From the NCBI GenBank assembly GCA_963675495.1, contig OY776215.1, forward strand, positions 1,344,001 to 1,408,000: 64,000 nucleotides of DNA, given 5' to 3'. Shown here in pieces: positions 1 to 64,000 of this stretch; position 1 is the first letter of the stretch, and each line of letters opens with the position of its first letter. The DNA is from an uncultured Methanolobus sp. GTDB taxonomy: Archaea; Halobacteriota; Methanosarcinia; Methanosarcinales; Methanosarcinaceae. Position numbers and translations under genes: made by a program. The notes under the pieces are model-generated. The model was given only the letters and a program-made list of their open reading frames with translations, was not told the DNA's origin and ran no database searches.

Positions 1-204
1 CCCGTGACCCCGGAAATGATAGGGGCAGTAAAACATACCCTCGGTGACAATAAATTGATAGTTGGTGGCGGAATACGAGACGGTGAGACTGCAAAGTTAT
101 GCGCGCTTGCAGGAGCTGACATGATAGTAACAGGGACTATCCTTGAAGAGAGTTCAAATGTTACTGCAAAGATAAAAGAACTTGTTTCAGCTATTAAGAA
201 GTAA
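1..204 (+). CDS. Geranylgeranylglyceryl phosphate synthase family protein, 3' end (truncated by window edge)
   Basis: C-terminal motifs LIVGGGIRD and AGADMIVTGT typical of GGGPS/PcrB TIM barrels. Confidence 0.8.
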   Translation, partial: PVTPEMIGAVKHTLGDNKLIVGGGIRDGETAKLCALAGADMIVTGTILEESSNVTAKIKELVSAIKK

Positions 205-267
205 CTAAAGGGCTTTACTTTTTCTTTATATATTCTTCAGACCTGAACTATCCAAGGAGTTTTAACG

Positions 268-1989
268 ATGCTTGAAGTATGCAATATCTCAAAAGATTAT
301 GAATTCAATAACGAAAAGAAAAGAATTCTGGATAACATCTGTTTCAATGTTGCAGACGGAGAGATTCTTGGAATTACCGGAAAGAGCGGTAGCGGTAAAA
401 CCACCATTTTAAAGATACTAAGGGGAATAGAAGATTTTGATTCCGGTCATTTTGAACTCGATGAACAAAGGATCGAGCCAAATGCAGATAAACAAAAACT
501 TAAATTCCTTACAAATAACAGCGCAATACACCTTCAACGTAATTTCGGACTCTGGAGCGGACCCGCAATTGAAAATATCATCCGCAGACTGAATGCTCTT
601 ACAGGAGGACACGAAGGCGTACCTGAGCCTGATGCGCACAACTATGATGAACTGCAAGAAGAAGCCATGTATTACATGCGCCTTGTAGGACTTGAAAATA
701 AGGCACAGCATTCTACCAATTTATTAAGCGGCGGGGAGAAGCAAAGGCTCATACTTGCACGCCAGCTTGCAGCAAAACCACGCATACTACTTCTGGATGA
801 ACCTGTGACCATGACAGGTCCCGATACAAAACAAGACATGCTTGACCTCATAAAGGACATCAAGACAGAACTCAACATTCCTATTATTGTTGTTTCACAC
901 CTTCCTGAAGTCCACCTCTACCTTGCAGACAGGGTTGCGTACCTGGAAGAAGGAAAGATAGTAGATGTCGGAGAACCTGAAAATGTGCTGAAGCATTTCC
1001 TCAAAGATATCGAAGAACAAGTTCCACTCCCGGAAAGAAAGGATGAAGGTCCAATAATAAAGGTTACAGGACTCTCAAACCGTTATTTTATTTTAAGGGT
1101 GGGAGAAGTGCTAAAGTTTGAAGACCTCTCACTTGATATTAACAAAGGAGATATTACTGCATTCATCGGACCTTCCGGCGCAGGAAAAACAACGCTCCTG
1201 AAAATGATAGAAGGGCTCAGGATCCCAAAAGAAGGAAATATCAGTTATCTGCATGATGGAAACTGGATGAATATCATAGATTTCACAACGCAGCGCATTG
1301 ACCTGCGAAGGAAGATGAGCATCATGCACCAGGAGTTCACACTCTCACCACACTCCACCATCAGGGACCAGATGGCATTCAAACTGCGTCTTAAAGGTGA
1401 AAGATCACTATTATATGCCAGGGAGAGAGCCGCAGAGCTAGGCATATCAGATGAAGCACTTGACACACTTTACAGGCTCACTGAAGTCAATGAAGATGAG
1501 AAAGACAAGGCCCTTAGGGAAATGAACATGACCATCGACATATACTCCAAGCTTTTCCCCCTGGTAACAAAAGAAGATGTTGACAAACATGCAGTAGACG
1601 TATTTGAAGCTCTTAATCTTCCACTTTCAGTACTCGACAAAACCCCCTACCAGATAAGTGGCGGAGAACATGTAAGAGCATATATCGCACTGGCACTTGT
1701 ATCTCACCCGGAAATATTAATGTTAGATGAGCCTTTCGGCGACCTTGACCCGATCACCCTCAGAGATGTTACTAACTCTCTGAAGAGAATAAATCAGAAA
1801 TTTGGCACAAGCATTGTATTTGTAAGCCATCACATGGACTTTGTGAGGGAAGCTGCACACAGGGCGATCCTCATTGATAATGCAAAGATAATCATGGACG
1901 GGAAGCCGGATGATGTATGCAGCAAGCTCATAGAGATGAGTCATGCGAAGTACCTTGAACATGATATCGACGAATTGTTGGAGAACTAA
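268..1989 (+). CDS. atwA: Methyl-coenzyme M reductase system component A2-like double ABC ATPase
   Basis: Two NBDs (GKSGSGKT, LSGGEKQR; GPSGAGKT, ISGGEHVR), no TM segments, IHLQRNFGL motif. Confidence 0.75.
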   Translation: MLEVCNISKDYEFNNEKKRILDNICFNVADGEILGITGKSGSGKTTILKILRGIEDFDSGHFELDEQRIEPNADKQKLKFLTNNSAIHLQRNFGLWSGPAIENIIRRLNALTGGHEGVPEPDAHNYDELQEEAMYYMRLVGLENKAQHSTNLLSGGEKQRLILARQLAAKPRILLLDEPVTMTGPDTKQDMLDLIKDIKTELNIPIIVVSHLPEVHLYLADRVAYLEEGKIVDVGEPENVLKHFLKDIEEQVPLPERKDEGPIIKVTGLSNRYFILRVGEVLKFEDLSLDINKGDITAFIGPSGAGKTTLLKMIEGLRIPKEGNISYLHDGNWMNIIDFTTQRIDLRRKMSIMHQEFTLSPHSTIRDQMAFKLRLKGERSLLYARERAAELGISDEALDTLYRLTEVNEDEKDKALREMNMTIDIYSKLFPLVTKEDVDKHAVDVFEALNLPLSVLDKTPYQISGGEHVRAYIALALVSHPEILMLDEPFGDLDPITLRDVTNSLKRINQKFGTSIVFVSHHMDFVREAAHRAILIDNAKIIMDGKPDDVCSKLIEMSHAKYLEHDIDELLEN

Positions 1990-2140
1990 AGGTTTTATTT
2001 TATTTTTCTTTTTTTGTATTTTATTTTTTACTTAAATGGATTTGAAATATTGCATTCATGTTAAACCCTGTATCAATACTGATACATTCAGAATAAGACT
2101 TTTATTGTAACACACGATAATTAATTAGTGGAGGTTTAAA

Positions 2141-2488
2141 ATGAAAGACTTTTCAGATATCACAGAAATCATGAAAAAGGCTGGCCTTTTTGGAATCGGT
2201 TTGTGGGCATTGACAGAGGAGAAGATACAGGACATTGCCGACGACCTTATCGAAAACGGGGAGATCAAAAAAGAAGAGGGTAAGAAATTCGTCCGCGAAG
2301 TAGTTGATGAACAAAAGAAGCAGAAAGAAGACCTCGAGAAAAAGATCTCAACCAAGGTTCAGGAAACCATCAACAAGGCAGACGTTGCAACAAAAGATGA
2401 AGTAAGGGAACTCAAAGATATCATTCAAAAACTTGATGAGAAACTTGACAAGCTCACTGCTTCAGATGACGAAGAGAAGGATGTTTAA
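2141..2488 (+). CDS. Phasin-like / PHA-granule-regulator-like small helical protein
   Basis: LFGIGLWALTEEK..LIENGEI..EGKK..VATKDEVREL pattern; SD GGAGG upstream; near an ABC1 kinase. Confidence 0.65.
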   Translation: MKDFSDITEIMKKAGLFGIGLWALTEEKIQDIADDLIENGEIKKEEGKKFVREVVDEQKKQKEDLEKKISTKVQETINKADVATKDEVRELKDIIQKLDEKLDKLTASDDEEKDV

Positions 2489-2533
2489 CAATATACAGGA
2501 GGAGTAGCCTTTAGCAAGAGCAAAAACCTCTTT

Positions 2534-3109
2534 TTGCTTTTTTCAAAGATAATTTATTCTTTGATCTATGACCAAACTGAGGAGAATCCGGATGCACCAT
2601 TAGATGAATGGAGCATTTTTCCCGATACACCACGCACAGGCGACATGTTGGACATAGAAGGGAAAACAAATCCCGGTGAAACTATAGGAATGACAGTTTC
2701 ATTCACAATATACACCCCTGTAATTGATAGAGGGTATAAATACGTATTCGAAAATATCAGAATACCAGGAGGCAGTAACAGTTTTCAAGTAAGGTCACAA
2801 AAGGTAGAGGACCTTAATTTTATCGTCCATATGTTCGTAGACTTTAAGCGTAGCTTTGATGCTGCGAACGGAATCGCTGAATTCTTTGAAAAGAATGTTC
2901 CAGCCGGGAACTATGAAATTGTTGTAGAAGGAATGGCAATGGATGGTGAAAAAGAAGTAAAGATAGATTTTGTAGCTACCCAGACCGTCAAAGCCGATTC
3001 AGAAGGGAAATTTAATCATAAATATGACACAAGTGCACTGCCTGACGGAGATTTCACTGTGAAGATAGGAGACTGTGAAAAAATAATCACATTAATGCCT
3101 GCTACTTAA
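2534..3109 (+). CDS. Hypothetical beta-rich (Ig-like) protein; start uncertain
   Basis: 191-aa ORF with beta-strand character, resembles domains of Methanosarcinales surface proteins. Confidence 0.5.
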   Translation: MLFSKIIYSLIYDQTEENPDAPLDEWSIFPDTPRTGDMLDIEGKTNPGETIGMTVSFTIYTPVIDRGYKYVFENIRIPGGSNSFQVRSQKVEDLNFIVHMFVDFKRSFDAANGIAEFFEKNVPAGNYEIVVEGMAMDGEKEVKIDFVATQTVKADSEGKFNHKYDTSALPDGDFTVKIGDCEKIITLMPAT

Positions 3110-3134
3110 AGTCAAAAAATAAAATGTAAGGGGA

Positions 3135-3404
3135 TTACAATCCCTTTGCAATCATAAGTTTTATGAAATCAGTAGATTCCATTACGGGTACACTGTCTAT
3201 CATACAGATGTCGGACCATGGAATATTGAATTCAGCATATGCCTCTGAACTTTCAGCCTCATAGAGAATGAAGTACCTTCCTCCATTAAGATCGACCCAC
3301 TGGTTGATAATGTTAATACCTGCCGGGGGTTTTAATTTCTTGAAATGTTCAATTACCTGTTCACTATCATGGGGATCCCATGAGCTTATATCAAAAAATA
3401 ACAT
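3135..3404 (-). CDS. DUF3303-like small protein
   Basis: PPAGINIINQWVDLNGGRYFILYEAES..WSD..VPVM pattern; SD GGAG upstream. Confidence 0.7.
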   Translation of the reverse strand: MLFFDISSWDPHDSEQVIEHFKKLKPPAGINIINQWVDLNGGRYFILYEAESSEAYAEFNIPWSDICMIDSVPVMESTDFIKLMIAKGL

Positions 3405-3595
3405 TCTTTCTCACTCCTTACTATCTCTTTTCAGACAAATTGCCAGATACTTTCTGACTACTATCAATTTAGAAGAATAAATTATATAACAGTTTCTCTA
3501 AAATTTAAAAGATAAGTATCGGCGATAATTTAATAATAAGGCCAGTCATAAACAATAATACATCCAAACAAAAAAATCAAAGTCAAAGGAAGATA

Positions 3596-5275
3596 ATGAG
3601 AAACCGGAAGATCCACAGATATTCAATGATCAAAAGATATGGTAAGATCGTTGATGCCCTCGTGAAATACGAGTTTGGATTCATTGCTGACAGAATGGGA
3701 ATAGGCAACATTAGACCTTTAAGATCAAGGATCAAAAAGCAGGAAAAGGTACTAAAAAACACCGATTCCAGACCCAAAAATGCCAGAATGATGCTTGAAG
3801 AACTAGGACCCACCTACATAAAGCTTGGTCAGATACTTAGCATGCGTCAGGACTTGATACCTCCTGACTACGCAAGGGAGTTTTCCAAACTTCAGGATGA
3901 CATACAGCCCTTTGGGATTGAAGAAGTTGAAAAAATTATCAAGGAAGAACTGGGCTCTGACATCAAGGATCTTTATGAGTCTTTTGAAGAAATACCCATA
4001 GCAGCAGCTTCAATTGGCCAGGTTCATCGTGCAAAATTAAAGAGTGGGGATGATGTAGTTGTTAAGGTTCAAAGACCCGGAATAAGGAAGATCATAGACG
4101 CAGACCTTGACATAATTTACAGTATTGCAGCTTTTACAGAAGAACACCTGCCAGAAGCAAAGTTATATCGGCCGGTGGAAATTGTTGAAGAGTTTGAACG
4201 TTCGATCAAAGCAGAACTGGATTATACCCAGGAAGGCAGGAATGCCGAACACTTTGCTCACAACTTCCAGGAAGATCCACGCATATACATCCCTAAGGTC
4301 TATTGGGATTGTACCAGTATGAAAATTCTGACCCTGGAGTACATCGACGGGGTCAAAAGTAGCTCCTTTGAAGAGCTTGCCAAAATGGAAGTGGACAGGA
4401 AAGAGATAGCAATAGACGTACTGAAAGCATTCATGAAACAGGTTTATGATGACGGGTTCTTCCATGCAGACCTTCACCCCGGAAACGTTTTCATAATGAG
4501 AGATGGCAGGATAGCACTCCTGGACTTTGGAATGGCAGGATTCCTTTCCCATGATATGCGCAATCTACTCATCGATGAACTTATTGCAATCACCAGAGGT
4601 GACACAGCATTATATATTGAACTTTTAAGGGATCTTGGGTCGATAGGAGATAAAGTGGATATAGCATCGCTTAAGATAGACATTGATAACCTGTTGTACA
4701 AATACTATGGAAGGTCCCTGAGCCAGCTCAATACTGCACTGATACTGGAAGAAATGATCAATGTCCTGAGAAAATACCAGGTCAGAGTTCCTGCAAATGT
4801 TGCACTACTATCAAAAGGTGCTATGACCATAGAAGGGTTCAGTAGCATAATGGACCCCGAGATTAACCTGACAATTGTAGCAGAGCCTTTTGCAAAGAAG
4901 GCAATAAAGGATCGTATTCGTCTTACCAACATTGCAGGTACCGCTTATAGAGATATTAGCAACTGGTCCCGTGTTCTTCATCGGGCTCCTATGAAGATAT
5001 CCCACATACTCGATATCGCTGAAAGAGGTTACCTCAAACTACGCTTTGAACCTCAGGGTTTTGACAGGGTAGTTGCTGAGATAGACGCTGCAAGTAATCG
5101 TCTTTCCTTTAGCCTTATAATTTCAGCCATAATCGTAGGTTCTTCCTTGATAATACAAACAGGAATGGAGCCACATATATGGGGAGTTCCACTGCTAGGG
5201 GTCATCGGTTTCTTGATGGCAGGATTTTTGGGAATGTGGCTCGTAATATATATTCTTCGAACCGGAAGGATATAA
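3596..5275 (+). CDS. ABC1/UbiB (AarF) family atypical kinase
   Basis: LGPTYIKLGQ, AAASIGQVH, VVVKVQRP, FFHADLHPGN, LLDFG motifs; two C-terminal TM helices. Confidence 0.9.
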   Translation: MRNRKIHRYSMIKRYGKIVDALVKYEFGFIADRMGIGNIRPLRSRIKKQEKVLKNTDSRPKNARMMLEELGPTYIKLGQILSMRQDLIPPDYAREFSKLQDDIQPFGIEEVEKIIKEELGSDIKDLYESFEEIPIAAASIGQVHRAKLKSGDDVVVKVQRPGIRKIIDADLDIIYSIAAFTEEHLPEAKLYRPVEIVEEFERSIKAELDYTQEGRNAEHFAHNFQEDPRIYIPKVYWDCTSMKILTLEYIDGVKSSSFEELAKMEVDRKEIAIDVLKAFMKQVYDDGFFHADLHPGNVFIMRDGRIALLDFGMAGFLSHDMRNLLIDELIAITRGDTALYIELLRDLGSIGDKVDIASLKIDIDNLLYKYYGRSLSQLNTALILEEMINVLRKYQVRVPANVALLSKGAMTIEGFSSIMDPEINLTIVAEPFAKKAIKDRIRLTNIAGTAYRDISNWSRVLHRAPMKISHILDIAERGYLKLRFEPQGFDRVVAEIDAASNRLSFSLIISAIIVGSSLIIQTGMEPHIWGVPLLGVIGFLMAGFLGMWLVIYILRTGRI

Positions 5276-5365
5276 ATTGAGCAGTACATATTAAATAGAC
5301 ATAGAATATAACTAATACTTCGACTTCGTTGACAATAGGCACCAACGACCATTTTCGGTGAAAAA

Positions 5366-6340
5366 ATGACAGATCCAAACGTTGAGAGAAAGCTTGTCGA
5401 AATAATGCGCATTATTAATGAAAGTGACAAGCCAGTAGGTGCGCGCCTTATAGCTGACGAGCTTCACAATCGTGGCTATGCTATAGGGGAAAGAGCCGTA
5501 AGATATCATTTACGCATACTGGATGAAAGAGGGTTCACTAAGAAACACGGATACATCGGGCGCACTATAACCGAACGTGGCAAGAAGGAACTCAGTGATG
5601 CACTCATAAGTGACAGGTTTGGTTTTGTTATTACCAAGATCGAAGAGCTGATGTATAAAGCAAACTACAATTTGGAATCTGGCAAAGGAAACGTTATTGT
5701 CAATATAACGAACATTGACAAAGACGATTACGATAATGCCACAGACATTATAAGATATGCAATGGATAATGGTGCAACCATCAGCCCCAGAGTAAGTATA
5801 ATTGAAGAGGACACTGACCTTGATATTTACGTACCTGATGGAAAAGTTGCCGTTGCCACTGTATGCAGTATCACTTTCGATGGTTTACTTTTGAATAACG
5901 GGGTTCCTGTAGTCCCTGTTTATGGCGGCCTTATGCAAATGGAAGACTATAACGCAACTGGTTTTCTGGACCTCATTTCATATAGCGGAACATCCATTGA
6001 TCCCATTAAGATCTTCCTCAGGCGTAAAGCAACTTCCATACTTGAAGCTATTGATACAGGCAATGGAAAGATGCTTGCAAACGTGCGTCAGATACCTACA
6101 TCTGCAGCCCAGAGAGCAGCAGAGATCATGGAAATGGCAAAAAAAGATGATATCAGCGGCCATATTACAATAGGTGACCCAGACGAAGATGTTCTTTATG
6201 CACCTATAGAAAGAGGAAAGGTCGGTATCCCCGTAATGGTAGGAATTAATTCTGTTGCTGCTGTTGAAGAAGCTGGGATCAATGTTGATACACATCCGGT
6301 TTCAACTGTGATGGAATATAGCAAGATGAAGAAACTTTGA
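5366..6340 (+). CDS. nrpR: Nitrogen repressor NrpR(I): wHTH plus NRD (DUF128) domain
   Basis: GARLIADEL..ERAVRYHLRILDERG wHTH; TVCSITFDG, YSGTSIDP, GKMLANVR motifs; directly upstream of amtB-glnK. Confidence 0.85.
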   Translation: MTDPNVERKLVEIMRIINESDKPVGARLIADELHNRGYAIGERAVRYHLRILDERGFTKKHGYIGRTITERGKKELSDALISDRFGFVITKIEELMYKANYNLESGKGNVIVNITNIDKDDYDNATDIIRYAMDNGATISPRVSIIEEDTDLDIYVPDGKVAVATVCSITFDGLLLNNGVPVVPVYGGLMQMEDYNATGFLDLISYSGTSIDPIKIFLRRKATSILEAIDTGNGKMLANVRQIPTSAAQRAAEIMEMAKKDDISGHITIGDPDEDVLYAPIERGKVGIPVMVGINSVAAVEEAGINVDTHPVSTVMEYSKMKKL

Positions 6341-6909
6341 GGAACTGGTCCAGCTCTGCAGAAGATAATTATTGTTTTCTACTTTTTTTATTATTCGATA
6401 TTGAGAAATTGCCCTTTCCAAATTTATTGAAGAGGATTTTATAAGCATACGCATCCATTGATTCTTCACTTTCCATTGAGAGAGATCTGGAAATTGCTTA
6501 CCTTCGTTATAGCAATATATTGCCTATTTCTATGCCAGAAGTGAAGATCTACTCATGCTTCTCAGGTATTGAATTGTTAAAACATAAATCTTATGAGTAT
6601 ATCAGCTATATACAAGCTAAGAGAACACATACCATTAATTTGTGATTTTGTAAATTTTTTTATAACTTGGCCTATATTAAGCCCTTACCCCAGTACGCCA
6701 CAAAATATGAAGAATGCATGCGAAAAGAAGGAACATTTTTAATATTGCTGGAAATGAAAAATATCCAATGTGGGGGAATTTATGATTTTCTAGCCTAGTT
6801 TAGGCTCTAAATAAGCATAACTTCTGTTATAAATCATGAATTTTAATAAATAAAAAAAGTAAGTGACACAAGTAAATAGCAAAATTTAAATACTATTAAC
6901 TCTACACAT

Positions 6910-6923
6910 AGCATCCGTCTTCC
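6910..6923 (+). promoter_or_regulatory. Candidate NrpR operator in amtB promoter (AGCA-N6-TTCC)
   Basis: Degenerate match to GGAA-N6-TTCC, downstream of TATA-like TTTAAATA at 6885-6892. Confidence 0.35.
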
Positions 6924-6950
6924 TATTAAAATGAAACAAAGGTGTTACTT

Positions 6951-8366
6951 ATGTATGGAATATCACAGAAACTCAATTCAAAGATGATCTGGCAGGCTTT
7001 ACTGCTAATGAGCGTCATATTTATGTTATTTATAGTTCCGGCATCTGCAGGAACAGTAGAAGAAAACAGTGAATCAATAGCAAATCTTGAAACCGCACTC
7101 ACATTTATGTGGCTGCTCATTGCAGGTGCAATAGTGTTCCTGATGCATGCCGGTTTCTCACTTGTTGAGATCGGTCTGACAAGAACCAAGAACACAGCCA
7201 ACATTCTCATGAAGAACTTCATGACAATCTGTCTTGGTGTAGTTGTATACTGGGCAGTCGGTTGGGGAATCATGTACGGTGCTGATTTTGCAGGACTTAT
7301 TGGTATTGACCAGTTCTTCCTCATTGGTGCTGACAATGCACTATGGAACAGCTGGTGGTTCCAGATGGTCTTCGCAGCAACCGGCGCAACAATTGTTTCC
7401 GGTGCAATGGCTGAGAGGACTGACTTCAAGGCATATCTTGTTTACACAGTACTTATGGTAGCACTCATCTATCCAGTATACGGACACTGGGTATGGAGTG
7501 GTTCAGGAATACTTACAACCGGATTTATCGTTGATGCAATTGGTGTAGCTCACCATGACTTTGCAGGATGTGGTGTAGTACACTCAATTGGTGGATACTC
7601 AGCTCTTGCAGGTGTACTTGTAGTTGGTGCAAGGATAGGCAAGTTCAAGAACGGAAAGGCAATGGCAATTCCAGGTCACAGTCTTCCACTCGCATTCCTC
7701 GGTACCCTTATACTGGCATTCGGTTGGGTAGGATTTAACGGTGGTAGTACCCTTGATGCAATGGACCCATTCGTAAACCTTGTAATCGTTAACACATTCC
7801 TGGCAGCTGCTGCAGGAACGATCATAGTAATGATCATAACTTGGATGAAGACAGGAAAGCCAGACCCATCCCTTACAGCAAACGGAATGCTTGCAGGGCT
7901 TGTGGCAATCACTGCACCTTGTGGCTCAGTTAGTAACCTGGGTGCAATCATAATCGGTCTCATCGGTGGTATTGTAGTATACGCAGGTGTAATGTTCAAT
8001 GAGAACGTACTCAAGGTCGATGACCCTGTAGGTGCAATCGCAGTACATGGATATACAGGTAGCTGGGGACTTATCGCAGTGGGTCTCTTCGCACTGGGAC
8101 CAGGTGAAGGTTCAATACTCGAAGGTGCAGCATACACTGCAGAGACAGCAGGTCTCTTCTACGGTGGTGGAATAGGACTCCTTCTTATCCAGCTAGTTGG
8201 TGTAGTTCTAAGCATAGTATGGGCATTCGGTATCTCATACATAATCTTCAAGATACTCGATGTAATTATCGGACTTCGCGTATCAGAAGAACACGAGATT
8301 GCAGGACTTGATGTAGTAGAACACGGTATCAGCGCATACCCAGAGTTCCTTATTGCAAAGGAGTGA
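6951..8366 (+). CDS. amtB: Ammonium transporter
   Basis: FQMVFAAT, GAMAER, DFAGCGVVHSIGG, FGWVGFNGGS, DDPVGAIAVHG; ATG 6951 follows SD AAGGTG. Confidence 0.95.
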   Translation: MYGISQKLNSKMIWQALLLMSVIFMLFIVPASAGTVEENSESIANLETALTFMWLLIAGAIVFLMHAGFSLVEIGLTRTKNTANILMKNFMTICLGVVVYWAVGWGIMYGADFAGLIGIDQFFLIGADNALWNSWWFQMVFAATGATIVSGAMAERTDFKAYLVYTVLMVALIYPVYGHWVWSGSGILTTGFIVDAIGVAHHDFAGCGVVHSIGGYSALAGVLVVGARIGKFKNGKAMAIPGHSLPLAFLGTLILAFGWVGFNGGSTLDAMDPFVNLVIVNTFLAAAAGTIIVMIITWMKTGKPDPSLTANGMLAGLVAITAPCGSVSNLGAIIIGLIGGIVVYAGVMFNENVLKVDDPVGAIAVHGYTGSWGLIAVGLFALGPGEGSILEGAAYTAETAGLFYGGGIGLLLIQLVGVVLSIVWAFGISYIIFKILDVIIGLRVSEEHEIAGLDVVEHGISAYPEFLIAKE

Positions 8367-8371
8367 TTTAA

Positions 8372-8710
<339 letters not shown>

Positions 8711-8771
8711 GTGCTTTCTTCCTCTTTTATTTTTAAAAACATATTTACATAAATTACACGACAATCAAAGT

Positions 8772-8863
8772 GAGCCCCGGGAATTCAATATACCTATTGT
8801 ACAGGATTCTGCAAGTCCAATTGTCATAATTTATTAGTAAACTTCCATAGTTTTTCGGGGCTC
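8772..8863 (+). repeat. 92-bp element bounded by a 12-nt imperfect inverted repeat
   Basis: GAGCCCCGGGAA (8772-8783) and TTTTCGGGGCTC (8852-8863). Confidence 0.5.
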
Positions 8864-9034
8864 TTCCCTAACTACATTTTTGCATTACTTTTTTTAGTAC
8901 TTACATTCTCATCTGGTCTCGACAGATAATATTTATATTGAATGTACGCCTAAACTTTGCCAAGATCATTTCATATTTTTATAGCTTTATCAGCAACTTC
9001 CGATAAACAGCAGAATATCGAACGTATAGGAAAT

Positions 9035-11788
9035 ATGAGCGAAAATCAAACTCCAGAGCAGGAAGCCAGAGACAAGATAGACATAAAACTGAATGATTCT
9101 GGCTGGGTAGTACAAAAAAGAGAGAAGATAGACTGGAGTGCTTCCCACGGAATTGCGGTGCGTGAATACTGGACTGATGTGGGTCCGGCTGATTATGTCC
9201 TTTTTGTTAACAAGATACCTGTTGGGATTATTGAAGCAAAAAAGAAGGAAGAGGGACATAAACTGACAGTTGTGGAGGAGCAATCCGCAGAATATGCTTC
9301 CAGCAAGTTAAAATATCTGGATAATGGCCAGCTTCCTTTTGTTTATGAGAGTAATGGAGAACTCACAAGGTTCACGGATTATCGTGACCCTAAACCAAGA
9401 TCAAAGTCTGTGTTCTCATTTCATCGGCCTGAAACATTCAGGGACTGGCTCAAAAAAGAGCCTTTAAGAGAAAGGCTTCTTTTGATACCGGAATTACGAG
9501 TTGAAAATTTGCGTGATTGCCAGATAATGGCAATTAATAATCTTGAAACTTCATTTAAGGAGAATCGTCCTAAAGCTTTGATCCAGATGGCCACTGGTTC
9601 CGGAAAAACCTATACTGCTATTACTTTCATTTACCGCTTGCTAAAATACGCAGATGCCAACAAGATACTGTTCCTTGTTGATACCAGAAACCTTGGTGAG
9701 CAGGCGGAGCAGGAATTCATGGCTTACATGCCAAATGATGATAACCGCAAATTCACTGAGTTGTACAATGTTCAGCGGCTGCGTTCCAATTATATATCTT
9801 CGGACAGCCAGGTATGCATTTCCACTATCCAACGTCTGTATTCCATTCTTAAGGATGAGGAGTTGGATGAAGAGTCAGAAACTGAGAATCCTGCTGAGAA
9901 GAAATGGCAGCCAAAGGAGCCACTTCCTGTTGTATATAATGAGAAGATCCCAATTGAAGAGTTTGATTTTGTGGTTGTTGATGAGTGTCACCGTTCTATC
10001 TACAACCTGTGGCAGCAGGTAATTGATTATTTCGATTCGTTCCTGATAGGTCTGACAGCGACCCCGGATAAACGTACTTTTGGTTTTTTTGATGAGAATG
10101 TGGTAAGTGAGTACGGCCATGAGGAAGCGGTGGCAGATGGTGTGAATGTTGGTTATGATGTGTACACTATTGAGACTGAGATCACAAAAGAAGGAGCAAA
10201 GATCAACGCAAAGGAGTTTGTGGACAAGAGGGAGAAACTTACCCGCAGGAAGCGCTGGGAACAACTCGATGAAGAGTACACATATACTGGCAAGAAGCTT
10301 GACAGGGATGTTGTTAATCCAAGCCAGATAAGAAATGTCATACGCACTTTCAGGGACAAACTGCCGGAGATATTCCCGGGAAGAGAAGAAGTTCCAAAGA
10401 CGCTGATCTTTGCCAAGACAGACAGCCATGCAGATGATATTATACAGACAGTACGGAAAGAGTTCGGAGAAGGTAACGCTTTTTGTAAAAAAGTCACCTA
10501 CAAAAATGAAGAAGACCCGAAGTCTGTGCTGTCACAGTTCCGTAATGATTACAATCCAAGAATTGCTGTGACAGTGGATATGATAGCTACCGGCACGGAT
10601 GTTAAGCCGCTGGAATGCCTGCTGTTTATGAGAGATGTGAAAAGCCGGAACTATTTTGAGCAGATGAAAGGACGTGGGACCAGAGTCATGGGTTATGATG
10701 ACCTGAAGAAAGTCACGCCTTCGGCAGTTTCGGCGAAGACTCATTTTGTGGTTGTGGACGCTGTGGGTGTCACTAAGTCCATGAAGACTGACAGCAGACC
10801 ACTTGAGCGTAAGAAGGGGATCGCCTTGAAAGACCTGTTGGCAGCGGTTACTTTTGGCGCTCAGGATGAAGACCTTTACATTTCACTAGGGAACAGGCTG
10901 TCGAGGTTGAACAAGCAGATCACTGATGATGAAAGGGCTACTTTTGCTGAAAAAGCCGGTGGAAAAGAAATAAGCGGGGCAATCCGGGACTTGTTCAGAG
11001 CATATAATCCTGATATTATAGATGCCATGGCTTCCGGTATAAAACAGCAGCAACCCCAGATATCTCAAGAGAAAGCACAGAAACAGGCACAACAGGAATT
11101 AATAGATGTTGCGAGGTCAACATTTAACGGAAGGCTGAACGATTATATCGAGAATGTACGCAGGGTACACGAGCAGATCATTGATACAGTGAATACTGAT
11201 ACTGTTCTCAGGGCTGAGTGGGATAAGGAAGCTGTTGCAAAAGCTGATGAGCTGGTAAGCGACTTCAAAGTCTATCTGGAAGCTAACAAGGATGAGATCA
11301 CAGCATTGCGTATCTTCTACAACCAACCCTACCAGCGCAGGGATGTGACCTTCGCAATGATAAAAGAGCTGCTGGAAAAGCTGAAGATAGAAAAACCCCA
11401 CTTTGCACCTCTGAGAGTCTGGCAGGCATACGAGCAACTGGAGAAGGTCAACGGCAATTCTCCCAAAAGCGAGCTTACAGCTCTGGTCTCCCTTATCCGC
11501 AGGGTGACGGAGATAGACCCGGTTCTTACCGCCTATGACCAGACAGTGAACCGTAATTTCCAGGATTGGGTTTTCAGCAAACAGGCCGGAACCCTGAAGT
11601 TCAATGAAGACCAGATGAACTGGCTGCGCATGATAAAGGATTACGTGACCAACAGTTTCCATCTGGAAATAGATGACCTCGATTACACTCCCTTTGATGC
11701 AATGGGCGGTCGTGGAAAGATGTACCAGCTCTTTGGCGATGAGATGAACGTGATTATCGGCGAATTGAATGAGGCACTGGCGGCTTGA
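9035..11788 (+). CDS. hsdR: Type I restriction enzyme R subunit (EcoEI-like C-terminus)
   Basis: PADYVL..IIEAK nuclease motif, MATGSGKT, DECHRS, GLTATP, QMKGRGTR; ATG at 9035 preferred over 8957. Confidence 0.92.
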   Translation: MSENQTPEQEARDKIDIKLNDSGWVVQKREKIDWSASHGIAVREYWTDVGPADYVLFVNKIPVGIIEAKKKEEGHKLTVVEEQSAEYASSKLKYLDNGQLPFVYESNGELTRFTDYRDPKPRSKSVFSFHRPETFRDWLKKEPLRERLLLIPELRVENLRDCQIMAINNLETSFKENRPKALIQMATGSGKTYTAITFIYRLLKYADANKILFLVDTRNLGEQAEQEFMAYMPNDDNRKFTELYNVQRLRSNYISSDSQVCISTIQRLYSILKDEELDEESETENPAEKKWQPKEPLPVVYNEKIPIEEFDFVVVDECHRSIYNLWQQVIDYFDSFLIGLTATPDKRTFGFFDENVVSEYGHEEAVADGVNVGYDVYTIETEITKEGAKINAKEFVDKREKLTRRKRWEQLDEEYTYTGKKLDRDVVNPSQIRNVIRTFRDKLPEIFPGREEVPKTLIFAKTDSHADDIIQTVRKEFGEGNAFCKKVTYKNEEDPKSVLSQFRNDYNPRIAVTVDMIATGTDVKPLECLLFMRDVKSRNYFEQMKGRGTRVMGYDDLKKVTPSAVSAKTHFVVVDAVGVTKSMKTDSRPLERKKGIALKDLLAAVTFGAQDEDLYISLGNRLSRLNKQITDDERATFAEKAGGKEISGAIRDLFRAYNPDIIDAMASGIKQQQPQISQEKAQKQAQQELIDVARSTFNGRLNDYIENVRRVHEQIIDTVNTDTVLRAEWDKEAVAKADELVSDFKVYLEANKDEITALRIFYNQPYQRRDVTFAMIKELLEKLKIEKPHFAPLRVWQAYEQLEKVNGNSPKSELTALVSLIRRVTEIDPVLTAYDQTVNRNFQDWVFSKQAGTLKFNEDQMNWLRMIKDYVTNSFHLEIDDLDYTPFDAMGGRGKMYQLFGDEMNVIIGELNEALAA

Positions 11789-13146
11789 TGATGGATGAGT
11801 GGATAGAGAGTATTGTTGCGGCTGGTGAGGGATACCATATTGAGTTCAAGGAGAGTCTTGATAAGTCGTTTGTTGAGGAGGTTTGCGCTTTTGCTAATTC
11901 CAATGGCGGAAAGGTATTTCTTGGCATTTCTGATAAGGGGATCATCAAAGGTGTTCAGACCGATAATAGTTTCAGATCAAGGGTGCAGGACTCCCTGAGA
12001 CAGTTGCAGCCACAGCTTGATGTTAAGATCGAAGTGCATGACAATTTTATTGTTGCTGATGTGCCGGAGGGGAGCGAGAAGCCTTATGCCTGTTCCAGAG
12101 GGTTCTTTCTTCGAAACGGGGCAAATTCCCAGAAACTGAACCGCAATGAGATCATCGCTTTTTTCCAGAAGGAAGGTCGCATCCGTTTTGAAGAACTGCG
12201 AAACGGGAAGGCAGATTTTGAGAATGACTTTGATGAGAGGGCATTTCGTAATTTCCTGAAACTTGCAGGCATTACTAATTCAATTGACAGGATGTCTTTG
12301 CTGCGGAATCTGGATTGCATTACTGATGATGGAAAACTAAATAATGCCGGAGTTCTGTTCTTTGCAAAGGATATTGATTTCCTGCTAAATCATGCTATTG
12401 TTGTCTGTGTCCTGTATAAAGGAACAAAAAAAGTGCATATCCTTGATAAGAAGGATTTCAAGGAAAATATTGTTGAGAACATCGACAATGCCATCCTTTT
12501 TGTTAAAAGACATACCAACGTGGAATACAGAATTGAGAAGATCCAACGGGAAGAGATCCCGGATATTCCCGATATAGCTCTAAGAGAAGCCATCATAAAT
12601 GCAGTATGCCACCGAGATTATTTTGACAGAGGTTCCAATGTGCTTATAGAGGTCTTTGACGACAGGGTTGAGATCTCAAACCCCGGTGGCCTGCCAAGCG
12701 GCCTTAAGCCCTCTGATTTCGGCAACCTGAGCGTTGCCCGCAATCCCCTTATTGCATCCCTGCTGCACAGGATAGACTATATTGAAAAGGTCGGCACCGG
12801 CATAAGCCGTATCAAGCAGGCTGTAGATGAGAACGAGAAGACTTCGGTTGAGTTTTCATACGATGGTCGTTTTTCCGTGATTTTCCGAAAACTTGACATA
12901 AGTTCGGAGATGGAGTTGGGAGAAAAGTTGGGTGACGGTTGGGAGAAAAATTCGGAGAAAAGTTCGGAGAAAATCCTTGAAGCAATTAAAGAAAATCCCA
13001 CTATTACCCGTGAAGAACTTAGTCAGATTGCAGACTTGTCTATACGGGGAGTGGAATGGAACCTTGCTAAATTGAAGGATGAAGGAAAAATCAAGCGTAT
13101 TGGATCGAGAAAAAGCGGGCATTGGGAAATAATAGATAAGTCCTAA
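11785..13146 (+). CDS. Schlafen/AlbA_2 + HATPase_c_4 + C-terminal wHTH protein (copy 1)
   Basis: EGYHIEFKE..VCAFANSNGG..LGISD; REAIINAVCHRDY..DRVEISNPG..RNP..EKVGTG; C-terminal RIGSRKSGHW; overlaps hsdR stop. Confidence 0.85.
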   Translation: MMMDEWIESIVAAGEGYHIEFKESLDKSFVEEVCAFANSNGGKVFLGISDKGIIKGVQTDNSFRSRVQDSLRQLQPQLDVKIEVHDNFIVADVPEGSEKPYACSRGFFLRNGANSQKLNRNEIIAFFQKEGRIRFEELRNGKADFENDFDERAFRNFLKLAGITNSIDRMSLLRNLDCITDDGKLNNAGVLFFAKDIDFLLNHAIVVCVLYKGTKKVHILDKKDFKENIVENIDNAILFVKRHTNVEYRIEKIQREEIPDIPDIALREAIINAVCHRDYFDRGSNVLIEVFDDRVEISNPGGLPSGLKPSDFGNLSVARNPLIASLLHRIDYIEKVGTGISRIKQAVDENEKTSVEFSYDGRFSVIFRKLDISSEMELGEKLGDGWEKNSEKSSEKILEAIKENPTITREELSQIADLSIRGVEWNLAKLKDEGKIKRIGSRKSGHWEIIDKS

Positions 13147-13178
13147 AATAAATATATCAACGCTTGGTTTTAAGATTG

Positions 13179-13250
13179 CTGTGGTATAAACTGTGGTATA
13201 AACTGTGGTATAAACTGTGGTATAAACTGTGGTATAAACTGTGGAGAAAA
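13179..13250 (+). repeat. 12-bp tandem repeat CTGTGGTATAAA x5 plus one variant
   Basis: Five perfect units 13179-13238, then CTGTGGAGAAAA. Confidence 0.95.
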
Positions 13251-13319
13251 TCCAAAAATAAAAGACTTTTGCAACGAATAACACCAAATAAGTGTGAAAA
13301 TTTAAAATTAATTAATGTA

Positions 13320-13346
13320 GAATTAAATGATGAATTGGCGGCTTAA
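13320..13346 (+). pseudogene. Orphan second copy of the hsdR 3' end (ELNDELAA*)
   Basis: gaattaaatgatgaattggcggcttaa versus hsdR end gaattgaatgaggcactggcggcttga; 2 nt before the hsdS ATG. Confidence 0.65.
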
Positions 13347-13348
13347 AA

Positions 13349-14833
13349 ATGGAATTACCCGATAGTTGGATTAAAGTCGTTTCAAGTGAAATATTAGATA
13401 TTAGAGATGGAACTCACGATACTCCAAAATATGTTGATGATGAAATATATCCTTTAGTAACATCCAAAAATCTAAAAAATGGAGATTTAGACTTAAAAAA
13501 TGTAAAATACATTTCTAAAGAAGATTTTTTACAAATTTCACTGAGATCAAAGGTTGATATTGGCGATATTCTATTTGCAATGATTGGCACTATTGGCAAT
13601 CCTGTCTTAGTAAAAGCCGAGCCAAAATATGCAATCAAAAATATTGGTTTATTTAAAAATCCTAAAAAATTAATCAGTTCTGAATTGTTTAAGTATTACC
13701 TAGATTCATTCACTTTTTATTCACAAATTGAAGAAAAACAGTTTTTAAAGGGAACTACACAAAAATTCATACCACTTGGGCATTTGAGGAAAATAGAAAT
13801 CCCGCTCCCACCACTCCCCGAACAACGCGCCATAGTCTCCAAGATCGAGCTGCTCTTCAGCGAACTTGACAACGGCATCGCCAATCTCAAACTGGCACAG
13901 GAGCAGCTCAAAGTTTACAGGCAGTCGGTGCTGAAGAAAGCGTTTGAAGGAGAGCTTACGAAGAAGTGGAGAGAAAAGCAGCAGGATTTGCATGGTGCTG
14001 ATGAGCTGCTGGTTGAGATTAGCAGGGAAAAAGAAGAAGCTGCCAAGGCTACCGGCAAAAAATTAAAAACTGTAAAACCCCTCAATGAGACTGAATTAAA
14101 AGATTTGTCAAGCCTGCCGACTGATTGGAGATGGACAAAAATTGAAGAACTCGGGGAAGTAACAGGTGGCCTGACAAAGAATTCAAAAAGAAATAAAATA
14201 TCTACAAAACTGCCTTACCTTAGAGTCGCTAATGTCTATTCCAATGAATTACGTTTAGATGACATCAAATTCATCGGTATTGAAGAACAAGAAATCCCGC
14301 GAGTAATATTAAAAGAAGGAGATCTTTTAGTCGTCGAAGGAAATGGAAGTTCTAGTCAAATCGGTAGAGTTGCCATCTGGAATGGAAAAATATCTCCATG
14401 CGTACATCAAAACCATCTCATAAAAGTTAGATTCCAAATTGTGGATATCGGCAAATTTATACTTTTTTGGCTAATTTCATTTGAAGGTAGAAAACAGATT
14501 ACTAGAGTTGCAAGCTCCACGTCAGGCCTTTACACATTAAATATTTCAAAAGTATCCTCTTTACCTATTCCAGTCCCACCTCTCCCCGAACAACAAGCCA
14601 TCATCAGCGAAATCGAAACACGCCTTTCAGTCTGCGATAAAGTAGAACAGGATATCGCGGAGAATCTGGAGAAAGCCGAGGCTCTTAGGCAGAGTATTTT
14701 GAAAAAGGCGTTTGAGGGGAAACTGCTCAATGAGAGGGAGTTGGAGGAAGTTAGGAAGGCGGATGACTGGGAGCCGGCTGAGGTTTTGTTGGAGAGGGTG
14801 AGGGCTGAGAGAGCAGAAAGTGGGAAGAGGTGA
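13349..14833 (+). CDS. hsdS: Type I restriction-modification specificity subunit
   Basis: Two TRDs each followed by IP(L/V)PPLPEQ..LRQS(V/I)LKKAFEG conserved helices. Confidence 0.92.
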   Translation: MELPDSWIKVVSSEILDIRDGTHDTPKYVDDEIYPLVTSKNLKNGDLDLKNVKYISKEDFLQISLRSKVDIGDILFAMIGTIGNPVLVKAEPKYAIKNIGLFKNPKKLISSELFKYYLDSFTFYSQIEEKQFLKGTTQKFIPLGHLRKIEIPLPPLPEQRAIVSKIELLFSELDNGIANLKLAQEQLKVYRQSVLKKAFEGELTKKWREKQQDLHGADELLVEISREKEEAAKATGKKLKTVKPLNETELKDLSSLPTDWRWTKIEELGEVTGGLTKNSKRNKISTKLPYLRVANVYSNELRLDDIKFIGIEEQEIPRVILKEGDLLVVEGNGSSSQIGRVAIWNGKISPCVHQNHLIKVRFQIVDIGKFILFWLISFEGRKQITRVASSTSGLYTLNISKVSSLPIPVPPLPEQQAIISEIETRLSVCDKVEQDIAENLEKAEALRQSILKKAFEGKLLNERELEEVRKADDWEPAEVLLERVRAERAESGKR

Positions 14834-14840
14834 GGAAAAA

Positions 14841-16322
14841 ATGGGATTAGAAAGGTTGAAAAGACTACTCAAAGAGCAGGAAGGCATCCGTCTGGAATTT
14901 AAGGAAGCACGCACAGCCTTGCCGGGTAATTTATTCGAGACAATTTGTGCTATGCTCAATCGTGATGGTGGGGACATCATTCTTGGAGCAGATGACACTG
15001 GCAACATTACCGGGGTCGAGCATAACAAAATTGAGTCCATTGTGACCAATCTGGTCAACCTGTCAAACAATCCTCAAAAACTCAATCCACCATTCATACT
15101 ATTCCCACAAACCTATGAAATAGAGGGAAAATGGCTGATCCATATCCAAGTTCCTGCCAGCTCACAAGTGCATAAGACCGGCAGTACTGTATTCAATCGT
15201 AGCAATGATGGGGATTTTAAAGTCACACAGCCACAACAAATTGCAGAGATACACAACCGCAAAGCTGCCCATTACACTGAAGGAATAATTTATCCTGCAT
15301 TGCATTTTGAAGATTTCAAAGCTGACCTCTTCCCTAAAATTAAAAACCTCATCCGAAGCCACAACGACAACCACCCGTGGCTGGCACTGACAGATAAGCA
15401 AATGCTGGAAAAGGCAGGTCTTTGGAAGCGAGACCTTAAAACAGCACAGGAAGGTTACACTCTTGCAGCAGCTTTGCTACTTGGCAAAGATGAAGTTATC
15501 CAGCAAATACTTCCATACTTTAAAATTGATGCACTAGCCCGTGTGGAGGATATTTATCGTTACGATGATCGAGAATACATTCAAACAAACCTAATAGAAG
15601 CCTATGAACAACTAATGACATTCATCGGCAAACACTTACCCGATAAATTTTATATGCAAGGCGATCAGCGAGTAAGCCTTCGAAATAAAATATTCAGGGA
15701 AATAGTTGCAAATCTGATTGTCCACAGAGAGTATATGAATGCTTACCCATGCACATTTATAATCTATGCAGACAGGGTTGAAACCGAAAACGCAAACAAC
15801 CCACATGGAGAAGGACCGATCGATCCTGATAGGTTTGCCCCATTTCCTAAAAATCCAGCAATCGTAAAATTCTTCATGCAGCTTGGAAGAGTAGATGAAT
15901 TGGGTTCTGGTGTTTTAAACGTAAATCGATTTATCAAGGAATATGCAGATGGTGGCAGCCCACAGTTTATTGAAGAAGATGTATTCAAGACCATCATTCC
16001 TCTTGCTGAAGAGTCAATTGAGGGAGCAATTGAGGGAGCAATTGAGGGAGCAATTGAAGGAACAATTGAGGGAGCAACCCGACATGTGAAAGACAAACTC
16101 ACTATACTTTTGCAAGTGATTGCAGAAAATGAAGGTGAAAAAGTTCCTGACTATGCAGCCATAACCAAACTGTCGGTTAGCAGTGTTGAAAGATACATTA
16201 AGCAATTAAAGAATGCTGATCTGATAGATTTCAGAGGGAGATCAACATTGACCGGGGGTTATTACCTGACAGATGAAATGAAGAAAAAGTTAAAAGGAAA
16301 AACTCAGGGACAAAAAACATGA
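14841..16322 (+). CDS. Schlafen/AlbA_2 + HATPase_c_4-like + wHTH protein (copy 2)
   Basis: EGIRLEFKE..ICAMLNRDGG..LGADD; REIVANLIVHREY; PKNP..DELGSG; (IEGA)n linker before the HTH. Confidence 0.82.
   Translation: MGLERLKRLLKEQEGIRLEFKEARTALPGNLFETICAMLNRDGGDIILGADDTGNITGVEHNKIESIVTNLVNLSNNPQKLNPPFILFPQTYEIEGKWLIHIQVPASSQVHKTGSTVFNRSNDGDFKVTQPQQIAEIHNRKAAHYTEGIIYPALHFEDFKADLFPKIKNLIRSHNDNHPWLALTDKQMLEKAGLWKRDLKTAQEGYTLAAALLLGKDEVIQQILPYFKIDALARVEDIYRYDDREYIQTNLIEAYEQLMTFIGKHLPDKFYMQGDQRVSLRNKIFREIVANLIVHREYMNAYPCTFIIYADRVETENANNPHGEGPIDPDRFAPFPKNPAIVKFFMQLGRVDELGSGVLNVNRFIKEYADGGSPQFIEEDVFKTIIPLAEESIEGAIEGAIEGAIEGTIEGATRHVKDKLTILLQVIAENEGEKVPDYAAITKLSVSSVERYIKQLKNADLIDFRGRSTLTGGYYLTDEMKKKLKGKTQGQKT
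16015..16077 (+). repeat. In-frame 12-bp repeat CAATTGAGGGAG x5 (one degenerate), encoding IEGA repeats
   Basis: Read directly from the sequence. Confidence 0.9.
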
Positions 16323-17857
16323 CCGAGAACACATCATCCATCGTATCCAAAGTGTGGAGCTTTTGTAATGTACTGCGTGACGGAGGGGTGAGCTATGGAG
16401 ATTACCTTGAGCAGTTGACATTCCTCATATTCCTGAAAATGGCAGAGGAATACAGGAAGCCGCCGTATAGCAGGGATATTGACATCCCGCAGGAATATAC
16501 ATGGGATGTATTAAAGCAGAAGCGTGGCGCTGAGCTGGACATACATTACAGGAACCTATTGGATGAGCTTGCCAGAAAACCGGGGATGCTCGGACAGATA
16601 TTCCTCAAGGCGCAGAACAAGATAAGCGACCCTGCCATGCTGTACAAGGTCATTGATATGATCGACAAGGAAAGCTGGGTCATGATGGGCGTTGACACCA
16701 AGGGCGAAATATACGAAGGACTTTTGCAGAAGAACGCAGAGGACACAAAAAGCGGAGCTGGTCAGTACTTCACTCCCCGACCGCTCATCAAGATCATGGT
16801 TGAATGTCTGCGACCACAGCCCATGAAAACCATAGGCGACCCCTGCTGTGGTACTGGCGGGTTCTTCCTGGCTGCTTATGATTTTCTCACATCACGATCA
16901 AATGAGCAACTTGACCGGGAGCAGAGTAGGTTCTTGAAGAACGATACCTTTGGTGGCAACGAAATAGTAGCCGGAACCCGACGGCTGGCCCTCATGAACC
17001 TCTTCCTGCACAACATCGGAGAGATTGACGGACAGCCCATGATATCCAACTCCGATGCACTAATAGCCGATTCCGGTGAACGGTTCGATTACATCCTCAC
17101 CAATCCTCCTTTCGGTAAAAAGAGCAGCATGACCTTCACTAATGAAGAAGGTGGCCTGGAAAAAGAAGACCTCACCTACAATCGCCAGGACTTCTGGGTC
17201 ACTACCAGCAACAAACAGCTAAACTTCGTGCAGCACATCCACACCATTCTCAAAACCGGTGGTCAGGCAGCTGTGGTATTACCGGATAACGTCCTCTTTG
17301 AAGGAGGAGCCGGGGAAACTGTGCGCAAAAAGCTCATGGAAACTACCGAACTTCACACCATACTTCGTTTGCCAACCGGCATATTCTACGCCAACGGAGT
17401 GAAGGCTAACGTGTTATTCTTTGAAGCAAAACCCGCCTCTAAAAATCCATGGACAAAGGAAGTCTGGATATACGACTACCGCACCAACGTACATCACACA
17501 CTGAAAAAGAACCCCCTGAAATACTCAGACCTTGAGGAATTCATACGGTGTTACAATCCTGAAGACCGGCACAATCGCAGCGAAACATGGAATGAGGAGA
17601 ATTCCGATGGCCGATTCCGCAGGTTCAGTTATGAGGAAATAGTGGCAAGGGACAAAACCAACCTTGATATTTTCTGGCTCAAGGACAAGAGCCTTGCAGA
17701 CCTTGACAACCTTCCTGATCCTGACATACTTGCAAACGAGATAATAGAGAACATCGAAGCCTCACTTGAGAGTTTCAGGGAAGTAATGGACATTGTGAAT
17801 GGGAACGTAAGCAGTGATCTGGTATATTGCAAAGACATTCGTTCCAACACAAAATAA
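16319..17857 (+). CDS. hsdM: Type I RM m6A methyltransferase
   Basis: GQYFTPR, DPCCGTGGF, NPPF, VLPDNVLF, LRLPTGIFY. Confidence 0.95.
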   Translation: MTENTSSIVSKVWSFCNVLRDGGVSYGDYLEQLTFLIFLKMAEEYRKPPYSRDIDIPQEYTWDVLKQKRGAELDIHYRNLLDELARKPGMLGQIFLKAQNKISDPAMLYKVIDMIDKESWVMMGVDTKGEIYEGLLQKNAEDTKSGAGQYFTPRPLIKIMVECLRPQPMKTIGDPCCGTGGFFLAAYDFLTSRSNEQLDREQSRFLKNDTFGGNEIVAGTRRLALMNLFLHNIGEIDGQPMISNSDALIADSGERFDYILTNPPFGKKSSMTFTNEEGGLEKEDLTYNRQDFWVTTSNKQLNFVQHIHTILKTGGQAAVVLPDNVLFEGGAGETVRKKLMETTELHTILRLPTGIFYANGVKANVLFFEAKPASKNPWTKEVWIYDYRTNVHHTLKKNPLKYSDLEEFIRCYNPEDRHNRSETWNEENSDGRFRRFSYEEIVARDKTNLDIFWLKDKSLADLDNLPDPDILANEIIENIEASLESFREVMDIVNGNVSSDLVYCKDIRSNTK

Positions 17858-17899
17858 CACATATATAATATAGTATAATAAATATAATAAAAGATATCT

Positions 17900-18556
17900 T
17901 TGAATCCGAAAAATAAAATGTTGATCGTTGATGATGAGCGAATCAACGTAGCACTCCTTACATCGTATCTTTCTGAGACTTACGACATAGTTTCAGTCTC
18001 AAATGGTGAGGAAGCACTTAAAATAGTGAAAACTTAAAATCCAGGCCTTGTACTGCTCGATATAGTTATGCTCGGAATGGACGGATTTGACGTATGCAAA
18101 ATAATCAAGCAGGACTATAAACTTGATTTTATACCTATAATAATGCTCACGGCTCTGACGTCCAGGGATGATCACCAGAAAGGAATTGAAGTTGGTGCGG
18201 ATGACTTCCTGAAAAAACCTGCTGACAAATTTGAACTGAATGAAAAGATCAGAGCCCTTCTGCGCATCAAAGAGCAGCATGATTCGCACCTCATCGACCG
18301 CAACAAAGCATACGAATATCTCGGTTATGTTGGAGTATTGATAGCTGTTCTTGACAAAGATCACAAACTCATCCATATTAACAAAAAAGGTGCTGATATT
18401 CTTGGCTATAAAAGAGAGAATATTATTAATAGAGATTGGCTGGACCTTTTTGTTGCGGAAACTTATGTAGAGCCTGTGAAAAGCAAATATGACAATCTTC
18501 TGAACAAAGGAAAATCCAATAGTAAGGATGCTGAGATGGCTGTGTTGAGGAGATAA
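17900..18556 (+). pseudogene. Response regulator (REC + start of PAS), interrupted by an in-frame TAA and apparently truncated
   Basis: The 18068 frame extends upstream as KMLIVDDERIN..NGEEALKIVKT*NPGLVLLDIVMLGMDGF with TAA at 18035-18037; the ORF ends inside a PAS-like segment. Confidence 0.8.
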
Positions 18557-18709
18557 ACTAGTGTGATGTTGTCAACGTTCAACTCATTTCGTGCTTTGGA
18601 ATAACAGGTATTTACAGCCAGATGCTTATGTTCTAAGGTCCCAACCTGTTTTTCGAATACACTATTTAGTTCATAAAAACTGATACATAGATTTAAATAT
18701 TAATACCTA

Positions 18710-18723
18710 AGTAGTTACTTTCC
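18710..18723 (+). promoter_or_regulatory. Candidate NrpR operator AGTA-N6-TTCC upstream of the ferredoxin
   Basis: 10 nt downstream of TTTAAATA (18692-18699). Confidence 0.5.
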
Positions 18724-18777
18724 GAATACAAATATTTAAAGACATGGCTTAAAAACATAAATTTAAGGAGGCTCATC

Positions 18778-19083
18778 ATGCAAAAACCAAACAACCATAT
18801 ATTTATTTGCGCAAGCACAAGACTGAACGGCAAAGTCCAGGGCGCATGCAAGAACAAAGATTCACATGACCTGGTAGCAATGTTTAACGAAGCAATAATG
18901 GATAGAGATCTGGAAGGTGAAGTGATGGTTACTTCGACCGGATGTGTGGGTCTCTGCGAAAAAGGACCAATAGTAATGATCTATCCTCAGCAGACATGGT
19001 ATGGAGAGGTAGCTGAAGATGATATCGATGACATACTTGATGCAATTGAGGAAGGTGCAGTTGTGGACAGATTGTGCATATAA
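18778..19083 (+). CDS. Thioredoxin-like [2Fe-2S] ferredoxin
   Basis: HIFIC..C..TGCVGLCEKGP..IYP..WY; SD AGGAGG; upstream of nifH as in clostridial nif regions. Confidence 0.88.
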   Translation: MQKPNNHIFICASTRLNGKVQGACKNKDSHDLVAMFNEAIMDRDLEGEVMVTSTGCVGLCEKGPIVMIYPQQTWYGEVAEDDIDDILDAIEEGAVVDRLCI

Positions 19084-19433
19084 ATCGATGGAATACGAGA
19101 CTATAAAGCGATTTGTTCAATATTATTGAATAAATCCCTTTTTATAGAGCTGTAGAAACCCTCATTTGAATAGTACCTTTTTGATCTGGTTTCTTCACCA
19201 TATTTTCTTTTGGAACATAAAAATTGTTAATATCAGATCTCTATTATGATACAATTTTTATCAACTGCTTCTGCCATTATCCTACAATATACCATCAAAT
19301 CATGGATTTAACGGAGTTTATCTTCTGAATTTAATATTTAAGTCGGTTTTTCACATATCCAAATTTATAAGAATTAAAATTTTGCCTTGACCAAGAAATC
19401 ACAATGAATACTTGAAAGGTTGTCTTTTCCGGA

Positions 19434-19469
19434 TATATAAATATTTACCTAAAGCGGACGAAAATTTCC
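19434..19469 (+). promoter_or_regulatory. Candidate nif promoter: TATA (TATATAAATA) and NrpR-like operator GGAC-N6-TTCC (19456-19469)
   Basis: One mismatch to GGAA-N6-TTCC, 12 nt downstream of the TATA box. Confidence 0.55.
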
Positions 19470-19710
19470 TTTTTTAGCTGAAAACGGACATAGTTAGCAT
19501 ACATTTGTATTTTATGCATAATGTAGAGATCACATACCCTATAGACAGCGTTTTTAACAAATAAATTAGAAAATCATACTTACCATAACAAATAGTTTTA
19601 AATATAGTAACATAGTACATAGGATTCCGTTGTATGATACAAATCAAAGCAGCTCCAATAACACAAATTCATACAACAAATCCAATAGAAAAACACATCA
19701 AAAAGTATAG

Positions 19711-20544
<834 letters not shown>

Positions 20545-20554
20545 GGTGAAAAAA

Positions 20555-20872
20555 ATGCAAATGGTTCGTGCAATTGTCAGGCCTAACAAGGTATCTGACA
20601 TCGTTGAAGAACTTGAGAAGGGTGGCTACGTTTCCCTTACCAAGACCGATGTATACGGAAGAGGAAAGCAGAGAGGTATACACACAGCTGAAGTGCAATT
20701 TGACGAACTTCCAAAGACAATGCTCATGATGGTAATTGAAGATGATGAGAAGTCAAAAGTTCTGGATATAATCAAGAGTTCAGCTCACACAGGAAAGTAT
20801 GGAGACGGAAAGATCTTCGTAAATCCAGTTGAAAACGCTTACACAATACGCACCGGCGAAAGTGGACTTTAA
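20555..20872 (+). CDS. nifI1: Nitrogenase regulatory P-II protein I1
   Basis: P-II fold (GRGKQRG, FDELPKT, GDGKIFV, IRTG) between nifH and nifD. Confidence 0.92.
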   Translation: MQMVRAIVRPNKVSDIVEELEKGGYVSLTKTDVYGRGKQRGIHTAEVQFDELPKTMLMMVIEDDEKSKVLDIIKSSAHTGKYGDGKIFVNPVENAYTIRTGESGL

Positions 20873-20891
20873 ACCCGAAGGGGAATGTTAA

Positions 20892-21272
20892 ATGAAGGAA
20901 ATAACGGCAATCATTCGTATGAACAAGGTGCACAAGACCCTAGATGCACTTTCAGAGTGCGGATACCCATCTTTCACCGTGGAAAAGGTAATGGGCAGAG
21001 GAAAGCAAAAGGGATTATGCTATGAATTTGACCCACCACTTCCTGAGCAGGAAGGAGTTTCAGCAAAGAACTGTATCCCATTCATTCCAAAGCGCCTGTT
21101 TACCATAGTTGTCGACGATAAGGCAGCAGACAGGGTAGTCCAGAGGATAATCAACATCAACCAGACAGGACATGCAGGGGATGGAAAGATCTTCGTAACA
21201 GACATACCTGAATCCTTCAGGATAAGGACAGGAGAAGAAGGCAATATCACTGTAGAGAGGGAAGAACAATGA
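20892..21272 (+). CDS. nifI2: Nitrogenase regulatory P-II protein I2
   Basis: [32 protein letters not shown]. Confidence 0.92.
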
Positions 21273-22849
21273 GCTCAGAAATTGAACATTCACAGGGTGT
21301 CATTGATGAGATGATGAAGATCTACCCTGAGAAGGTCGCAAAGGACAGGAGGAAGCACTTAACTGTCAAAGATTCATGTTCCGAAGAAAATCACATCGAA
21401 GCTAATGCCAAGACCATTCCAGGCATAATGACAAACCGTGGTTGTGCCTATGCCGGTGGTAAGGGTGTGGTAATGGGACCTATCAAGGATATGGTTCACA
21501 TCACACACGGACCAATTGGCTGTGGCTATTACACCTGGGGAACCAGGAGAAACATGGCCAAGGCGGAAGATGGTGGTGACAACTTCCTTCAATACTGTTT
21601 CTCAACCGACATGAAAGAAACAGATATTGTATTCGGTGGTGAGAAGAAACTCAAGGCAGCTATCGATGACGTTGTGAGGATCTTCAAGCCAGGTGCAATA
21701 TCGATCTGTGCAACATGCCCTGTAGGACTTATTGGCGATGATATAGAAGCAGTTGCTGCAGAAGCAGAGGAAGAACATGGTGTAAAGATAATGTCCCTTC
21801 GTTGTGAAGGTTACAGAGGTGTAAGCCAGTCAGCAGGACATCACATTGCAAGTAACGTGATCATGGAGCATATCGTTGGTACCGAGGAACTGGAGAATCC
21901 AACACCATTTGACATCAACATCTTTGGTGAATACAATATTGGTGGTGACCTATGGGAGATCAAGCCACTCTTTGAAAAGATCGGATACCGCATAGTTTCA
22001 AGCTTCACAGGAGACGGCTCGTACCATAATCTTGCAAAGGCACACCAGGCCAAACTCAGTGTCCTTCTTTGTCACAGGTCAGTGAACTACACTAACCGCA
22101 TGATGGAAGAAAAGTACGGAGTACCATGGTTAAAGGTCAATTACATAGGCATCGAAGGTACAAAGAAGTCATTCAGAAAGATGGCACAATTCTTCGATGA
22201 CCCTGAAATTACAAGAAAGACAGAAGAGATCATTGAAGAAGAGATGGCAAAGATCCAGCCTGAACTTGAAAAGTACAGAAACAAGCTTCAGGGCAAGACA
22301 GCTTTCATTTACTCCGGAGGATCCAGATCACACCACTACCAGAATCTCTTTGAAGATCTTGGTATGAAGGTTCTGGTTGCAGGATACCAGTTTGCTCACC
22401 GTGATGACTACGAAGGAAGACAGATACTTGATGGTTTGAAGGAAAAAGCATCCAGTGGAATGCTTGAAGATCTACACTATGAGATGGAGGAAGGATTTGA
22501 ACCTGCCATCAGTGAAGAACGCATGAAGGAACTCAAGGAAAAGCTTGGTCTGATGTCCTATGACGGAATGATGCCGGAAATGAAGGATGGTACGATCGCT
22601 GTGGATGACCTCAACCACTACGAGACTGAATTCCTCATCAAGGAACTCAAGCCAGACCTGTTCTGTTCAGGTATCAAGGACAAGTACATGGCACAAAAGA
22701 TGGGAATTCCATCCAGGCAGATCCACTCCTACGACTACAGCGGACGTTACACCGGTTTCACAGGTGTACTCAACTTCGCAAGAGATATCGATATGGCAGT
22801 GAACAACCCAAGCTGGAAGCTCTTAAAGACCCCATGGAAGGCAGAGTAA
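21269..22849 (+). CDS. nifD: Mo-nitrogenase alpha subunit (group II-like, with insertion)
   Basis: [33 protein letters not shown]. Confidence 0.95.
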
Positions 22850-22862
22850 AGGAGGAAGAAAA

Positions 22863-24233
22863 ATGTTAGATTATACACCAAAGGAAGAAGTCCAGAGAGA
22901 TGCACTGGTCGTTAACCCTGCCAAGATATGCCAGCCTATTGGTGCATCATACGCTGCAATGGGTATACACAACTGTATGCCCCACAGCCATGGATCACAG
23001 GGATGTCTCTCATACCTGAGAATGTGTCTTACAAGACACTTCAGGGAACAAACTGTAGGAACTACCAGTAGTTTCTATGAAGGAACCGCCGTTTTCGGTG
23101 GTGCATCCAATCTCAAGAAGTCACTGGCCAACATTGAGGCAGTATACACACCGGAAGTTGTTGCAATTCACACAACATGTCTTTCAGAGACAATTGGTGA
23201 TGACGTTAACCAGATAATAGAAGATGTACAGATGGAAGAACTTATCGACCCATCCATCAAACTATGTGCTGCATCAACCCCAAGTTATGTGGGTTCCCAC
23301 GTAACAGGCTATGACAACATGGTAAAGTCATTCGTTACAACCTTTGCCACGAAGACAAAGCCAAATGGTAAGCTCAACCTGATCCCGGGTTTTGTGGACC
23401 CTGGTGACATACGCGAGATGAAGAGAATACTCTCCATCATGAACATACCAACTATCGTATTCCCTGACCAGACAGATGTGTTCGATGCAGGAATTACCGG
23501 AGATGGTGGACTCTTTGCGAAGGGCGGTACACCAATAGGTGATGTTGAGGACAGTGCAAACTCAATAGGAACAATTGCGCTCTGCGGCATGGCAGGAGGC
23601 GCAGCAGCAAACGTATTCAAGAACAAGTTCAAGATGCCAGTACAGATAGGACCTGTACCAATAGGTGTTCGTTACACTGACAGGTTCATCATGAAGGCAG
23701 CAGAACTTGCAAGCGTCCCAATCCCACCGGAACTGGAACATGAGAGACAAAGAGTCGTTGACATGATGACAGATGCTCACCCGCACTTCTACGGAAAGAA
23801 AGTAGCCATATTCGGTGACTGCGACATAATAGAAGGTCTGACAAGCCTGGTACTTGAAATGGGAATGGAACCAACTGTAGTCCTTTCAGGTTCTGTAAGC
23901 AAGAAATTCGAGGAAAGAGTTTCAGAAATGATACATCCAATGTACCCTGACTCACATATCCTCACCGGAGCAGACCTATTCACACTCCACCAGATCATAA
24001 AGAACGAGCCTGTAGACATGCTGATCGGTAACACCTATGGAAAGCACATAGCACTTGCTGAAGATATTCCATTGATCAGAGTCGGATTCCCAATCATGGA
24101 CAGGGCAAACTTACATTACTTCCCTGTCATGGGATATGCAGGAGCAGCTCGAATGATCGAGTGGATCGGAAACACTTTCCTGGACATTAAGGATAAGACA
24201 ATTCCTGAAGAAGAACTTGAGGTCGTTCAATAA
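22863..24233 (+). CDS. nifK: Mo-nitrogenase beta subunit
   Basis: NPAKICQPIGA, HGSQGC, TTCLSETIGDD, GFPIMDR. Confidence 0.95.
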   Translation: MLDYTPKEEVQRDALVVNPAKICQPIGASYAAMGIHNCMPHSHGSQGCLSYLRMCLTRHFREQTVGTTSSFYEGTAVFGGASNLKKSLANIEAVYTPEVVAIHTTCLSETIGDDVNQIIEDVQMEELIDPSIKLCAASTPSYVGSHVTGYDNMVKSFVTTFATKTKPNGKLNLIPGFVDPGDIREMKRILSIMNIPTIVFPDQTDVFDAGITGDGGLFAKGGTPIGDVEDSANSIGTIALCGMAGGAAANVFKNKFKMPVQIGPVPIGVRYTDRFIMKAAELASVPIPPELEHERQRVVDMMTDAHPHFYGKKVAIFGDCDIIEGLTSLVLEMGMEPTVVLSGSVSKKFEERVSEMIHPMYPDSHILTGADLFTLHQIIKNEPVDMLIGNTYGKHIALAEDIPLIRVGFPIMDRANLHYFPVMGYAGAARMIEWIGNTFLDIKDKTIPEEELEVVQ

Positions 24234-24267
24234 AACGACCTACCTAATTTATTAGCGGAGTGAGAAC

Positions 24268-25767
24268 ATGCCAGACATTACAAGCGTGGTTAACACGCTG
24301 GATGAAAGACAACCATACATAACCCTAAAGCAGGCAAAGAAGAGCAGCGAACTAGCATGCGACAATACATCCATCGCGGGTTCAATGAGCCAGAGAGCCT
24401 GTGTTTATTCAGGAGCTCGCGTGGCATTGAATCCTGTGACCGATGCTGTACACCTTGTACACGGTCCAATTGGATGCGCAAGTTACACCTGGGATATCAG
24501 GGGTAGCCTGTCAAGTGATAAGGAAACGTTCCGTACCAGTTTCTCAACTGATATGAAGGAACTTGACGTAGTATTCGGCGGCGAGAAAAAACTTTCAAAG
24601 AGTATCGACGAGATTGTCGAGTTATACAAACCCCCGGTCATCTTTGTCTATTCAACCTGTATTGTCGGTATAATCGGAGATGACCTTGAAGCGATTTGCA
24701 AGGAAGCAACCGAGCGAGTAGGCATTCCTGTAATACCTGTACAATCAGAAGGTTTCAAGGGAACAAAGTCTGATGGGTATAAGGCAGCGTGCAATGCACT
24801 TATGCAGATCATCGGAACAAAGGAACCTGAAATAACCTCAGAATACAGGATCAACATCTTTGGCGATTACAATGTGGCAGGAGATGTATGGCTGGTAAAG
24901 CCCCTCTTTGAAAAGATGGGAATACAGGTCATTACTTCCATGACAGGAGATGCAACAGTAGATACCATCTCAAAGTCACACGGAGCCCATTTGAATTTAG
25001 TGCAGTGTTCAGGTTCCATGACATACCTTGCAAAGTGGATGAAGAAGGAATATGGAATTCCCTTCAAGAAGGTTAGTTATTTTGGAATCGAGGATATTGC
25101 AATTGCACTTAGAACAACAGCTGAGTTCTTTGGTTCTGAAGAAATGATGAGAATCGCTGAAGAGATCATCGAAAAGGAAACAGAGAGAATAATGCCTGAA
25201 ATTCAGGCAATCAGAAAAAGGGTTCAGGGAAAGACCGCGGCAATATACATGGGCGGCGCTGCCAAGGCACTTACACTCATTAAGGGCTTCCGGGAACTTG
25301 GAATGGAAGTCGTTATAATAGGTACTCAGACTGGAAAGCGGGATGATTACAAGCAGATCAGTTATCAGGTGAAGGATGGAACAGTCATTGTAGATGACGC
25401 AAACCCGCTGGAACTTGCCGACCTTCTTGTTAACCAAAAAGCAGACCTCATGGTTGCAGGTGTCAAGGAAAGATTCCTGGCTTACAAGCTTGGTGTCTCT
25501 TTCTGTGATTTCAACCATGACAGGGTCATTGAATTTGAGGGATATGACGGGTTCCTGAACTTTGCAAGAGAGCTGGATATTTCCATTAACAGCCCAGTGT
25601 GGAAGTATGTTGGAAGCAAGCTAGGGAATTCGAATTCAGGAAGCACGAGAATGAAGGATGTCATCAAGTCTACTGAACAAAGCAAATCGGAATCAAATAA
25701 GGTAGTAGGGGAGAGAAGCAATATGCACGAGATCAACACAATTACAGTACAGGAGTCTGTGGCATGA
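24268..25767 (+). CDS. nifE: FeMo-cofactor scaffold subunit
   Basis: SQRACVYSGAR, HGPIGCASYTW, STCIVGIIGDD; position after nifK. Confidence 0.93.
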   Translation: MPDITSVVNTLDERQPYITLKQAKKSSELACDNTSIAGSMSQRACVYSGARVALNPVTDAVHLVHGPIGCASYTWDIRGSLSSDKETFRTSFSTDMKELDVVFGGEKKLSKSIDEIVELYKPPVIFVYSTCIVGIIGDDLEAICKEATERVGIPVIPVQSEGFKGTKSDGYKAACNALMQIIGTKEPEITSEYRINIFGDYNVAGDVWLVKPLFEKMGIQVITSMTGDATVDTISKSHGAHLNLVQCSGSMTYLAKWMKKEYGIPFKKVSYFGIEDIAIALRTTAEFFGSEEMMRIAEEIIEKETERIMPEIQAIRKRVQGKTAAIYMGGAAKALTLIKGFRELGMEVVIIGTQTGKRDDYKQISYQVKDGTVIVDDANPLELADLLVNQKADLMVAGVKERFLAYKLGVSFCDFNHDRVIEFEGYDGFLNFARELDISINSPVWKYVGSKLGNSNSGSTRMKDVIKSTEQSKSESNKVVGERSNMHEINTITVQESVA

Positions 25768-27179
25768 GCGAGCGTAACTACACAACTGTCAACCCCTGTA
25801 TAATGTGCCAACCTATTGGCAGTGTGATGGCATTTAAGGGAATAGAAGATTCAATGGTGCTACTGCACGGCTCACAGGGTTGCAGTACATACATGAGACT
25901 GCACCTTGCACATCATTTCAGGGAACCAGTGGATATAGGTTCAAGCTCACTTAGTGAGAAGGGCGCAGTCTACGGTGGAAGCGAAAATCTGAAGAAGGCA
26001 CTTAAGAATATAATATCACGCTATGATCCGAAGGTTATCGGTGTTTCAACCACATGTCTTGCCGAAACAATAGGAGATGATATTTCCCGCATAATCAGTG
26101 AGTTCAGGGAAGAGGAAAACATTGGTGATGAAAGGATAATCATTCCGGTACCAACACCCAGCTATGAAGAAAGTCACAACAGTGGATATATCAAGGCTGT
26201 TGAGGCTATTGTCAAGACCTTCACACTGGAAGACTCAAAGAAGGAAATATTCAATAATAAGCTCAATGTTGTGCTTTCAGAGAACATCTCACCTGAAGAT
26301 ACAAGGGAAATGAAGCATATTTTCACCAGTATCGTAGGACAGAATTCATTTATACTCCTGCCTGATATCTCAGAGACATTTGATGCACCCATGACAGGAG
26401 ACCTTCGCAAGATACCTCTGGGAGGAACAACACACTCTGATATTGCAGACATGAAGAACAGTGCGGCAAGCATCGGACTGGGAATTACAAACGATAACAG
26501 AGCAGTAAATTATCTTGAACAGACCTTTGACATCCCTGCACAAAACCTGCCACTACCGATAGGACTTGAATACACTGACAGGGTACTGAATGAGTTATCT
26601 AATATATCCGGGATGGAGACCCCTGATGAGTTCCAGAAGGAAAGAGGCAGACTTATCGATGCCATGGTAGATGCCCATAAGTATGTGTATGGCACTAAGG
26701 TTGCAATTTATGGAGACCCGAACAACGTGCTTGGAATGTTATCCCTTGCACTTGAAAATGGTATGCACCCAATACTTGTAGTTGCTTCCAGCAAGTCACC
26801 AAGATTTGCAGAACATGCTATGGAAAGGGTTGACCAGGTAAAGCCAGATTGCGATGTTACGATCCTTGAAGATGTGGACTTTGATACTTTCAATGATGCT
26901 GTTAGAAAGGCAAGACCCCAGATGCTTATTGGAAACTCCAATGGAAAGTACATTGCAAAGGATATGAACATCCCGCTGATAAGATTCGGGTTCCCAATAC
27001 ATGACAGGGTCGGTGCCCAAAGATTATTGACAATTGGATACAAGGGAGCAATGCGCATGCTTGACAGGATAACCAATACTATCCTGGAAGTTCAGGATAC
27101 TGAACTAGCTGCGAAATGGTCTGAACCGGAAAGCTACGTTCCGCTCGGCGAGAATTCATTTCATTCCGCAGAAGCGTGA
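25764..27179 (+). CDS. nifN: FeMo-cofactor scaffold subunit
   Basis: NPCIMCQPIG, HGSQGCSTY, GFPIHDR; overlaps nifE stop. Confidence 0.92.
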   Translation: MSERNYTTVNPCIMCQPIGSVMAFKGIEDSMVLLHGSQGCSTYMRLHLAHHFREPVDIGSSSLSEKGAVYGGSENLKKALKNIISRYDPKVIGVSTTCLAETIGDDISRIISEFREEENIGDERIIIPVPTPSYEESHNSGYIKAVEAIVKTFTLEDSKKEIFNNKLNVVLSENISPEDTREMKHIFTSIVGQNSFILLPDISETFDAPMTGDLRKIPLGGTTHSDIADMKNSAASIGLGITNDNRAVNYLEQTFDIPAQNLPLPIGLEYTDRVLNELSNISGMETPDEFQKERGRLIDAMVDAHKYVYGTKVAIYGDPNNVLGMLSLALENGMHPILVVASSKSPRFAEHAMERVDQVKPDCDVTILEDVDFDTFNDAVRKARPQMLIGNSNGKYIAKDMNIPLIRFGFPIHDRVGAQRLLTIGYKGAMRMLDRITNTILEVQDTELAAKWSEPESYVPLGENSFHSAEA

Positions 27180-27302
27180 AGACAATACCAAAAACGTGTA
27201 ATTAAAAACGAATATTATGCAGGATTTAAGAAAAGTAACATTATCCTGCATTAACTTTTTTATTCACTATCTCCATTCTGATTTTTTAAGATTGAAACTG
27301 AC

Positions 27303-28025
27303 CTAAAGAGGAGCCATGACATCAAGCTCCTGATCATAGTCATAAACATTGATAGTATTGTGTATTATTACAGGAGAGTTCATTCCCTGAACTTTCATCT
27401 GTATGTCGATGTAAGTCTCAATGGAGATAATATAATAAGTATCTTCATCAATGAGATATCTCACGTAATAATCACGTAACTGCTCAGTTCCCTGGAGGTC
27501 CAGACCTACCTTGTCAGCCTCCTTCATCAATGCTGTCTGGTCAGGAATTGCTGTGAGCACTATGCCTCTGTCGGTCCTTTCCATACTGAGGTTCGTGGAC
27601 TCTTCAAGAAGGAACTCATTCCTTGATAACTGGTCATTGCTTTCCCAAGTGGCATCATCCAGATTTCTGGATTCCCATGTACCATTGTCCTCTCTTATGT
27701 ATGCTTTCTCATCAACAACTATCATATCTATGGACCTTTCAGGTGAGTAAAATATGATATCCATCTCCTGGTCACCATAACCAACATAACCACTTCCGTT
27801 CAAAGGAGATATTGTCTCTCCGAGGAGTGTGATCTCATTGCTCACGTTGAACTGGTAGGACCCAATATCCTCTGAGACATGTATAACTCTTCCTGCAAGA
27901 TCATATGGATCATTTATCTCTCTGTGCTCTGCATAATAATAAATACTGGACAATATTAATATGGAAATAATAATTAGAGCAGCATAAAGCTGCTTGCTAC
28001 TACCCCCTTTTTCTGCTGCTGACAA
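27303..28025 (-). CDS. Membrane-anchored extracellular protein (LolA/LppX-like beta fold suspected)
   Basis: N-terminal TM helix; beta-rich body ending YDYDQELDVMAP; SD AAGGTGA; follows the giant protein gene. Confidence 0.55.
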   Translation of the reverse strand: MSAAEKGGSSKQLYAALIIISILILSSIYYYAEHREINDPYDLAGRVIHVSEDIGSYQFNVSNEITLLGETISPLNGSGYVGYGDQEMDIIFYSPERSIDMIVVDEKAYIREDNGTWESRNLDDATWESNDQLSRNEFLLEESTNLSMERTDRGIVLTAIPDQTALMKEADKVGLDLQGTEQLRDYYVRYLIDEDTYYIISIETYIDIQMKVQGMNSPVIIHNTINVYDYDQELDVMAPL

Positions 28026-28060
28026 TCAGATCACCTTTGTGTACATAGATTAGATTCCCC

Positions 28061-31000
28061 TTATTCTCTTCTTCGCAGAACTACAATACAAGCCAGCAGT
28101 GCTACTATGCTAATGGTGAGTATCCAGAATGAAGCAGATGAACCTGATGTTTCCTCATCAGCAGGGAAACTTCCTTTTTCTTCCTCTTCCTCTAACGATA
28201 TCGGTGTATCTGTCTGAGTACCCACTGTTCCTTCGCTTGCTACTTCTGATCCAAGAGGTGTATCATCTTTCGAATCAATAATACCATCATTGTCAGTATC
28301 TGCGTTGAAAGGATCAGTGCCTATCCTTCTCTCTACAAAATCGAACAGACCATCACGATCAGAATCAAGTGGACTGTCATCATCACTGTCATCTTCTGAT
28401 ACAAAGGACTCAACTCTTACTTCTCCGCAAAGTCCGTAAGTGCTGAAGTGAGATACGTTAGCCCACATGTAACCTTCATATTCATTACCATCAACGATAT
28501 CGTTCTCGGTGTTTATTCCAAGTTCATAGACCCAGTCCATATCAGTACTCATCTTTTCCCACTGGCTACTGGTCTCGTTGTACCAGACCATTGAAAGTAT
28601 GGATTCATCGACGTCACCAACATCGTTGCCATCAAGGTCTCCTGTCCTGTCAAGATCACGACCAGTGTAATAGATCACGATCAAGGCACGCTGGATATTG
28701 TTGACAGTTCCGTTCATGACATTATCACTGACATTGATATCAAGATACTTGACACCAAGATCTTCCGGGGATAATCCGAAGCTGAGGTTATGAGGAAGCT
28801 CGTTCTCATCGTGCCGGACCAGTTCTATTGAAGGTCTGACCGGTTCTTTAAGTTCGACCATCACATAAAGTCCTAGATCGCTGATAGAATCTGCCTTGAA
28901 CTGACTTACTGTTGTCAGGTACTCCAGATCAGAACCTGTCTTGAACAGTTCAAGGACCTTATAATGGTCATTTGCATATGGATGTGAGAGCATTACTACC
29001 GTCTGGTTATCTGACCAGACATCATATTCCACACCGAAACGTTCATAGACCGATCTTTGCATTTCTGAAAGCTTGTCCGGAGCTACAGAAGCAAGTATGT
29101 TCATAGTGATATTGCCTGCTGTAGTATCGTCCGTTCCAGGCCTTCCAACGAGCAGGATATTCTCTTTATCAGAGTATTTTCCGATATCATCTGGCTGGAA
29201 TACAGTCACATTAGTATACTTCTCAAGATTCTCTATAAGCTCTAGGGTATCCTCGTCCTCATCATAGCTTGCCCATATCCTTTCAACATTTGATGCAAAT
29301 GTATATGGATCCTCGGAATCATTCAGACCATTTCCATCCGTATCACCGTTATTAGGGTCCGTACCGTTGATCAGCTCGAACAGATCAGAAAGGCCATCTC
29401 CATCTGTATCATTACTTCTTGGATCGGTCATGTTACTTATTTCCTGACCATCAAGAATACCATCACCATCAGTATCATTGAGGTACATGCTGGTATTATA
29501 GAAGATCTCATAACCATCAAGCAGGCCGTCACCATCAATATCAGGATTACATGCATGATCATTCTCCCAACTAAATTCCTCACCATCTGGTATAAGGTCA
29601 TCATCGGAATCAGCATCTGTCATACTTGTACAGGTCTCCTCCTCCTCACTATCAGTGAGCCCGTCACCATCGGTATCATTGTTGTTTGGGTCTGTACCAT
29701 AATTAAATTCATCCATATCGTTTAACCAATCACCATCGGTATCCCTCATTAATGGATCAGAGCCAAATATTATCTCAGTGTTGTCATCCAGATGATCTCC
29801 GTCAGTATCACAATCAAGAATATCTGTTCCCAGATTGATCTCCACAAGGTCACTCAAGCCATCATCATCTGAATCAGTGTCCCGTGGATTGGATGAATTA
29901 CTGTACTCTGCAAAGTCGCTCAGACCATCATAGTCAGTGTCTTTATTAAGAGGTTCACTGTCAACACGAACTGTGTAAGTACCCGATTCATTGGTAAATG
30001 TCACATCCCATCCGGCAGTTTCAATGACATCCATCAGGACGTCGCTATCCGTATCGGTAATGTTGGTCGGTGACATCGGGTTAAGATTGCTCAGATATTC
30101 CGCCTCATCTCCAAGGCCATCCCTGTCACTATCAGGTGACAAAGGATCCGAGTAGACCGTCATATTAAATGTACTGCCACCGTAGTTGAAACTGATCTGC
30201 CATCCACTGATCTCCAAATAGTCTGACATGTTATCGTTGTCAGTATCGTAGTCTGACATGTTCGTGCCATAGATGAGTTCCATCCTGTCATTCAGGCCAT
30301 CTCCATCCTTGTCGGATCTAGCAGGGTCAGAATATATAGTATTTAGCTCAAAATTATCACTCAAGCCATCACCGTCTGCATCCCATGCACTTGGGTATGG
30401 ATCATCATCATTGGCAAGACCATCTTGATCATAGTCCAGTGCAGAGAGTTGACCCCATCGTACAAGACCATCTAAACTATTAGGAAGTATATCAAAGTAG
30501 ATAGGGTCCATTACACTGTAAGTTGAGTCTGTTTCTTCCACTGTAGTATACTTATAACCATTCCAGAAATCCCATTCTATCTTACGGTCAGTATATATTA
30601 TTTTATAATCTGCTGTGAAGTATAGTCTTAGAGGGAAATTTATATAGGCAGTATCTGGTTCGATCCATGCAACAGCCTCATAGGTAGTGTTCTGTTGATC
30701 AGGATAGAAACTTTGTACTGATACGGTATTAGTGTAATCGCCATAGTCTGCTTGCCACCAAGCAAATGGTGTTTGTTCGTCCCCCCAGCGACTGTTCTTG
30801 TAGTGAGGAACTATATAGCTGTCCTGAACATTCTGCCAGGTACCAGAAGATGTTCGTGTTATTGTTCCGTCAATATAACTCCTGAAAATTATCTGGTCGC
30901 CCAGGTCCAATCCATTGCTTTCATTATCCCTGAGATCAAGTGATGTATTAATCATACCCAATGAGCACTCTGTGTTTGGGTACGTTTGATGGAATTTACC

Positions 31001-33172
31001 AACAAGCCATGAGATGAAATCAGAGAAACCTATTCCAAATAGTCCGAGGATAAAATCGGTCAGACCTATAAGTCCCATAATGATTCCTCCTACAAGTGCA
31101 ATTATCCATCCTACTGTAGGTATTGCTGCACATGCCAGAAGAAGCACACCGATAGCAAGCATGACAGAAGCATATAGGATCATTATCGTAGCATAAACAG
31201 TACCCTGGAAAGTTCCGGTGTTCGACCAGCCCTCGCTCATTGCTATATTGAAAAAACCCCATAATGCAAAGCCAACGTCAAAGACAAATCCTGCGACCAT
31301 GGTGATCATGCCGATCACACCAAGTACTTTACCAAAACCATTCAGGCCCTTGGCAATGCTACCAACCACCCCAAGGGTTTTGTTCAGTGACTGGCTGGTG
31401 GTCAGCAGTATTCCTAAGAACCCTTTTACTGTTTCCAGTACATATTTGGTGGCAAAGAAGGCCCGGTAAGCTATTTCTGTTGTATTTGCAACAAGGTCCA
31501 TGAAAGCAAAGCTTACAAAAATAATATTTCCTGCCCAGGACTGAATATCATCGAGAATTTCCATTGCCAATGGATATTCAAAGGACAGAAGTGTTCCACC
31601 TATCTTTGTGACCTTTGATTCACCTACAGACCATACGAGTGACAAAGCCATGACAGATTGAAGGGAGTCTGCATTTATACTCACTGCATTACCCCAGTCC
31701 TCAAGTTCACCGAGCATGGATTCTGAACCTACCCGGGAATTATCTGTGGTATTGTACCAGTTTGTCTGCAGTGTCTTTAAAGAGATCACGGGTTCACTGC
31801 TCATATCTATTGAAAGGTCATTGCCCATAATGTATGAACCTGAGCCCATATCAGAAAGGTCAGATATTGTGAAATCATTCTGGATCGCAGAGATCACAGG
31901 AAGTATGCGGTCATCAGGAAGTGAATCCAGGGCACCCGGAGTCATTTCAGTGGTAAGCGCCTGTAATCCGATATCTTGATGTTCAAAACTATCAATATCA
32001 GAAGATATGGTAATATTGTGATCAGCAAGTTCCACCGGCATATCCTGTACGGTGGACTGATTATTTCTTAAGAATGAGTATGCCATCATGAAATTAGTGC
32101 CAATGCTCTGATTGATGTTATCTGTATAGAAAATACCAATATCGCTTCCATAGCTCTCCTCTACACTTAAACCTGTAAGAGTAAAATCTTCCCTGTATGT
32201 TATGAGGGTCGTGGATTCTGTACTGATTGTATTATTAGTTTCGTCCAGACTATCTGTTTTTGCCTGAACAAGCCACAAAAGACTCGCATTTATGTTGATA
32301 TCAGTATTACTGGACTCCGGATAGAACATTTTTCCTGCAAGTGCAGTTTCTCCACCTATACCATTTACCTGGAACAGTGGAACATATACTCTCTCACCGG
32401 AAATACCAAGACCATAATCATCAACATCTAACTGGTCTGGAACCTGATCCATTGTAAGTTCAAGAAGTGGCACGATCGTCAGATCCTCTGTCGAGCCATC
32501 GAGATCCTGCATGGTGCTTTTATTATCAAAAGGCCAGTCTAATTTCTGATAGGCAAGTCTGACATGGCTGGAAGTTTGCGGAACAAGCTGGAAATCAATG
32601 TAAACCGGATTTCCATTGGTTGAAATATCAAAATTGAAATAATCGTAACTGGTTGAACGTGCAAAAGGTGATGAGTCTACGTTGTCCTCTACACCGTCAT
32701 CATCGTTATCAAAATCCCAGATGTTAGAGACACCATCTGAGTCAATATCAAGAGATAGAACATCTGTAACTTCAAAATTATCAGAAAGGCCATCATAATT
32801 AGAATCCATTTCAAGAGGATCGGAAAGGTAAAGTACAGATTCATTATAATCATCGAGCTGGTCATGATCAGAATCAATGTTACTGATATTCGTTCCAAGT
32901 ATCGATTCAACGGCATCAGGTAATCCATCGCCGTCCGTATCGGTTGGATCGCTCGTAACAGAAATAAGTTCCAGGACATTTACCCCATTAGCTGCGGGAG
33001 TTTGCATTTTTATATGGGAGACCATCGAAAGTGCTGTGACGGTATCCTGAGAAATATAAGTCTCATTTTCATCGTTGAACAGATCTTCATTGCTGGCCGC
33101 AACAGCAGGATAGAATTGAGCTCCTAGTAATACTATAGCTACAAGTACCTGGAATAATATTTTTTTCTTTAT
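28061..33172 (-). CDS. Giant (~1703 aa) secreted, C-terminally anchored Ca-binding repeat protein with an internal hydrophobic bundle
   Basis: Many D(T/S)DxDGLxDxxE repeats; frame stays open 49 codons upstream of 33025 and encodes a signal peptide (IKKKILFQVLVAIVLLGAQFYPAVAA); C-terminal TM + RRRE. Confidence 0.8.
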   Translation of the reverse strand: MKKKILFQVLVAIVLLGAQFYPAVAASNEDLFNDENETYISQDTVTALSMVSHIKMQTPAANGVNVLELISVTSDPTDTDGDGLPDAVESILGTNISNIDSDHDQLDDYNESVLYLSDPLEMDSNYDGLSDNFEVTDVLSLDIDSDGVSNIWDFDNDDDGVEDNVDSSPFARSTSYDYFNFDISTNGNPVYIDFQLVPQTSSHVRLAYQKLDWPFDNKSTMQDLDGSTEDLTIVPLLELTMDQVPDQLDVDDYGLGISGERVYVPLFQVNGIGGETALAGKMFYPESSNTDININASLLWLVQAKTDSLDETNNTISTESTTLITYREDFTLTGLSVEESYGSDIGIFYTDNINQSIGTNFMMAYSFLRNNQSTVQDMPVELADHNITISSDIDSFEHQDIGLQALTTEMTPGALDSLPDDRILPVISAIQNDFTISDLSDMGSGSYIMGNDLSIDMSSEPVISLKTLQTNWYNTTDNSRVGSESMLGELEDWGNAVSINADSLQSVMALSLVWSVGESKVTKIGGTLLSFEYPLAMEILDDIQSWAGNIIFVSFAFMDLVANTTEIAYRAFFATKYVLETVKGFLGILLTTSQSLNKTLGVVGSIAKGLNGFGKVLGVIGMITMVAGFVFDVGFALWGFFNIAMSEGWSNTGTFQGTVYATIMILYASVMLAIGVLLLACAAIPTVGWIIALVGGIIMGLIGLTDFILGLFGIGFSDFISWLVGKFHQTYPNTECSLGMINTSLDLRDNESNGLDLGDQIIFRSYIDGTITRTSSGTWQNVQDSYIVPHYKNSRWGDEQTPFAWWQADYGDYTNTVSVQSFYPDQQNTTYEAVAWIEPDTAYINFPLRLYFTADYKIIYTDRKIEWDFWNGYKYTTVEETDSTYSVMDPIYFDILPNSLDGLVRWGQLSALDYDQDGLANDDDPYPSAWDADGDGLSDNFELNTIYSDPARSDKDGDGLNDRMELIYGTNMSDYDTDNDNMSDYLEISGWQISFNYGGSTFNMTVYSDPLSPDSDRDGLGDEAEYLSNLNPMSPTNITDTDSDVLMDVIETAGWDVTFTNESGTYTVRVDSEPLNKDTDYDGLSDFAEYSNSSNPRDTDSDDDGLSDLVEINLGTDILDCDTDGDHLDDNTEIIFGSDPLMRDTDGDWLNDMDEFNYGTDPNNNDTDGDGLTDSEEEETCTSMTDADSDDDLIPDGEEFSWENDHACNPDIDGDGLLDGYEIFYNTSMYLNDTDGDGILDGQEISNMTDPRSNDTDGDGLSDLFELINGTDPNNGDTDGNGLNDSEDPYTFASNVERIWASYDEDEDTLELIENLEKYTNVTVFQPDDIGKYSDKENILLVGRPGTDDTTAGNITMNILASVAPDKLSEMQRSVYERFGVEYDVWSDNQTVVMLSHPYANDHYKVLELFKTGSDLEYLTTVSQFKADSISDLGLYVMVELKEPVRPSIELVRHDENELPHNLSFGLSPEDLGVKYLDINVSDNVMNGTVNNIQRALIVIYYTGRDLDRTGDLDGNDVGDVDESILSMVWYNETSSQWEKMSTDMDWVYELGINTENDIVDGNEYEGYMWANVSHFSTYGLCGEVRVESFVSEDDSDDDSPLDSDRDGLFDFVERRIGTDPFNADTDNDGIIDSKDDTPLGSEVASEGTVGTQTDTPISLEEEEEKGSFPADEETSGSSASFWILTISIVALLACIVVLRRRE

Positions 33173-33262
33173 GGTGACACCTTCTTAATATTAGAAGGAA
33201 GTTCCCCATATATAAATATATATATTTATTTTATTTTGAAATAAAAAAATACAAAGGCGTAT

Positions 33263-33853
33263 TTAGTACACCCACACGACCTCAGGTTCTTTTTTAGCAT
33301 CTTCACCTGGTTCTTTTACTGCATACCCCAAAACAATAGGTGCAATTACCCTGAAATCAGGAGTTATGCCCAATTCCTCCAGCAATTCAGGATTATCCTG
33401 AATGAAACATCCAGTCCCTATCCAGCAACTACCAATTCCCATGGAATGTGCTGCAAGCATCATATTCTCGGCACACAGGGAACAATCATAGTCTGTCGTG
33501 AAACCTGCATTGTTACCAAGAACGATTACAAGGGCTGGTGCATCATAGAAGATACTGAAATCTTCTTTTGCAAGTTCTTTTTTAAACTTTACGGCAGCAT
33601 CATTGGTCGCTTCTGCTAATTGTGTCAGAAGGCGTGGTTTACAATGATCTGACATTCTCATCATCATTTCACGATTCTTAACCACGACAAAGAACCATGG
33701 CTGGCTGTCGAAGCCGGAAGGTGCATGAACACCCGCATCAATTATCGTCTTGATGTCTTCATCACTTACTTCCTTATCAGTATATTCACGGATACTCCTC
33801 CGTGTCTTTATATTTTCAATTACGCTATTTTTCTCCACTCCCATTAGAACCAC
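33263..33853 (-). CDS. Nitroreductase family flavoprotein
   Basis: RRSIREY, APSGFDSQPW, ENMMLAAHSMGIGSCWIG. Confidence 0.9.
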   Translation of the reverse strand: MVLMGVEKNSVIENIKTRRSIREYTDKEVSDEDIKTIIDAGVHAPSGFDSQPWFFVVVKNREMMMRMSDHCKPRLLTQLAEATNDAAVKFKKELAKEDFSIFYDAPALVIVLGNNAGFTTDYDCSLCAENMMLAAHSMGIGSCWIGTGCFIQDNPELLEELGITPDFRVIAPIVLGYAVKEPGEDAKKEPEVVWVY

Positions 33854-33855
33854 TC

Positions 33856-34197
33856 CTATTTTTTTGATTCAAGGAACTCTTTCAGCGATATTTGCATCAG
33901 TTTATCCGGGTCTTCAACATCCTTGTGGACATAAAGACCGCACCAACAGCGTTTCATCGCATCATAGTGTTCCCTGTGAAAAGGTATACATGGACAGACA
34001 AGCTTCATATCATGCGCTCTTTCACCTGTAAGCCCCTGACATGGACAGAACGGACTGCCTTTTTCTTTTTCGATGTTAACTTCCTGCTCAAGTAAGAAAT
34101 CAACCAGTTCAGTGTCAGGACTTATTTTGTATCCCAGAGGATCCACAACCTTCGAGAACATTATCCTGAGTTTCTCCTTACGCTTTTCGTTATCCAT
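33856..34197 (-). CDS. Ferredoxin:thioredoxin reductase catalytic-subunit-like protein
   Basis: CPC..CPC..CWCGLY motif set. Confidence 0.85.
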   Translation of the reverse strand: MDNEKRKEKLRIMFSKVVDPLGYKISPDTELVDFLLEQEVNIEKEKGSPFCPCQGLTGERAHDMKLVCPCIPFHREHYDAMKRCWCGLYVHKDVEDPDKLMQISLKEFLESKK

Positions 34198-34203
34198 CTT
34201 TGA

Positions 34204-34452
34204 TCACAACTTGAGTAATTTTGAGTACTTGGCCGGATTGTATCCCACTACAACATCCTCATCGACCTTCACAAATGGAAAAGACATTTCTGAACCATGG
34301 GCAAGACAATCCTCCTTGATAGCCTTTTTTGTATCATCGTCTGCCTTGTCATAATCAATATACTCAAAGGGAATATCCTGTTCCCTGAAAAATTTCTTTG
34401 CCCTCATACACCAGGGGCAGGTACTTAGTGTATACATAACTACTTTCTTCAC
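34204..34452 (-). CDS. Glutaredoxin/NrdH-like protein
   Basis: MYTLSTCPWC, SFP cis-Pro loop, VVGY. Confidence 0.88.
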   Translation of the reverse strand: MKKVVMYTLSTCPWCMRAKKFFREQDIPFEYIDYDKADDDTKKAIKEDCLAHGSEMSFPFVKVDEDVVVGYNPAKYSKLLKL

Positions 34453-34778
34453 TTGCTTGCACCTCCCATATTTACAAAAACACTGCCATCCATTCGCTTT
34501 GTTTCATAGATAGGCACCTTGATCTCTTTTGCATCAAGGAACTCGCCACTTCGAATATCAAATCTCCAGTCATGGCACGGACATTTTAATATGTACTGTT
34601 CCAAAGTACCTTTTGACAGCGGACATTCCATATGAGGACACTTATTGGATATTGCAAAAAACAGACCATCTTTTCTGATAAGAAGTACTTTATCATCTTC
34701 AATTAATAATGCCTTTTTCTCATCATCAGCAAGTTCATCTTCCTTTATTGCAAATACCCATTTACTTTCCTGATTCAT
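34449..34778 (-). CDS. Rieske [2Fe-2S] ferredoxin 3
   Basis: CPHMEC..CPCHDWRFDIRSG. Confidence 0.88.
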   Translation of the reverse strand: MNQESKWVFAIKEDELADDEKKALLIEDDKVLLIRKDGLFFAISNKCPHMECPLSKGTLEQYILKCPCHDWRFDIRSGEFLDAKEIKVPIYETKRMDGSVFVNMGGASK

Positions 34779-34798
34779 AGATACATTCCTGTTACATA

Positions 34799-35104
34799 TC
34801 ATGTTAAAACGGCTATCTTGCCATCCTTTACCTGTGTATCGTACACGTTAACCTTTATCTTATCAGATGCTACGTATGCTCCGGTGCGAATGTCAAAAAT
34901 CCAGCTGTGACATGGACATTTTAGAGAATAGTCCTGCAGGGTACCACCCTCAAGATGACAGTTCATGTGTGGACATCTGTTCTCAAGAGCAAACAGTTCC
35001 CCACCTTTACGGATAAGGAGCAATTGTTTGTCCCCGACATCCAGGGATTTCATTTCACCTTCTTTCACTTCATCAGCATTTGCAACTATTACCCACGAAG
35101 TCAT
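34799..35104 (-). CDS. Rieske [2Fe-2S] ferredoxin 2
   Basis: CPHMNC..CPCHSWIFDIRTG. Confidence 0.88.
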   Translation of the reverse strand: MTSWVIVANADEVKEGEMKSLDVGDKQLLLIRKGGELFALENRCPHMNCHLEGGTLQDYSLKCPCHSWIFDIRTGAYVASDKIKVNVYDTQVKDGKIAVLT

Positions 35105-35131
35105 TTCAGACCACCTTATGTAACGAACAGT

Positions 35132-35446
35132 TCAAAGAAGGACAAGTATTTCTCCATCTTCTACCTTGTTCTCGTAGAATTCAAGAGCTTCATCCTTGTC
35201 TCCAAGATATTTGCCAGACCTTATGTCATATTCCCAGCCATGGCACGGGCACTTCAGAATAAACTCATCTCTGAAAGTTCCTTTAGAAAGACGACATCCC
35301 ATATGTTTGCACTTACCGAAAAGTGAATAGATAACTCCATTTTTCCTTATAAGAAGCAAAGGTGTTCCCTTAACCCTGACAAACTCCATATTGCCCTCAT
35401 TCAAATCACTATCATTAAGTGCAAAAAACCAGGATTTTTCCGACAT
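35132..35446 (-). CDS. Rieske [2Fe-2S] ferredoxin 1
   Basis: CKHMGC..CPCHGWEYDIRSG. Confidence 0.88.
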   Translation of the reverse strand: MSEKSWFFALNDSDLNEGNMEFVRVKGTPLLLIRKNGVIYSLFGKCKHMGCRLSKGTFRDEFILKCPCHGWEYDIRSGKYLGDKDEALEFYENKVEDGEILVLL

Positions 35447-35602
35447 GCGTATCTCCCATAAATATCAGGGATTCAAAAATATAAATAGTTGTCGTGAAAC
35501 AATAATAAACAGATTAAGACGAGGTATTATTTACTTTCTGTTGAAAGTAATAACAACGCTATGTACAACCATGTAAATATAAAGGATATCAGCAGTAAAA
35601 AA

Positions 35603-36631
35603 TCAAGAATAACTGGAAGGCATAGCGCCCCAGTTATCCGGTGCATCTCCAGTTCCTGAATCTACATCAATGGAGTATTCATTGTTGTAATAGTACCACA
35701 CTTCAATGATTGAATAATCCTCATCAAGGAAATAATCGAATTCTATATCCTCGTAGTCATCCGGATAAATTACTTTTTCCTCATCATCGTCATAGTATGG
35801 ACCAACTGTAGCATCCACAGGGAACCATTCGTTATCTTCGTAAACTTCTACCCATGCATGGCCGCCAGAACTTCCATCAAAGTTAACCAGTCCTACAGCT
35901 ACTCTTACGTCACTCTCGTCAAATTCACCAGAACCTATAAGCAACGATGCAAAGGTGTTGGCCTGGTCTTCACAGTCACTTACGATCTCACCCGGAACAG
36001 GATTAGAATCGTAGTACGGTGTCTCTTCAAGGAACTCGGTTGGAGTTAACCATTCTTCCTGCTGACCGTTCAGGATGCTGTCGGACACCCATATCCATGA
36101 AACTGCTGTCTCATATATCTCGTCTTCATCATCAAGGTCCTCATCTTCAATATAGTCCTGAACAGCATCTGCATACGGAGTTACATATTTCTGGAATTCT
36201 GAGACATCCATTTCTGTGTATGTGTCATCCTGCAGGGATTTCCTGAGTTCTTCCCTATCTGTCATTTCCTGCTGCATTTTTGGAACCGATTCCATGCGAA
36301 CATTCTGAGAAGGCATGTTTGAAGGAGCAGTGATCATTTCACCCTGTGACCTTGTGTTCTGCATATCCTGAGGAGACTGAGGGGTTTGCATGTTCTGTGC
36401 GTTCTGCATCTGGTATTGACTTGAACCTGATCTCTGACCCATATTAGAAGTAAAGAACTGCTGGCTGGTCATGTACATCTGCTGAACTTTAGCCTTCATA
36501 TGACCTGAAACACCATCCTCTATGGTAACAGAGGATGAGGAGAGAGTTACATCGTTATTTTCATCGGCCACCGCATAGACCGAGAACATTAGTATAAGTG
36601 CCACAAATGTTGACAGTATCAGTTTCTTCAT
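35603..36631 (-). CDS. Secreted transglutaminase-like cysteine protease with a Gln/Met-rich linker
   Basis: Signal peptide MKKLILSTFVAL..AVA; SDCEDQA, GGHAWVEV, WFPVDAT triad motifs; ATG at 36631. Confidence 0.8.
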   Translation of the reverse strand: MKKLILSTFVALILMFSVYAVADENNDVTLSSSSVTIEDGVSGHMKAKVQQMYMTSQQFFTSNMGQRSGSSQYQMQNAQNMQTPQSPQDMQNTRSQGEMITAPSNMPSQNVRMESVPKMQQEMTDREELRKSLQDDTYTEMDVSEFQKYVTPYADAVQDYIEDEDLDDEDEIYETAVSWIWVSDSILNGQQEEWLTPTEFLEETPYYDSNPVPGEIVSDCEDQANTFASLLIGSGEFDESDVRVAVGLVNFDGSSGGHAWVEVYEDNEWFPVDATVGPYYDDDEEKVIYPDDYEDIEFDYFLDEDYSIIEVWYYYNNEYSIDVDSGTGDAPDNWGAMPSSYS

Positions 36632-36804
36632 ATACTTCACCTTATTTCCATACGATACTCTGTTTGAGTTTATTTTCACAAATATACAACTTACTCGCTT
36701 GTTCCTGAATATAGCAACGGGATCATATGAAGCATTAAAGCCCCATATGAAACCCGTCAATTCCTTTCAGGAGAGGAATTTTGTTTATCTTTATTTTTTC
36801 AGAC

Positions 36805-38049
36805 TTATTCGTATCTCAGTGCATCCACCGGCTTCATCTTTGATGCATTGTATGCAGGAATTACACCTGAGAGTACTCCTATAACTACTGCGATGGAAAT
36901 TCCCATCAGCATAAGATCAGGAGCAATCGCCGTACCCATAGACGAGCGCATCATGCTTATTCCAAGATATGGCAATAGAGATGACAATCCAAGACTCAGC
37001 ACAATACCAAGCACACCACCTACAAAGCCCACAAGCGCAGAGTTAAACAGGAAGATCATGAGAATATCACTGTTCTTAGCTCCTATGGCTTTCATGGTAC
37101 CGATCTCCTTGGTCTTTTCAAGCACAGATGTGAACATGGTGTTTGCGATTCCCACGGAACCTACTACAAGTGACACACCTGCTATGGCTCCCAGGAACAA
37201 TGTCATTGATTCCATCATCTCACTGGCAGATTCTGCCATTGACAATGAATCAGATACAGTGAAATCCCTGTCGTCCTCATCGGCTATGTGCCTGGAGATC
37301 ATAAGTTTCTCTTCTATTTCATCCACAACAGTCTCTACATTATCGGCATCATCTGCTAATACAACTATACTATCATAGACTTCATCCTCTGCATCATCAA
37401 TGATCTCTACTGCTGCATCTATCGGCATGATGATAGAATTATCACTTTCGCCATCTTCCAGTACACCTACAACTCTGAAGGATTTATCTTCAATCACAAG
37501 CACACGGTTGATGGCTACTTCTTCATCGAACATCTCATGGGCTATCTTGTAACCTATGACCACAGCATTGTTGTCAGTGGTTTCCAGCAACCTGCCGGAT
37601 TCCAGGTCATACGTCACGGTGTACTGCCAGACCTGCGGATCTACTCCCTGTACGGAAAGATCGGCAGTTTCACCCATGAAGTAGACTTCCAGATCACTGC
37701 CGGATATCTTGCCATAGATGTAATCGATGTTCTCTACCAGTTTTATTGCCATGATATCCTTGTCAGTCAGTTCTGCATCATCAGAGGAGGAGGAACTGTC
37801 CCCACCACCTCCCGGTGGACCACCTCCCATTGCTGACTGAGCCTTGGTATAACCTGGTGTGACCGATATTGATGTGAGATCCATATCAGCAAACCTTTCT
37901 TCCATATCTGCTTCCATGCTGTCACTGAGTGCCATGATGGTTACAACCGATCCTACACCGATGACGATACCTATTATTGTGAGCCAGCTTCTGATCTTAC
38001 TGTGAACCAGAATATTCATAGCAAGCTTTAGATAGGTACTTCGTCTCAT
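36805..38049 (-). CDS. ABC transporter permease, MacB/FtsX family
   Basis: RSWLTIIGIVIGV, GIANTMFTSVLEKTKEIGTMKAIGA, PVDALRYE. Confidence 0.92.
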   Translation of the reverse strand: MRRSTYLKLAMNILVHSKIRSWLTIIGIVIGVGSVVTIMALSDSMEADMEERFADMDLTSISVTPGYTKAQSAMGGGPPGGGGDSSSSSDDAELTDKDIMAIKLVENIDYIYGKISGSDLEVYFMGETADLSVQGVDPQVWQYTVTYDLESGRLLETTDNNAVVIGYKIAHEMFDEEVAINRVLVIEDKSFRVVGVLEDGESDNSIIMPIDAAVEIIDDAEDEVYDSIVVLADDADNVETVVDEIEEKLMISRHIADEDDRDFTVSDSLSMAESASEMMESMTLFLGAIAGVSLVVGSVGIANTMFTSVLEKTKEIGTMKAIGAKNSDILMIFLFNSALVGFVGGVLGIVLSLGLSSLLPYLGISMMRSSMGTAIAPDLMLMGISIAVVIGVLSGVIPAYNASKMKPVDALRYE

Positions 38050-39434
38050 TTCTTTTCCTTCTTCAATATCTTTCCTTTAAGATTTTTAAGTTCAACACTC
38101 AGAGGTTCATAAGTACCTGCCTTTTGCATCTTCTTCTTCCTGTAATTGAATCCTACAACTACTATTGCCAGAATTGCAGCACCGTAGAGGTAGTAGCTGT
38201 TAGTTGATGAACTCTGCCCGGGCCTGCTGCCAGGAGTCATGCCTCCTGCCATGGTACCACCTGTCAGTTCTTCTACCTGGACTGCTTTATCTACTGAATG
38301 CCTCTGACCAGCAGAGTCGGTGTATTCGATAGTCACAAGAAGCTCACTATTTGATTCCATTTCTTCCTGCATGGCTGCCATGTTTTCTCCACTCATTTCC
38401 GAAGAATCCGGACGTGCCTGAGCTGTACCGGACGAATCTTCTTCATCCATTGAAGGCATTGAACTGGTCTGGCTGATTGAGAACGATGTTATCGTGTAGT
38501 CACCTTTCTCGAGGTTACCGACAATTGTGGAAGTGCTTCCTGTAGCCTGGAAATTATCCTGGTCAGGTATTGATACCTTCACAGAGTAAGCCTCATTGTT
38601 ACCTACATTTGCAAGGGACAGGGAAACCTCTCCTTCATCACTCTCGGAGTAACTCAGGTCAAAGTCAGTGCTTCCTCCGACGAACAATCCCGCTTTAGTT
38701 TCAATTGTGGAAGTGTTAGAGTCGTAATCCTCAAATTCCAGGGTAATATCAAGCTGGTAAAGACCAGGATCCGCATCCACATCGGCCATTACGGAATATA
38801 CTACCGTGATGGATTCGTCCACATCAAGATTACTTATGTATTTGGTGTTGGAGGAATATACCGGCAGGACCACACCTGTGGATTCTTCCCATGAGACTTC
38901 CATATTCTGGAGTGCAGATGATCCTGTGTTGGTTATGACAAACTCCAGGGGTTCCACAGTTGCAACATCAATGCTTGATTCGCTGATCGTAACTATCTGT
39001 GCATATTCTTTGCCCCGTACTTCAACTTCAAGAGTTGTAACGGACCTTGAATCAGATTCACTGTCGCTTACGGTTACATCTACATCATAAGTACCGTCTG
39101 AAACATCGGAATCCACCTTTAGTTTGAATTTTATAAATGATGCGTCTTCCTCATCCTGACGGGCTTCCAGGAAAGAAATTGTCTTGGTCAGGGATTCCCC
39201 GTCCACCTGTGAAAACGGATATTCTGAATCCACACTGACTTTTACATTAGATAGGTCATTGCTTCCCTCGTTCTGGAGACTTAATGTCAGTTCTACTGTT
39301 TCACCTGGTCTTGCAGGGTACGGACTCTGGGTCAAAAGATCCACCGCCACGCCTGATATATCGGCATTCAAATCTGCTGCAACAGTACTTATTGGCAGAA
39401 TCAATATTAACATCAATAACAAAACTTTTCTCAT
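38046..39434 (-). CDS. COG1361-type S-layer-domain protein associated with the ABC exporter
   Basis: Signal peptide, QSPYPARPGE, Ig-like repeats with N-x-G motifs, C-terminal TM + basic tail. Confidence 0.8.
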   Translation of the reverse strand: MRKVLLLMLILILPISTVAADLNADISGVAVDLLTQSPYPARPGETVELTLSLQNEGSNDLSNVKVSVDSEYPFSQVDGESLTKTISFLEARQDEEDASFIKFKLKVDSDVSDGTYDVDVTVSDSESDSRSVTTLEVEVRGKEYAQIVTISESSIDVATVEPLEFVITNTGSSALQNMEVSWEESTGVVLPVYSSNTKYISNLDVDESITVVYSVMADVDADPGLYQLDITLEFEDYDSNTSTIETKAGLFVGGSTDFDLSYSESDEGEVSLSLANVGNNEAYSVKVSIPDQDNFQATGSTSTIVGNLEKGDYTITSFSISQTSSMPSMDEEDSSGTAQARPDSSEMSGENMAAMQEEMESNSELLVTIEYTDSAGQRHSVDKAVQVEELTGGTMAGGMTPGSRPGQSSSTNSYYLYGAAILAIVVVGFNYRKKKMQKAGTYEPLSVELKNLKGKILKKEKK

Positions 39435-39439
39435 TTAAA

Positions 39440-40315
39440 TCACATCGCTTCACTGTTTTTAATCTCTATTCTGTCAACCATTCCATCTTTGATATGGACC
39501 ACACGATCTGCATATTTTGCAAGATCCGGGTCGTGAGTAATCATTATAATCGTCTTGCCTTCGTTTTTGTGAAGGTTGCTTAAAAATTCAAGAATGTAAT
39601 TTCCTGTTTCGCTGTCCAGATTTCCCGTTGGTTCATCTGCAAGGATCACCTTGGGATCAACTGCGAGAGACCTTGCAATTGCAACTCTCTGCCTTTGTCC
39701 TCCTGATAACTGGGAGGGAAGATTGTACTTTTTATCAGAGAGAGTGACGATCTCAAGGAGGTCTTCTGCTCTCTTCCATGTAAAATCAGGATCCTCTTCC
39801 TGGAATTCAAGAGGAAGCATGACATTTTCAATTGTGTTTAATGTTGGTATCAAATTAAATTGCTGGAAAATGAAACCGATGAGCTGCCCTCTTATCTGGG
39901 CAAGCTCGGACTCTGGCATCTTTGAGATATCTTTATTATTTAACTCTACAATTCCCTTACTTGGAATATCCAGGCATCCCAGAAGATTCATCATTGTACT
40001 CTTGCCGCTTCCACTGGGTCCAAGTATGACGACAAACTCGCCATGCAGGATCTCCAGATCGACACTTTTCAGTGCCGCAAATTCTACCTCTCCCATCTTG
40101 TATATCTTCCACACATCAGTAAGACGCATGAGAGTTTCGCGATCGTTGCCTGAAGACTTGTTTATCACATTCGTTTCATCAATGACATTCTTAACAGCCT
40201 CAGTATAATCACCTGAAGACTTGTTCTCCAAATTAGCTCTATCAATGAGATTCTTAGCAGTCTCAATATAATCGTCCGAAGGCTTGTTTTTCACATTCGT
40301 AAAATTCCCGTCCAT
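39440..40315 (-). CDS. ABC transporter ATP-binding protein (LolD/MacB-type) with a repetitive N-terminal extension
   Basis: [41 protein letters not shown]. Confidence 0.92.
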
Positions 40316-40419
40316 AATTTACCTCAATGCGTGGTACTTTAATTTAAATATAAATATAAAGTATATAATTAGTATTTAATACATGTGCCTGTGTGCCTAA
40401 TGAACAGGGAATGTATTAA

Positions 40420-40587
40420 TCAATCTTCCCTTATCGGAGATATTTTCAGCAAACGATCAATTTGTCCAATATCCAGTTTCCTGTACAGAGAGGAAATGAC
40501 ATGTTCAGAAACATTTGTCCAATTCTGGCTTGAACGATCAGCGTTCCATCCATTGAATTTTTGCTGTGTACTATTATTGTTCTTCAT
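40420..40587 (-). CDS. Candidate 55-aa small protein (below the ORF-track cutoff)
   Basis: MKNNNSTQQKFNGWNADRSSQNWTNVSEHVISSLYRKLDIGQIDRLLKISPIRED*; GGAGG 4 nt before the ATG. Confidence 0.35.
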   Translation of the reverse strand: MKNNNSTQQKFNGWNADRSSQNWTNVSEHVISSLYRKLDIGQIDRLLKISPIRED

Positions 40588-40588
40588 T

Positions 40589-40760
40589 CATCCTCCAATT
40601 TCGGATAAGAGACATCTACCGGATAGGGGCAGACATCCCTTAAACGAAGGGGTGGTTGGTTGTTGGTATGTCGGTGACACCTGGTTGGATGTGGTTGGGG
40701 GGTTGATGTCACCGAATTGAATTGTGCCCGTTAGAGCAATAGCACTGACAGGCAATTCCC
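40589..40760 (-). ncRNA. Structured ncRNA / leader, copy A
   Basis: Stem 40671-40715 (11 bp, C/A-rich loop) and stem 40607-40641 (14 bp with 4 G-U on the minus strand, loop CCUAUCC); homologous to copies B and C. Confidence 0.7.
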
Positions 40761-40771
40761 TAATTCGTATT

Positions 40772-40836
40772 TTTAAATAAAAGCATGCTTATTTCAAAAA
40801 GATTTAAAAATAACTACATTTGATTAATAAAGCTTT
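40772..40836 (-). promoter_or_regulatory. Regulon promoter copy A: AAAGCTTT-N38-AAGCATGCTTTTATTTAAA
   Basis: Same two-part signature as at ~47.1, ~49.0, ~52.4 and ~52.9 kb. Confidence 0.65.
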
Positions 40837-41501
40837 ATAAACAATTTAATAGTGAAAAAACAGTTTATAATAAAAATAAAAGCTTATTTAATCTATTATA
40901 GCACTTAAAAATAGCTAAAAAGTGCTGAAAACTAATATTTAACAAAAAATATAGATTGCCTTATCAAAAATGATTAGTATGCAGAAATACCCAAATAAAA
41001 ATAACAAAAAACATTCATTTACTAATCCAATAAGGAAAAATGCATCAGCACACCTTTCTCAAAATTTTAGATCTTGTATGTTTTTTCAGCTTCGATGCCA
41101 AGTTCTATGATTAATGAGTGATTTAAAAGTTATTAAAAGCAAATTGATACTTCATTTAGATTTAAAACAAATAATTGGCATTATAATAAATCATTGATGA
41201 AATTGTATGAGATGCCTTCCAGAAGGAGATGGCAACTAACAAAATGCCTGTAATCAAATGACACAATATATTGACATAACAAAGTATGGAAAAATAGAGG
41301 GTGCAGAAATCCTGCTAATCACAACTTGAATTCTGCAATTTTATGCTCTGTAGAAATCCTACCATGCCATGATTATCTTGAGTGAAAACGAAGGGTCCGG
41401 CAAAGCCAGTGCTTTCCCAGAAGATGAAACAAGATTTCCCGATTTGGATATAGAATGGGATGAGTGACACCGTCATCCTGAGACAATAGTGTCTCTACTC
41501 C

Positions 41502-41582
41502 CAATTCAAAGCATCAGGTTAGATACTACGTACCAGACAGGCATATTTTATAATATCGTTCGCCTCCCTTCGGCCAGCGTCT
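41502..41582 (-). pseudogene. Relic of a DUF1566 lipoprotein 3' end with its downstream flank
   Basis: Aligns with 42662-42740 (shared GGCGAACGATATTATAA, GTCTGGT and flank CAATTCAAAG) with two 1-nt indels. Confidence 0.7.
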
Positions 41583-41599
41583 GTTGATGAAACTGCCGT

Positions 41600-42406
41600 T
41601 TAACTTTCTTCTGCTGTGGGTGTAGTTTCATATTCTATAATAAAACCATAAGCTTTCCCGCCTGATTTCTCAAGACCATAAGTTCCATGTTCTTCTGAAT
41701 AATCTCCCCAGGTTGAAACCGGAGCATTCATTTCACCAAAACCCAGAACTCTCTGACCATAAATTGAATCTCCTGAATCATTTGGTTGTGTATTATCTCT
41801 TGGATCCTGATCAATAATTCCGTCATCTAAATTAGCTGCCCAATTGGTATACTCCCAGGCCTCACCGCTAAGCCAGTTCCAGTCCTGATCAGGATTTTCA
41901 GTAACTAAAATTTGATAACCGCCCAGGTGTGGACCGATCATAATTTCATAATGATTCATTTGATTTTCATCCCCATTCCATTCAGGGAATGGCCAAAAAT
42001 ATTTCTCATCAGAAACAAGTCCAAAGGCAAATTCATTTTCTGCTTCACTTGTAATTGAAACTAAATAACCACCAGCTTCTTCAGCCAGATATGCAGCTTG
42101 ATACCAGTTCAAATTTCCAGTTGGAACATATATAGCTTCATAGTAGTGGGTATTTCCATCATCATTTTCAAAAGATTGAATTTCTTCTCTCTGATAACTG
42201 ACATCTGAAGGTAACTCATCCCAGGTAAAGAACTCTGTATCAGTTGATAATTCAAATTCAACTCCATTAATTACTTTTATTTGAATCTCTCCCAATCCTT
42301 CATCACTTTCTAACACTTCATCATCTGACGCACACCCTGCAAATGCTACAAGAGAAAGTGAAACCAGAAGTACTAATGAAATAAATTTTAATTTATTTTT
42401 ATTCAT
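41600..42406 (-). CDS. Lipoprotein with a C-type lectin-like domain
   Basis: Lipobox FAGC; HYYE..NWYQA..AGGYLVSITSEAENEF..WNWLSGEAWEYTNW..QPND; AT-rich. Confidence 0.78.
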   Translation of the reverse strand: MNKNKLKFISLVLLVSLSLVAFAGCASDDEVLESDEGLGEIQIKVINGVEFELSTDTEFFTWDELPSDVSYQREEIQSFENDDGNTHYYEAIYVPTGNLNWYQAAYLAEEAGGYLVSITSEAENEFAFGLVSDEKYFWPFPEWNGDENQMNHYEIMIGPHLGGYQILVTENPDQDWNWLSGEAWEYTNWAANLDDGIIDQDPRDNTQPNDSGDSIYGQRVLGFGEMNAPVSTWGDYSEEHGTYGLEKSGGKAYGFIIEYETTPTAEES

Positions 42407-42447
42407 ATTATATACCTTGAAATTAATTCTAAAAAAGATAATGTGGT

Positions 42448-42525
42448 TTATAGATCGAACTTTGGGTTGATCTGCTGGTGGCCCACCAGCGCAACAAAGG
42501 CAATTATCAATAAATTGTTCTTCAT
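42448..42525 (-). pseudogene. Internally deleted lipoprotein paralog (signal-peptide start fused to gene end)
   Basis: MKNNLLIIAFVAL is joined out of frame to ggtgggccaccagcagatcaaccc (GGPPADQP), the 3' end seen in the 46359 and 44616 genes. Confidence 0.75.
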
Positions 42526-42634
42526 ATTATCCCTCAATCGCCTTATCTACGATTCTGTTATTGATTTAAATGATTCTTTTGTACTTTTTTACTACAAGTT
42601 GAGTAAAAATATTAATAAAAAATCTGAAAATAAA

Positions 42635-42661
42635 AGAATGAGGATTTATATTCCTCATTCT
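42635..42661 (-). terminator. 3' hairpin AGAATGAGGA..TCCTCATTCT after the DUF1566 gene
   Basis: 10-bp inverted repeat followed by T runs on the minus strand; same arms at 47253-47305. Confidence 0.55.
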
Positions 42662-42678
42662 CAATTCAAAGTGTCGAA

Positions 42679-43875
42679 TCAGACATCCCGCACCAGACGG
42701 ACATAGTTATAATATCGTTCGCCGCCTTCGCCCAGCGCTCCACCTTCATATTTGGTATCGAACCGTGCAGCACCGGCACCATGCGAATCACTGCCGCTGG
42801 CATCGGGTGCAGTGCCAAAGGCAACATACCAGGCGTAGTAGTATTCCAAGCTGTTACCACCGAAGTAAGCACTGGTACTAGTCCAGAAGTATCCGTAATC
42901 CGTGTCGTATTCCGTTGTTCCTGCAGGAAGCTCGGTGATGTCGAAGTAGTCTGTGTCAATAGCAGGACCAAGATCCTCCTCATCATCCGCACTTGGGGAT
43001 GAGCTATAATCAACGATGCTCTGAAGCTCTTTCACATTGGGCAGACGCCAGTCATCGTAGCCGGCAAGTGTAGAATCCTCAGCATATTCAAGAGCATCTT
43101 CCCAGTCCATTCCAGTGCCACTGTCTGCCTGTTGCCACATCAGACCTGTGGCTTCATCAGTGACCGTGCCGTCTCCATTTGCCTCGAAGTCATTAAGACC
43201 ATATGAATCGCCTCTAACTGCACGCACATACTTAGCCATCGGACCGTTAACTGTTGCAGGATATGCCTTGATATGTCCCGTTCCGTGATTCACTCCAAAA
43301 GCTGCATCAGATCGACCTTCCACAGTTGTGCCAACGTAATAGTTAGCAGACCAATATTGTTCATCTTTGCTCACACGTGAACCTGAACCTACCAGCTCAA
43401 AATAATCCGTATTTATGTAAGGCCATCCTTCTGAGAAGTCATTAAGGGAATACAATTCCTTCATAGTAGGCATGCGCCATTCATCATAACCACCCAGTTC
43501 CAGGGATTCACAGTATTCATTTGCTTCTTCCCAGTTCAAGGTGGCATCTATCGGAATCTGCTGCCACATCAGTCCTGTAATATCATCCGTTATTGTGCCG
43601 TCACCGTTGTCAGTATAACTGGCTTGCAGGCCGTCAGATTGAGCATCTTGACCATAGAACGCCTCTCCTTCTTCAGGGCAGTCTATTTCGTTTCCGTCAG
43701 CATCATAACATGCAGTCTGGCTGGTGTCAACAATCGGGTATGTCAGGCCGGTAGTGACCTGTTGCATTGATGTCGATTCGGCATCATCTGCATCTGTCTG
43801 TTCTGTGCAGCCGGAAAGCGAGATGGCAAGGACCATCATCGCAACAAGAGCGATTTTTAATAAATTTTTCTTCAT
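42679..43875 (-). CDS. DUF1566 (Lcl C-terminal) double-domain lipoprotein
   Basis: Lipobox LSGC; DNGDGTxTDxxTGLMWQ, GYDxWR(L/M)PxxKEL and YVR(A/L)VR, each twice. Confidence 0.85.
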   Translation of the reverse strand: MKKNLLKIALVAMMVLAISLSGCTEQTDADDAESTSMQQVTTGLTYPIVDTSQTACYDADGNEIDCPEEGEAFYGQDAQSDGLQASYTDNGDGTITDDITGLMWQQIPIDATLNWEEANEYCESLELGGYDEWRMPTMKELYSLNDFSEGWPYINTDYFELVGSGSRVSKDEQYWSANYYVGTTVEGRSDAAFGVNHGTGHIKAYPATVNGPMAKYVRAVRGDSYGLNDFEANGDGTVTDEATGLMWQQADSGTGMDWEDALEYAEDSTLAGYDDWRLPNVKELQSIVDYSSSPSADDEEDLGPAIDTDYFDITELPAGTTEYDTDYGYFWTSTSAYFGGNSLEYYYAWYVAFGTAPDASGSDSHGAGAARFDTKYEGGALGEGGERYYNYVRLVRDV

Positions 43876-43944
43876 ATTATTCCTCTGTTATATGATTATA
43901 TTTCAGTTTCAAAATTGATTACAGCATATCAAATTTATTCTATT

Positions 43945-44394
43945 TTACTTTTCTTTTTCTTTAGCCATGATTACTTTCTGATAAAAAACCAGATATAAGA
44001 GTAATGTTGATAAACCTAAGATCAAAAAGATAATTTGCATCTCTAACTCATAGCTTGCTGAATTAAATAATAGTTCTAATAATGATGCGGTAAAAGTGAT
44101 TTCCATAAGATATTTGACACTCAGATGATGATTCTTGAAATAAGCCATAAGTACCTTGTATGCTTTTACTAGAATCACAATTGTTGCAACTACTTCCAAC
44201 CACATAATTGCTTGACTATGAAAATTTATAATTTCTCCTGAATAAAACATACGGAGTATCTCACGAGAAAAAATCACCACCCCAATTGTTGAATGTAAAA
44301 ACATAAACAATATTAGCACTACTGTCGGAATCAAGACTGCATAAGAAACAACCTTATCTAATAATTCTTCAACTCTTTGCTCTTCCATCTTCAA
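43945..44394 (-). CDS. Four-TM membrane protein, PsiE-like
   Basis: Hydrophobic helices with YFKNHHLSVKYLMEI pattern; AT-rich. Confidence 0.55.
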   Translation of the reverse strand: MKMEEQRVEELLDKVVSYAVLIPTVVLILFMFLHSTIGVVIFSREILRMFYSGEIINFHSQAIMWLEVVATIVILVKAYKVLMAYFKNHHLSVKYLMEITFTASLLELLFNSASYELEMQIIFLILGLSTLLLYLVFYQKVIMAKEKEK

Positions 44395-44568
44395 TTACCT
44401 ACTAATAAAATATAAAAATTAAGGCCCTCATGCAGTAATCTTTTCAATTGAACCCCATGTTTTATTCGCATCTCCCATTGAACCTGAAAAGTGCATGATT
44501 TTGAATCAGAGACTTCCGGCGGAGAGTAGAAAATAAATATTTAAACTCTATGAGGAGATTGTAAAATT

Positions 44569-44596
44569 ATGGCTGCCTCTCTGAAGGGGCAGCCAT
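44569..44596. terminator. Hairpin ATGGCTGCCTCT-CTGA-AGGGGCAGCCAT
   Basis: 12-bp stem 3' of the 44616 gene; paralog at 46311-46338 carries a compensatory change. Confidence 0.55.
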
Positions 44597-44615
44597 CATA
44601 CCTTATAGATCAATT

Positions 44616-46133
44616 TTAGGATTGACCTGCTGGCGGTCCTCCGGCAGAAGTTCCTAAAGCTTCCATGAGAACTTCTTCAGTAACACCAAGTTCAGCTGCT
44701 GCAGCTGCGAAATCAGGAGGAGTCTGTCCAGGCTCACCTAATGCTGCTACCAGTTCGTCCTCAGTTATGCCTAATTCTGCGGCTGCAGCTGTGAGATCAG
44801 GCATTTCCTGTTGCTCTCCGGGACCACCGGATTGTTCATCATCCGGGGCACTTCGATCATCGGGACCACTACCTCTATTACTCATACCTGTGTCACCATC
44901 CTCGAATACAACAACCCGATCGGTATCGATGACACTTGGATCTCCATCCGGTGTTTCGACGACATCACCGCCGCGTACCAGGCGCACATAGTTGCCCGAG
45001 TCATCGGAAACGTCTACCGATTTTCTGTCAAAACAAATCGAGCCTGCACCATGCAAGTCGTAGCCGTCCGGGTCTGCGTTGTAGCCGGAAGCAAGGAACC
45101 AGGCAAAAACGGTGCCGCCATCGATATCGTCGCCATCACCTTCTATCGGATTGGACGTACTTGACCAGTAAAATGGATAATCGACCTGCTCGGCTATCAC
45201 ATCACCAGTCTCAGAATCATAAACTACATTTGTGATCTCTGTCAAGTCGAATACGCTTGTATCTATGGCCGGAAATGAGCCGGAGTAATCCGCAATACTC
45301 TGCAATTCTTTGATATTGGGCAGACGCCAATCATCGTAGCCAGCATAGGTGGAGTCTTCAGCATAGGCCAGGGCATCTTCCCAGCTCATTGCCTCACCAC
45401 TGTCTTCCTGAGACCACATCAGACCGGTTGCTTCATCAGTAACAGTGCCGTCACCGTTGTCAACAAAATCATTGATGCCGTAGGATGTATCGCCACGAAC
45501 AGCACGCACGAATCGATTACCGCTCATCGCTTTGATGTGTCCGGTCCAGTCGTTGACAATAAATGCGGGATCGCCTTGAACCTGCTCGTTCTGATACTCA
45601 CTTTCGACCAGGTAGAGATTACTTGTCCATGAATGATGCTGAGCAAGATCAGAACCATCACCTACCAGGTAAAAGTAGTTGGTATCGATCCATGGCCAAC
45701 CTTGTGAATAGTCCCTGAGAGACCACAGTTCTTTCACCGTAGGCAGGCGCCAGTCGTCATAGCCACCCAGTTCCAGGGATTCGCAATATTCATTCGCATC
45801 TTCCCAGCTCATGGATGAGTCTGAAAGATCCTGCGCCCAGACCAGACCGGTCACGTCGTCGGTGACAGTACCGTCGCCGTTGTCGGTGTAGCTGGGAGTG
45901 ATTCCTGTGTATTGTGCATCCTGTCCATAAAATGCATCACCTTCGGCAGGACATTCAATGCGTTCGCTATTGTCGTAGCAGGTACCCTGGTTTGTATCCA
46001 CAATTGGATATGTCAGGCCAGTTATAGATGTTGATCCAGTATCTGCTGTATCCGTCTGCTCCGCGCAACCGGAAAGCGAGATGGTAATGACCATCAGCGC
46101 AACAAAAACAATTTTCAATAAATTATTTTTCAT
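44616..46133 (-). CDS. DUF1566 double-domain lipoprotein with a C-terminal (AAAELGxTE)2 helical module
   Basis: Lipobox LSGC, two Lcl domains, tail GGPGEQQEMPD..AAAAELGITEDEL..AAAAELGVTEE. Confidence 0.85.
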   Translation of the reverse strand: MKNNLLKIVFVALMVITISLSGCAEQTDTADTGSTSITGLTYPIVDTNQGTCYDNSERIECPAEGDAFYGQDAQYTGITPSYTDNGDGTVTDDVTGLVWAQDLSDSSMSWEDANEYCESLELGGYDDWRLPTVKELWSLRDYSQGWPWIDTNYFYLVGDGSDLAQHHSWTSNLYLVESEYQNEQVQGDPAFIVNDWTGHIKAMSGNRFVRAVRGDTSYGINDFVDNGDGTVTDEATGLMWSQEDSGEAMSWEDALAYAEDSTYAGYDDWRLPNIKELQSIADYSGSFPAIDTSVFDLTEITNVVYDSETGDVIAEQVDYPFYWSSTSNPIEGDGDDIDGGTVFAWFLASGYNADPDGYDLHGAGSICFDRKSVDVSDDSGNYVRLVRGGDVVETPDGDPSVIDTDRVVVFEDGDTGMSNRGSGPDDRSAPDDEQSGGPGEQQEMPDLTAAAAELGITEDELVAALGEPGQTPPDFAAAAAELGVTEEVLMEALGTSAGGPPAGQS

Positions 46134-46310
46134 GTTATTCCTCTGGGATTTAATTGATTAATATTGATTATTAAAAATAATAGAATGATCTCAGGTTTCT
46201 CTTCATGTCAATTATAAGTCCACATACATTTGGTTCTTCGATTTCGAATAAGAGACCCTGCGGAAAGGATAAAATAAATATTTAAACTTTTTTGATGGGA
46301 TTGTGAAGTT

Positions 46311-46338
46311 ATGACTGCCTCTCTAAAGGGGCAGTCAT
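46311..46338. terminator. Hairpin ATGACTGCCTCT-CTAA-AGGGGCAGTCAT
   Basis: Paralog of 44569-44596 (GGC/GCC changed to GAC/GTC). Confidence 0.55.
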
Positions 46339-46358
46339 CCACGTTTTATAGAGTTAGC

Positions 46359-46802
46359 TTAGGGTTGATCTGTTGGCGGCCCACCTGCAGAAGCTCCTAA
46401 AGCTTCCATAAGTGCTTCTTCAGTAACACCAAGTTCGGCTGCTGCGGCTGCGAAATCAGGGGCGCCCTGGTCAGGGTCTCCTAATGCCGCTTCCAGTTCT
46501 TCTCCGGTTACGCCTAATTCAGTGGCTGCAGCTGCAAAATCAGGCATCTCCTGTTGCTCCCCTGGACCACCGGGTTGACCATCTACCTCTTCATCATTTC
46601 TGACTGCATTTTCTTCAGAATCCATTTCTGGTTCAGGACGATCATCATTTTCTACTGGCAATTCTGATGTTGAATCAGCGGTTGTTTCCTGCTGAGATAT
46701 GGATTCAGTATCTTCTGCACCTGTCTGCTCCGTGCAACCGGAAAGCGAGATGGCAAGGACCATCAGCGCAACAAGAGCTATTTTTAATAAATTATTCTTC
46801 AT
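46359..46802 (-). CDS. Small lipoprotein: signal + acidic linker + (AAAELGVT)2 module, no Lcl domain
   Basis: N- and C-termini very similar to the 44616..46133 protein. Confidence 0.8.
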   Translation of the reverse strand: MKNNLLKIALVALMVLAISLSGCTEQTGAEDTESISQQETTADSTSELPVENDDRPEPEMDSEENAVRNDEEVDGQPGGPGEQQEMPDFAAAATELGVTGEELEAALGDPDQGAPDFAAAAAELGVTEEALMEALGASAGGPPTDQP

Positions 46803-46898
46803 GTTATCTTCCTTTTGTATAAATAGTTCATTATATTTTTAAATGATTGAATGTTGAATACATCATTTTGAACGATAAACCTACCCCATAATTTGCAG

Positions 46899-47063
46899 CA
46901 CCACCGAACAGAGTAATCTGCGGATAGGTACAGACACCTCTTAACAATTGGTGGTTGGTTTTATGGTGGCACCTGGTGATTGGAGATCAATTTGAATGGT
47001 AATGTTCAGGTGCCACCATTATGGGGGATTGAATACTTCAGCAATCATTTGCTGGACAAATCC
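46899..47063 (-). ncRNA. Structured ncRNA / leader, copy B
   Basis: Perfect 13-bp stem ATGGTGGCACCTG/CAGGTGCCACCAT (46963-47019), 3' stem with loop ACCUAUCC, 5' hairpin CAGCAA-AUGA-UUGCUG. Confidence 0.72.
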
Positions 47064-47076
47064 TAATTTGAGATTT

Positions 47077-47137
47077 CTAATATAAGCATACTTATCCCAA
47101 AAGATGGAAAATAGTCCGAATTTAGAAATGAAACTTT
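47077..47137 (-). promoter_or_regulatory. Regulon promoter copy B: AAAGTTTC-N36-AAGTATGCTTATATTAG
   Basis: Shared two-part signature. Confidence 0.62.
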
Positions 47138-47322
47138 ATAGTGCATTTAATAACACATATATATTCCATAATTGCCTTTAAAACTTATTAACAGACTATT
47201 TGGGTTTTAATTAATATTAAAATAAATAAAAATGGGTTTTTAATTTGTCATCAGAATGAGGTTTATGGGACAACTCTACCATACGATAGTGATGGCCCTC
47301 ATTCTCAATTCAAAGTATCGGG

Positions 47323-48642
47323 TTAAATATCCCGTACCAGACGCACATAGTTATCAATTCTTACGGCATCACCCTGCGGGCCGTTGCCTTCTGGATAATC
47401 TGATGCTTCACCTGCTTTGGGATCGCTCTTCTGTGCTCCTGCGCCGTGCACATCCTGCCATTCATCTTCCATATATCCCATCGACCTGCCAAAAGCTACA
47501 TAGGATGCAGCACCGCCGTTTTCGTTCGATGATGCATGTGTTGTTCCACTCCAGAAGTACGGATAATCTGTCTCACCAGCTTCGTTTGTAATCGCTGTGC
47601 ATTCAAATACCGGATCGATTGCGGCAGATTCTGAGGTGTCAGGTGAACGTGAGTAGTCAACAATGCTCTGGAGCTCTTTTACATTCGGAAGGCGCCAGTC
47701 ACTATAACCAAGATAGGTTTCATCATTCTTTGTCTGAACCCATGCGAGCGCCTCTTCCCAGTTCATGCTAGTCCCACTGTCTGACTGTGACCAGACAAGA
47801 CCTGTTGCCCCATCGGTAATTGTACCGTCACCGTTGTCTGAAAAGTTGTTTATACCGTAATCCGGATTGCCCCTGACACAGGTGACAAAGAATGTTTTAT
47901 CACTGTTGAACAGGGTCAGACCATAGCCCTTTATTCTGCCATCGGCAAAATTCACACCGAATAGTAAGCTGTCCTCATATACATACAGTGTTTCTGATGC
48001 GTACTGCGAGTCAATGATGCGCTCGCCCGCATCTGTATCTCCATATGCGAAACTAAAATAATCTGTGTCGATAAATGGAATCAGGTCTGAGGTGTCAGTC
48101 CCTTCGCTGGGATCAGTACCACTGAATCTTATTAATGAATATTGTTCCTTGATGGTCGGGAGGCGCCAGTCGCTGTATCCCCCATAGTTTTCCGCATTAA
48201 GCTCGTCCACAAATTCCTGTGCCTCGGACAATGTGAGTTTATCTTCTGCAAGGATTTCACCGTCACCATTGGTATCCGGAGATTGCTGCCACGTCAATCT
48301 GGTGACTTCATCATAGACTGTAAGTCCGTCACTGCTGATTGCGTAGGACGGTTGGTTACCAGAATACTGTGCATCCTGTCCATAGAACGCTTCGTCTTCC
48401 TCCGGGCAAGTGATCTCGGTGCTAGTGTCGTAGCACATCATCTGGCCGGTATCAACTATTGGGTATGTTAGACCAGTAGTGGTGGTCTGTTGTGTAGATG
48501 TTGATTCAACATCTTCTGTATCCGCCTCTTGCGTAGATAACGGTTCAGTATCTTCCGCATCTGCCTGCTCCGTGCAACCGGAAAATGAGATAGCGATAAG
48601 CATCATCGCAACAAGAATAAATTTTAATGTATTTTTCCTCAT
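47323..48642 (-). CDS. DUF1566 double-domain lipoprotein
   Basis: Lipobox FSGC; TYPIVDTGQ, YGQDAQY, GYSDWRLP twice, HGAGAQKSDPK, YVRLVR. Confidence 0.85.
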   Translation of the reverse strand: MRKNTLKFILVAMMLIAISFSGCTEQADAEDTEPLSTQEADTEDVESTSTQQTTTTGLTYPIVDTGQMMCYDTSTEITCPEEDEAFYGQDAQYSGNQPSYAISSDGLTVYDEVTRLTWQQSPDTNGDGEILAEDKLTLSEAQEFVDELNAENYGGYSDWRLPTIKEQYSLIRFSGTDPSEGTDTSDLIPFIDTDYFSFAYGDTDAGERIIDSQYASETLYVYEDSLLFGVNFADGRIKGYGLTLFNSDKTFFVTCVRGNPDYGINNFSDNGDGTITDGATGLVWSQSDSGTSMNWEEALAWVQTKNDETYLGYSDWRLPNVKELQSIVDYSRSPDTSESAAIDPVFECTAITNEAGETDYPYFWSGTTHASSNENGGAASYVAFGRSMGYMEDEWQDVHGAGAQKSDPKAGEASDYPEGNGPQGDAVRIDNYVRLVRDI

Positions 48643-48827
48643 ATTATTCCTCTATTATATGTTTTGCAATTTTGATAATTAGTTCTCGTGGTTTCATATC
48701 ACTTTTTTGCTACAATTAAAATATTAAATGATATTAATATTAGAATTTTAAAAAATTGATGATACGTGAAAAGAAAATGATTGAGATTTAATAATCCTGA
48801 TTTAAAACATGATTTTACGTAATAGAT

Positions 48828-48993
48828 TCACCAGCATCGAATAGAGGCATCTGTAGATAGATACAAATGCCTCTTAACGATTGGTGATTGATTCTAGATG
48901 ACACCTGTAAGAGGTTGGATAGGTTGGTGGTATTCAGGTGTCACTGCTGAAAATGGTGGTACGTTTCAGCAATCACTTGCTTGACAAATTCCC
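48828..48993 (-). ncRNA. Structured ncRNA / leader, copy C
   Basis: Stem TGACACCTG/CAGGTGTCA (48899-48943) with C/A-rich loop; 13-bp stem 48843-48874 with loop UCUAUC. Confidence 0.72.
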
Positions 48994-49005
48994 AATTGTT
49001 TATTT

Positions 49006-49067
49006 CTAATAAAAGGATACTTATAGAAAATAGATTCAAAAAAGACAATACATTATAATGAAGCTTT
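49006..49067 (-). promoter_or_regulatory. Regulon promoter copy C: AAAGCTTC-N37-AAGTATCCTTTTATTAG
   Basis: Shared two-part signature. Confidence 0.62.
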
Positions 49068-49243
49068 TTTGCACAATTAAAATGAAATAAAATTGGTAAA
49101 TCAACCTTAAATACTTATCAGACACCAAATTATATTTTATTTCATCAAATAAACAAGATACCGGGTTCCAGAAATAACTATGTAAATACCACTTAAAAGT
49201 GAAATACATCTGGAAATCGTATGGTTGCTATAAAAGGAAAATA

Positions 49244-50140
49244 TCAATTGTCTTTCTCATCTACCAGAAAGAGGACATTTCCACGTCCCTTCTTAAATTT
49301 CTGGATCCTGCCCCTCTTTTCAAGGTCAAGGAGCATGAGACTGACCTTGCCTTCAGAGTACTTAAGACGCTTACGCATATCCTTTTGAGTCATTCTTCCA
49401 CCCTGTGATGTGAGAATATCAAGGATCTCCTGAAGATCTGCAGGCACCGGTTCATCAGAAGGAAGGGGAACCGATTCTTCTTTTGTTTTTCCCAGAGGGA
49501 TATTAACAGGTTCATTAACAACAGGTTCATCAACTGTTTCACTTACTGTTGTGCCAGCATCTTCTTCCGGCATCAATCCCTGTTCTTCTTCCACCTTTCC
49601 CCCAGTTACTTTTTCTGTAAGCACCGGAGTTACATGCAAAGATTCTTCTGTTTTTACTTTCTTTGATGGAAGAGACTTTTGTGGTTTCCGTTTGATCTGG
49701 TATACCAGAACAAGCAGAAGAATAATAACAACAAACACAGCTCCAACCAGAATTGAATTGCTCCGAGCCGTCGCTTCCGCACTACTTACAGTCTCTTCAC
49801 TGGAGCTGGAATATGAGGGCAAAAGCAGAAGATCTAAAACATAGCTTCCCTCATCTGAAACTATGATCGTGTCTTCAGCAGAGTAGGTAAGTCGATCATC
49901 TTCGTAATAGCTTGCAGTAATGTGATAAGTACCATTTGGTAATTCAAAGGAATAGACACCATACTTGGCCACCATTGACTGCGAAGGGGTCGAATTTACT
50001 TCGATTATTGCATTGTCAAGAGGCTCAAATGTGCTCCATTCATAGGCCACGCCATGTACAGTTGCAATACTTGAAGCTGCAGTAACGCCTGATAACAGCA
50101 AGATCATGGCAATACAAACGATACAGGATATTACTCTCAT
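49244..50140 (-). CDS. Membrane-anchored wHTH regulator (COG2512-like): signal peptide, extracellular beta-sandwich, TM, cytoplasmic wHTH
   Basis: MRVISCIVCIAMILLL..; carboxypeptidase-regulatory-like beta domain; TM ILVGAVFVVIILLLVLVY; GGRMTQKDMRKRLKYSEGKVSLMLLDLE..KKGRGN. Confidence 0.8.
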   Translation of the reverse strand: MRVISCIVCIAMILLLSGVTAASSIATVHGVAYEWSTFEPLDNAIIEVNSTPSQSMVAKYGVYSFELPNGTYHITASYYEDDRLTYSAEDTIIVSDEGSYVLDLLLLPSYSSSSEETVSSAEATARSNSILVGAVFVVIILLLVLVYQIKRKPQKSLPSKKVKTEESLHVTPVLTEKVTGGKVEEEQGLMPEEDAGTTVSETVDEPVVNEPVNIPLGKTKEESVPLPSDEPVPADLQEILDILTSQGGRMTQKDMRKRLKYSEGKVSLMLLDLEKRGRIQKFKKGRGNVLFLVDEKDN

Positions 50141-50162
50141 GTCACACAACCCGGTTTTTGTA

Positions 50163-51077
50163 TCAGTCACGCTCAAACATTTGCTTTTCCCAGAGATTTT
50201 CTTCTCTGTCGGGTGTACCATTTTCAAAATAATATGTACCGTTACCAATCAGCTCGGCTTCACCGACACCAGTTGCAAGCAGGCTTATTTTTTCAGCCAT
50301 TATCGCAACGGAGAAATCTGTGCCTGACAAGGACACATTGCCTTCTACCTCTACATATGAAACCGTTCTATATGGTTTAATGTACCCTGTAATTGTTTCT
50401 CTTTCCGGAAGAACTTCCTGATTGTAGTCTTTTTCAGAATCAATTAACATATCACCTGCAAAATCAATCACAGAGAATTTACCCCCGGAAACGAAAAAAC
50501 TTGTATCGAAGTCCCCGGACAAGATCACAATACCACTGCCTTCAGCTACCAGATTAGTATTATCATATATTTTCACAGGACCAGGAAGATATTCTTTCAT
50601 CTTAGCGAATATGGATTTAAGTTCTGAATTTGCACGAATGATACTTCCTCTTGATAGTTTTAAATATTTTTCTTCATCTGATTTTACGGAAGAAGTTTCA
50701 GCCTCAGCAAGATACATCTGGGCTTCGGATACAAGAGTAGCATATTTACCAGTCATCTGTTCCAGTTCCTGAACATCATTGCCTTCTTTTTTCAGACGCA
50801 TGGTTGCGTTATTAAGATTGATGACAATAGCCTCTGCCTTCTCAATATTGTCTTTGAGAACAAATTTTTCATCAACCGGAAAAGAAGGTGGAGGCAGGTG
50901 GATGAGTAACCTTTCCCCTGTTTGTAGCTCTTTTACATCAAAAGGAGGAGTGAACAATAGATCATACTGCTCATGCCTTTCATCAGGATATTGTTGCATA
51001 TCACCCGAATCCACAATGCCTGAAACAACAACAAGAAGCATTAGAAATATCAATAGTATCAGAGGCATCTTTTTCAT
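50163..51077 (-). CDS. Secreted/membrane-anchored protein of unknown function (helical + beta domains), paralog 1
   Basis: MKKMP + hydrophobic segment; LKKEGNDVQELE; GSGIVILSGD; paralog of 51367..52272. Confidence 0.7.
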   Translation of the reverse strand: MKKMPLILLIFLMLLVVVSGIVDSGDMQQYPDERHEQYDLLFTPPFDVKELQTGERLLIHLPPPSFPVDEKFVLKDNIEKAEAIVINLNNATMRLKKEGNDVQELEQMTGKYATLVSEAQMYLAEAETSSVKSDEEKYLKLSRGSIIRANSELKSIFAKMKEYLPGPVKIYDNTNLVAEGSGIVILSGDFDTSFFVSGGKFSVIDFAGDMLIDSEKDYNQEVLPERETITGYIKPYRTVSYVEVEGNVSLSGTDFSVAIMAEKISLLATGVGEAELIGNGTYYFENGTPDREENLWEKQMFERD

Positions 51078-51366
51078 TGACGATCACATCTTTGGGAATA
51101 CAAGCAACAAATCACTATATCCTGTTTCAGGACAGATAATTGATATTAAAGTGTTTTAAGCATAGTCTTCATTTAATATATTGCACACATATTTAAATGC
51201 ATGCTCTTGTTATAGGTAATGGAAAAGAAAACATTATTACAACCTTTCGATTTACTTAAATGATTTTAACCTTGGAATAATCTGATTTTGCTGAAAAATA
51301 TAATGATGCAAATTCAGGTTGCAAAACATGTAGCCTTAAGTTCACATTTCCACAATTAGCAATATC

Positions 51367-52272
51367 TCAATCAATACTGAATATAGGAGATACCCATATA
51401 CCTTCCTGTTCCATGCTGTTAGTATCCAGATAATAGGTCCCTTTACCACATAATTCAGAATCCCCTACGCCCTTTGCAAAAATACTTACATTGTCACCCA
51501 TAATGACCAAAGTAAGTGCTGAACCGGACAGAGACACATTGCCCTCTACATCCTTATATGAGAACATCATTTGTGGAGGTTTGGGATCATTGTATTGAAT
51601 TGCTTTTTCTGCGATTATTTCAGGGCTATACATACCTTCTGTATCAATATCCAGATCTCCTGCTAGGTCAACTACTGAAAAATTACCCATATGCAAACTA
51701 AATTCAATATCAAGATCACCTGACAAAATGACTATCCCACTGCCCTGAATGGTCAGTTTATCATTTTCGGATAGACTGGTTGGCTTTGGAAGATATGTTT
51801 GCATCTTATCGAAAATATCCTTTAGCTGCGAATTTGCAAGAATAATCTTATCTTTTGACAAACTGAGGTATTTCTGCCTATCTAAAGATGATGAAGAAGC
51901 ATCAGCCTTTTCAAGATTGTTTTTTGCCTCGGACACTAACAAACCGTAATTATCAACCATTTCTTCAAGTTCCTGAACATCATTTCCTTTTTCTTTCAAC
52001 TCAAGAATTGCACCTTCCAGCCGTCCTACCATTTCATCAGATTTTTTGATATTATCTGCAAAAATAATATTTTCATCTCTTGGAGCTTTCCTATTGCCAG
52101 ATTCAAAGAAAAATCCTTCATCTGATAATTCATTGCTGATAAAAGCAGGATGTGTGGACAATTGATCATGATTCTCCTCACGAACATCAGAGAAACTGCT
52201 GGATTCAACAAAACCAGATATCAATACAATGAATATGAGGAACATTATCATGGCAATTGGCATCTTTTTCAT
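51367..52272 (-). CDS. Secreted/membrane-anchored protein of unknown function, paralog 2
   Basis: Same layout: LKEKGNDVQELE, GSGIVILSGD, VEGNVSLSG, GKGTYY. Confidence 0.7.
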   Translation of the reverse strand: MKKMPIAMIMFLIFIVLISGFVESSSFSDVREENHDQLSTHPAFISNELSDEGFFFESGNRKAPRDENIIFADNIKKSDEMVGRLEGAILELKEKGNDVQELEEMVDNYGLLVSEAKNNLEKADASSSSLDRQKYLSLSKDKIILANSQLKDIFDKMQTYLPKPTSLSENDKLTIQGSGIVILSGDLDIEFSLHMGNFSVVDLAGDLDIDTEGMYSPEIIAEKAIQYNDPKPPQMMFSYKDVEGNVSLSGSALTLVIMGDNVSIFAKGVGDSELCGKGTYYLDTNSMEQEGIWVSPIFSID

Positions 52273-52381
52273 TGAATATCACACCTCACTCAAATGTTCC
52301 CATGTAATTCCATTTATTACTATGAATGAACTTATTAAAATAAATCTTAACGTTTTTTTCATATGCACAGAAAAGAGAGAT

Positions 52382-52446
52382 TTAAATATAAACATACTTT
52401 AGCTGGGAGATATGTTTTGAAATAAACAAAGTAATTTATTAGCTTT
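52382..52446 (-). promoter_or_regulatory. Regulon promoter copy E: AAAGCTAA-N39-AAGTATGTTTATATTTAA
   Basis: Upstream of the 52272 gene; core almost identical to copy D. Confidence 0.55.
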
Positions 52447-52892
52447 TAAAACTTTATGAAGCTTTTTAAGGATATGGAACACCAAATAATACTCTAATAA
52501 TAATATAAAAAGCTAAATTACTTATTATAAGAGTTTTTTGAGGATTTAAGTGCACAATTAGAAGTCTAAGAATAGCGCTGTTTTTAACCAAATTCAACAA
52601 ATTGAACATAAAGTTTCCGTAGATGACAACCTGGATGGTTTTGTCCTGTGAATTTTTGTTTGATAAGCGGGTGGATCAGACAATCCAATTTAATGATAAT
52701 TTAGAATAAATTCCAGATTGACCACTTATTTTGCTTTGTAACTATTCTGGCAGTTTACTAGCGAAATCATAGAATTATAAGTGAAACTTGGTTTGCAGGA
52801 TACTGAAAACTTCATGGCATAGAATCATTACAAAGATATAAAATTACTCATTTAAGCTTTTAGAAGATTGCAAAGCTAGATAAACCTTTATT

Positions 52893-52956
52893 AAAGCTTT
52901 ATTTTTAGTATTAAAGTTATTATTCAACTTTTTTTGCCAAGTATGCTTATATTTAA
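52893..52956 (+). promoter_or_regulatory. Regulon promoter copy D: AAAGCTTT-N38-AAGTATGCTTATATTTAA
   Basis: Upstream of the 53041 gene; aligns with copy A including the AGTTATT spacer motif. Confidence 0.65.
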
Positions 52957-53040
52957 GTCTGATAATCTTGGAAATGTCAGAAAAGCACTGCTAATGACAT
53001 GGCACTGAATCTGACAAACAGAAAGAATGGAGAAAAAAGA

Positions 53041-53907
53041 ATGAAACATAAATTAATGAAAACATTGGCCTGTCTTTCATTAGTACTTATGGTGTTTAGT
53101 GCTATGGCACCTGGCGCCTTTGCTGATGAAACAGGGACAGCAAGTGATGCAGATAAATTCAGCGAACATAATAAAATTAAGGATGGTCAGCGTGGCGGTC
53201 CGGGAATGGACAGAGGAGAAGCTGGAGAAGCAATGGAATTTGACAGTGATAAAGAAGAACTTGAATTCGTTGTTGAAAAGACAACTGAATCTATTAACAA
53301 CAGGATCGAAAGACTGAACGAAATGCTTGAGAACATTGATGAGATCGACAATGAAGATATCACCGAGGAATCAATTGAAGAGCAGACCACAGAACTTGAA
53401 GCACTTCTGGAAGACATTGAAGATACAGAAACACTGGACGACTTCAAGGCAATAATGGAAGAAGCACGTGACTCCATGATGGAAAACAGACCTGAAAAGG
53501 GCGAGAGACCAGCCATGGAAATGATGGAAAACAAGCCAGAGAAGGGCGAGAGACCAGCCATGGAAGAGATGGAATTCGAGTCAGATAAAGAGGAAATGGA
53601 TTTCATTGTAGAAAAAGCAACTGAACATATTAACAACAATATCGCAAGACTGAATGGAATGCTCGAGAACATCGATGAGATCGATAACGAGAACATAACC
53701 GAAGAATCAATTGAAGAGCAGACCACAGAACTTGAAGCACTCCTGGAAGACATTGAAGATGCAGAAACACTGGATGATCTCAAGGAGATAATGGAAGAAT
53801 CCAGGGAAACCAACTCTCAACCACATGGACAGGGAGAAGCACAGAGAGAAGGACACGAACCAATGGCCCATGCTCACGGACTAAGTGAAGAGGTAACTGA
53901 AGAGTAA
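53041..53907 (+). CDS. Secreted, very acidic helical protein with a duplicated ~85-aa domain
   Basis: Signal peptide ending AFA; MEFxSDKEE..ITEESIEEQTTELEALLEDIED twice; ENxPEKGERPAME twice; His-rich tail. Confidence 0.75.
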   Translation: MKHKLMKTLACLSLVLMVFSAMAPGAFADETGTASDADKFSEHNKIKDGQRGGPGMDRGEAGEAMEFDSDKEELEFVVEKTTESINNRIERLNEMLENIDEIDNEDITEESIEEQTTELEALLEDIEDTETLDDFKAIMEEARDSMMENRPEKGERPAMEMMENKPEKGERPAMEEMEFESDKEEMDFIVEKATEHINNNIARLNGMLENIDEIDNENITEESIEEQTTELEALLEDIEDAETLDDLKEIMEESRETNSQPHGQGEAQREGHEPMAHAHGLSEEVTEE

Positions 53908-54013
53908 GAACAAAGGAACAATTTGTAAAATAGTCATTACCACCAAGCCATGAGATAGGATATCCCTATCTCATAAATTTTAATTGATTACTAAGAATTT
54001 AAGGAGTTTTATC

Positions 54014-54640
54014 ATGAAAAGAAAACTAACAATATCATTTGCTCTGCTAATGGTGCTATTTGGCACTGTAATTCCGGGAGTTTACGCTATGGACGATAAC
54101 GGGAACAGGGAAATGCCGGAAATGGACGCTGCACAAATGCAAGAAATGACACTTGAGATGTTGGAGAACAGTATAGATTCACTGACAGAACTTCAGTCAG
54201 AACTTGAAGACGAAGACCTTCTGGATTCTGTGGACAGCCTTCTGGAAGAAATGGAAACAATAAAAATAGAACTTGAAGCTACAGATGATGAAGAAGAGAT
54301 AGCATCCATAATGGAAGAGTTCAGAACTTCAATGGAAGATGTTCCTGATGAGATACGAGAGGCTCTCATACAGGATAGTTCAATGGGAGAAAAAGGAAAC
54401 ATGAAGGAAGGCGACAGGAACATGCAGGCTCAGGAAGGTGAAGGTCCGGAAAACGGAGTTATGGAAAAAGAAACTGCGATGAATGACGAAGACTCAACAG
54501 ACAGACCTGTTAGTGATGAAACACCTGCGGATAAGCCTGACAATGATGATGCAAGTGAAAAAAGCAGTTCAATCACCACATCAGATAAAAACACCGGACT
54601 GCTCAACAGCCTTATTAACGCTATAAAGTCATTATTCTGA
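54014..54640 (+). CDS. Secreted acidic Met/Glu-rich protein with an amphipathic C-terminal helix
   Basis: Signal peptide ending VYA; C-terminus GLLNSLINAIKSLF. Confidence 0.7.
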   Translation: MKRKLTISFALLMVLFGTVIPGVYAMDDNGNREMPEMDAAQMQEMTLEMLENSIDSLTELQSELEDEDLLDSVDSLLEEMETIKIELEATDDEEEIASIMEEFRTSMEDVPDEIREALIQDSSMGEKGNMKEGDRNMQAQEGEGPENGVMEKETAMNDEDSTDRPVSDETPADKPDNDDASEKSSSITTSDKNTGLLNSLINAIKSLF

Positions 54641-54903
54641 TACAATAACCATTATCTAATTATTGGTTTGCCTGAAACCATTCTAATATTATCCTGATAT
54701 CATCCTTTCAGGTAAATCATTTTTAATTACCCGACTTTTTTTGGCGGTAGCAAATAAATACAGCTAGCGCTATAATACAAAGGATTTATTATATATACCA
54801 TGATAATGATTAACACAGTCAAATGATCCCTATATGAGGATACCAAAAACGTTAACAAATAATAAAATATGATTACATTCCCGACCAAAGCAGGAGAAAC
54901 TTC

Positions 54904-55623
54904 ATGAAGATCGCAATACTTGGAGGCACAGGCAAAATAGGCAAAGGCTTTGCGCTTCGTTGGGGCCAGAAACACGAAATAATCATAGGCTCCAGGGAAA
55001 TAGAAAAAGCCGAAACTGTCGCTGCAGAATACAATGAAGTACTTGGCAAGTTAGGCCACACTGCACGCATAACAGGTACTGATAACAAAACAGCTGCCGA
55101 AAATGCAGAACTGATTGTTGTAGCCATCAGGTACAATCAGCTTAGCCCTGTCATGGAACTGATACGCCCAGTCATAGAGAACAAAATAATTGTCAGTGTA
55201 GTCGTTCCAATGGAAAAGAACATGTGCTACATTGATTCCGGTTCTGAACACCTGACAGTTCCTATAAATAGCGATGAATTCAACACCGAATACTTCTGTT
55301 TTTCAATGCCTGAAGCCGGAAGCGCTGCCCAGGAAATACAAATGATGCTACCTGATAGTACAGACCTTGTGGCTGCTTTCCATACTGTACCTGCAAAGAA
55401 ACTGGCAGACCTTGAGATGGAACTTGACTATGACATCGGTGTTTGCGGAAATTCCATGCATTCTAAAAATATAGTATTCGACCTTGTGAGAGATATATCC
55501 AACATGAGACCTCTTGACATTGGGCCACTTGAAACTGCAGGAATGATCGAATCCCTCACACCTTTATTGATCAATGTTGCAGCAAGGAATGAAATGAAGG
55601 ATATCAGTCTGAAATTTGTTTGA
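54904..55623 (+). CDS. npdG: F420H2:NADP+ oxidoreductase
   Basis: MKIAILGGTGKIGKG, IIGSR, GSAAQ, AAFHTVPA, IESLTPLLIN. Confidence 0.85.
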   Translation: MKIAILGGTGKIGKGFALRWGQKHEIIIGSREIEKAETVAAEYNEVLGKLGHTARITGTDNKTAAENAELIVVAIRYNQLSPVMELIRPVIENKIIVSVVVPMEKNMCYIDSGSEHLTVPINSDEFNTEYFCFSMPEAGSAAQEIQMMLPDSTDLVAAFHTVPAKKLADLEMELDYDIGVCGNSMHSKNIVFDLVRDISNMRPLDIGPLETAGMIESLTPLLINVAARNEMKDISLKFV

Positions 55624-55778
55624 ACTTTGTAATTGCATTCTTACTTTTTTTATTTTTTTGTTGTTTTTGAACTTTATACATCATTTTCATGGCAATCTAT
55701 AATTGCATGGAGTTAGATAACCAGAAATAATTTTGCATTGCATGTGCAGAATATAGAGGAAGAATAGCAGGCGATTTA

Positions 55779-57107
55779 ATGATAATTGAAAATAAGGAAG
55801 ACGTTATCAAAGCCATCGAGACTAACAACGTAAAGTTCATACGTTTGCAGTTTACGGATATACAGGGAGTAGTCAAGGATGTTGAGATCCCTGTGACACA
55901 GATCGAAAAGGCTTTGACCATAGGAATATCCTTTGATGGATCATCCATAGAAGGTTTTGTAAGGATCGATGAATCGGACATGGTGTTAAAACCAGATATC
56001 AAAACCTTTGCTATCCTCCCCTGGAGCAAGGATAAAGGTGTGGTTGCAAGATTTATATGTGATATTCACCTGCCAAACGGAGAACAGTTCGAAGCTGACC
56101 CTCGTTACGTCCTTAAAAAGGTCATGAAGGAAGCTGAAGATATGGGATATACCCTGAACGTGGGCCCTGAACTGGAGTTTTTCCTTTTCGAAAAGAAGGA
56201 TGGAAAGGCAACTACAATACCCCATGATTACGGAAGGTATTTTGAATTTGCACCTACAGACCTTGCTGAAGACATCAGAAGGGATATAGTCCTTACTCTC
56301 ACTGAACTCAACTTCGACATAGAAGCATCACATCACGAGGTCGCTTTTGGACAACACGAAATTGATTTCAAATATGGTAATGCACTGACAACAGCTGACA
56401 ACGTAATGACATTCAAATATGTCACAAGAACCATTGCAAAACTGCACGGTCTCCATGCAACTTTCATGCCAAAACCTATTGCTGTTGAGAATGGATCAGG
56501 CATGCATGTGAATCTTTCACTTTCCCAGGGAGAAGAGAACGCATTTTATGACCCTAAAGGTGAAATGGAAATCAGTGATACCTCAAAGCAATTCATTGCA
56601 GGTGTCCTGAAACACGTCAAAGCCATAACCTGCATTGCAAACCCACTTGTAAACTCATACAAGCGACTTATTCCAGGATATGAAGCACCGGTGTATATCA
56701 CATGGTCAGGCGCAAACCGAAGCTCACTCATACGCATACCTTCTGCCAGAGGAAAGGGCACAAGGGTAGAGCTCAGAAGTCCGGACCCATCATGTAACCC
56801 ATACCTGACGTTTGCAGCTATACTTGCTGCCGGCCTGGACGGGATAAAGAATAATATGAGTCCGGGAAATATGATGGAAAACAATGTATTTGACCTGACA
56901 ATGCAGGAGCTTGCAGAGGGAGGAATTGAAACACTTCCATCGACTATTAATGAAAGTGCCAACTATCTTGAAAGCGATGAAGTCCTTAAAGAAGCTCTTG
57001 GAGAACACGTCCACAATAATATACTGAGAATCGCAAGGGCAGAGTGGGATGCATACAGGACACAGGTCCACGACTGGGAAATACAGCGTTACCTGAATAC
57101 TATCTGA
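55779..57107 (+). CDS. glnA: Glutamine synthetase type I (second paralog)
   Basis: FDGSSIEGF, SHHEVAFGQHEI, ATFMPKP, NGSGMH, NSYKRLIPGYEAP, RVELRSPDPSCNPY. Confidence 0.93.
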   Translation: MIIENKEDVIKAIETNNVKFIRLQFTDIQGVVKDVEIPVTQIEKALTIGISFDGSSIEGFVRIDESDMVLKPDIKTFAILPWSKDKGVVARFICDIHLPNGEQFEADPRYVLKKVMKEAEDMGYTLNVGPELEFFLFEKKDGKATTIPHDYGRYFEFAPTDLAEDIRRDIVLTLTELNFDIEASHHEVAFGQHEIDFKYGNALTTADNVMTFKYVTRTIAKLHGLHATFMPKPIAVENGSGMHVNLSLSQGEENAFYDPKGEMEISDTSKQFIAGVLKHVKAITCIANPLVNSYKRLIPGYEAPVYITWSGANRSSLIRIPSARGKGTRVELRSPDPSCNPYLTFAAILAAGLDGIKNNMSPGNMMENNVFDLTMQELAEGGIETLPSTINESANYLESDEVLKEALGEHVHNNILRIARAEWDAYRTQVHDWEIQRYLNTI

Positions 57108-57110
57108 AGC

Positions 57111-57614
57111 ATGGATCAGGCATATTATATTAAGGAAACAAGAAAAGCAGATTATCTGCAAGTCAAAAGATTCATTGAACTTGTAGATAATGATTTTTAC
57201 CCTCCCCTGAGTAAAAGGGGAGGTGGCATTCCTGAAAGAGTAGACGGTGATCTGGACACGCGTGAAGCAAATTTCCTTGTTGCCAGATTAAAAGAAAGTG
57301 ATCCGCATGATACCCTTAAAGGATTTGTAGGAATGGTGGGTTGCACAAGGAACTGGAAGAGTGACGACAGCGCTTACATCAATTTTCTTGCAACACACCC
57401 AAACCACAGAAACCATGGAATTAGCAAAGCTCTCTGCCTGAAACTGGAAGATGTTCTGGCGAAAGAGGGTATCAAAAAGATATATCTTTGCACCTGGTCA
57501 AGCAATCCAGCTGCGATGAAATTCTATGATAAACTTGGATATTGTGCATATTCAGTCATTCTCAATGACAGGGGAAAGGGAATAGATACAATATATTACA
57601 AGAAGAAAATCTAG
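57111..57614 (+). CDS. GNAT family N-acetyltransferase
   Basis: YINFLATHPNHRNHGIS, TWSSNPAAMKFYDKLGY; 3 nt after the glnA stop. Confidence 0.85.
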   Translation: MDQAYYIKETRKADYLQVKRFIELVDNDFYPPLSKRGGGIPERVDGDLDTREANFLVARLKESDPHDTLKGFVGMVGCTRNWKSDDSAYINFLATHPNHRNHGISKALCLKLEDVLAKEGIKKIYLCTWSSNPAAMKFYDKLGYCAYSVILNDRGKGIDTIYYKKKI

Positions 57615-57837
57615 TATCACATTATCCAAAACAATAATATACGATAAGATTCTCGATAAGATTGTCTTTTCCTTAAAATTTGCTATCATTGCGTGAAGCT
57701 TTGTAGGATATTTCATCCTCAAAGATTTTGACCGCATTGATTGAAAAAAGACAGGACACGAGTGCCTATTGCATGGTTAGGAAGAATAGAGGAAGTGGTA
57801 GGCACCGTGTCCATAAACGTGATATTTCGTTTTTTGG

Positions 57838-58860
57838 TTACTCCTCTGGCATTCGTTCAAGCTTCTTTGTAGAGAGCTTTTCAACCAATTCCAGATTTAC
57901 ATCATTTGTAAGTGAAAGTTTACCATTTCTTACTGCACTGTCAACAAACTGTTTTCCAACAGGGTCGCGTATTATCAGGGTCGTGTATCCCTTTGCGCTC
58001 CCAATGGAACCTGCTGATACGTCTGCATCCACAGCTGTGAGATCTGTGCATATATGACATCCCGGACGTACACAATCCTCTACATCTTTCAATGGGATGA
58101 TCGTCATGTTCCCGTCCTTCAGTGTGATCTCAAGCTTACCTTTTACATCAAAGTGTATGATGTCAAGAGGATCGATATGGCGTTCTGCAATAAGTTTATC
58201 CTGTACAAGTTTCTCGTAGTCGAAAGTTTCCGTACAGAAAAGTCCCACTACAAGACGGATGTTCTTTCTGAACGGACGCAGAAGGTCAAGCTCACTTGTT
58301 CGCATCTGTTTCATTGCCTGGGTGACACATGGAACACCTACAACTGCGATGTTGGTGAACTTGCGTGTCATGACAGCTTCCTTAAGTGAGGCCACAAGAG
58401 GAACCCACCAATTGTAACGGCTTCCTGCCTGGTGAACAAGCACTTCGGAAGAAGTGATCACAGCAGATGATGGCCTGAGTGTCCAGGGGTCTTCTACAAC
58501 GGTAACCACTGCATCGATCATGCCCTCATCAAGGGCATTGGTAAGTATTGCTGTCACAGCACCACCACTCTGCTTTCTTGGAACATTCATATCTGCTTTT
58601 GCAGTTACGATCTCAATGTACTCTCCAAGAACCTCAGACGATGGTTTTTCATTTCGCGGGCATACTTCATAGCATGCACCACAGGGAACACCGTCATCTA
58701 CATCCTTACAGTAGCCACTGTTGAGAGGATGAGTGGAGTCTTCACCTAATTCAAAGTAAATAGCATCTGCCGGACATACAGCTACGCATGCACCACATGC
58801 TGCGCATTTTCCTGTATCCCAGACATCTGCCTTAAGATCAAGATAATTTTTACCTGCCAT
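57838..58860 (-). CDS. FrhB/FdhB-family F420-binding subunit with ferredoxin domain (glutamate synthase-associated)
   Basis: CAACGACVAVCP, CGACYEVCP, QSGGAVTAIL, VGVPC, GLFCTETF, GCHICTD. Confidence 0.85.
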   Translation of the reverse strand: MAGKNYLDLKADVWDTGKCAACGACVAVCPADAIYFELGEDSTHPLNSGYCKDVDDGVPCGACYEVCPRNEKPSSEVLGEYIEIVTAKADMNVPRKQSGGAVTAILTNALDEGMIDAVVTVVEDPWTLRPSSAVITSSEVLVHQAGSRYNWWVPLVASLKEAVMTRKFTNIAVVGVPCVTQAMKQMRTSELDLLRPFRKNIRLVVGLFCTETFDYEKLVQDKLIAERHIDPLDIIHFDVKGKLEITLKDGNMTIIPLKDVEDCVRPGCHICTDLTAVDADVSAGSIGSAKGYTTLIIRDPVGKQFVDSAVRNGKLSLTNDVNLELVEKLSTKKLERMPEE

Positions 58861-58865
58861 TATGA

Positions 58866-59606
58866 TCACTCCCATGTATATTTACCTGCAAATGGTCTGG
58901 CGCTTGCAGGGATTATTCTTGAATAGTTCGTATCCAGGAACTGGGACGAATCTATGTCAAACCTTTCACAGAAATCTTCTATCACAGGACTTAATCTTGT
59001 CAGGTCGTCTTCGGTAAATTCAACTTTCTTGGCTCCGACACCAAGTAGTTTATCGTCTACATCACCACGGATGACGATTTCCCCACCGTGAATACCACTA
59101 CCGATACCACGATCCTGTATTCCCGGTTCATGACCAATGCCAAGAACAAGGATAAGACCACCAGCCATGTATTCTCCAAGGAAAGCATGAGATGTGCCAC
59201 CGATAGCAAGTATAGGACGCTTACCCTCATACTCTTTCATGTGAATACCACCACGGTAGCCAATGTTGCCTTTTACAAAGACCTTTCCGCCACGCATGCT
59301 GTGTGCAACTGCATCTCCGGCACTTCCATGGATGATCAGTGATCCCTGATCCATTGTGTTTCCAGGAGCATGCTCTGCATTACCGAATATTTCACATTCG
59401 GGACCACTCATAAACATTCCAAGGTCTCCGCCGGGAACACCATTGATGATGATCTTTGCATCGCCCCTTACTCCATTTCCTATGAAACGCTGCCCCAGAA
59501 CATTGTTGAGCACAATTTCCTTTACGCCGGAAGCCACTGCTTCGCGAATCATCCTGTTCAATGGGGAGTAGTGCATACCCTTTACATCTATTACTAAAGG
59601 ATCCAC
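58866..59606 (-). CDS. Glutamate synthase domain 3 (GXGXG beta-helix)
   Basis: GQRFIG, GNTMDQG, GYRGGIHMK, FLGEYMAGG. Confidence 0.88.
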   Translation of the reverse strand: MDPLVIDVKGMHYSPLNRMIREAVASGVKEIVLNNVLGQRFIGNGVRGDAKIIINGVPGGDLGMFMSGPECEIFGNAEHAPGNTMDQGSLIIHGSAGDAVAHSMRGGKVFVKGNIGYRGGIHMKEYEGKRPILAIGGTSHAFLGEYMAGGLILVLGIGHEPGIQDRGIGSGIHGGEIVIRGDVDDKLLGVGAKKVEFTEDDLTRLSPVIEDFCERFDIDSSQFLDTNYSRIIPASARPFAGKYTWE

Positions 59607-59611
59607 TTCAC

Positions 59612-61120
59612 TCAGGCCCCCACAGATTCTATTTTGAGAACGTCAAGCAGACCCTGGTCAAGCATGTAACCACGCAGACGTTCACGGTTTCCACGAAGAC
59701 TCTCGATGCTGTTAAGACCTGCTGCACCCATGAGCTCACTTATTTCAAGTGTCCAGGCTTTGATAAGGTTTGCAACATGTTCTGCACCGACCTCAGGATC
59801 GATACGGTCAACTAATTCCTGTTTCTGGGTTGCAATACCCCATGGACAAAGACCGCGGTAACAGTTTCCACATACACGGCATCCTAATGCTATGAGTGAA
59901 GCTGTTCCGATATAAACTGCGTCAGCACCGAGTGCAATAGACTTTGTAATGTCAGCACTGTTGCGGATACCACCACTTGCTATCAGTGAAACTTCATTCC
60001 TGATGCCCTGATCGTTCAGTTTCTCATCTACTGCGGCAATTGCGGCCTCAATAGGAATACCAACATTGTCCCTGAACACCTTTGGTGCAGCACCGGTACC
60101 TCCTTTGAAACCATCAATTACAACGGCATCTGCATCTGATCTTGCCACACCTGCAGCGATTGCTGCTACATTATGTACGGCAGCGATCTTCACAAAGACA
60201 GGCTTCTCCCAGTTAGTAGCCTCTTTAAGACTGCGCACAAGCTGAGCAAGATCTTCTATACTGTAAATATCATGATGAGGAGCTGGACTGATCGCATCTG
60301 AACCCAGTGGGATCATACGGGTACAGGATACATCTGCACATACTTTCTCTCCAGGAAGGTGACCTCCAATACCAGGTTTTGCACCCTGGCCAACCTTGAT
60401 CTCAATGGCTGCACCACGTTCCAGATAATCAATGTCGACACCGAAACGTCCTGATGCGATCTGGACTATTGTGTGATCCTGATATGGATAAATCGCCTCG
60501 TGCATCCCTCCTTCACCGGTACCCATGAAAGTTCCGGTTTCTGCCACTGCCTTTGCAAGACTGAGCTGTGCATTCAGGCTGATGGCACCGTAACTCATGT
60601 GCCCTATCATTATAGGGGTGTCAAGTTTGAGATTTGGAGCAAGCTTTGTTGTGAGATCGATGTCACCATTGTTCTTTGTAAATTCAAGTTTTGCAGGCTT
60701 CTTTCCAATGTATGTCCTGAGCTCCATTGGTTCTCTCAGAGGATCTATACTTGGATTGGTGACCTGGCATGCATCCAGTACCAGCCTGTCAAATATAATA
60801 GGATAATCACGTGCATTGCCCATTCCGGCAAGGATAATCTTTCCGCTACGTGCCTGATTTATAACATCTTCACGTGCCTCTGCGGTCCATAGAGGGTGAC
60901 TGCGATAATCAACTGGTTTTTCCTGGAGATTAATGGCATCTCTGGGACACATGGAGATACAGCGATGGCATGCAGTACATTTGCGTGAATCTATGAGGAT
61001 CTTGTCATCTTCGATCCTGTAAACGCCATAAGAACAATTATCAACACAACGCATACATTTCATGCACTGGTCACGATCAATACTGATCTTGTACTTTAGG
61101 GGAACACTTCCAAGGCTCAT
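59612..61120 (-). CDS. Glutamate synthase FMN domain with N-terminal 2[4Fe-4S] ferredoxin
   Basis: MSYGAIS, GTGEGG, EIKVGQGAKPGIGGHLPGEKV, ISPAPHHDIYSIEDL, CRVCGNCYRGLCPWGIATQ. Confidence 0.92.
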   Translation of the reverse strand: MSLGSVPLKYKISIDRDQCMKCMRCVDNCSYGVYRIEDDKILIDSRKCTACHRCISMCPRDAINLQEKPVDYRSHPLWTAEAREDVINQARSGKIILAGMGNARDYPIIFDRLVLDACQVTNPSIDPLREPMELRTYIGKKPAKLEFTKNNGDIDLTTKLAPNLKLDTPIMIGHMSYGAISLNAQLSLAKAVAETGTFMGTGEGGMHEAIYPYQDHTIVQIASGRFGVDIDYLERGAAIEIKVGQGAKPGIGGHLPGEKVCADVSCTRMIPLGSDAISPAPHHDIYSIEDLAQLVRSLKEATNWEKPVFVKIAAVHNVAAIAAGVARSDADAVVIDGFKGGTGAAPKVFRDNVGIPIEAAIAAVDEKLNDQGIRNEVSLIASGGIRNSADITKSIALGADAVYIGTASLIALGCRVCGNCYRGLCPWGIATQKQELVDRIDPEVGAEHVANLIKAWTLEISELMGAAGLNSIESLRGNRERLRGYMLDQGLLDVLKIESVGA

Positions 61121-62169
61121 ACTGTAACCCTCCCTATAACCGGTTCGCCTGCCCTTGGCATATATATTGATTCCACATCAGGATCCATCGTGCGTATGGC
61201 TGCCTCTTCGCTTGATATGTAGAGACGGGAACCATTCTCTCCTACAACTAGAGGACGCAGCTTTATCCTGTCTGTAAAGCCTACGATACCATCCTTTGTA
61301 GCAACAACTATTGCAAAAGGACCATTCATAAGTGCTGGTCCATATGTAAGGCGCAATGTGCGCAGGAATTCTTCCTGTTTTTCCGGCATATCATCGATCT
61401 CATCCCAGAATGGAGGAGCAAGTGCCGTAACAACAGTTTCGGATGGAAGCCCGTGTCTTCTTCCAAGAAGATCGAACAGATAAGCTACTACTTCTGTGTC
61501 AGTTAACATGGTACACTGGTACCCATTACTTTCCACATAACGACGGTTAGTGCCGTAAGAAGTTATCTCACCGTTATGGACAACTGACCAGTCAAGCAAA
61601 TTGAAAGGATGAGCTCCTCCCCACCATCCGGAAGTATTTGTTGGATAGCGGTTGTGTGCAAGCCAGATGTAACCCTTATAGTCTTCAATTCTGAAAAAGT
61701 TGGCTACATCCTCAGGCCATCCGGAAGCTTTGAATACTCCCAGGTTTTTGCCGGATGAAAATACCAGAGCACCTTCAACACCTGAATTGATGGTCATCAC
61801 AAGACGCTTGACATTATCATCGTCTGGGTCCGTTGTGCCCACCATAAGATCAGTATAAGGTTTGAAGAAATATCTCCAGGAGATATGTTCCTTTTTGAGA
61901 CCCGGTTGTTCATATGTTGGGATCTCTTCCTGGTGAACGATTCTGCCCCACTTTTGCAGTATCTTATCCACCATGGTTTTTGGTTCTAACAAATTATCAA
62001 AAAATACGTGGACAGCGTAGCAATCTGCATAATCAGGATATATGCCATAAGCTACATATCCTGCGCCTTCTCCACTTCCTCTTTCATCCATCAGACTCAG
62101 GGCTTCCTTTATGCTGGAGCCGTCCATTCTGGACATTGTCCGATCGATTACGCCTATAATTCCGCACAT
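61117..62169 (-). CDS. Glutamate synthase domain 1 (class II glutamine amidotransferase)
   Basis: N-terminal MCGIIG (Ntn Cys), AHNRYPTN, HPF, VHNGEI, DRIKLRP. Confidence 0.9.
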   Translation of the reverse strand: MCGIIGVIDRTMSRMDGSSIKEALSLMDERGSGEGAGYVAYGIYPDYADCYAVHVFFDNLLEPKTMVDKILQKWGRIVHQEEIPTYEQPGLKKEHISWRYFFKPYTDLMVGTTDPDDDNVKRLVMTINSGVEGALVFSSGKNLGVFKASGWPEDVANFFRIEDYKGYIWLAHNRYPTNTSGWWGGAHPFNLLDWSVVHNGEITSYGTNRRYVESNGYQCTMLTDTEVVAYLFDLLGRRHGLPSETVVTALAPPFWDEIDDMPEKQEEFLRTLRLTYGPALMNGPFAIVVATKDGIVGFTDRIKLRPLVVGENGSRLYISSEEAAIRTMDPDVESIYMPRAGEPVIGRVTV

Positions 62170-62383
62170 GTTGATCACTATGAGTATTTAATCTTGGGAC
62201 TTTGTGTTAGTATTTACCTGATATGAATTTAACCATGCAAAAATCCATAGAGGATACAATAAAAAGTCCGGTGTTGCGTGAACAACTTCTATTCACGTTT
62301 TAACAGCAACAAAAAATGCTGCTGACTTAAGATATGTTATAAATTATGATTTGAAATTAAAGTGAAAGTAAGGGGAATTCCCC

Positions 62384-63724
62384 TTACAGTATGCTAAGGT
62401 ATGTGTCAAGTTCCCACTGGTGGACCTGTGCCTTGTATTCATCCCACTGAGCATTCTTTGCTTCGAGATAGTTTTCGAATACGTGGTCACCAAGAACTTC
62501 CTTTACAAATGAACTTCCAGCCATAAGGTCAATAGCTTCCTTCAAGTCGCCTGGCAGAGATGCAATGCCTTGTGCTGCCCTGTCCTCTTCGGTAAGCTTG
62601 AATATGTTGACATTTGTTGGTGCTGGTGCTTCCATTTCCTTCTCGATTCCGTCGAGACCTGCGCCAAGCATTGCTGCAAATGCAAGGTATGGGTTACATG
62701 CAGGGTCAGGACATCTGAGTTCTACCCTTGTACCAATGCCTCTTGACGCTGGAATCCTGATAAGGGAACTGCGGTTTGATGCAGACCATGTGCAGTAGAT
62801 AGGTGCCTCATATCCAGGTACGAGTCTCTTGTATGAGTTTACAGTTGAGTTTGTGATTGCTGCGAACTCACGGACGTGTGCAAGGAGACCTGCGATGTAC
62901 TGCTTTGCAGTTATTGAAAGCTGGTCAGGAGTGTCTGCATCGTAGAATGCGTTCTTTCCGTCTGTCATGAGTGACTGGTTGGAGTGCATACCGGAACCAT
63001 TTACACCGAAGAGTGGTTTTGGCATGAATGTTGCATAATAACCCATGTGTGCTGCAATGGATTTTACAACATACTTGAATGTCACAATATTGTCACATGT
63101 GTTCAGTACATCACCGAATCTGAAGTTAATTTCGTGCTGTGATGGAGCGACTTCGTGATGTGATGCCTCAATTTTGAAGCCCATGTCTTCAAGAGCAAAG
63201 TCAATAGCTCTTCTTACATCCTGTGCCTTATCAAGAGGAGCGAAATCAAAGTATCCTCCCTTGTCTGTGAGGTTTGTTGTTGGATGACCTTTCTCATCAA
63301 GTTCGAAAAGGAAGAACTCAAGTTCAGGACCTGTGTTCATTGTGAAGCCCATTTTCTCTGCTTTTGCAACTGCCTGCTTCAGAACATATCTTGGATCACC
63401 CTCGAAAGGTTTTCCGTTTGGTCTGTATACATCGCCAATTATACGAGCAACTGCACCTTCCTTTGGTCTCCATGGGAGTATTCTGAAGGTAGTTGGATCT
63501 GGCATAAGAATCATATCGGACTCTTCGATCCTTGTGAATCCTTCGATTGATGAACCATCGAACATTACACCGTTCTCAAATGCACCTTCGAGATCTTCTG
63601 AAGGTATTGCCCAGCTTTTGATCATACCGAGGGTATCGGTGAATTGGGTTCTTATGAATTTAACATCGTTCTCGGTTACAGCCTGTAACACGTCTTCCTT
63701 CGTTACTAGATTTCCATTTACCAT
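62384..63724 (-). CDS. glnA: Glutamine synthetase type I (upstream of the GOGAT operon)
   Basis: FDGSSIEGF, SHHEVAPSQHEI, ATFMPKP, NGSGMH, NSYKRLVPGYEAP; SD GAGGAG. Confidence 0.95.
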   Translation of the reverse strand: MVNGNLVTKEDVLQAVTENDVKFIRTQFTDTLGMIKSWAIPSEDLEGAFENGVMFDGSSIEGFTRIEESDMILMPDPTTFRILPWRPKEGAVARIIGDVYRPNGKPFEGDPRYVLKQAVAKAEKMGFTMNTGPELEFFLFELDEKGHPTTNLTDKGGYFDFAPLDKAQDVRRAIDFALEDMGFKIEASHHEVAPSQHEINFRFGDVLNTCDNIVTFKYVVKSIAAHMGYYATFMPKPLFGVNGSGMHSNQSLMTDGKNAFYDADTPDQLSITAKQYIAGLLAHVREFAAITNSTVNSYKRLVPGYEAPIYCTWSASNRSSLIRIPASRGIGTRVELRCPDPACNPYLAFAAMLGAGLDGIEKEMEAPAPTNVNIFKLTEEDRAAQGIASLPGDLKEAIDLMAGSSFVKEVLGDHVFENYLEAKNAQWDEYKAQVHQWELDTYLSIL

Positions 63725-63749
63725 TTTGACTACTCCTCTCTATTCACTA

Positions 63750-63792
63750 AGGGGTGTAAGTAACCCATTACCTATCCCCTGCTATATATAAC
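63750..63792 (-). promoter_or_regulatory. glnA promoter: TATA (TTATATATA) and NrpR-like operator GGTA-N6-TACT (63759-63772) inside a longer inverted repeat
   Basis: Operator-like dyad about 10 nt downstream of the TATA box; AGGGG..CCCCT outer arms. Confidence 0.55.
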
Positions 63793-64000
63793 TTTGTATA
63801 TTTGAGAGAATAAAACTGACTACTTGCTAAATAAAAACAAAACATGACAATAATTAAAACTTGCCACTAAAATGATACAAAACAACGAAAAACAGGATTC
63901 TGAAAAATAGATTCATATTTTTTGGATTTTTTATAAAATTGATGATACATAAGAATGTTATTCTCTACAAAAACTTAAAACAAAGGAAAAAGGATGTCTA

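Follow-up and report, generated by a model that had tools for sequence, protein, structure and literature searches.

The locus examined here raises a simple question: what is specified by three mutually similar intergenic segments that lie ahead of exporter and lipoprotein genes in a 64,000-nt stretch of Methanolobus DNA (the window)? They are genuine copies of one structured RNA of about 175 nt, previously undescribed. As the earlier note had proposed, the three are diverged homologues on the minus strand, where covariance-model matches within the window locate them; their alignment has a mean column identity of 75%, and the homology extends into the promoter. When the organism's own genome was searched with the covariance model, no copies beyond these three were found, all within one 8.4-kb stretch. 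Their parts are as follows.

40585-40762, minus strand: leader copy A, canonical 'd' type; 138.5 bits (R1), 140 bits (R2)
~40719-40758, minus strand: P1 of copy A, from the fold
~40671-40715, minus strand: P2 of copy A, with a 23-nt C/A-rich loop
~40600-40648, minus strand: P3 of copy A with its basal extension, from the fold
40592-40596, minus strand: Shine-Dalgarno (SD) sequence GGAGG of copy A
40585-40587, minus strand: AUG of the small ORF behind leader A
46888/46890-47066, minus strand: leader copy B, variant without small ORF; 169.6 bits (R1), 80.7 bits (R2)
~47039-47054, minus strand: P1 of copy B
~46963-47019, minus strand: P2 of copy B
~46900-46955, minus strand: P3 of copy B, with an internal 2-nt mismatch
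48821-48995, minus strand: leader copy C, variant without small ORF; 180.6 bits (R1), 80.4 bits (R2)
~48968-48981, minus strand: P1 of copy C (AGCAA/UUGCU)
~48898-48944, minus strand: P2 of copy C
~48829-48887, minus strand: P3 of copy C with its extension

Each copy folds more stably than its dinucleotide shuffles (z of -4.67, -4.81 and -5.94 for A, B and C, with 0/200 shuffles as good in each case), whereas the plus strand of copy A shows no specific fold (z -0.79, 42/200 shuffles being equally good). The stems named earlier are present in the minimum-free-energy folds, namely P2 with 11, 13 and 10 bp in A, B and C, around G-poor loops that measure 23, 31 and 27 nt, respectively, as well as P3 and its basal UUCG/CGAA-type extension. 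The P3 stem stands in A (15 bp) and C (13 bp) but is interrupted in copy B by the internal mismatch; the four G-U pairs claimed for P3 of copy A can be read directly from the sequence. For copy C, a mutually exclusive, switch-like second 5' hairpin (UGCUGAAA/UUUCAGCA) had been suggested; it is a copy-specific accident rather than a family feature, because neither copy B nor any of the 34 copies of relatives has it.

Covariation was assessed on 37 copies from 20 genomes, in a MAFFT alignment that was not fitted to the structure. The 28 pairs of the three helices are paired in 95.5% of cases, against 89.1% in shuffles and 35-51% with slid partners, and both-sided changes occur in 15 of these pairs (96 cells, compared with 36.5 in shuffles), the observed value being reached by 0/500 shuffles on four of five measures and by 3/500 for the pair count. 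Adding divergent members raises the covarying set to 18 pairs (128 cells). G-U pairing is common, one P3 pair showing GU:14 and one P1 pair GU:18. The minus strand thus carries a conserved, covariation-supported secondary structure, as expected of a structured 5' leader RNA, and the compensatory changes, together with a plus strand devoid of specific fold, bear out the contention that selection acts on an RNA rather than on a DNA palindrome. Neither did the RNA turn out to be a known one, at least as regards Rfam 15, since none of its 4227 covariance models matched anywhere in the window at gathering score; the best sub-threshold matches in 40000-49500, four in number, all fall outside the three copies with E of 2-4. 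A protein-coding ORF was rejected on account of its inconsistent open frame, a stop-free frame being present in only 13/37 copies and varying between them, and of linker lengths that take 13 different values (19-33 nt) and vary by non-multiples of 3.

Homology of the three segments sets in some 90 nt ahead of the RNA, spanning the TATA region and an upstream palindrome, so that promoter and RNA make up one cassette.

40771-40837, minus strand: promoter of copy A (pattern match; kept in 37/37 aligned cassettes)
40771-40791, minus strand: TATA region of copy A, TAAGCATGCTTTTATTTAAAA
~40826-40838, minus strand: upstream palindromic box of copy A, ATAAAGCTTTAT
47074-47138, minus strand: promoter of copy B (pattern match)
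47074-47094, minus strand: TATA region of copy B, with upstream box TAAAGTTTCAT
49003-49070, minus strand: promoter of copy C (pattern match, sequence, alignment)
49003-49023, minus strand: TATA region of copy C
~49057-49070, minus strand: upstream box of copy C, AAAAAAGCTTCATT

At 0-1 mismatch, the own genome contains no such promoter besides those of the three leaders; one additional promoter-like site, with 2 mismatches, is unrelated and has no leader. Judging from the TATA position, the 5' end of the RNA probably lies some 8-12 nt inside the start first assigned to it.

Downstream, the RNA and its own conserved promoter precede genes for predicted exported or cell-surface proteins, in Methanolobus and in a few relatives. 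In the window, these genes and their neighbours are the following.

40420-40587, minus strand: small ORF, 55 aa, directly behind leader A
35603-40315, minus strand: operon behind leader A (Pfam; same gene order in the relatives examined)
39440-40315, minus strand: ABC ATPase (Pfam)
38046-39434, minus strand: CARDB/NEW3-type surface protein, 462 aa (Pfam)
36805-38049, minus strand: MacB_PCD/FtsX permease (Pfam)
35603-36760, minus strand: transglutaminase-like protein (Pfam)
46359-46802, minus strand: lipoprotein gene, 147 aa, 87 nt downstream of leader B
44616-46133, minus strand: Lcl_C lipoprotein gene, after the 147-aa lipoprotein gene
47323-48642, minus strand: Lcl_C (DUF1566) lipoprotein gene, 439 aa, 178 nt downstream of leader C
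49244-52272, minus strand: genes flanking the cassettes in all Methanolobus loci examined (Pfam, synteny)
49244-50248, minus strand: membrane-anchored DUF7343 winged-helix protein (Pfam)
50163-51077 and 51367-52272, minus strand: two secreted proteins, no family assigned

Every leader copy sits just upstream of an ORF and on its strand, and this constant same-strand position between promoter and gene start, kept across species, is that of a 5' leader. Typically a small ORF, itself conserved, and the MacB-type ABC exporter operon follow directly behind the RNA; in 32/37 copies, the small ORF (41-86 aa) starts within about 30 nt of the leader 3' end, always on the same strand. The 55-aa ORF behind leader A, which matched nothing in Pfam or NCBIfam, is one of a conserved small-protein family whose motif, KLxxxQ[MI]xRL..ISP, recurs in 24/32 small ORFs. 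Overall, the genes behind the leaders vary, including the exporter, a regulator operon, lipoproteins and a surface protein of 1351-1554 aa. Covariance models detect the leader in 24/35 other Methanolobus genomes, with 1-3 copies each, and in three other genera of the same family, while a search of 102 genomes from other families of the order returned none with it. Within Methanolobus, it occurs in 24/25 other genomes with the CARDB/ABC operon and in 0/10 without, and in the genera g28 and g22 the operon is likewise preceded by leaders, of divergent sequence. Elsewhere the cassette copies sit in fixed synteny; copies B and C belong to a lipoprotein island common to another genus, the cassette having been duplicated and moved along with this island.

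The most constant part of the RNA is what remains unpaired. Positions conserved at 90% or more concentrate in the single strands, where about 40 positions are nearly invariant across species while the stems drift, and the 'u' and 'd' subtypes have the same motifs on different stems. The nearly invariant G-poor strands are J1/2 (ACCACCC), the P2 loop (CCCCAACCACAUCCAGCC), J2/3 (GUACCAACAACC) and the P3 loop (CCUAUCC), which are CA-rich, together carry about five ACCA/CCAAC repeats and are unstructured in all folds. In the unpaired loops and linkers, C (31%) markedly outweighs G (19%). The ACCA count per leader is 4.9, compared with 1.3 in shuffles, in a set of repeats that derive from related sequences. 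Of note, C-rich composition could account for part of this recurrence.

We lean, with some reserve, towards a new cis-acting leader that heads mRNAs transcribed from a promoter of its own and whose ACCA-rich strands dock a trans-acting factor. Transcription from the TATA box would yield an mRNA with the structured RNA as its 5' leader, and promoter, upstream palindrome and leader move together as a single regulatory cassette, the putative targets being the small ORF with the MacB-type ABC exporter, the operon of the neighbouring membrane-bound winged-helix regulators and, in this window, the lipoproteins. The P1, P2 and P3 hairpins would present the C/A-rich single strands as a docking platform for a macromolecule; an oligomeric RNA-binding protein is the likeliest candidate, a G-rich RNA a weaker one. 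Once bound, this factor would control how the first cistron is translated and/or how stable it is, and thereby the operon. The cis-acting leader envisaged from the outset fits the strand, the position, the co-occurrence with the operon and the exclusivity of the promoter; its formulation as riboswitch or attenuator as such is unsupported because there is no terminator after P3 and no ligand is indicated. More speculatively, it is possible, albeit doubtful, that an archaea-specific class of leader RNA receives a signal, via an ACCA/CCAAC-reading protein or a ligand, while DUF7343 regulators act on the upstream palindrome, the whole forming a portable two-layer cassette for envelope/export stress control. 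Transcriptional and post-transcriptional control would then be joined in a cassette copied before new genes and moved between genera.

Masking of the SD by an anti-SD C-rich strand fared no better than with a shuffled strand, the J2/3-SD pairing having a mean z of +0.42 and z < -1 in 4/37 copies. In ensemble folds, part of the SD is paired, the mean P(unpaired) being below 0.5 in 31/36 copies. An RNA thermometer or SD-masking leader was rejected: J2/3-to-tail duplexes are no stronger than those of a shuffled J2/3, and between P3 and the start codon there are 45-190 nt in g28 and in copies B and C, so that direct masking of the ribosome binding site (RBS) cannot be the shared mechanism.

Among alternatives to the docking leader, the one that survives best is a trans-acting sRNA, stand-alone or leader-derived, whose anti-SD-like C-rich loops would pair with the GGAGG/GGUG RBS of other mRNAs. 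Unlikely for the family at large, it is most plausible for copies B and C, which have lost the small ORF and whose next gene begins only after 87 and 178 nt; in these copies and two G109 homologues, conservation stops at UCAAUCAUUUU, a U-run about 70 nt past P3 that could mark a separate 3' end. An own promoter and C-rich, G-poor loops and linkers would suit such an sRNA, and sRNAs of the anti-RBS type are known from the same archaeal family (PMC5867862). For the canonical copies, however, the picture is not that of an independent transcript with its own 3' end, unfused to an ORF: no U-run terminator was found after P3, and the SD and start codon of the conserved small ORF follow within about 30 nt. 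Besides, the co-occurrence with one operon is strict, and with up to 2 mismatches allowed the P2 loop (19-22 nt) finds no complement in the own genome other than its own antisense strand.

A riboswitch for a small molecule or ion comes next and seems improbable. Its three-hairpin aptamer would bind a compound that the exporter handles or that is sensed at the envelope, thereby controlling the small ORF and the exporter operon. Covarying stems with nearly invariant unpaired nucleotides, a fixed 5' UTR position ahead of a transporter operon and a conserved alternative pairing that J1/2 CCACC could form with the P2 5' arm GGUGG (pairable in 93% of cells) are all consistent with it, but the alternative helix and the pseudoknots lack covariation (0 double changes), and three serial hairpins with long open loops form neither a multi-helix junction nor an internal-loop pocket. 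Moreover, neither a terminator nor a conserved SD-masking expression platform turned up, Rfam provides no match, and the regulated genes differ, so that no single metabolite is suggested.

Third in standing, and rather improbable as well, is a constitutive mRNA element without sensor, its 5'-terminal hairpin and stable stems shielding the mRNA against 5'-3' decay and its CA-rich strands, open in every fold, serving as ribosome standby site or translation enhancer. P1 starts at or a few nt from the inferred 5' end, given a TATA-to-TSS distance of 19-22 nt in M. psychrophilus, and long stabilising 5' UTRs are described in Methanolobus (both from PMC5378194). A generic stabiliser, however, would need no such nearly invariant single-stranded positions amid drifting stems, and the strict coupling to one special promoter would be left unexplained. 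Finally, a DNA-level feature or mobile repeat, i.e. operator palindromes (each P2 arm being a nearly self-complementary GGTGNCACC palindrome) or MITE/IS ends (the cassette having moved with its island), is very improbable, as P2 changes are compensated in the opposite arm and not in the same arm (UA:4 at 74/130, AU:4 at 71/133), G-U pairs as well as the unequal folding of the two strands indicate RNA, and, instead of many dispersed copies without fixed gene context, there are three in one locus here, while other genomes have 1-3, in fixed synteny.

Compared with known systems, the RNA has nothing in common with the families of Rfam 15 and falls into no curated family. Parallels to a docking leader are the protein-titrated CsrA/RsmZ GGA loops, the TRAP-binding trp leader and the Hfq/Crc 'CA motif' AAnAAnAA with CrcZ, in which, as here with ACCA/CCAAC/AACAAC, a short motif is repeated in loops or linkers of an RBS-near 5' leader. 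Those systems are bacterial, though; to our knowledge, no archaeal protein reads an ACCA/CCAAC-type motif, and the J2/3 strand CCAACAACCAACAA fits AAnAAnAA only loosely. Rho-dependent attenuator leaders, with their C-rich, G-poor rut sites, resemble the present RNA in length (170-180 nt) and in unpaired C excess (31% vs 19%), but archaea are without Rho as far as we know, and the known archaeal termination factor is reported to work with U-tracts. A nine-copy conserved RNA of the same genus likewise combines a conserved RNA with a conserved motif upstream of its promoter; identity with the leader is, by copy number, unlikely, since none of the Methanolobus genomes searched exceeds three leader matches. 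The trans-acting sRNA154 and sRNA41 of M. mazei are intergenic and independently terminated, with mapped mRNA targets and anti-RBS loops (PMC5867862). By their description, they share with the leader the archaeal family, an own promoter, a structured body and C-rich loops resembling the 16S anti-SD, from which the leader departs in being fused, in 32/37 copies, to the SD and start codon of the downstream ORF.

The three intergenic segments singled out in the earlier note are homologous on the minus strand, with 75% mean column identity when aligned together with 70-90 nt of upstream flank, and the similarity takes in the TATA region (TAAGTATGCTTTTATTAGAAA-like) already recognised as shared, together with a further, palindromic box upstream of it. 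These segments contain a conserved structured minus-strand RNA, hereafter the leader, which is firmly coupled both to a special promoter, with which it forms a cassette, and to exported-protein genes at their 5' end. Covariance models delimit the copies as follows, the promoter boxes being listed with them:

40585-40762, minus strand: leader copy A (three-copy covariance model)
46888/46890-47066, minus strand: leader copy B (covariance model; 46890-47065 with the three-copy model)
48821-48995, minus strand: leader copy C (three-copy covariance model)
40826-40838, 47125-47138 and 49057-49070, minus strand: upstream palindrome ATAAAGCTTTAT or its variant AAAAAGCTTCAT, some 45 nt ahead of the TATA region

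With the three-copy model, no further copy rises above noise in the window or in the rest of the 2.87-Mb genome. A degenerate fourth copy at ~46250-46300 was considered and discarded, as it corresponds to a repeat shared with 44516-44597, lies 3' of two lipoprotein genes and receives no score from the covariance model. The hairpins previously described, here P1, P2 and P3 (joined by the single strands J1/2 and J2/3), do form in each copy, with fold z of -4.67, -4.81 and -5.94 and none of 200 dinucleotide shuffles folding as well, while the plus strand of copy A folds unremarkably (z -0.79 against dinucleotide shuffles). The initial impression that this is not a known RNA family agrees with Rfam 15, where no match was obtained at gathering score over the whole window and where, at permissive thresholds over 40000-49500, the sub-threshold matches all fall outside the three copies.

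The structure was examined on 37 copies from 20 genomes aligned with MAFFT, and hence not fitted to any structure. Over the 28 pairs present on this alignment (7 in P1, 8 in P2 and 13 in P3), paired cells amount to 95.5%, vs. 89.1% when partners are shuffled among sequences and 35-51% when they are slid by 1-3 columns. The covariation first noticed between three copies extends to this larger set, with double-sided changes at 15 pairs and 96 cells compared to 36.5 cells in shuffles, and the observed values were reached by none of 500 shuffles on four of five measures and by 3/500 for pair count. Once eight divergent members join, 18 pairs and 128 cells covary, in an alignment which is model-fitted and leans towards structure; the raw list of covarying column pairs is dominated by the phylogeny of the two cassette subtypes, 'u' and 'd'. 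In 31-32 of the 37 copies, P3 retains three further basal pairs, UCG/CGA. Besides, G-U pairs are common (GU in 14/37 copies at one P3 pair and in 18/37 at one P1 pair) and would be A-C mismatches if read on the opposite strand. Although either P2 arm taken alone is close to a palindrome (GGUGNCACC), substitutions therein are compensated in the opposite arm and not within their own arm (pairs 71/133 and 74/130). This favours a hairpin in RNA over a pair of DNA operators and, along with the unremarkable plus-strand fold of copy A, upholds the proposal of an RNA rather than a DNA palindrome. The leader does not code for protein, as only 13 of the 37 copies have a stop-free frame and linker lengths vary freely; the 55-aa ORF at 40588-40755 overlapping copy A is not conserved and was rejected. 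Pseudoknots or alternative helices among single strands, e.g. J1/2 CCACC with the P2 5' arm GGUGG, are pairable but exhibit zero double changes, and a pairing of the 5' end with the P3 or P2 loop, spotted by hand, is inconsistent across copies.

On the same 37-copy alignment, the near-invariant positions sit in single strands, whereas the stems, like the P1 loop, drift. The conserved single strands are:

ACCACC, after P1
AA.C..AUC.A, within the P2 loop, consensus AACCCCCAACCACAUCCAGCC
UACCAAC, after P2
CCUAUCC, P3 loop

The leader is composed of 31% C and 19% G vs. 20% of each in the genome, and it carries on average 4.9 ACCA per leader vs. 1.3 in shuffles and 2.6 CCAAC vs. 0.4, counts that describe a shared design and not independent events since the sequences are related. 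In a search of the own genome for trans targets, the sole match complementary to the P2 loop was its own antisense strand, and those complementary to J2/3, at 2 mismatches, were scattered.

The usual Methanolobus locus starts with a secreted protein and a DUF7343 protein, followed by cassette 'u', in which promoter and leader precede a 66-86 aa small ORF. Next come another secreted protein, like the first of no assigned family, another DUF7343 protein and then cassette 'd', built in the same way with a 55-63 aa small ORF. The DUF7343 proteins have a winged helix at the C terminus, in addition to a signal or TM segment and a carboxypeptidase-regulatory-like domain. Behind cassette 'd' come, in order, an ABC ATPase, a ~460-aa CARDB/NEW3-type surface protein, a MacB_PCD/FtsX permease and a transglutaminase-like protein, the domain names of the genes in the locus of the window being Pfam assignments. 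A small ORF whose SD (Shine-Dalgarno) and start codon lie at most ~30 nt from P3 stands behind 32 of the 37 leaders:

40420-40587, minus strand in the window; L055:6252-6428 and L057:11133-11336 in relatives' loci, and others: small ORF family, 41-86 aa

The motif KLxxxQ[MI]xRL, mostly followed by ISP, is found in 24/32 of these ORFs and a C-terminal DF[K/R/..]W in 11/32, without any Pfam or NCBIfam match; the small ORF of copy A is 96% identical to that of the nearest relative, G001. In the related genus g28, the small ORF in the same place looks different (KYGFKN..LDKRQLNLxxWN).

The association with the operon is tight: of the 25 other Methanolobus genomes having its CARDB protein, 24 contain the leader, against none of the 10 without this protein; the lone exception, G017, is a 130-contig assembly in which the CARDB match is 55% identical and interrupted. 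Divergent leaders precede this ABC operon in additional Methanolobus genomes and in genera g28 and g22 of the same family; in g28 they are also met ahead of a small ORF behind which a 1351-1554 aa protein is encoded. As for the promoter, the box ATAAAGCTTTAT occupies the same place in all 37 aligned cassettes and is kept in g28 too, and in the own genome the promoter motif is encountered only at the three leaders, plus one 2-mismatch site elsewhere. This box could be the operator of the adjacent membrane-anchored winged-helix proteins (DUF7343), for which it is an obvious candidate, or else a second TATA-like element. Outside the window, a paralogous ABC ATPase/CARDB/FtsX operon (G000:C1:2850554-2853929, in the own genome; 87-93% aa identity) is preceded by MarR-like genes and lacks both leader and cassette, so that the same exporter type is under different control. 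At the 'u' cassette position of the window (51078-51366), where the gap is 289 nt vs. ~830 nt in G001, there is no model match, and this cassette has thus apparently been lost in the own genome. Of note, past the exporter locus, the window (34799-35446, minus strand) and five of seven Methanolobus loci examined carry 2-3 tandem genes for Rieske-type [2Fe-2S]-like small proteins (~101-117 aa, motif CPH..C...C.CH).

Regarding distribution, the three-copy model matches 19 of 35 other Methanolobus genomes, with 1-2 copies each, usually ~2.7 kb apart, and none of 25 genomes from other genera. The model was rebuilt twice from the 37-copy alignment onward, and the third model was used for a wider survey, in which the leader was recovered in 23/34 Methanolobus genomes, in 5/11 genomes of g28 (1-3 copies each), in 1/13 of g22 and in 1/34 of a fourth genus, g19 (G109), as well as in none of 58 genomes across 12 further genera of the family and none of the 102 genomes searched in the five other families of the order; these counts are samples scored with strict filters and the absences hold for the searched genomes. 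An exact-pattern scan of 185,579 species genomes matched 98 stretches, and the archaeal ones among the 80 matches listed were all Methanolobus, including M. vulcani, M. bombayensis and M. profundi. The remaining matches listed were bacterial, mostly from actinomycetes such as Streptomyces, and we take them as chance hits to a G+C-rich pattern.

Copy A is a canonical 'd' cassette. Copies B and C are of a variant type, with a shorter C-rich stretch before P3 and no small ORF, the nearest start codon lying 87 nt on from copy B (147-aa lipoprotein) and 178 nt from copy C (439-aa Lcl_C lipoprotein). Both reside in an 8.4-kb lipoprotein block (~41600-49000), between the DUF7343 gene and cassette A, which comprises three Lcl_C/DUF1566 genes, the 147-aa lipoprotein, a C-type-lectin-like protein and a 149-aa membrane protein, the lipoprotein genes being paralogous. 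In G001, this block is missing and the DUF7343 gene directly precedes the 'd' cassette, while the 4.1-Mb genome G109, from another genus, has the same variant cassettes (locus L193) and lipoprotein genes 70-86% identical in protein. When the own genome is compared with G109, conservation of the cassette begins at the upstream box and reaches ~70 nt past P3, ending at UCAAUCAUUUU, beyond which the alignment dissolves. From these comparisons, we infer that the lipoprotein island moved between genera carrying its own cassettes. Cassettes C and A now flank it on either side, which would be consistent with recombination inside the cassette as the route of integration. Within the block, a short lipoprotein-gene remnant at 42460-42525 (minus strand), flanked by the 398-aa Lcl_C gene and the lectin-like gene, retains a start MKNNLLIIAFVALVG and then the family's C-terminal ...QQINPKFDL, and is what a deletion has left of another paralogue. 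A conserved G+C-rich hairpin (GAUGGCUGCCCCUUCAGAGAGGCAGCCAU-like, minus strand) at 44540-44597 and 46282-46339, after the stop codons of two lipoprotein genes, belongs to a duplicated 3' region and may serve as a 3'-end or stability element. Downstream of copy C, U-runs CAUUUUCUUUUCAC, then AAUUUUUUAAAA (48745-48775, minus strand) precede the lipoprotein gene. The first of them falls, in the alignment, where the conserved block stops in copy B and G109, and it may be the 3' end of a separate transcript.

The mechanism is read from the anatomy of the leader, which would be transcribed from the TATA box and act in cis. For M. psychrophilus, BRE/TATA elements are reported to lie ~19-22 nt from the TSS (PMC5378194), a spacing with which the leader would begin at P1 or shortly ahead of it. 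The simplest concrete mechanism, in which the C-rich strand flanking P3 would mask the SD, looked plausible in ensemble folds, where the mean P(unpaired) of the SD is below 0.5 in 31/36 copies, with SD calls that were automatic and a few of them doubtful. It was rejected as the shared mechanism, as natural J2/3 pairs with the SD region no better than shuffled J2/3 (mean z of +0.42; 4/37 below -1), and the start codon is far from P3 in g28 and in copies B and C. Canonical copies have no U-run terminator 3' of P3. The three stems would rather display invariant, repeated single strands of ACCA/CCAAC type, and such a design usually binds an oligomeric RNA-binding protein or a complementary RNA, as in bacterial CsrA, TRAP or Hfq/Crc. 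By analogy with these systems, the stem-and-motif design suggests a docking platform, and a cis-acting leader docking a trans-acting macromolecule that controls translation and/or stability of the first cistron is somewhat favoured.

A stand-alone or leader-derived anti-SD sRNA, also envisaged in the earlier note, is unlikely for the family as a whole and most plausible for copies B and C, with their distant start codons. A small-molecule riboswitch appears a shade less probable; mutually exclusive 5' hairpins had been read as a switch in copy C, and the second of them turned out to be present in that copy alone. Ranking just below it, and doubtful for leaders whose conserved positions are in single strands, would be a constitutive stabiliser or standby element. 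A DNA-level feature or mobile repeat is highly improbable in view of the cross-arm compensation in P2.

We take the leader to be a structured cis-regulatory RNA, not in Rfam 15, with an unusual portable promoter-leader cassette. To our knowledge, very few archaea-specific cis-regulatory RNAs are known, most archaeal Rfam entries being riboswitch classes shared with bacteria. This one is well delimited and covariation-supported, with ~45 natural variants and a fixed promoter partner, and the ACCA-rich repeated single strands provide a simple testable feature. The genes it would regulate form a clear set, comprising a MacB-type exporter, surface proteins, lipoproteins and the operon of the neighbouring membrane-bound regulators. 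The leader is a concrete entry point into the post-transcriptional control of methanogens, could point to a new archaeal RNA-binding regulator and gives a context for guessing the function of three unannotated protein families, namely the small ORFs, the 301-aa/304-aa secreted proteins and DUF7343. Literature searches on DUF7343, structured RNAs in Methanosarcinales and follow-ups of the 'cold box' sRNAs retrieved no description of the leader. With at most 3 leader matches per Methanolobus genome searched, compared to the nine 'cold box' sRNAs of PMC5378194, the latter are, we think, a different family. Functionally, the nearest counterparts within this family of archaea are the anti-RBS sRNAs sRNA154 and sRNA41 of M. 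mazei (review PMC5867862), and those are independent sRNAs.
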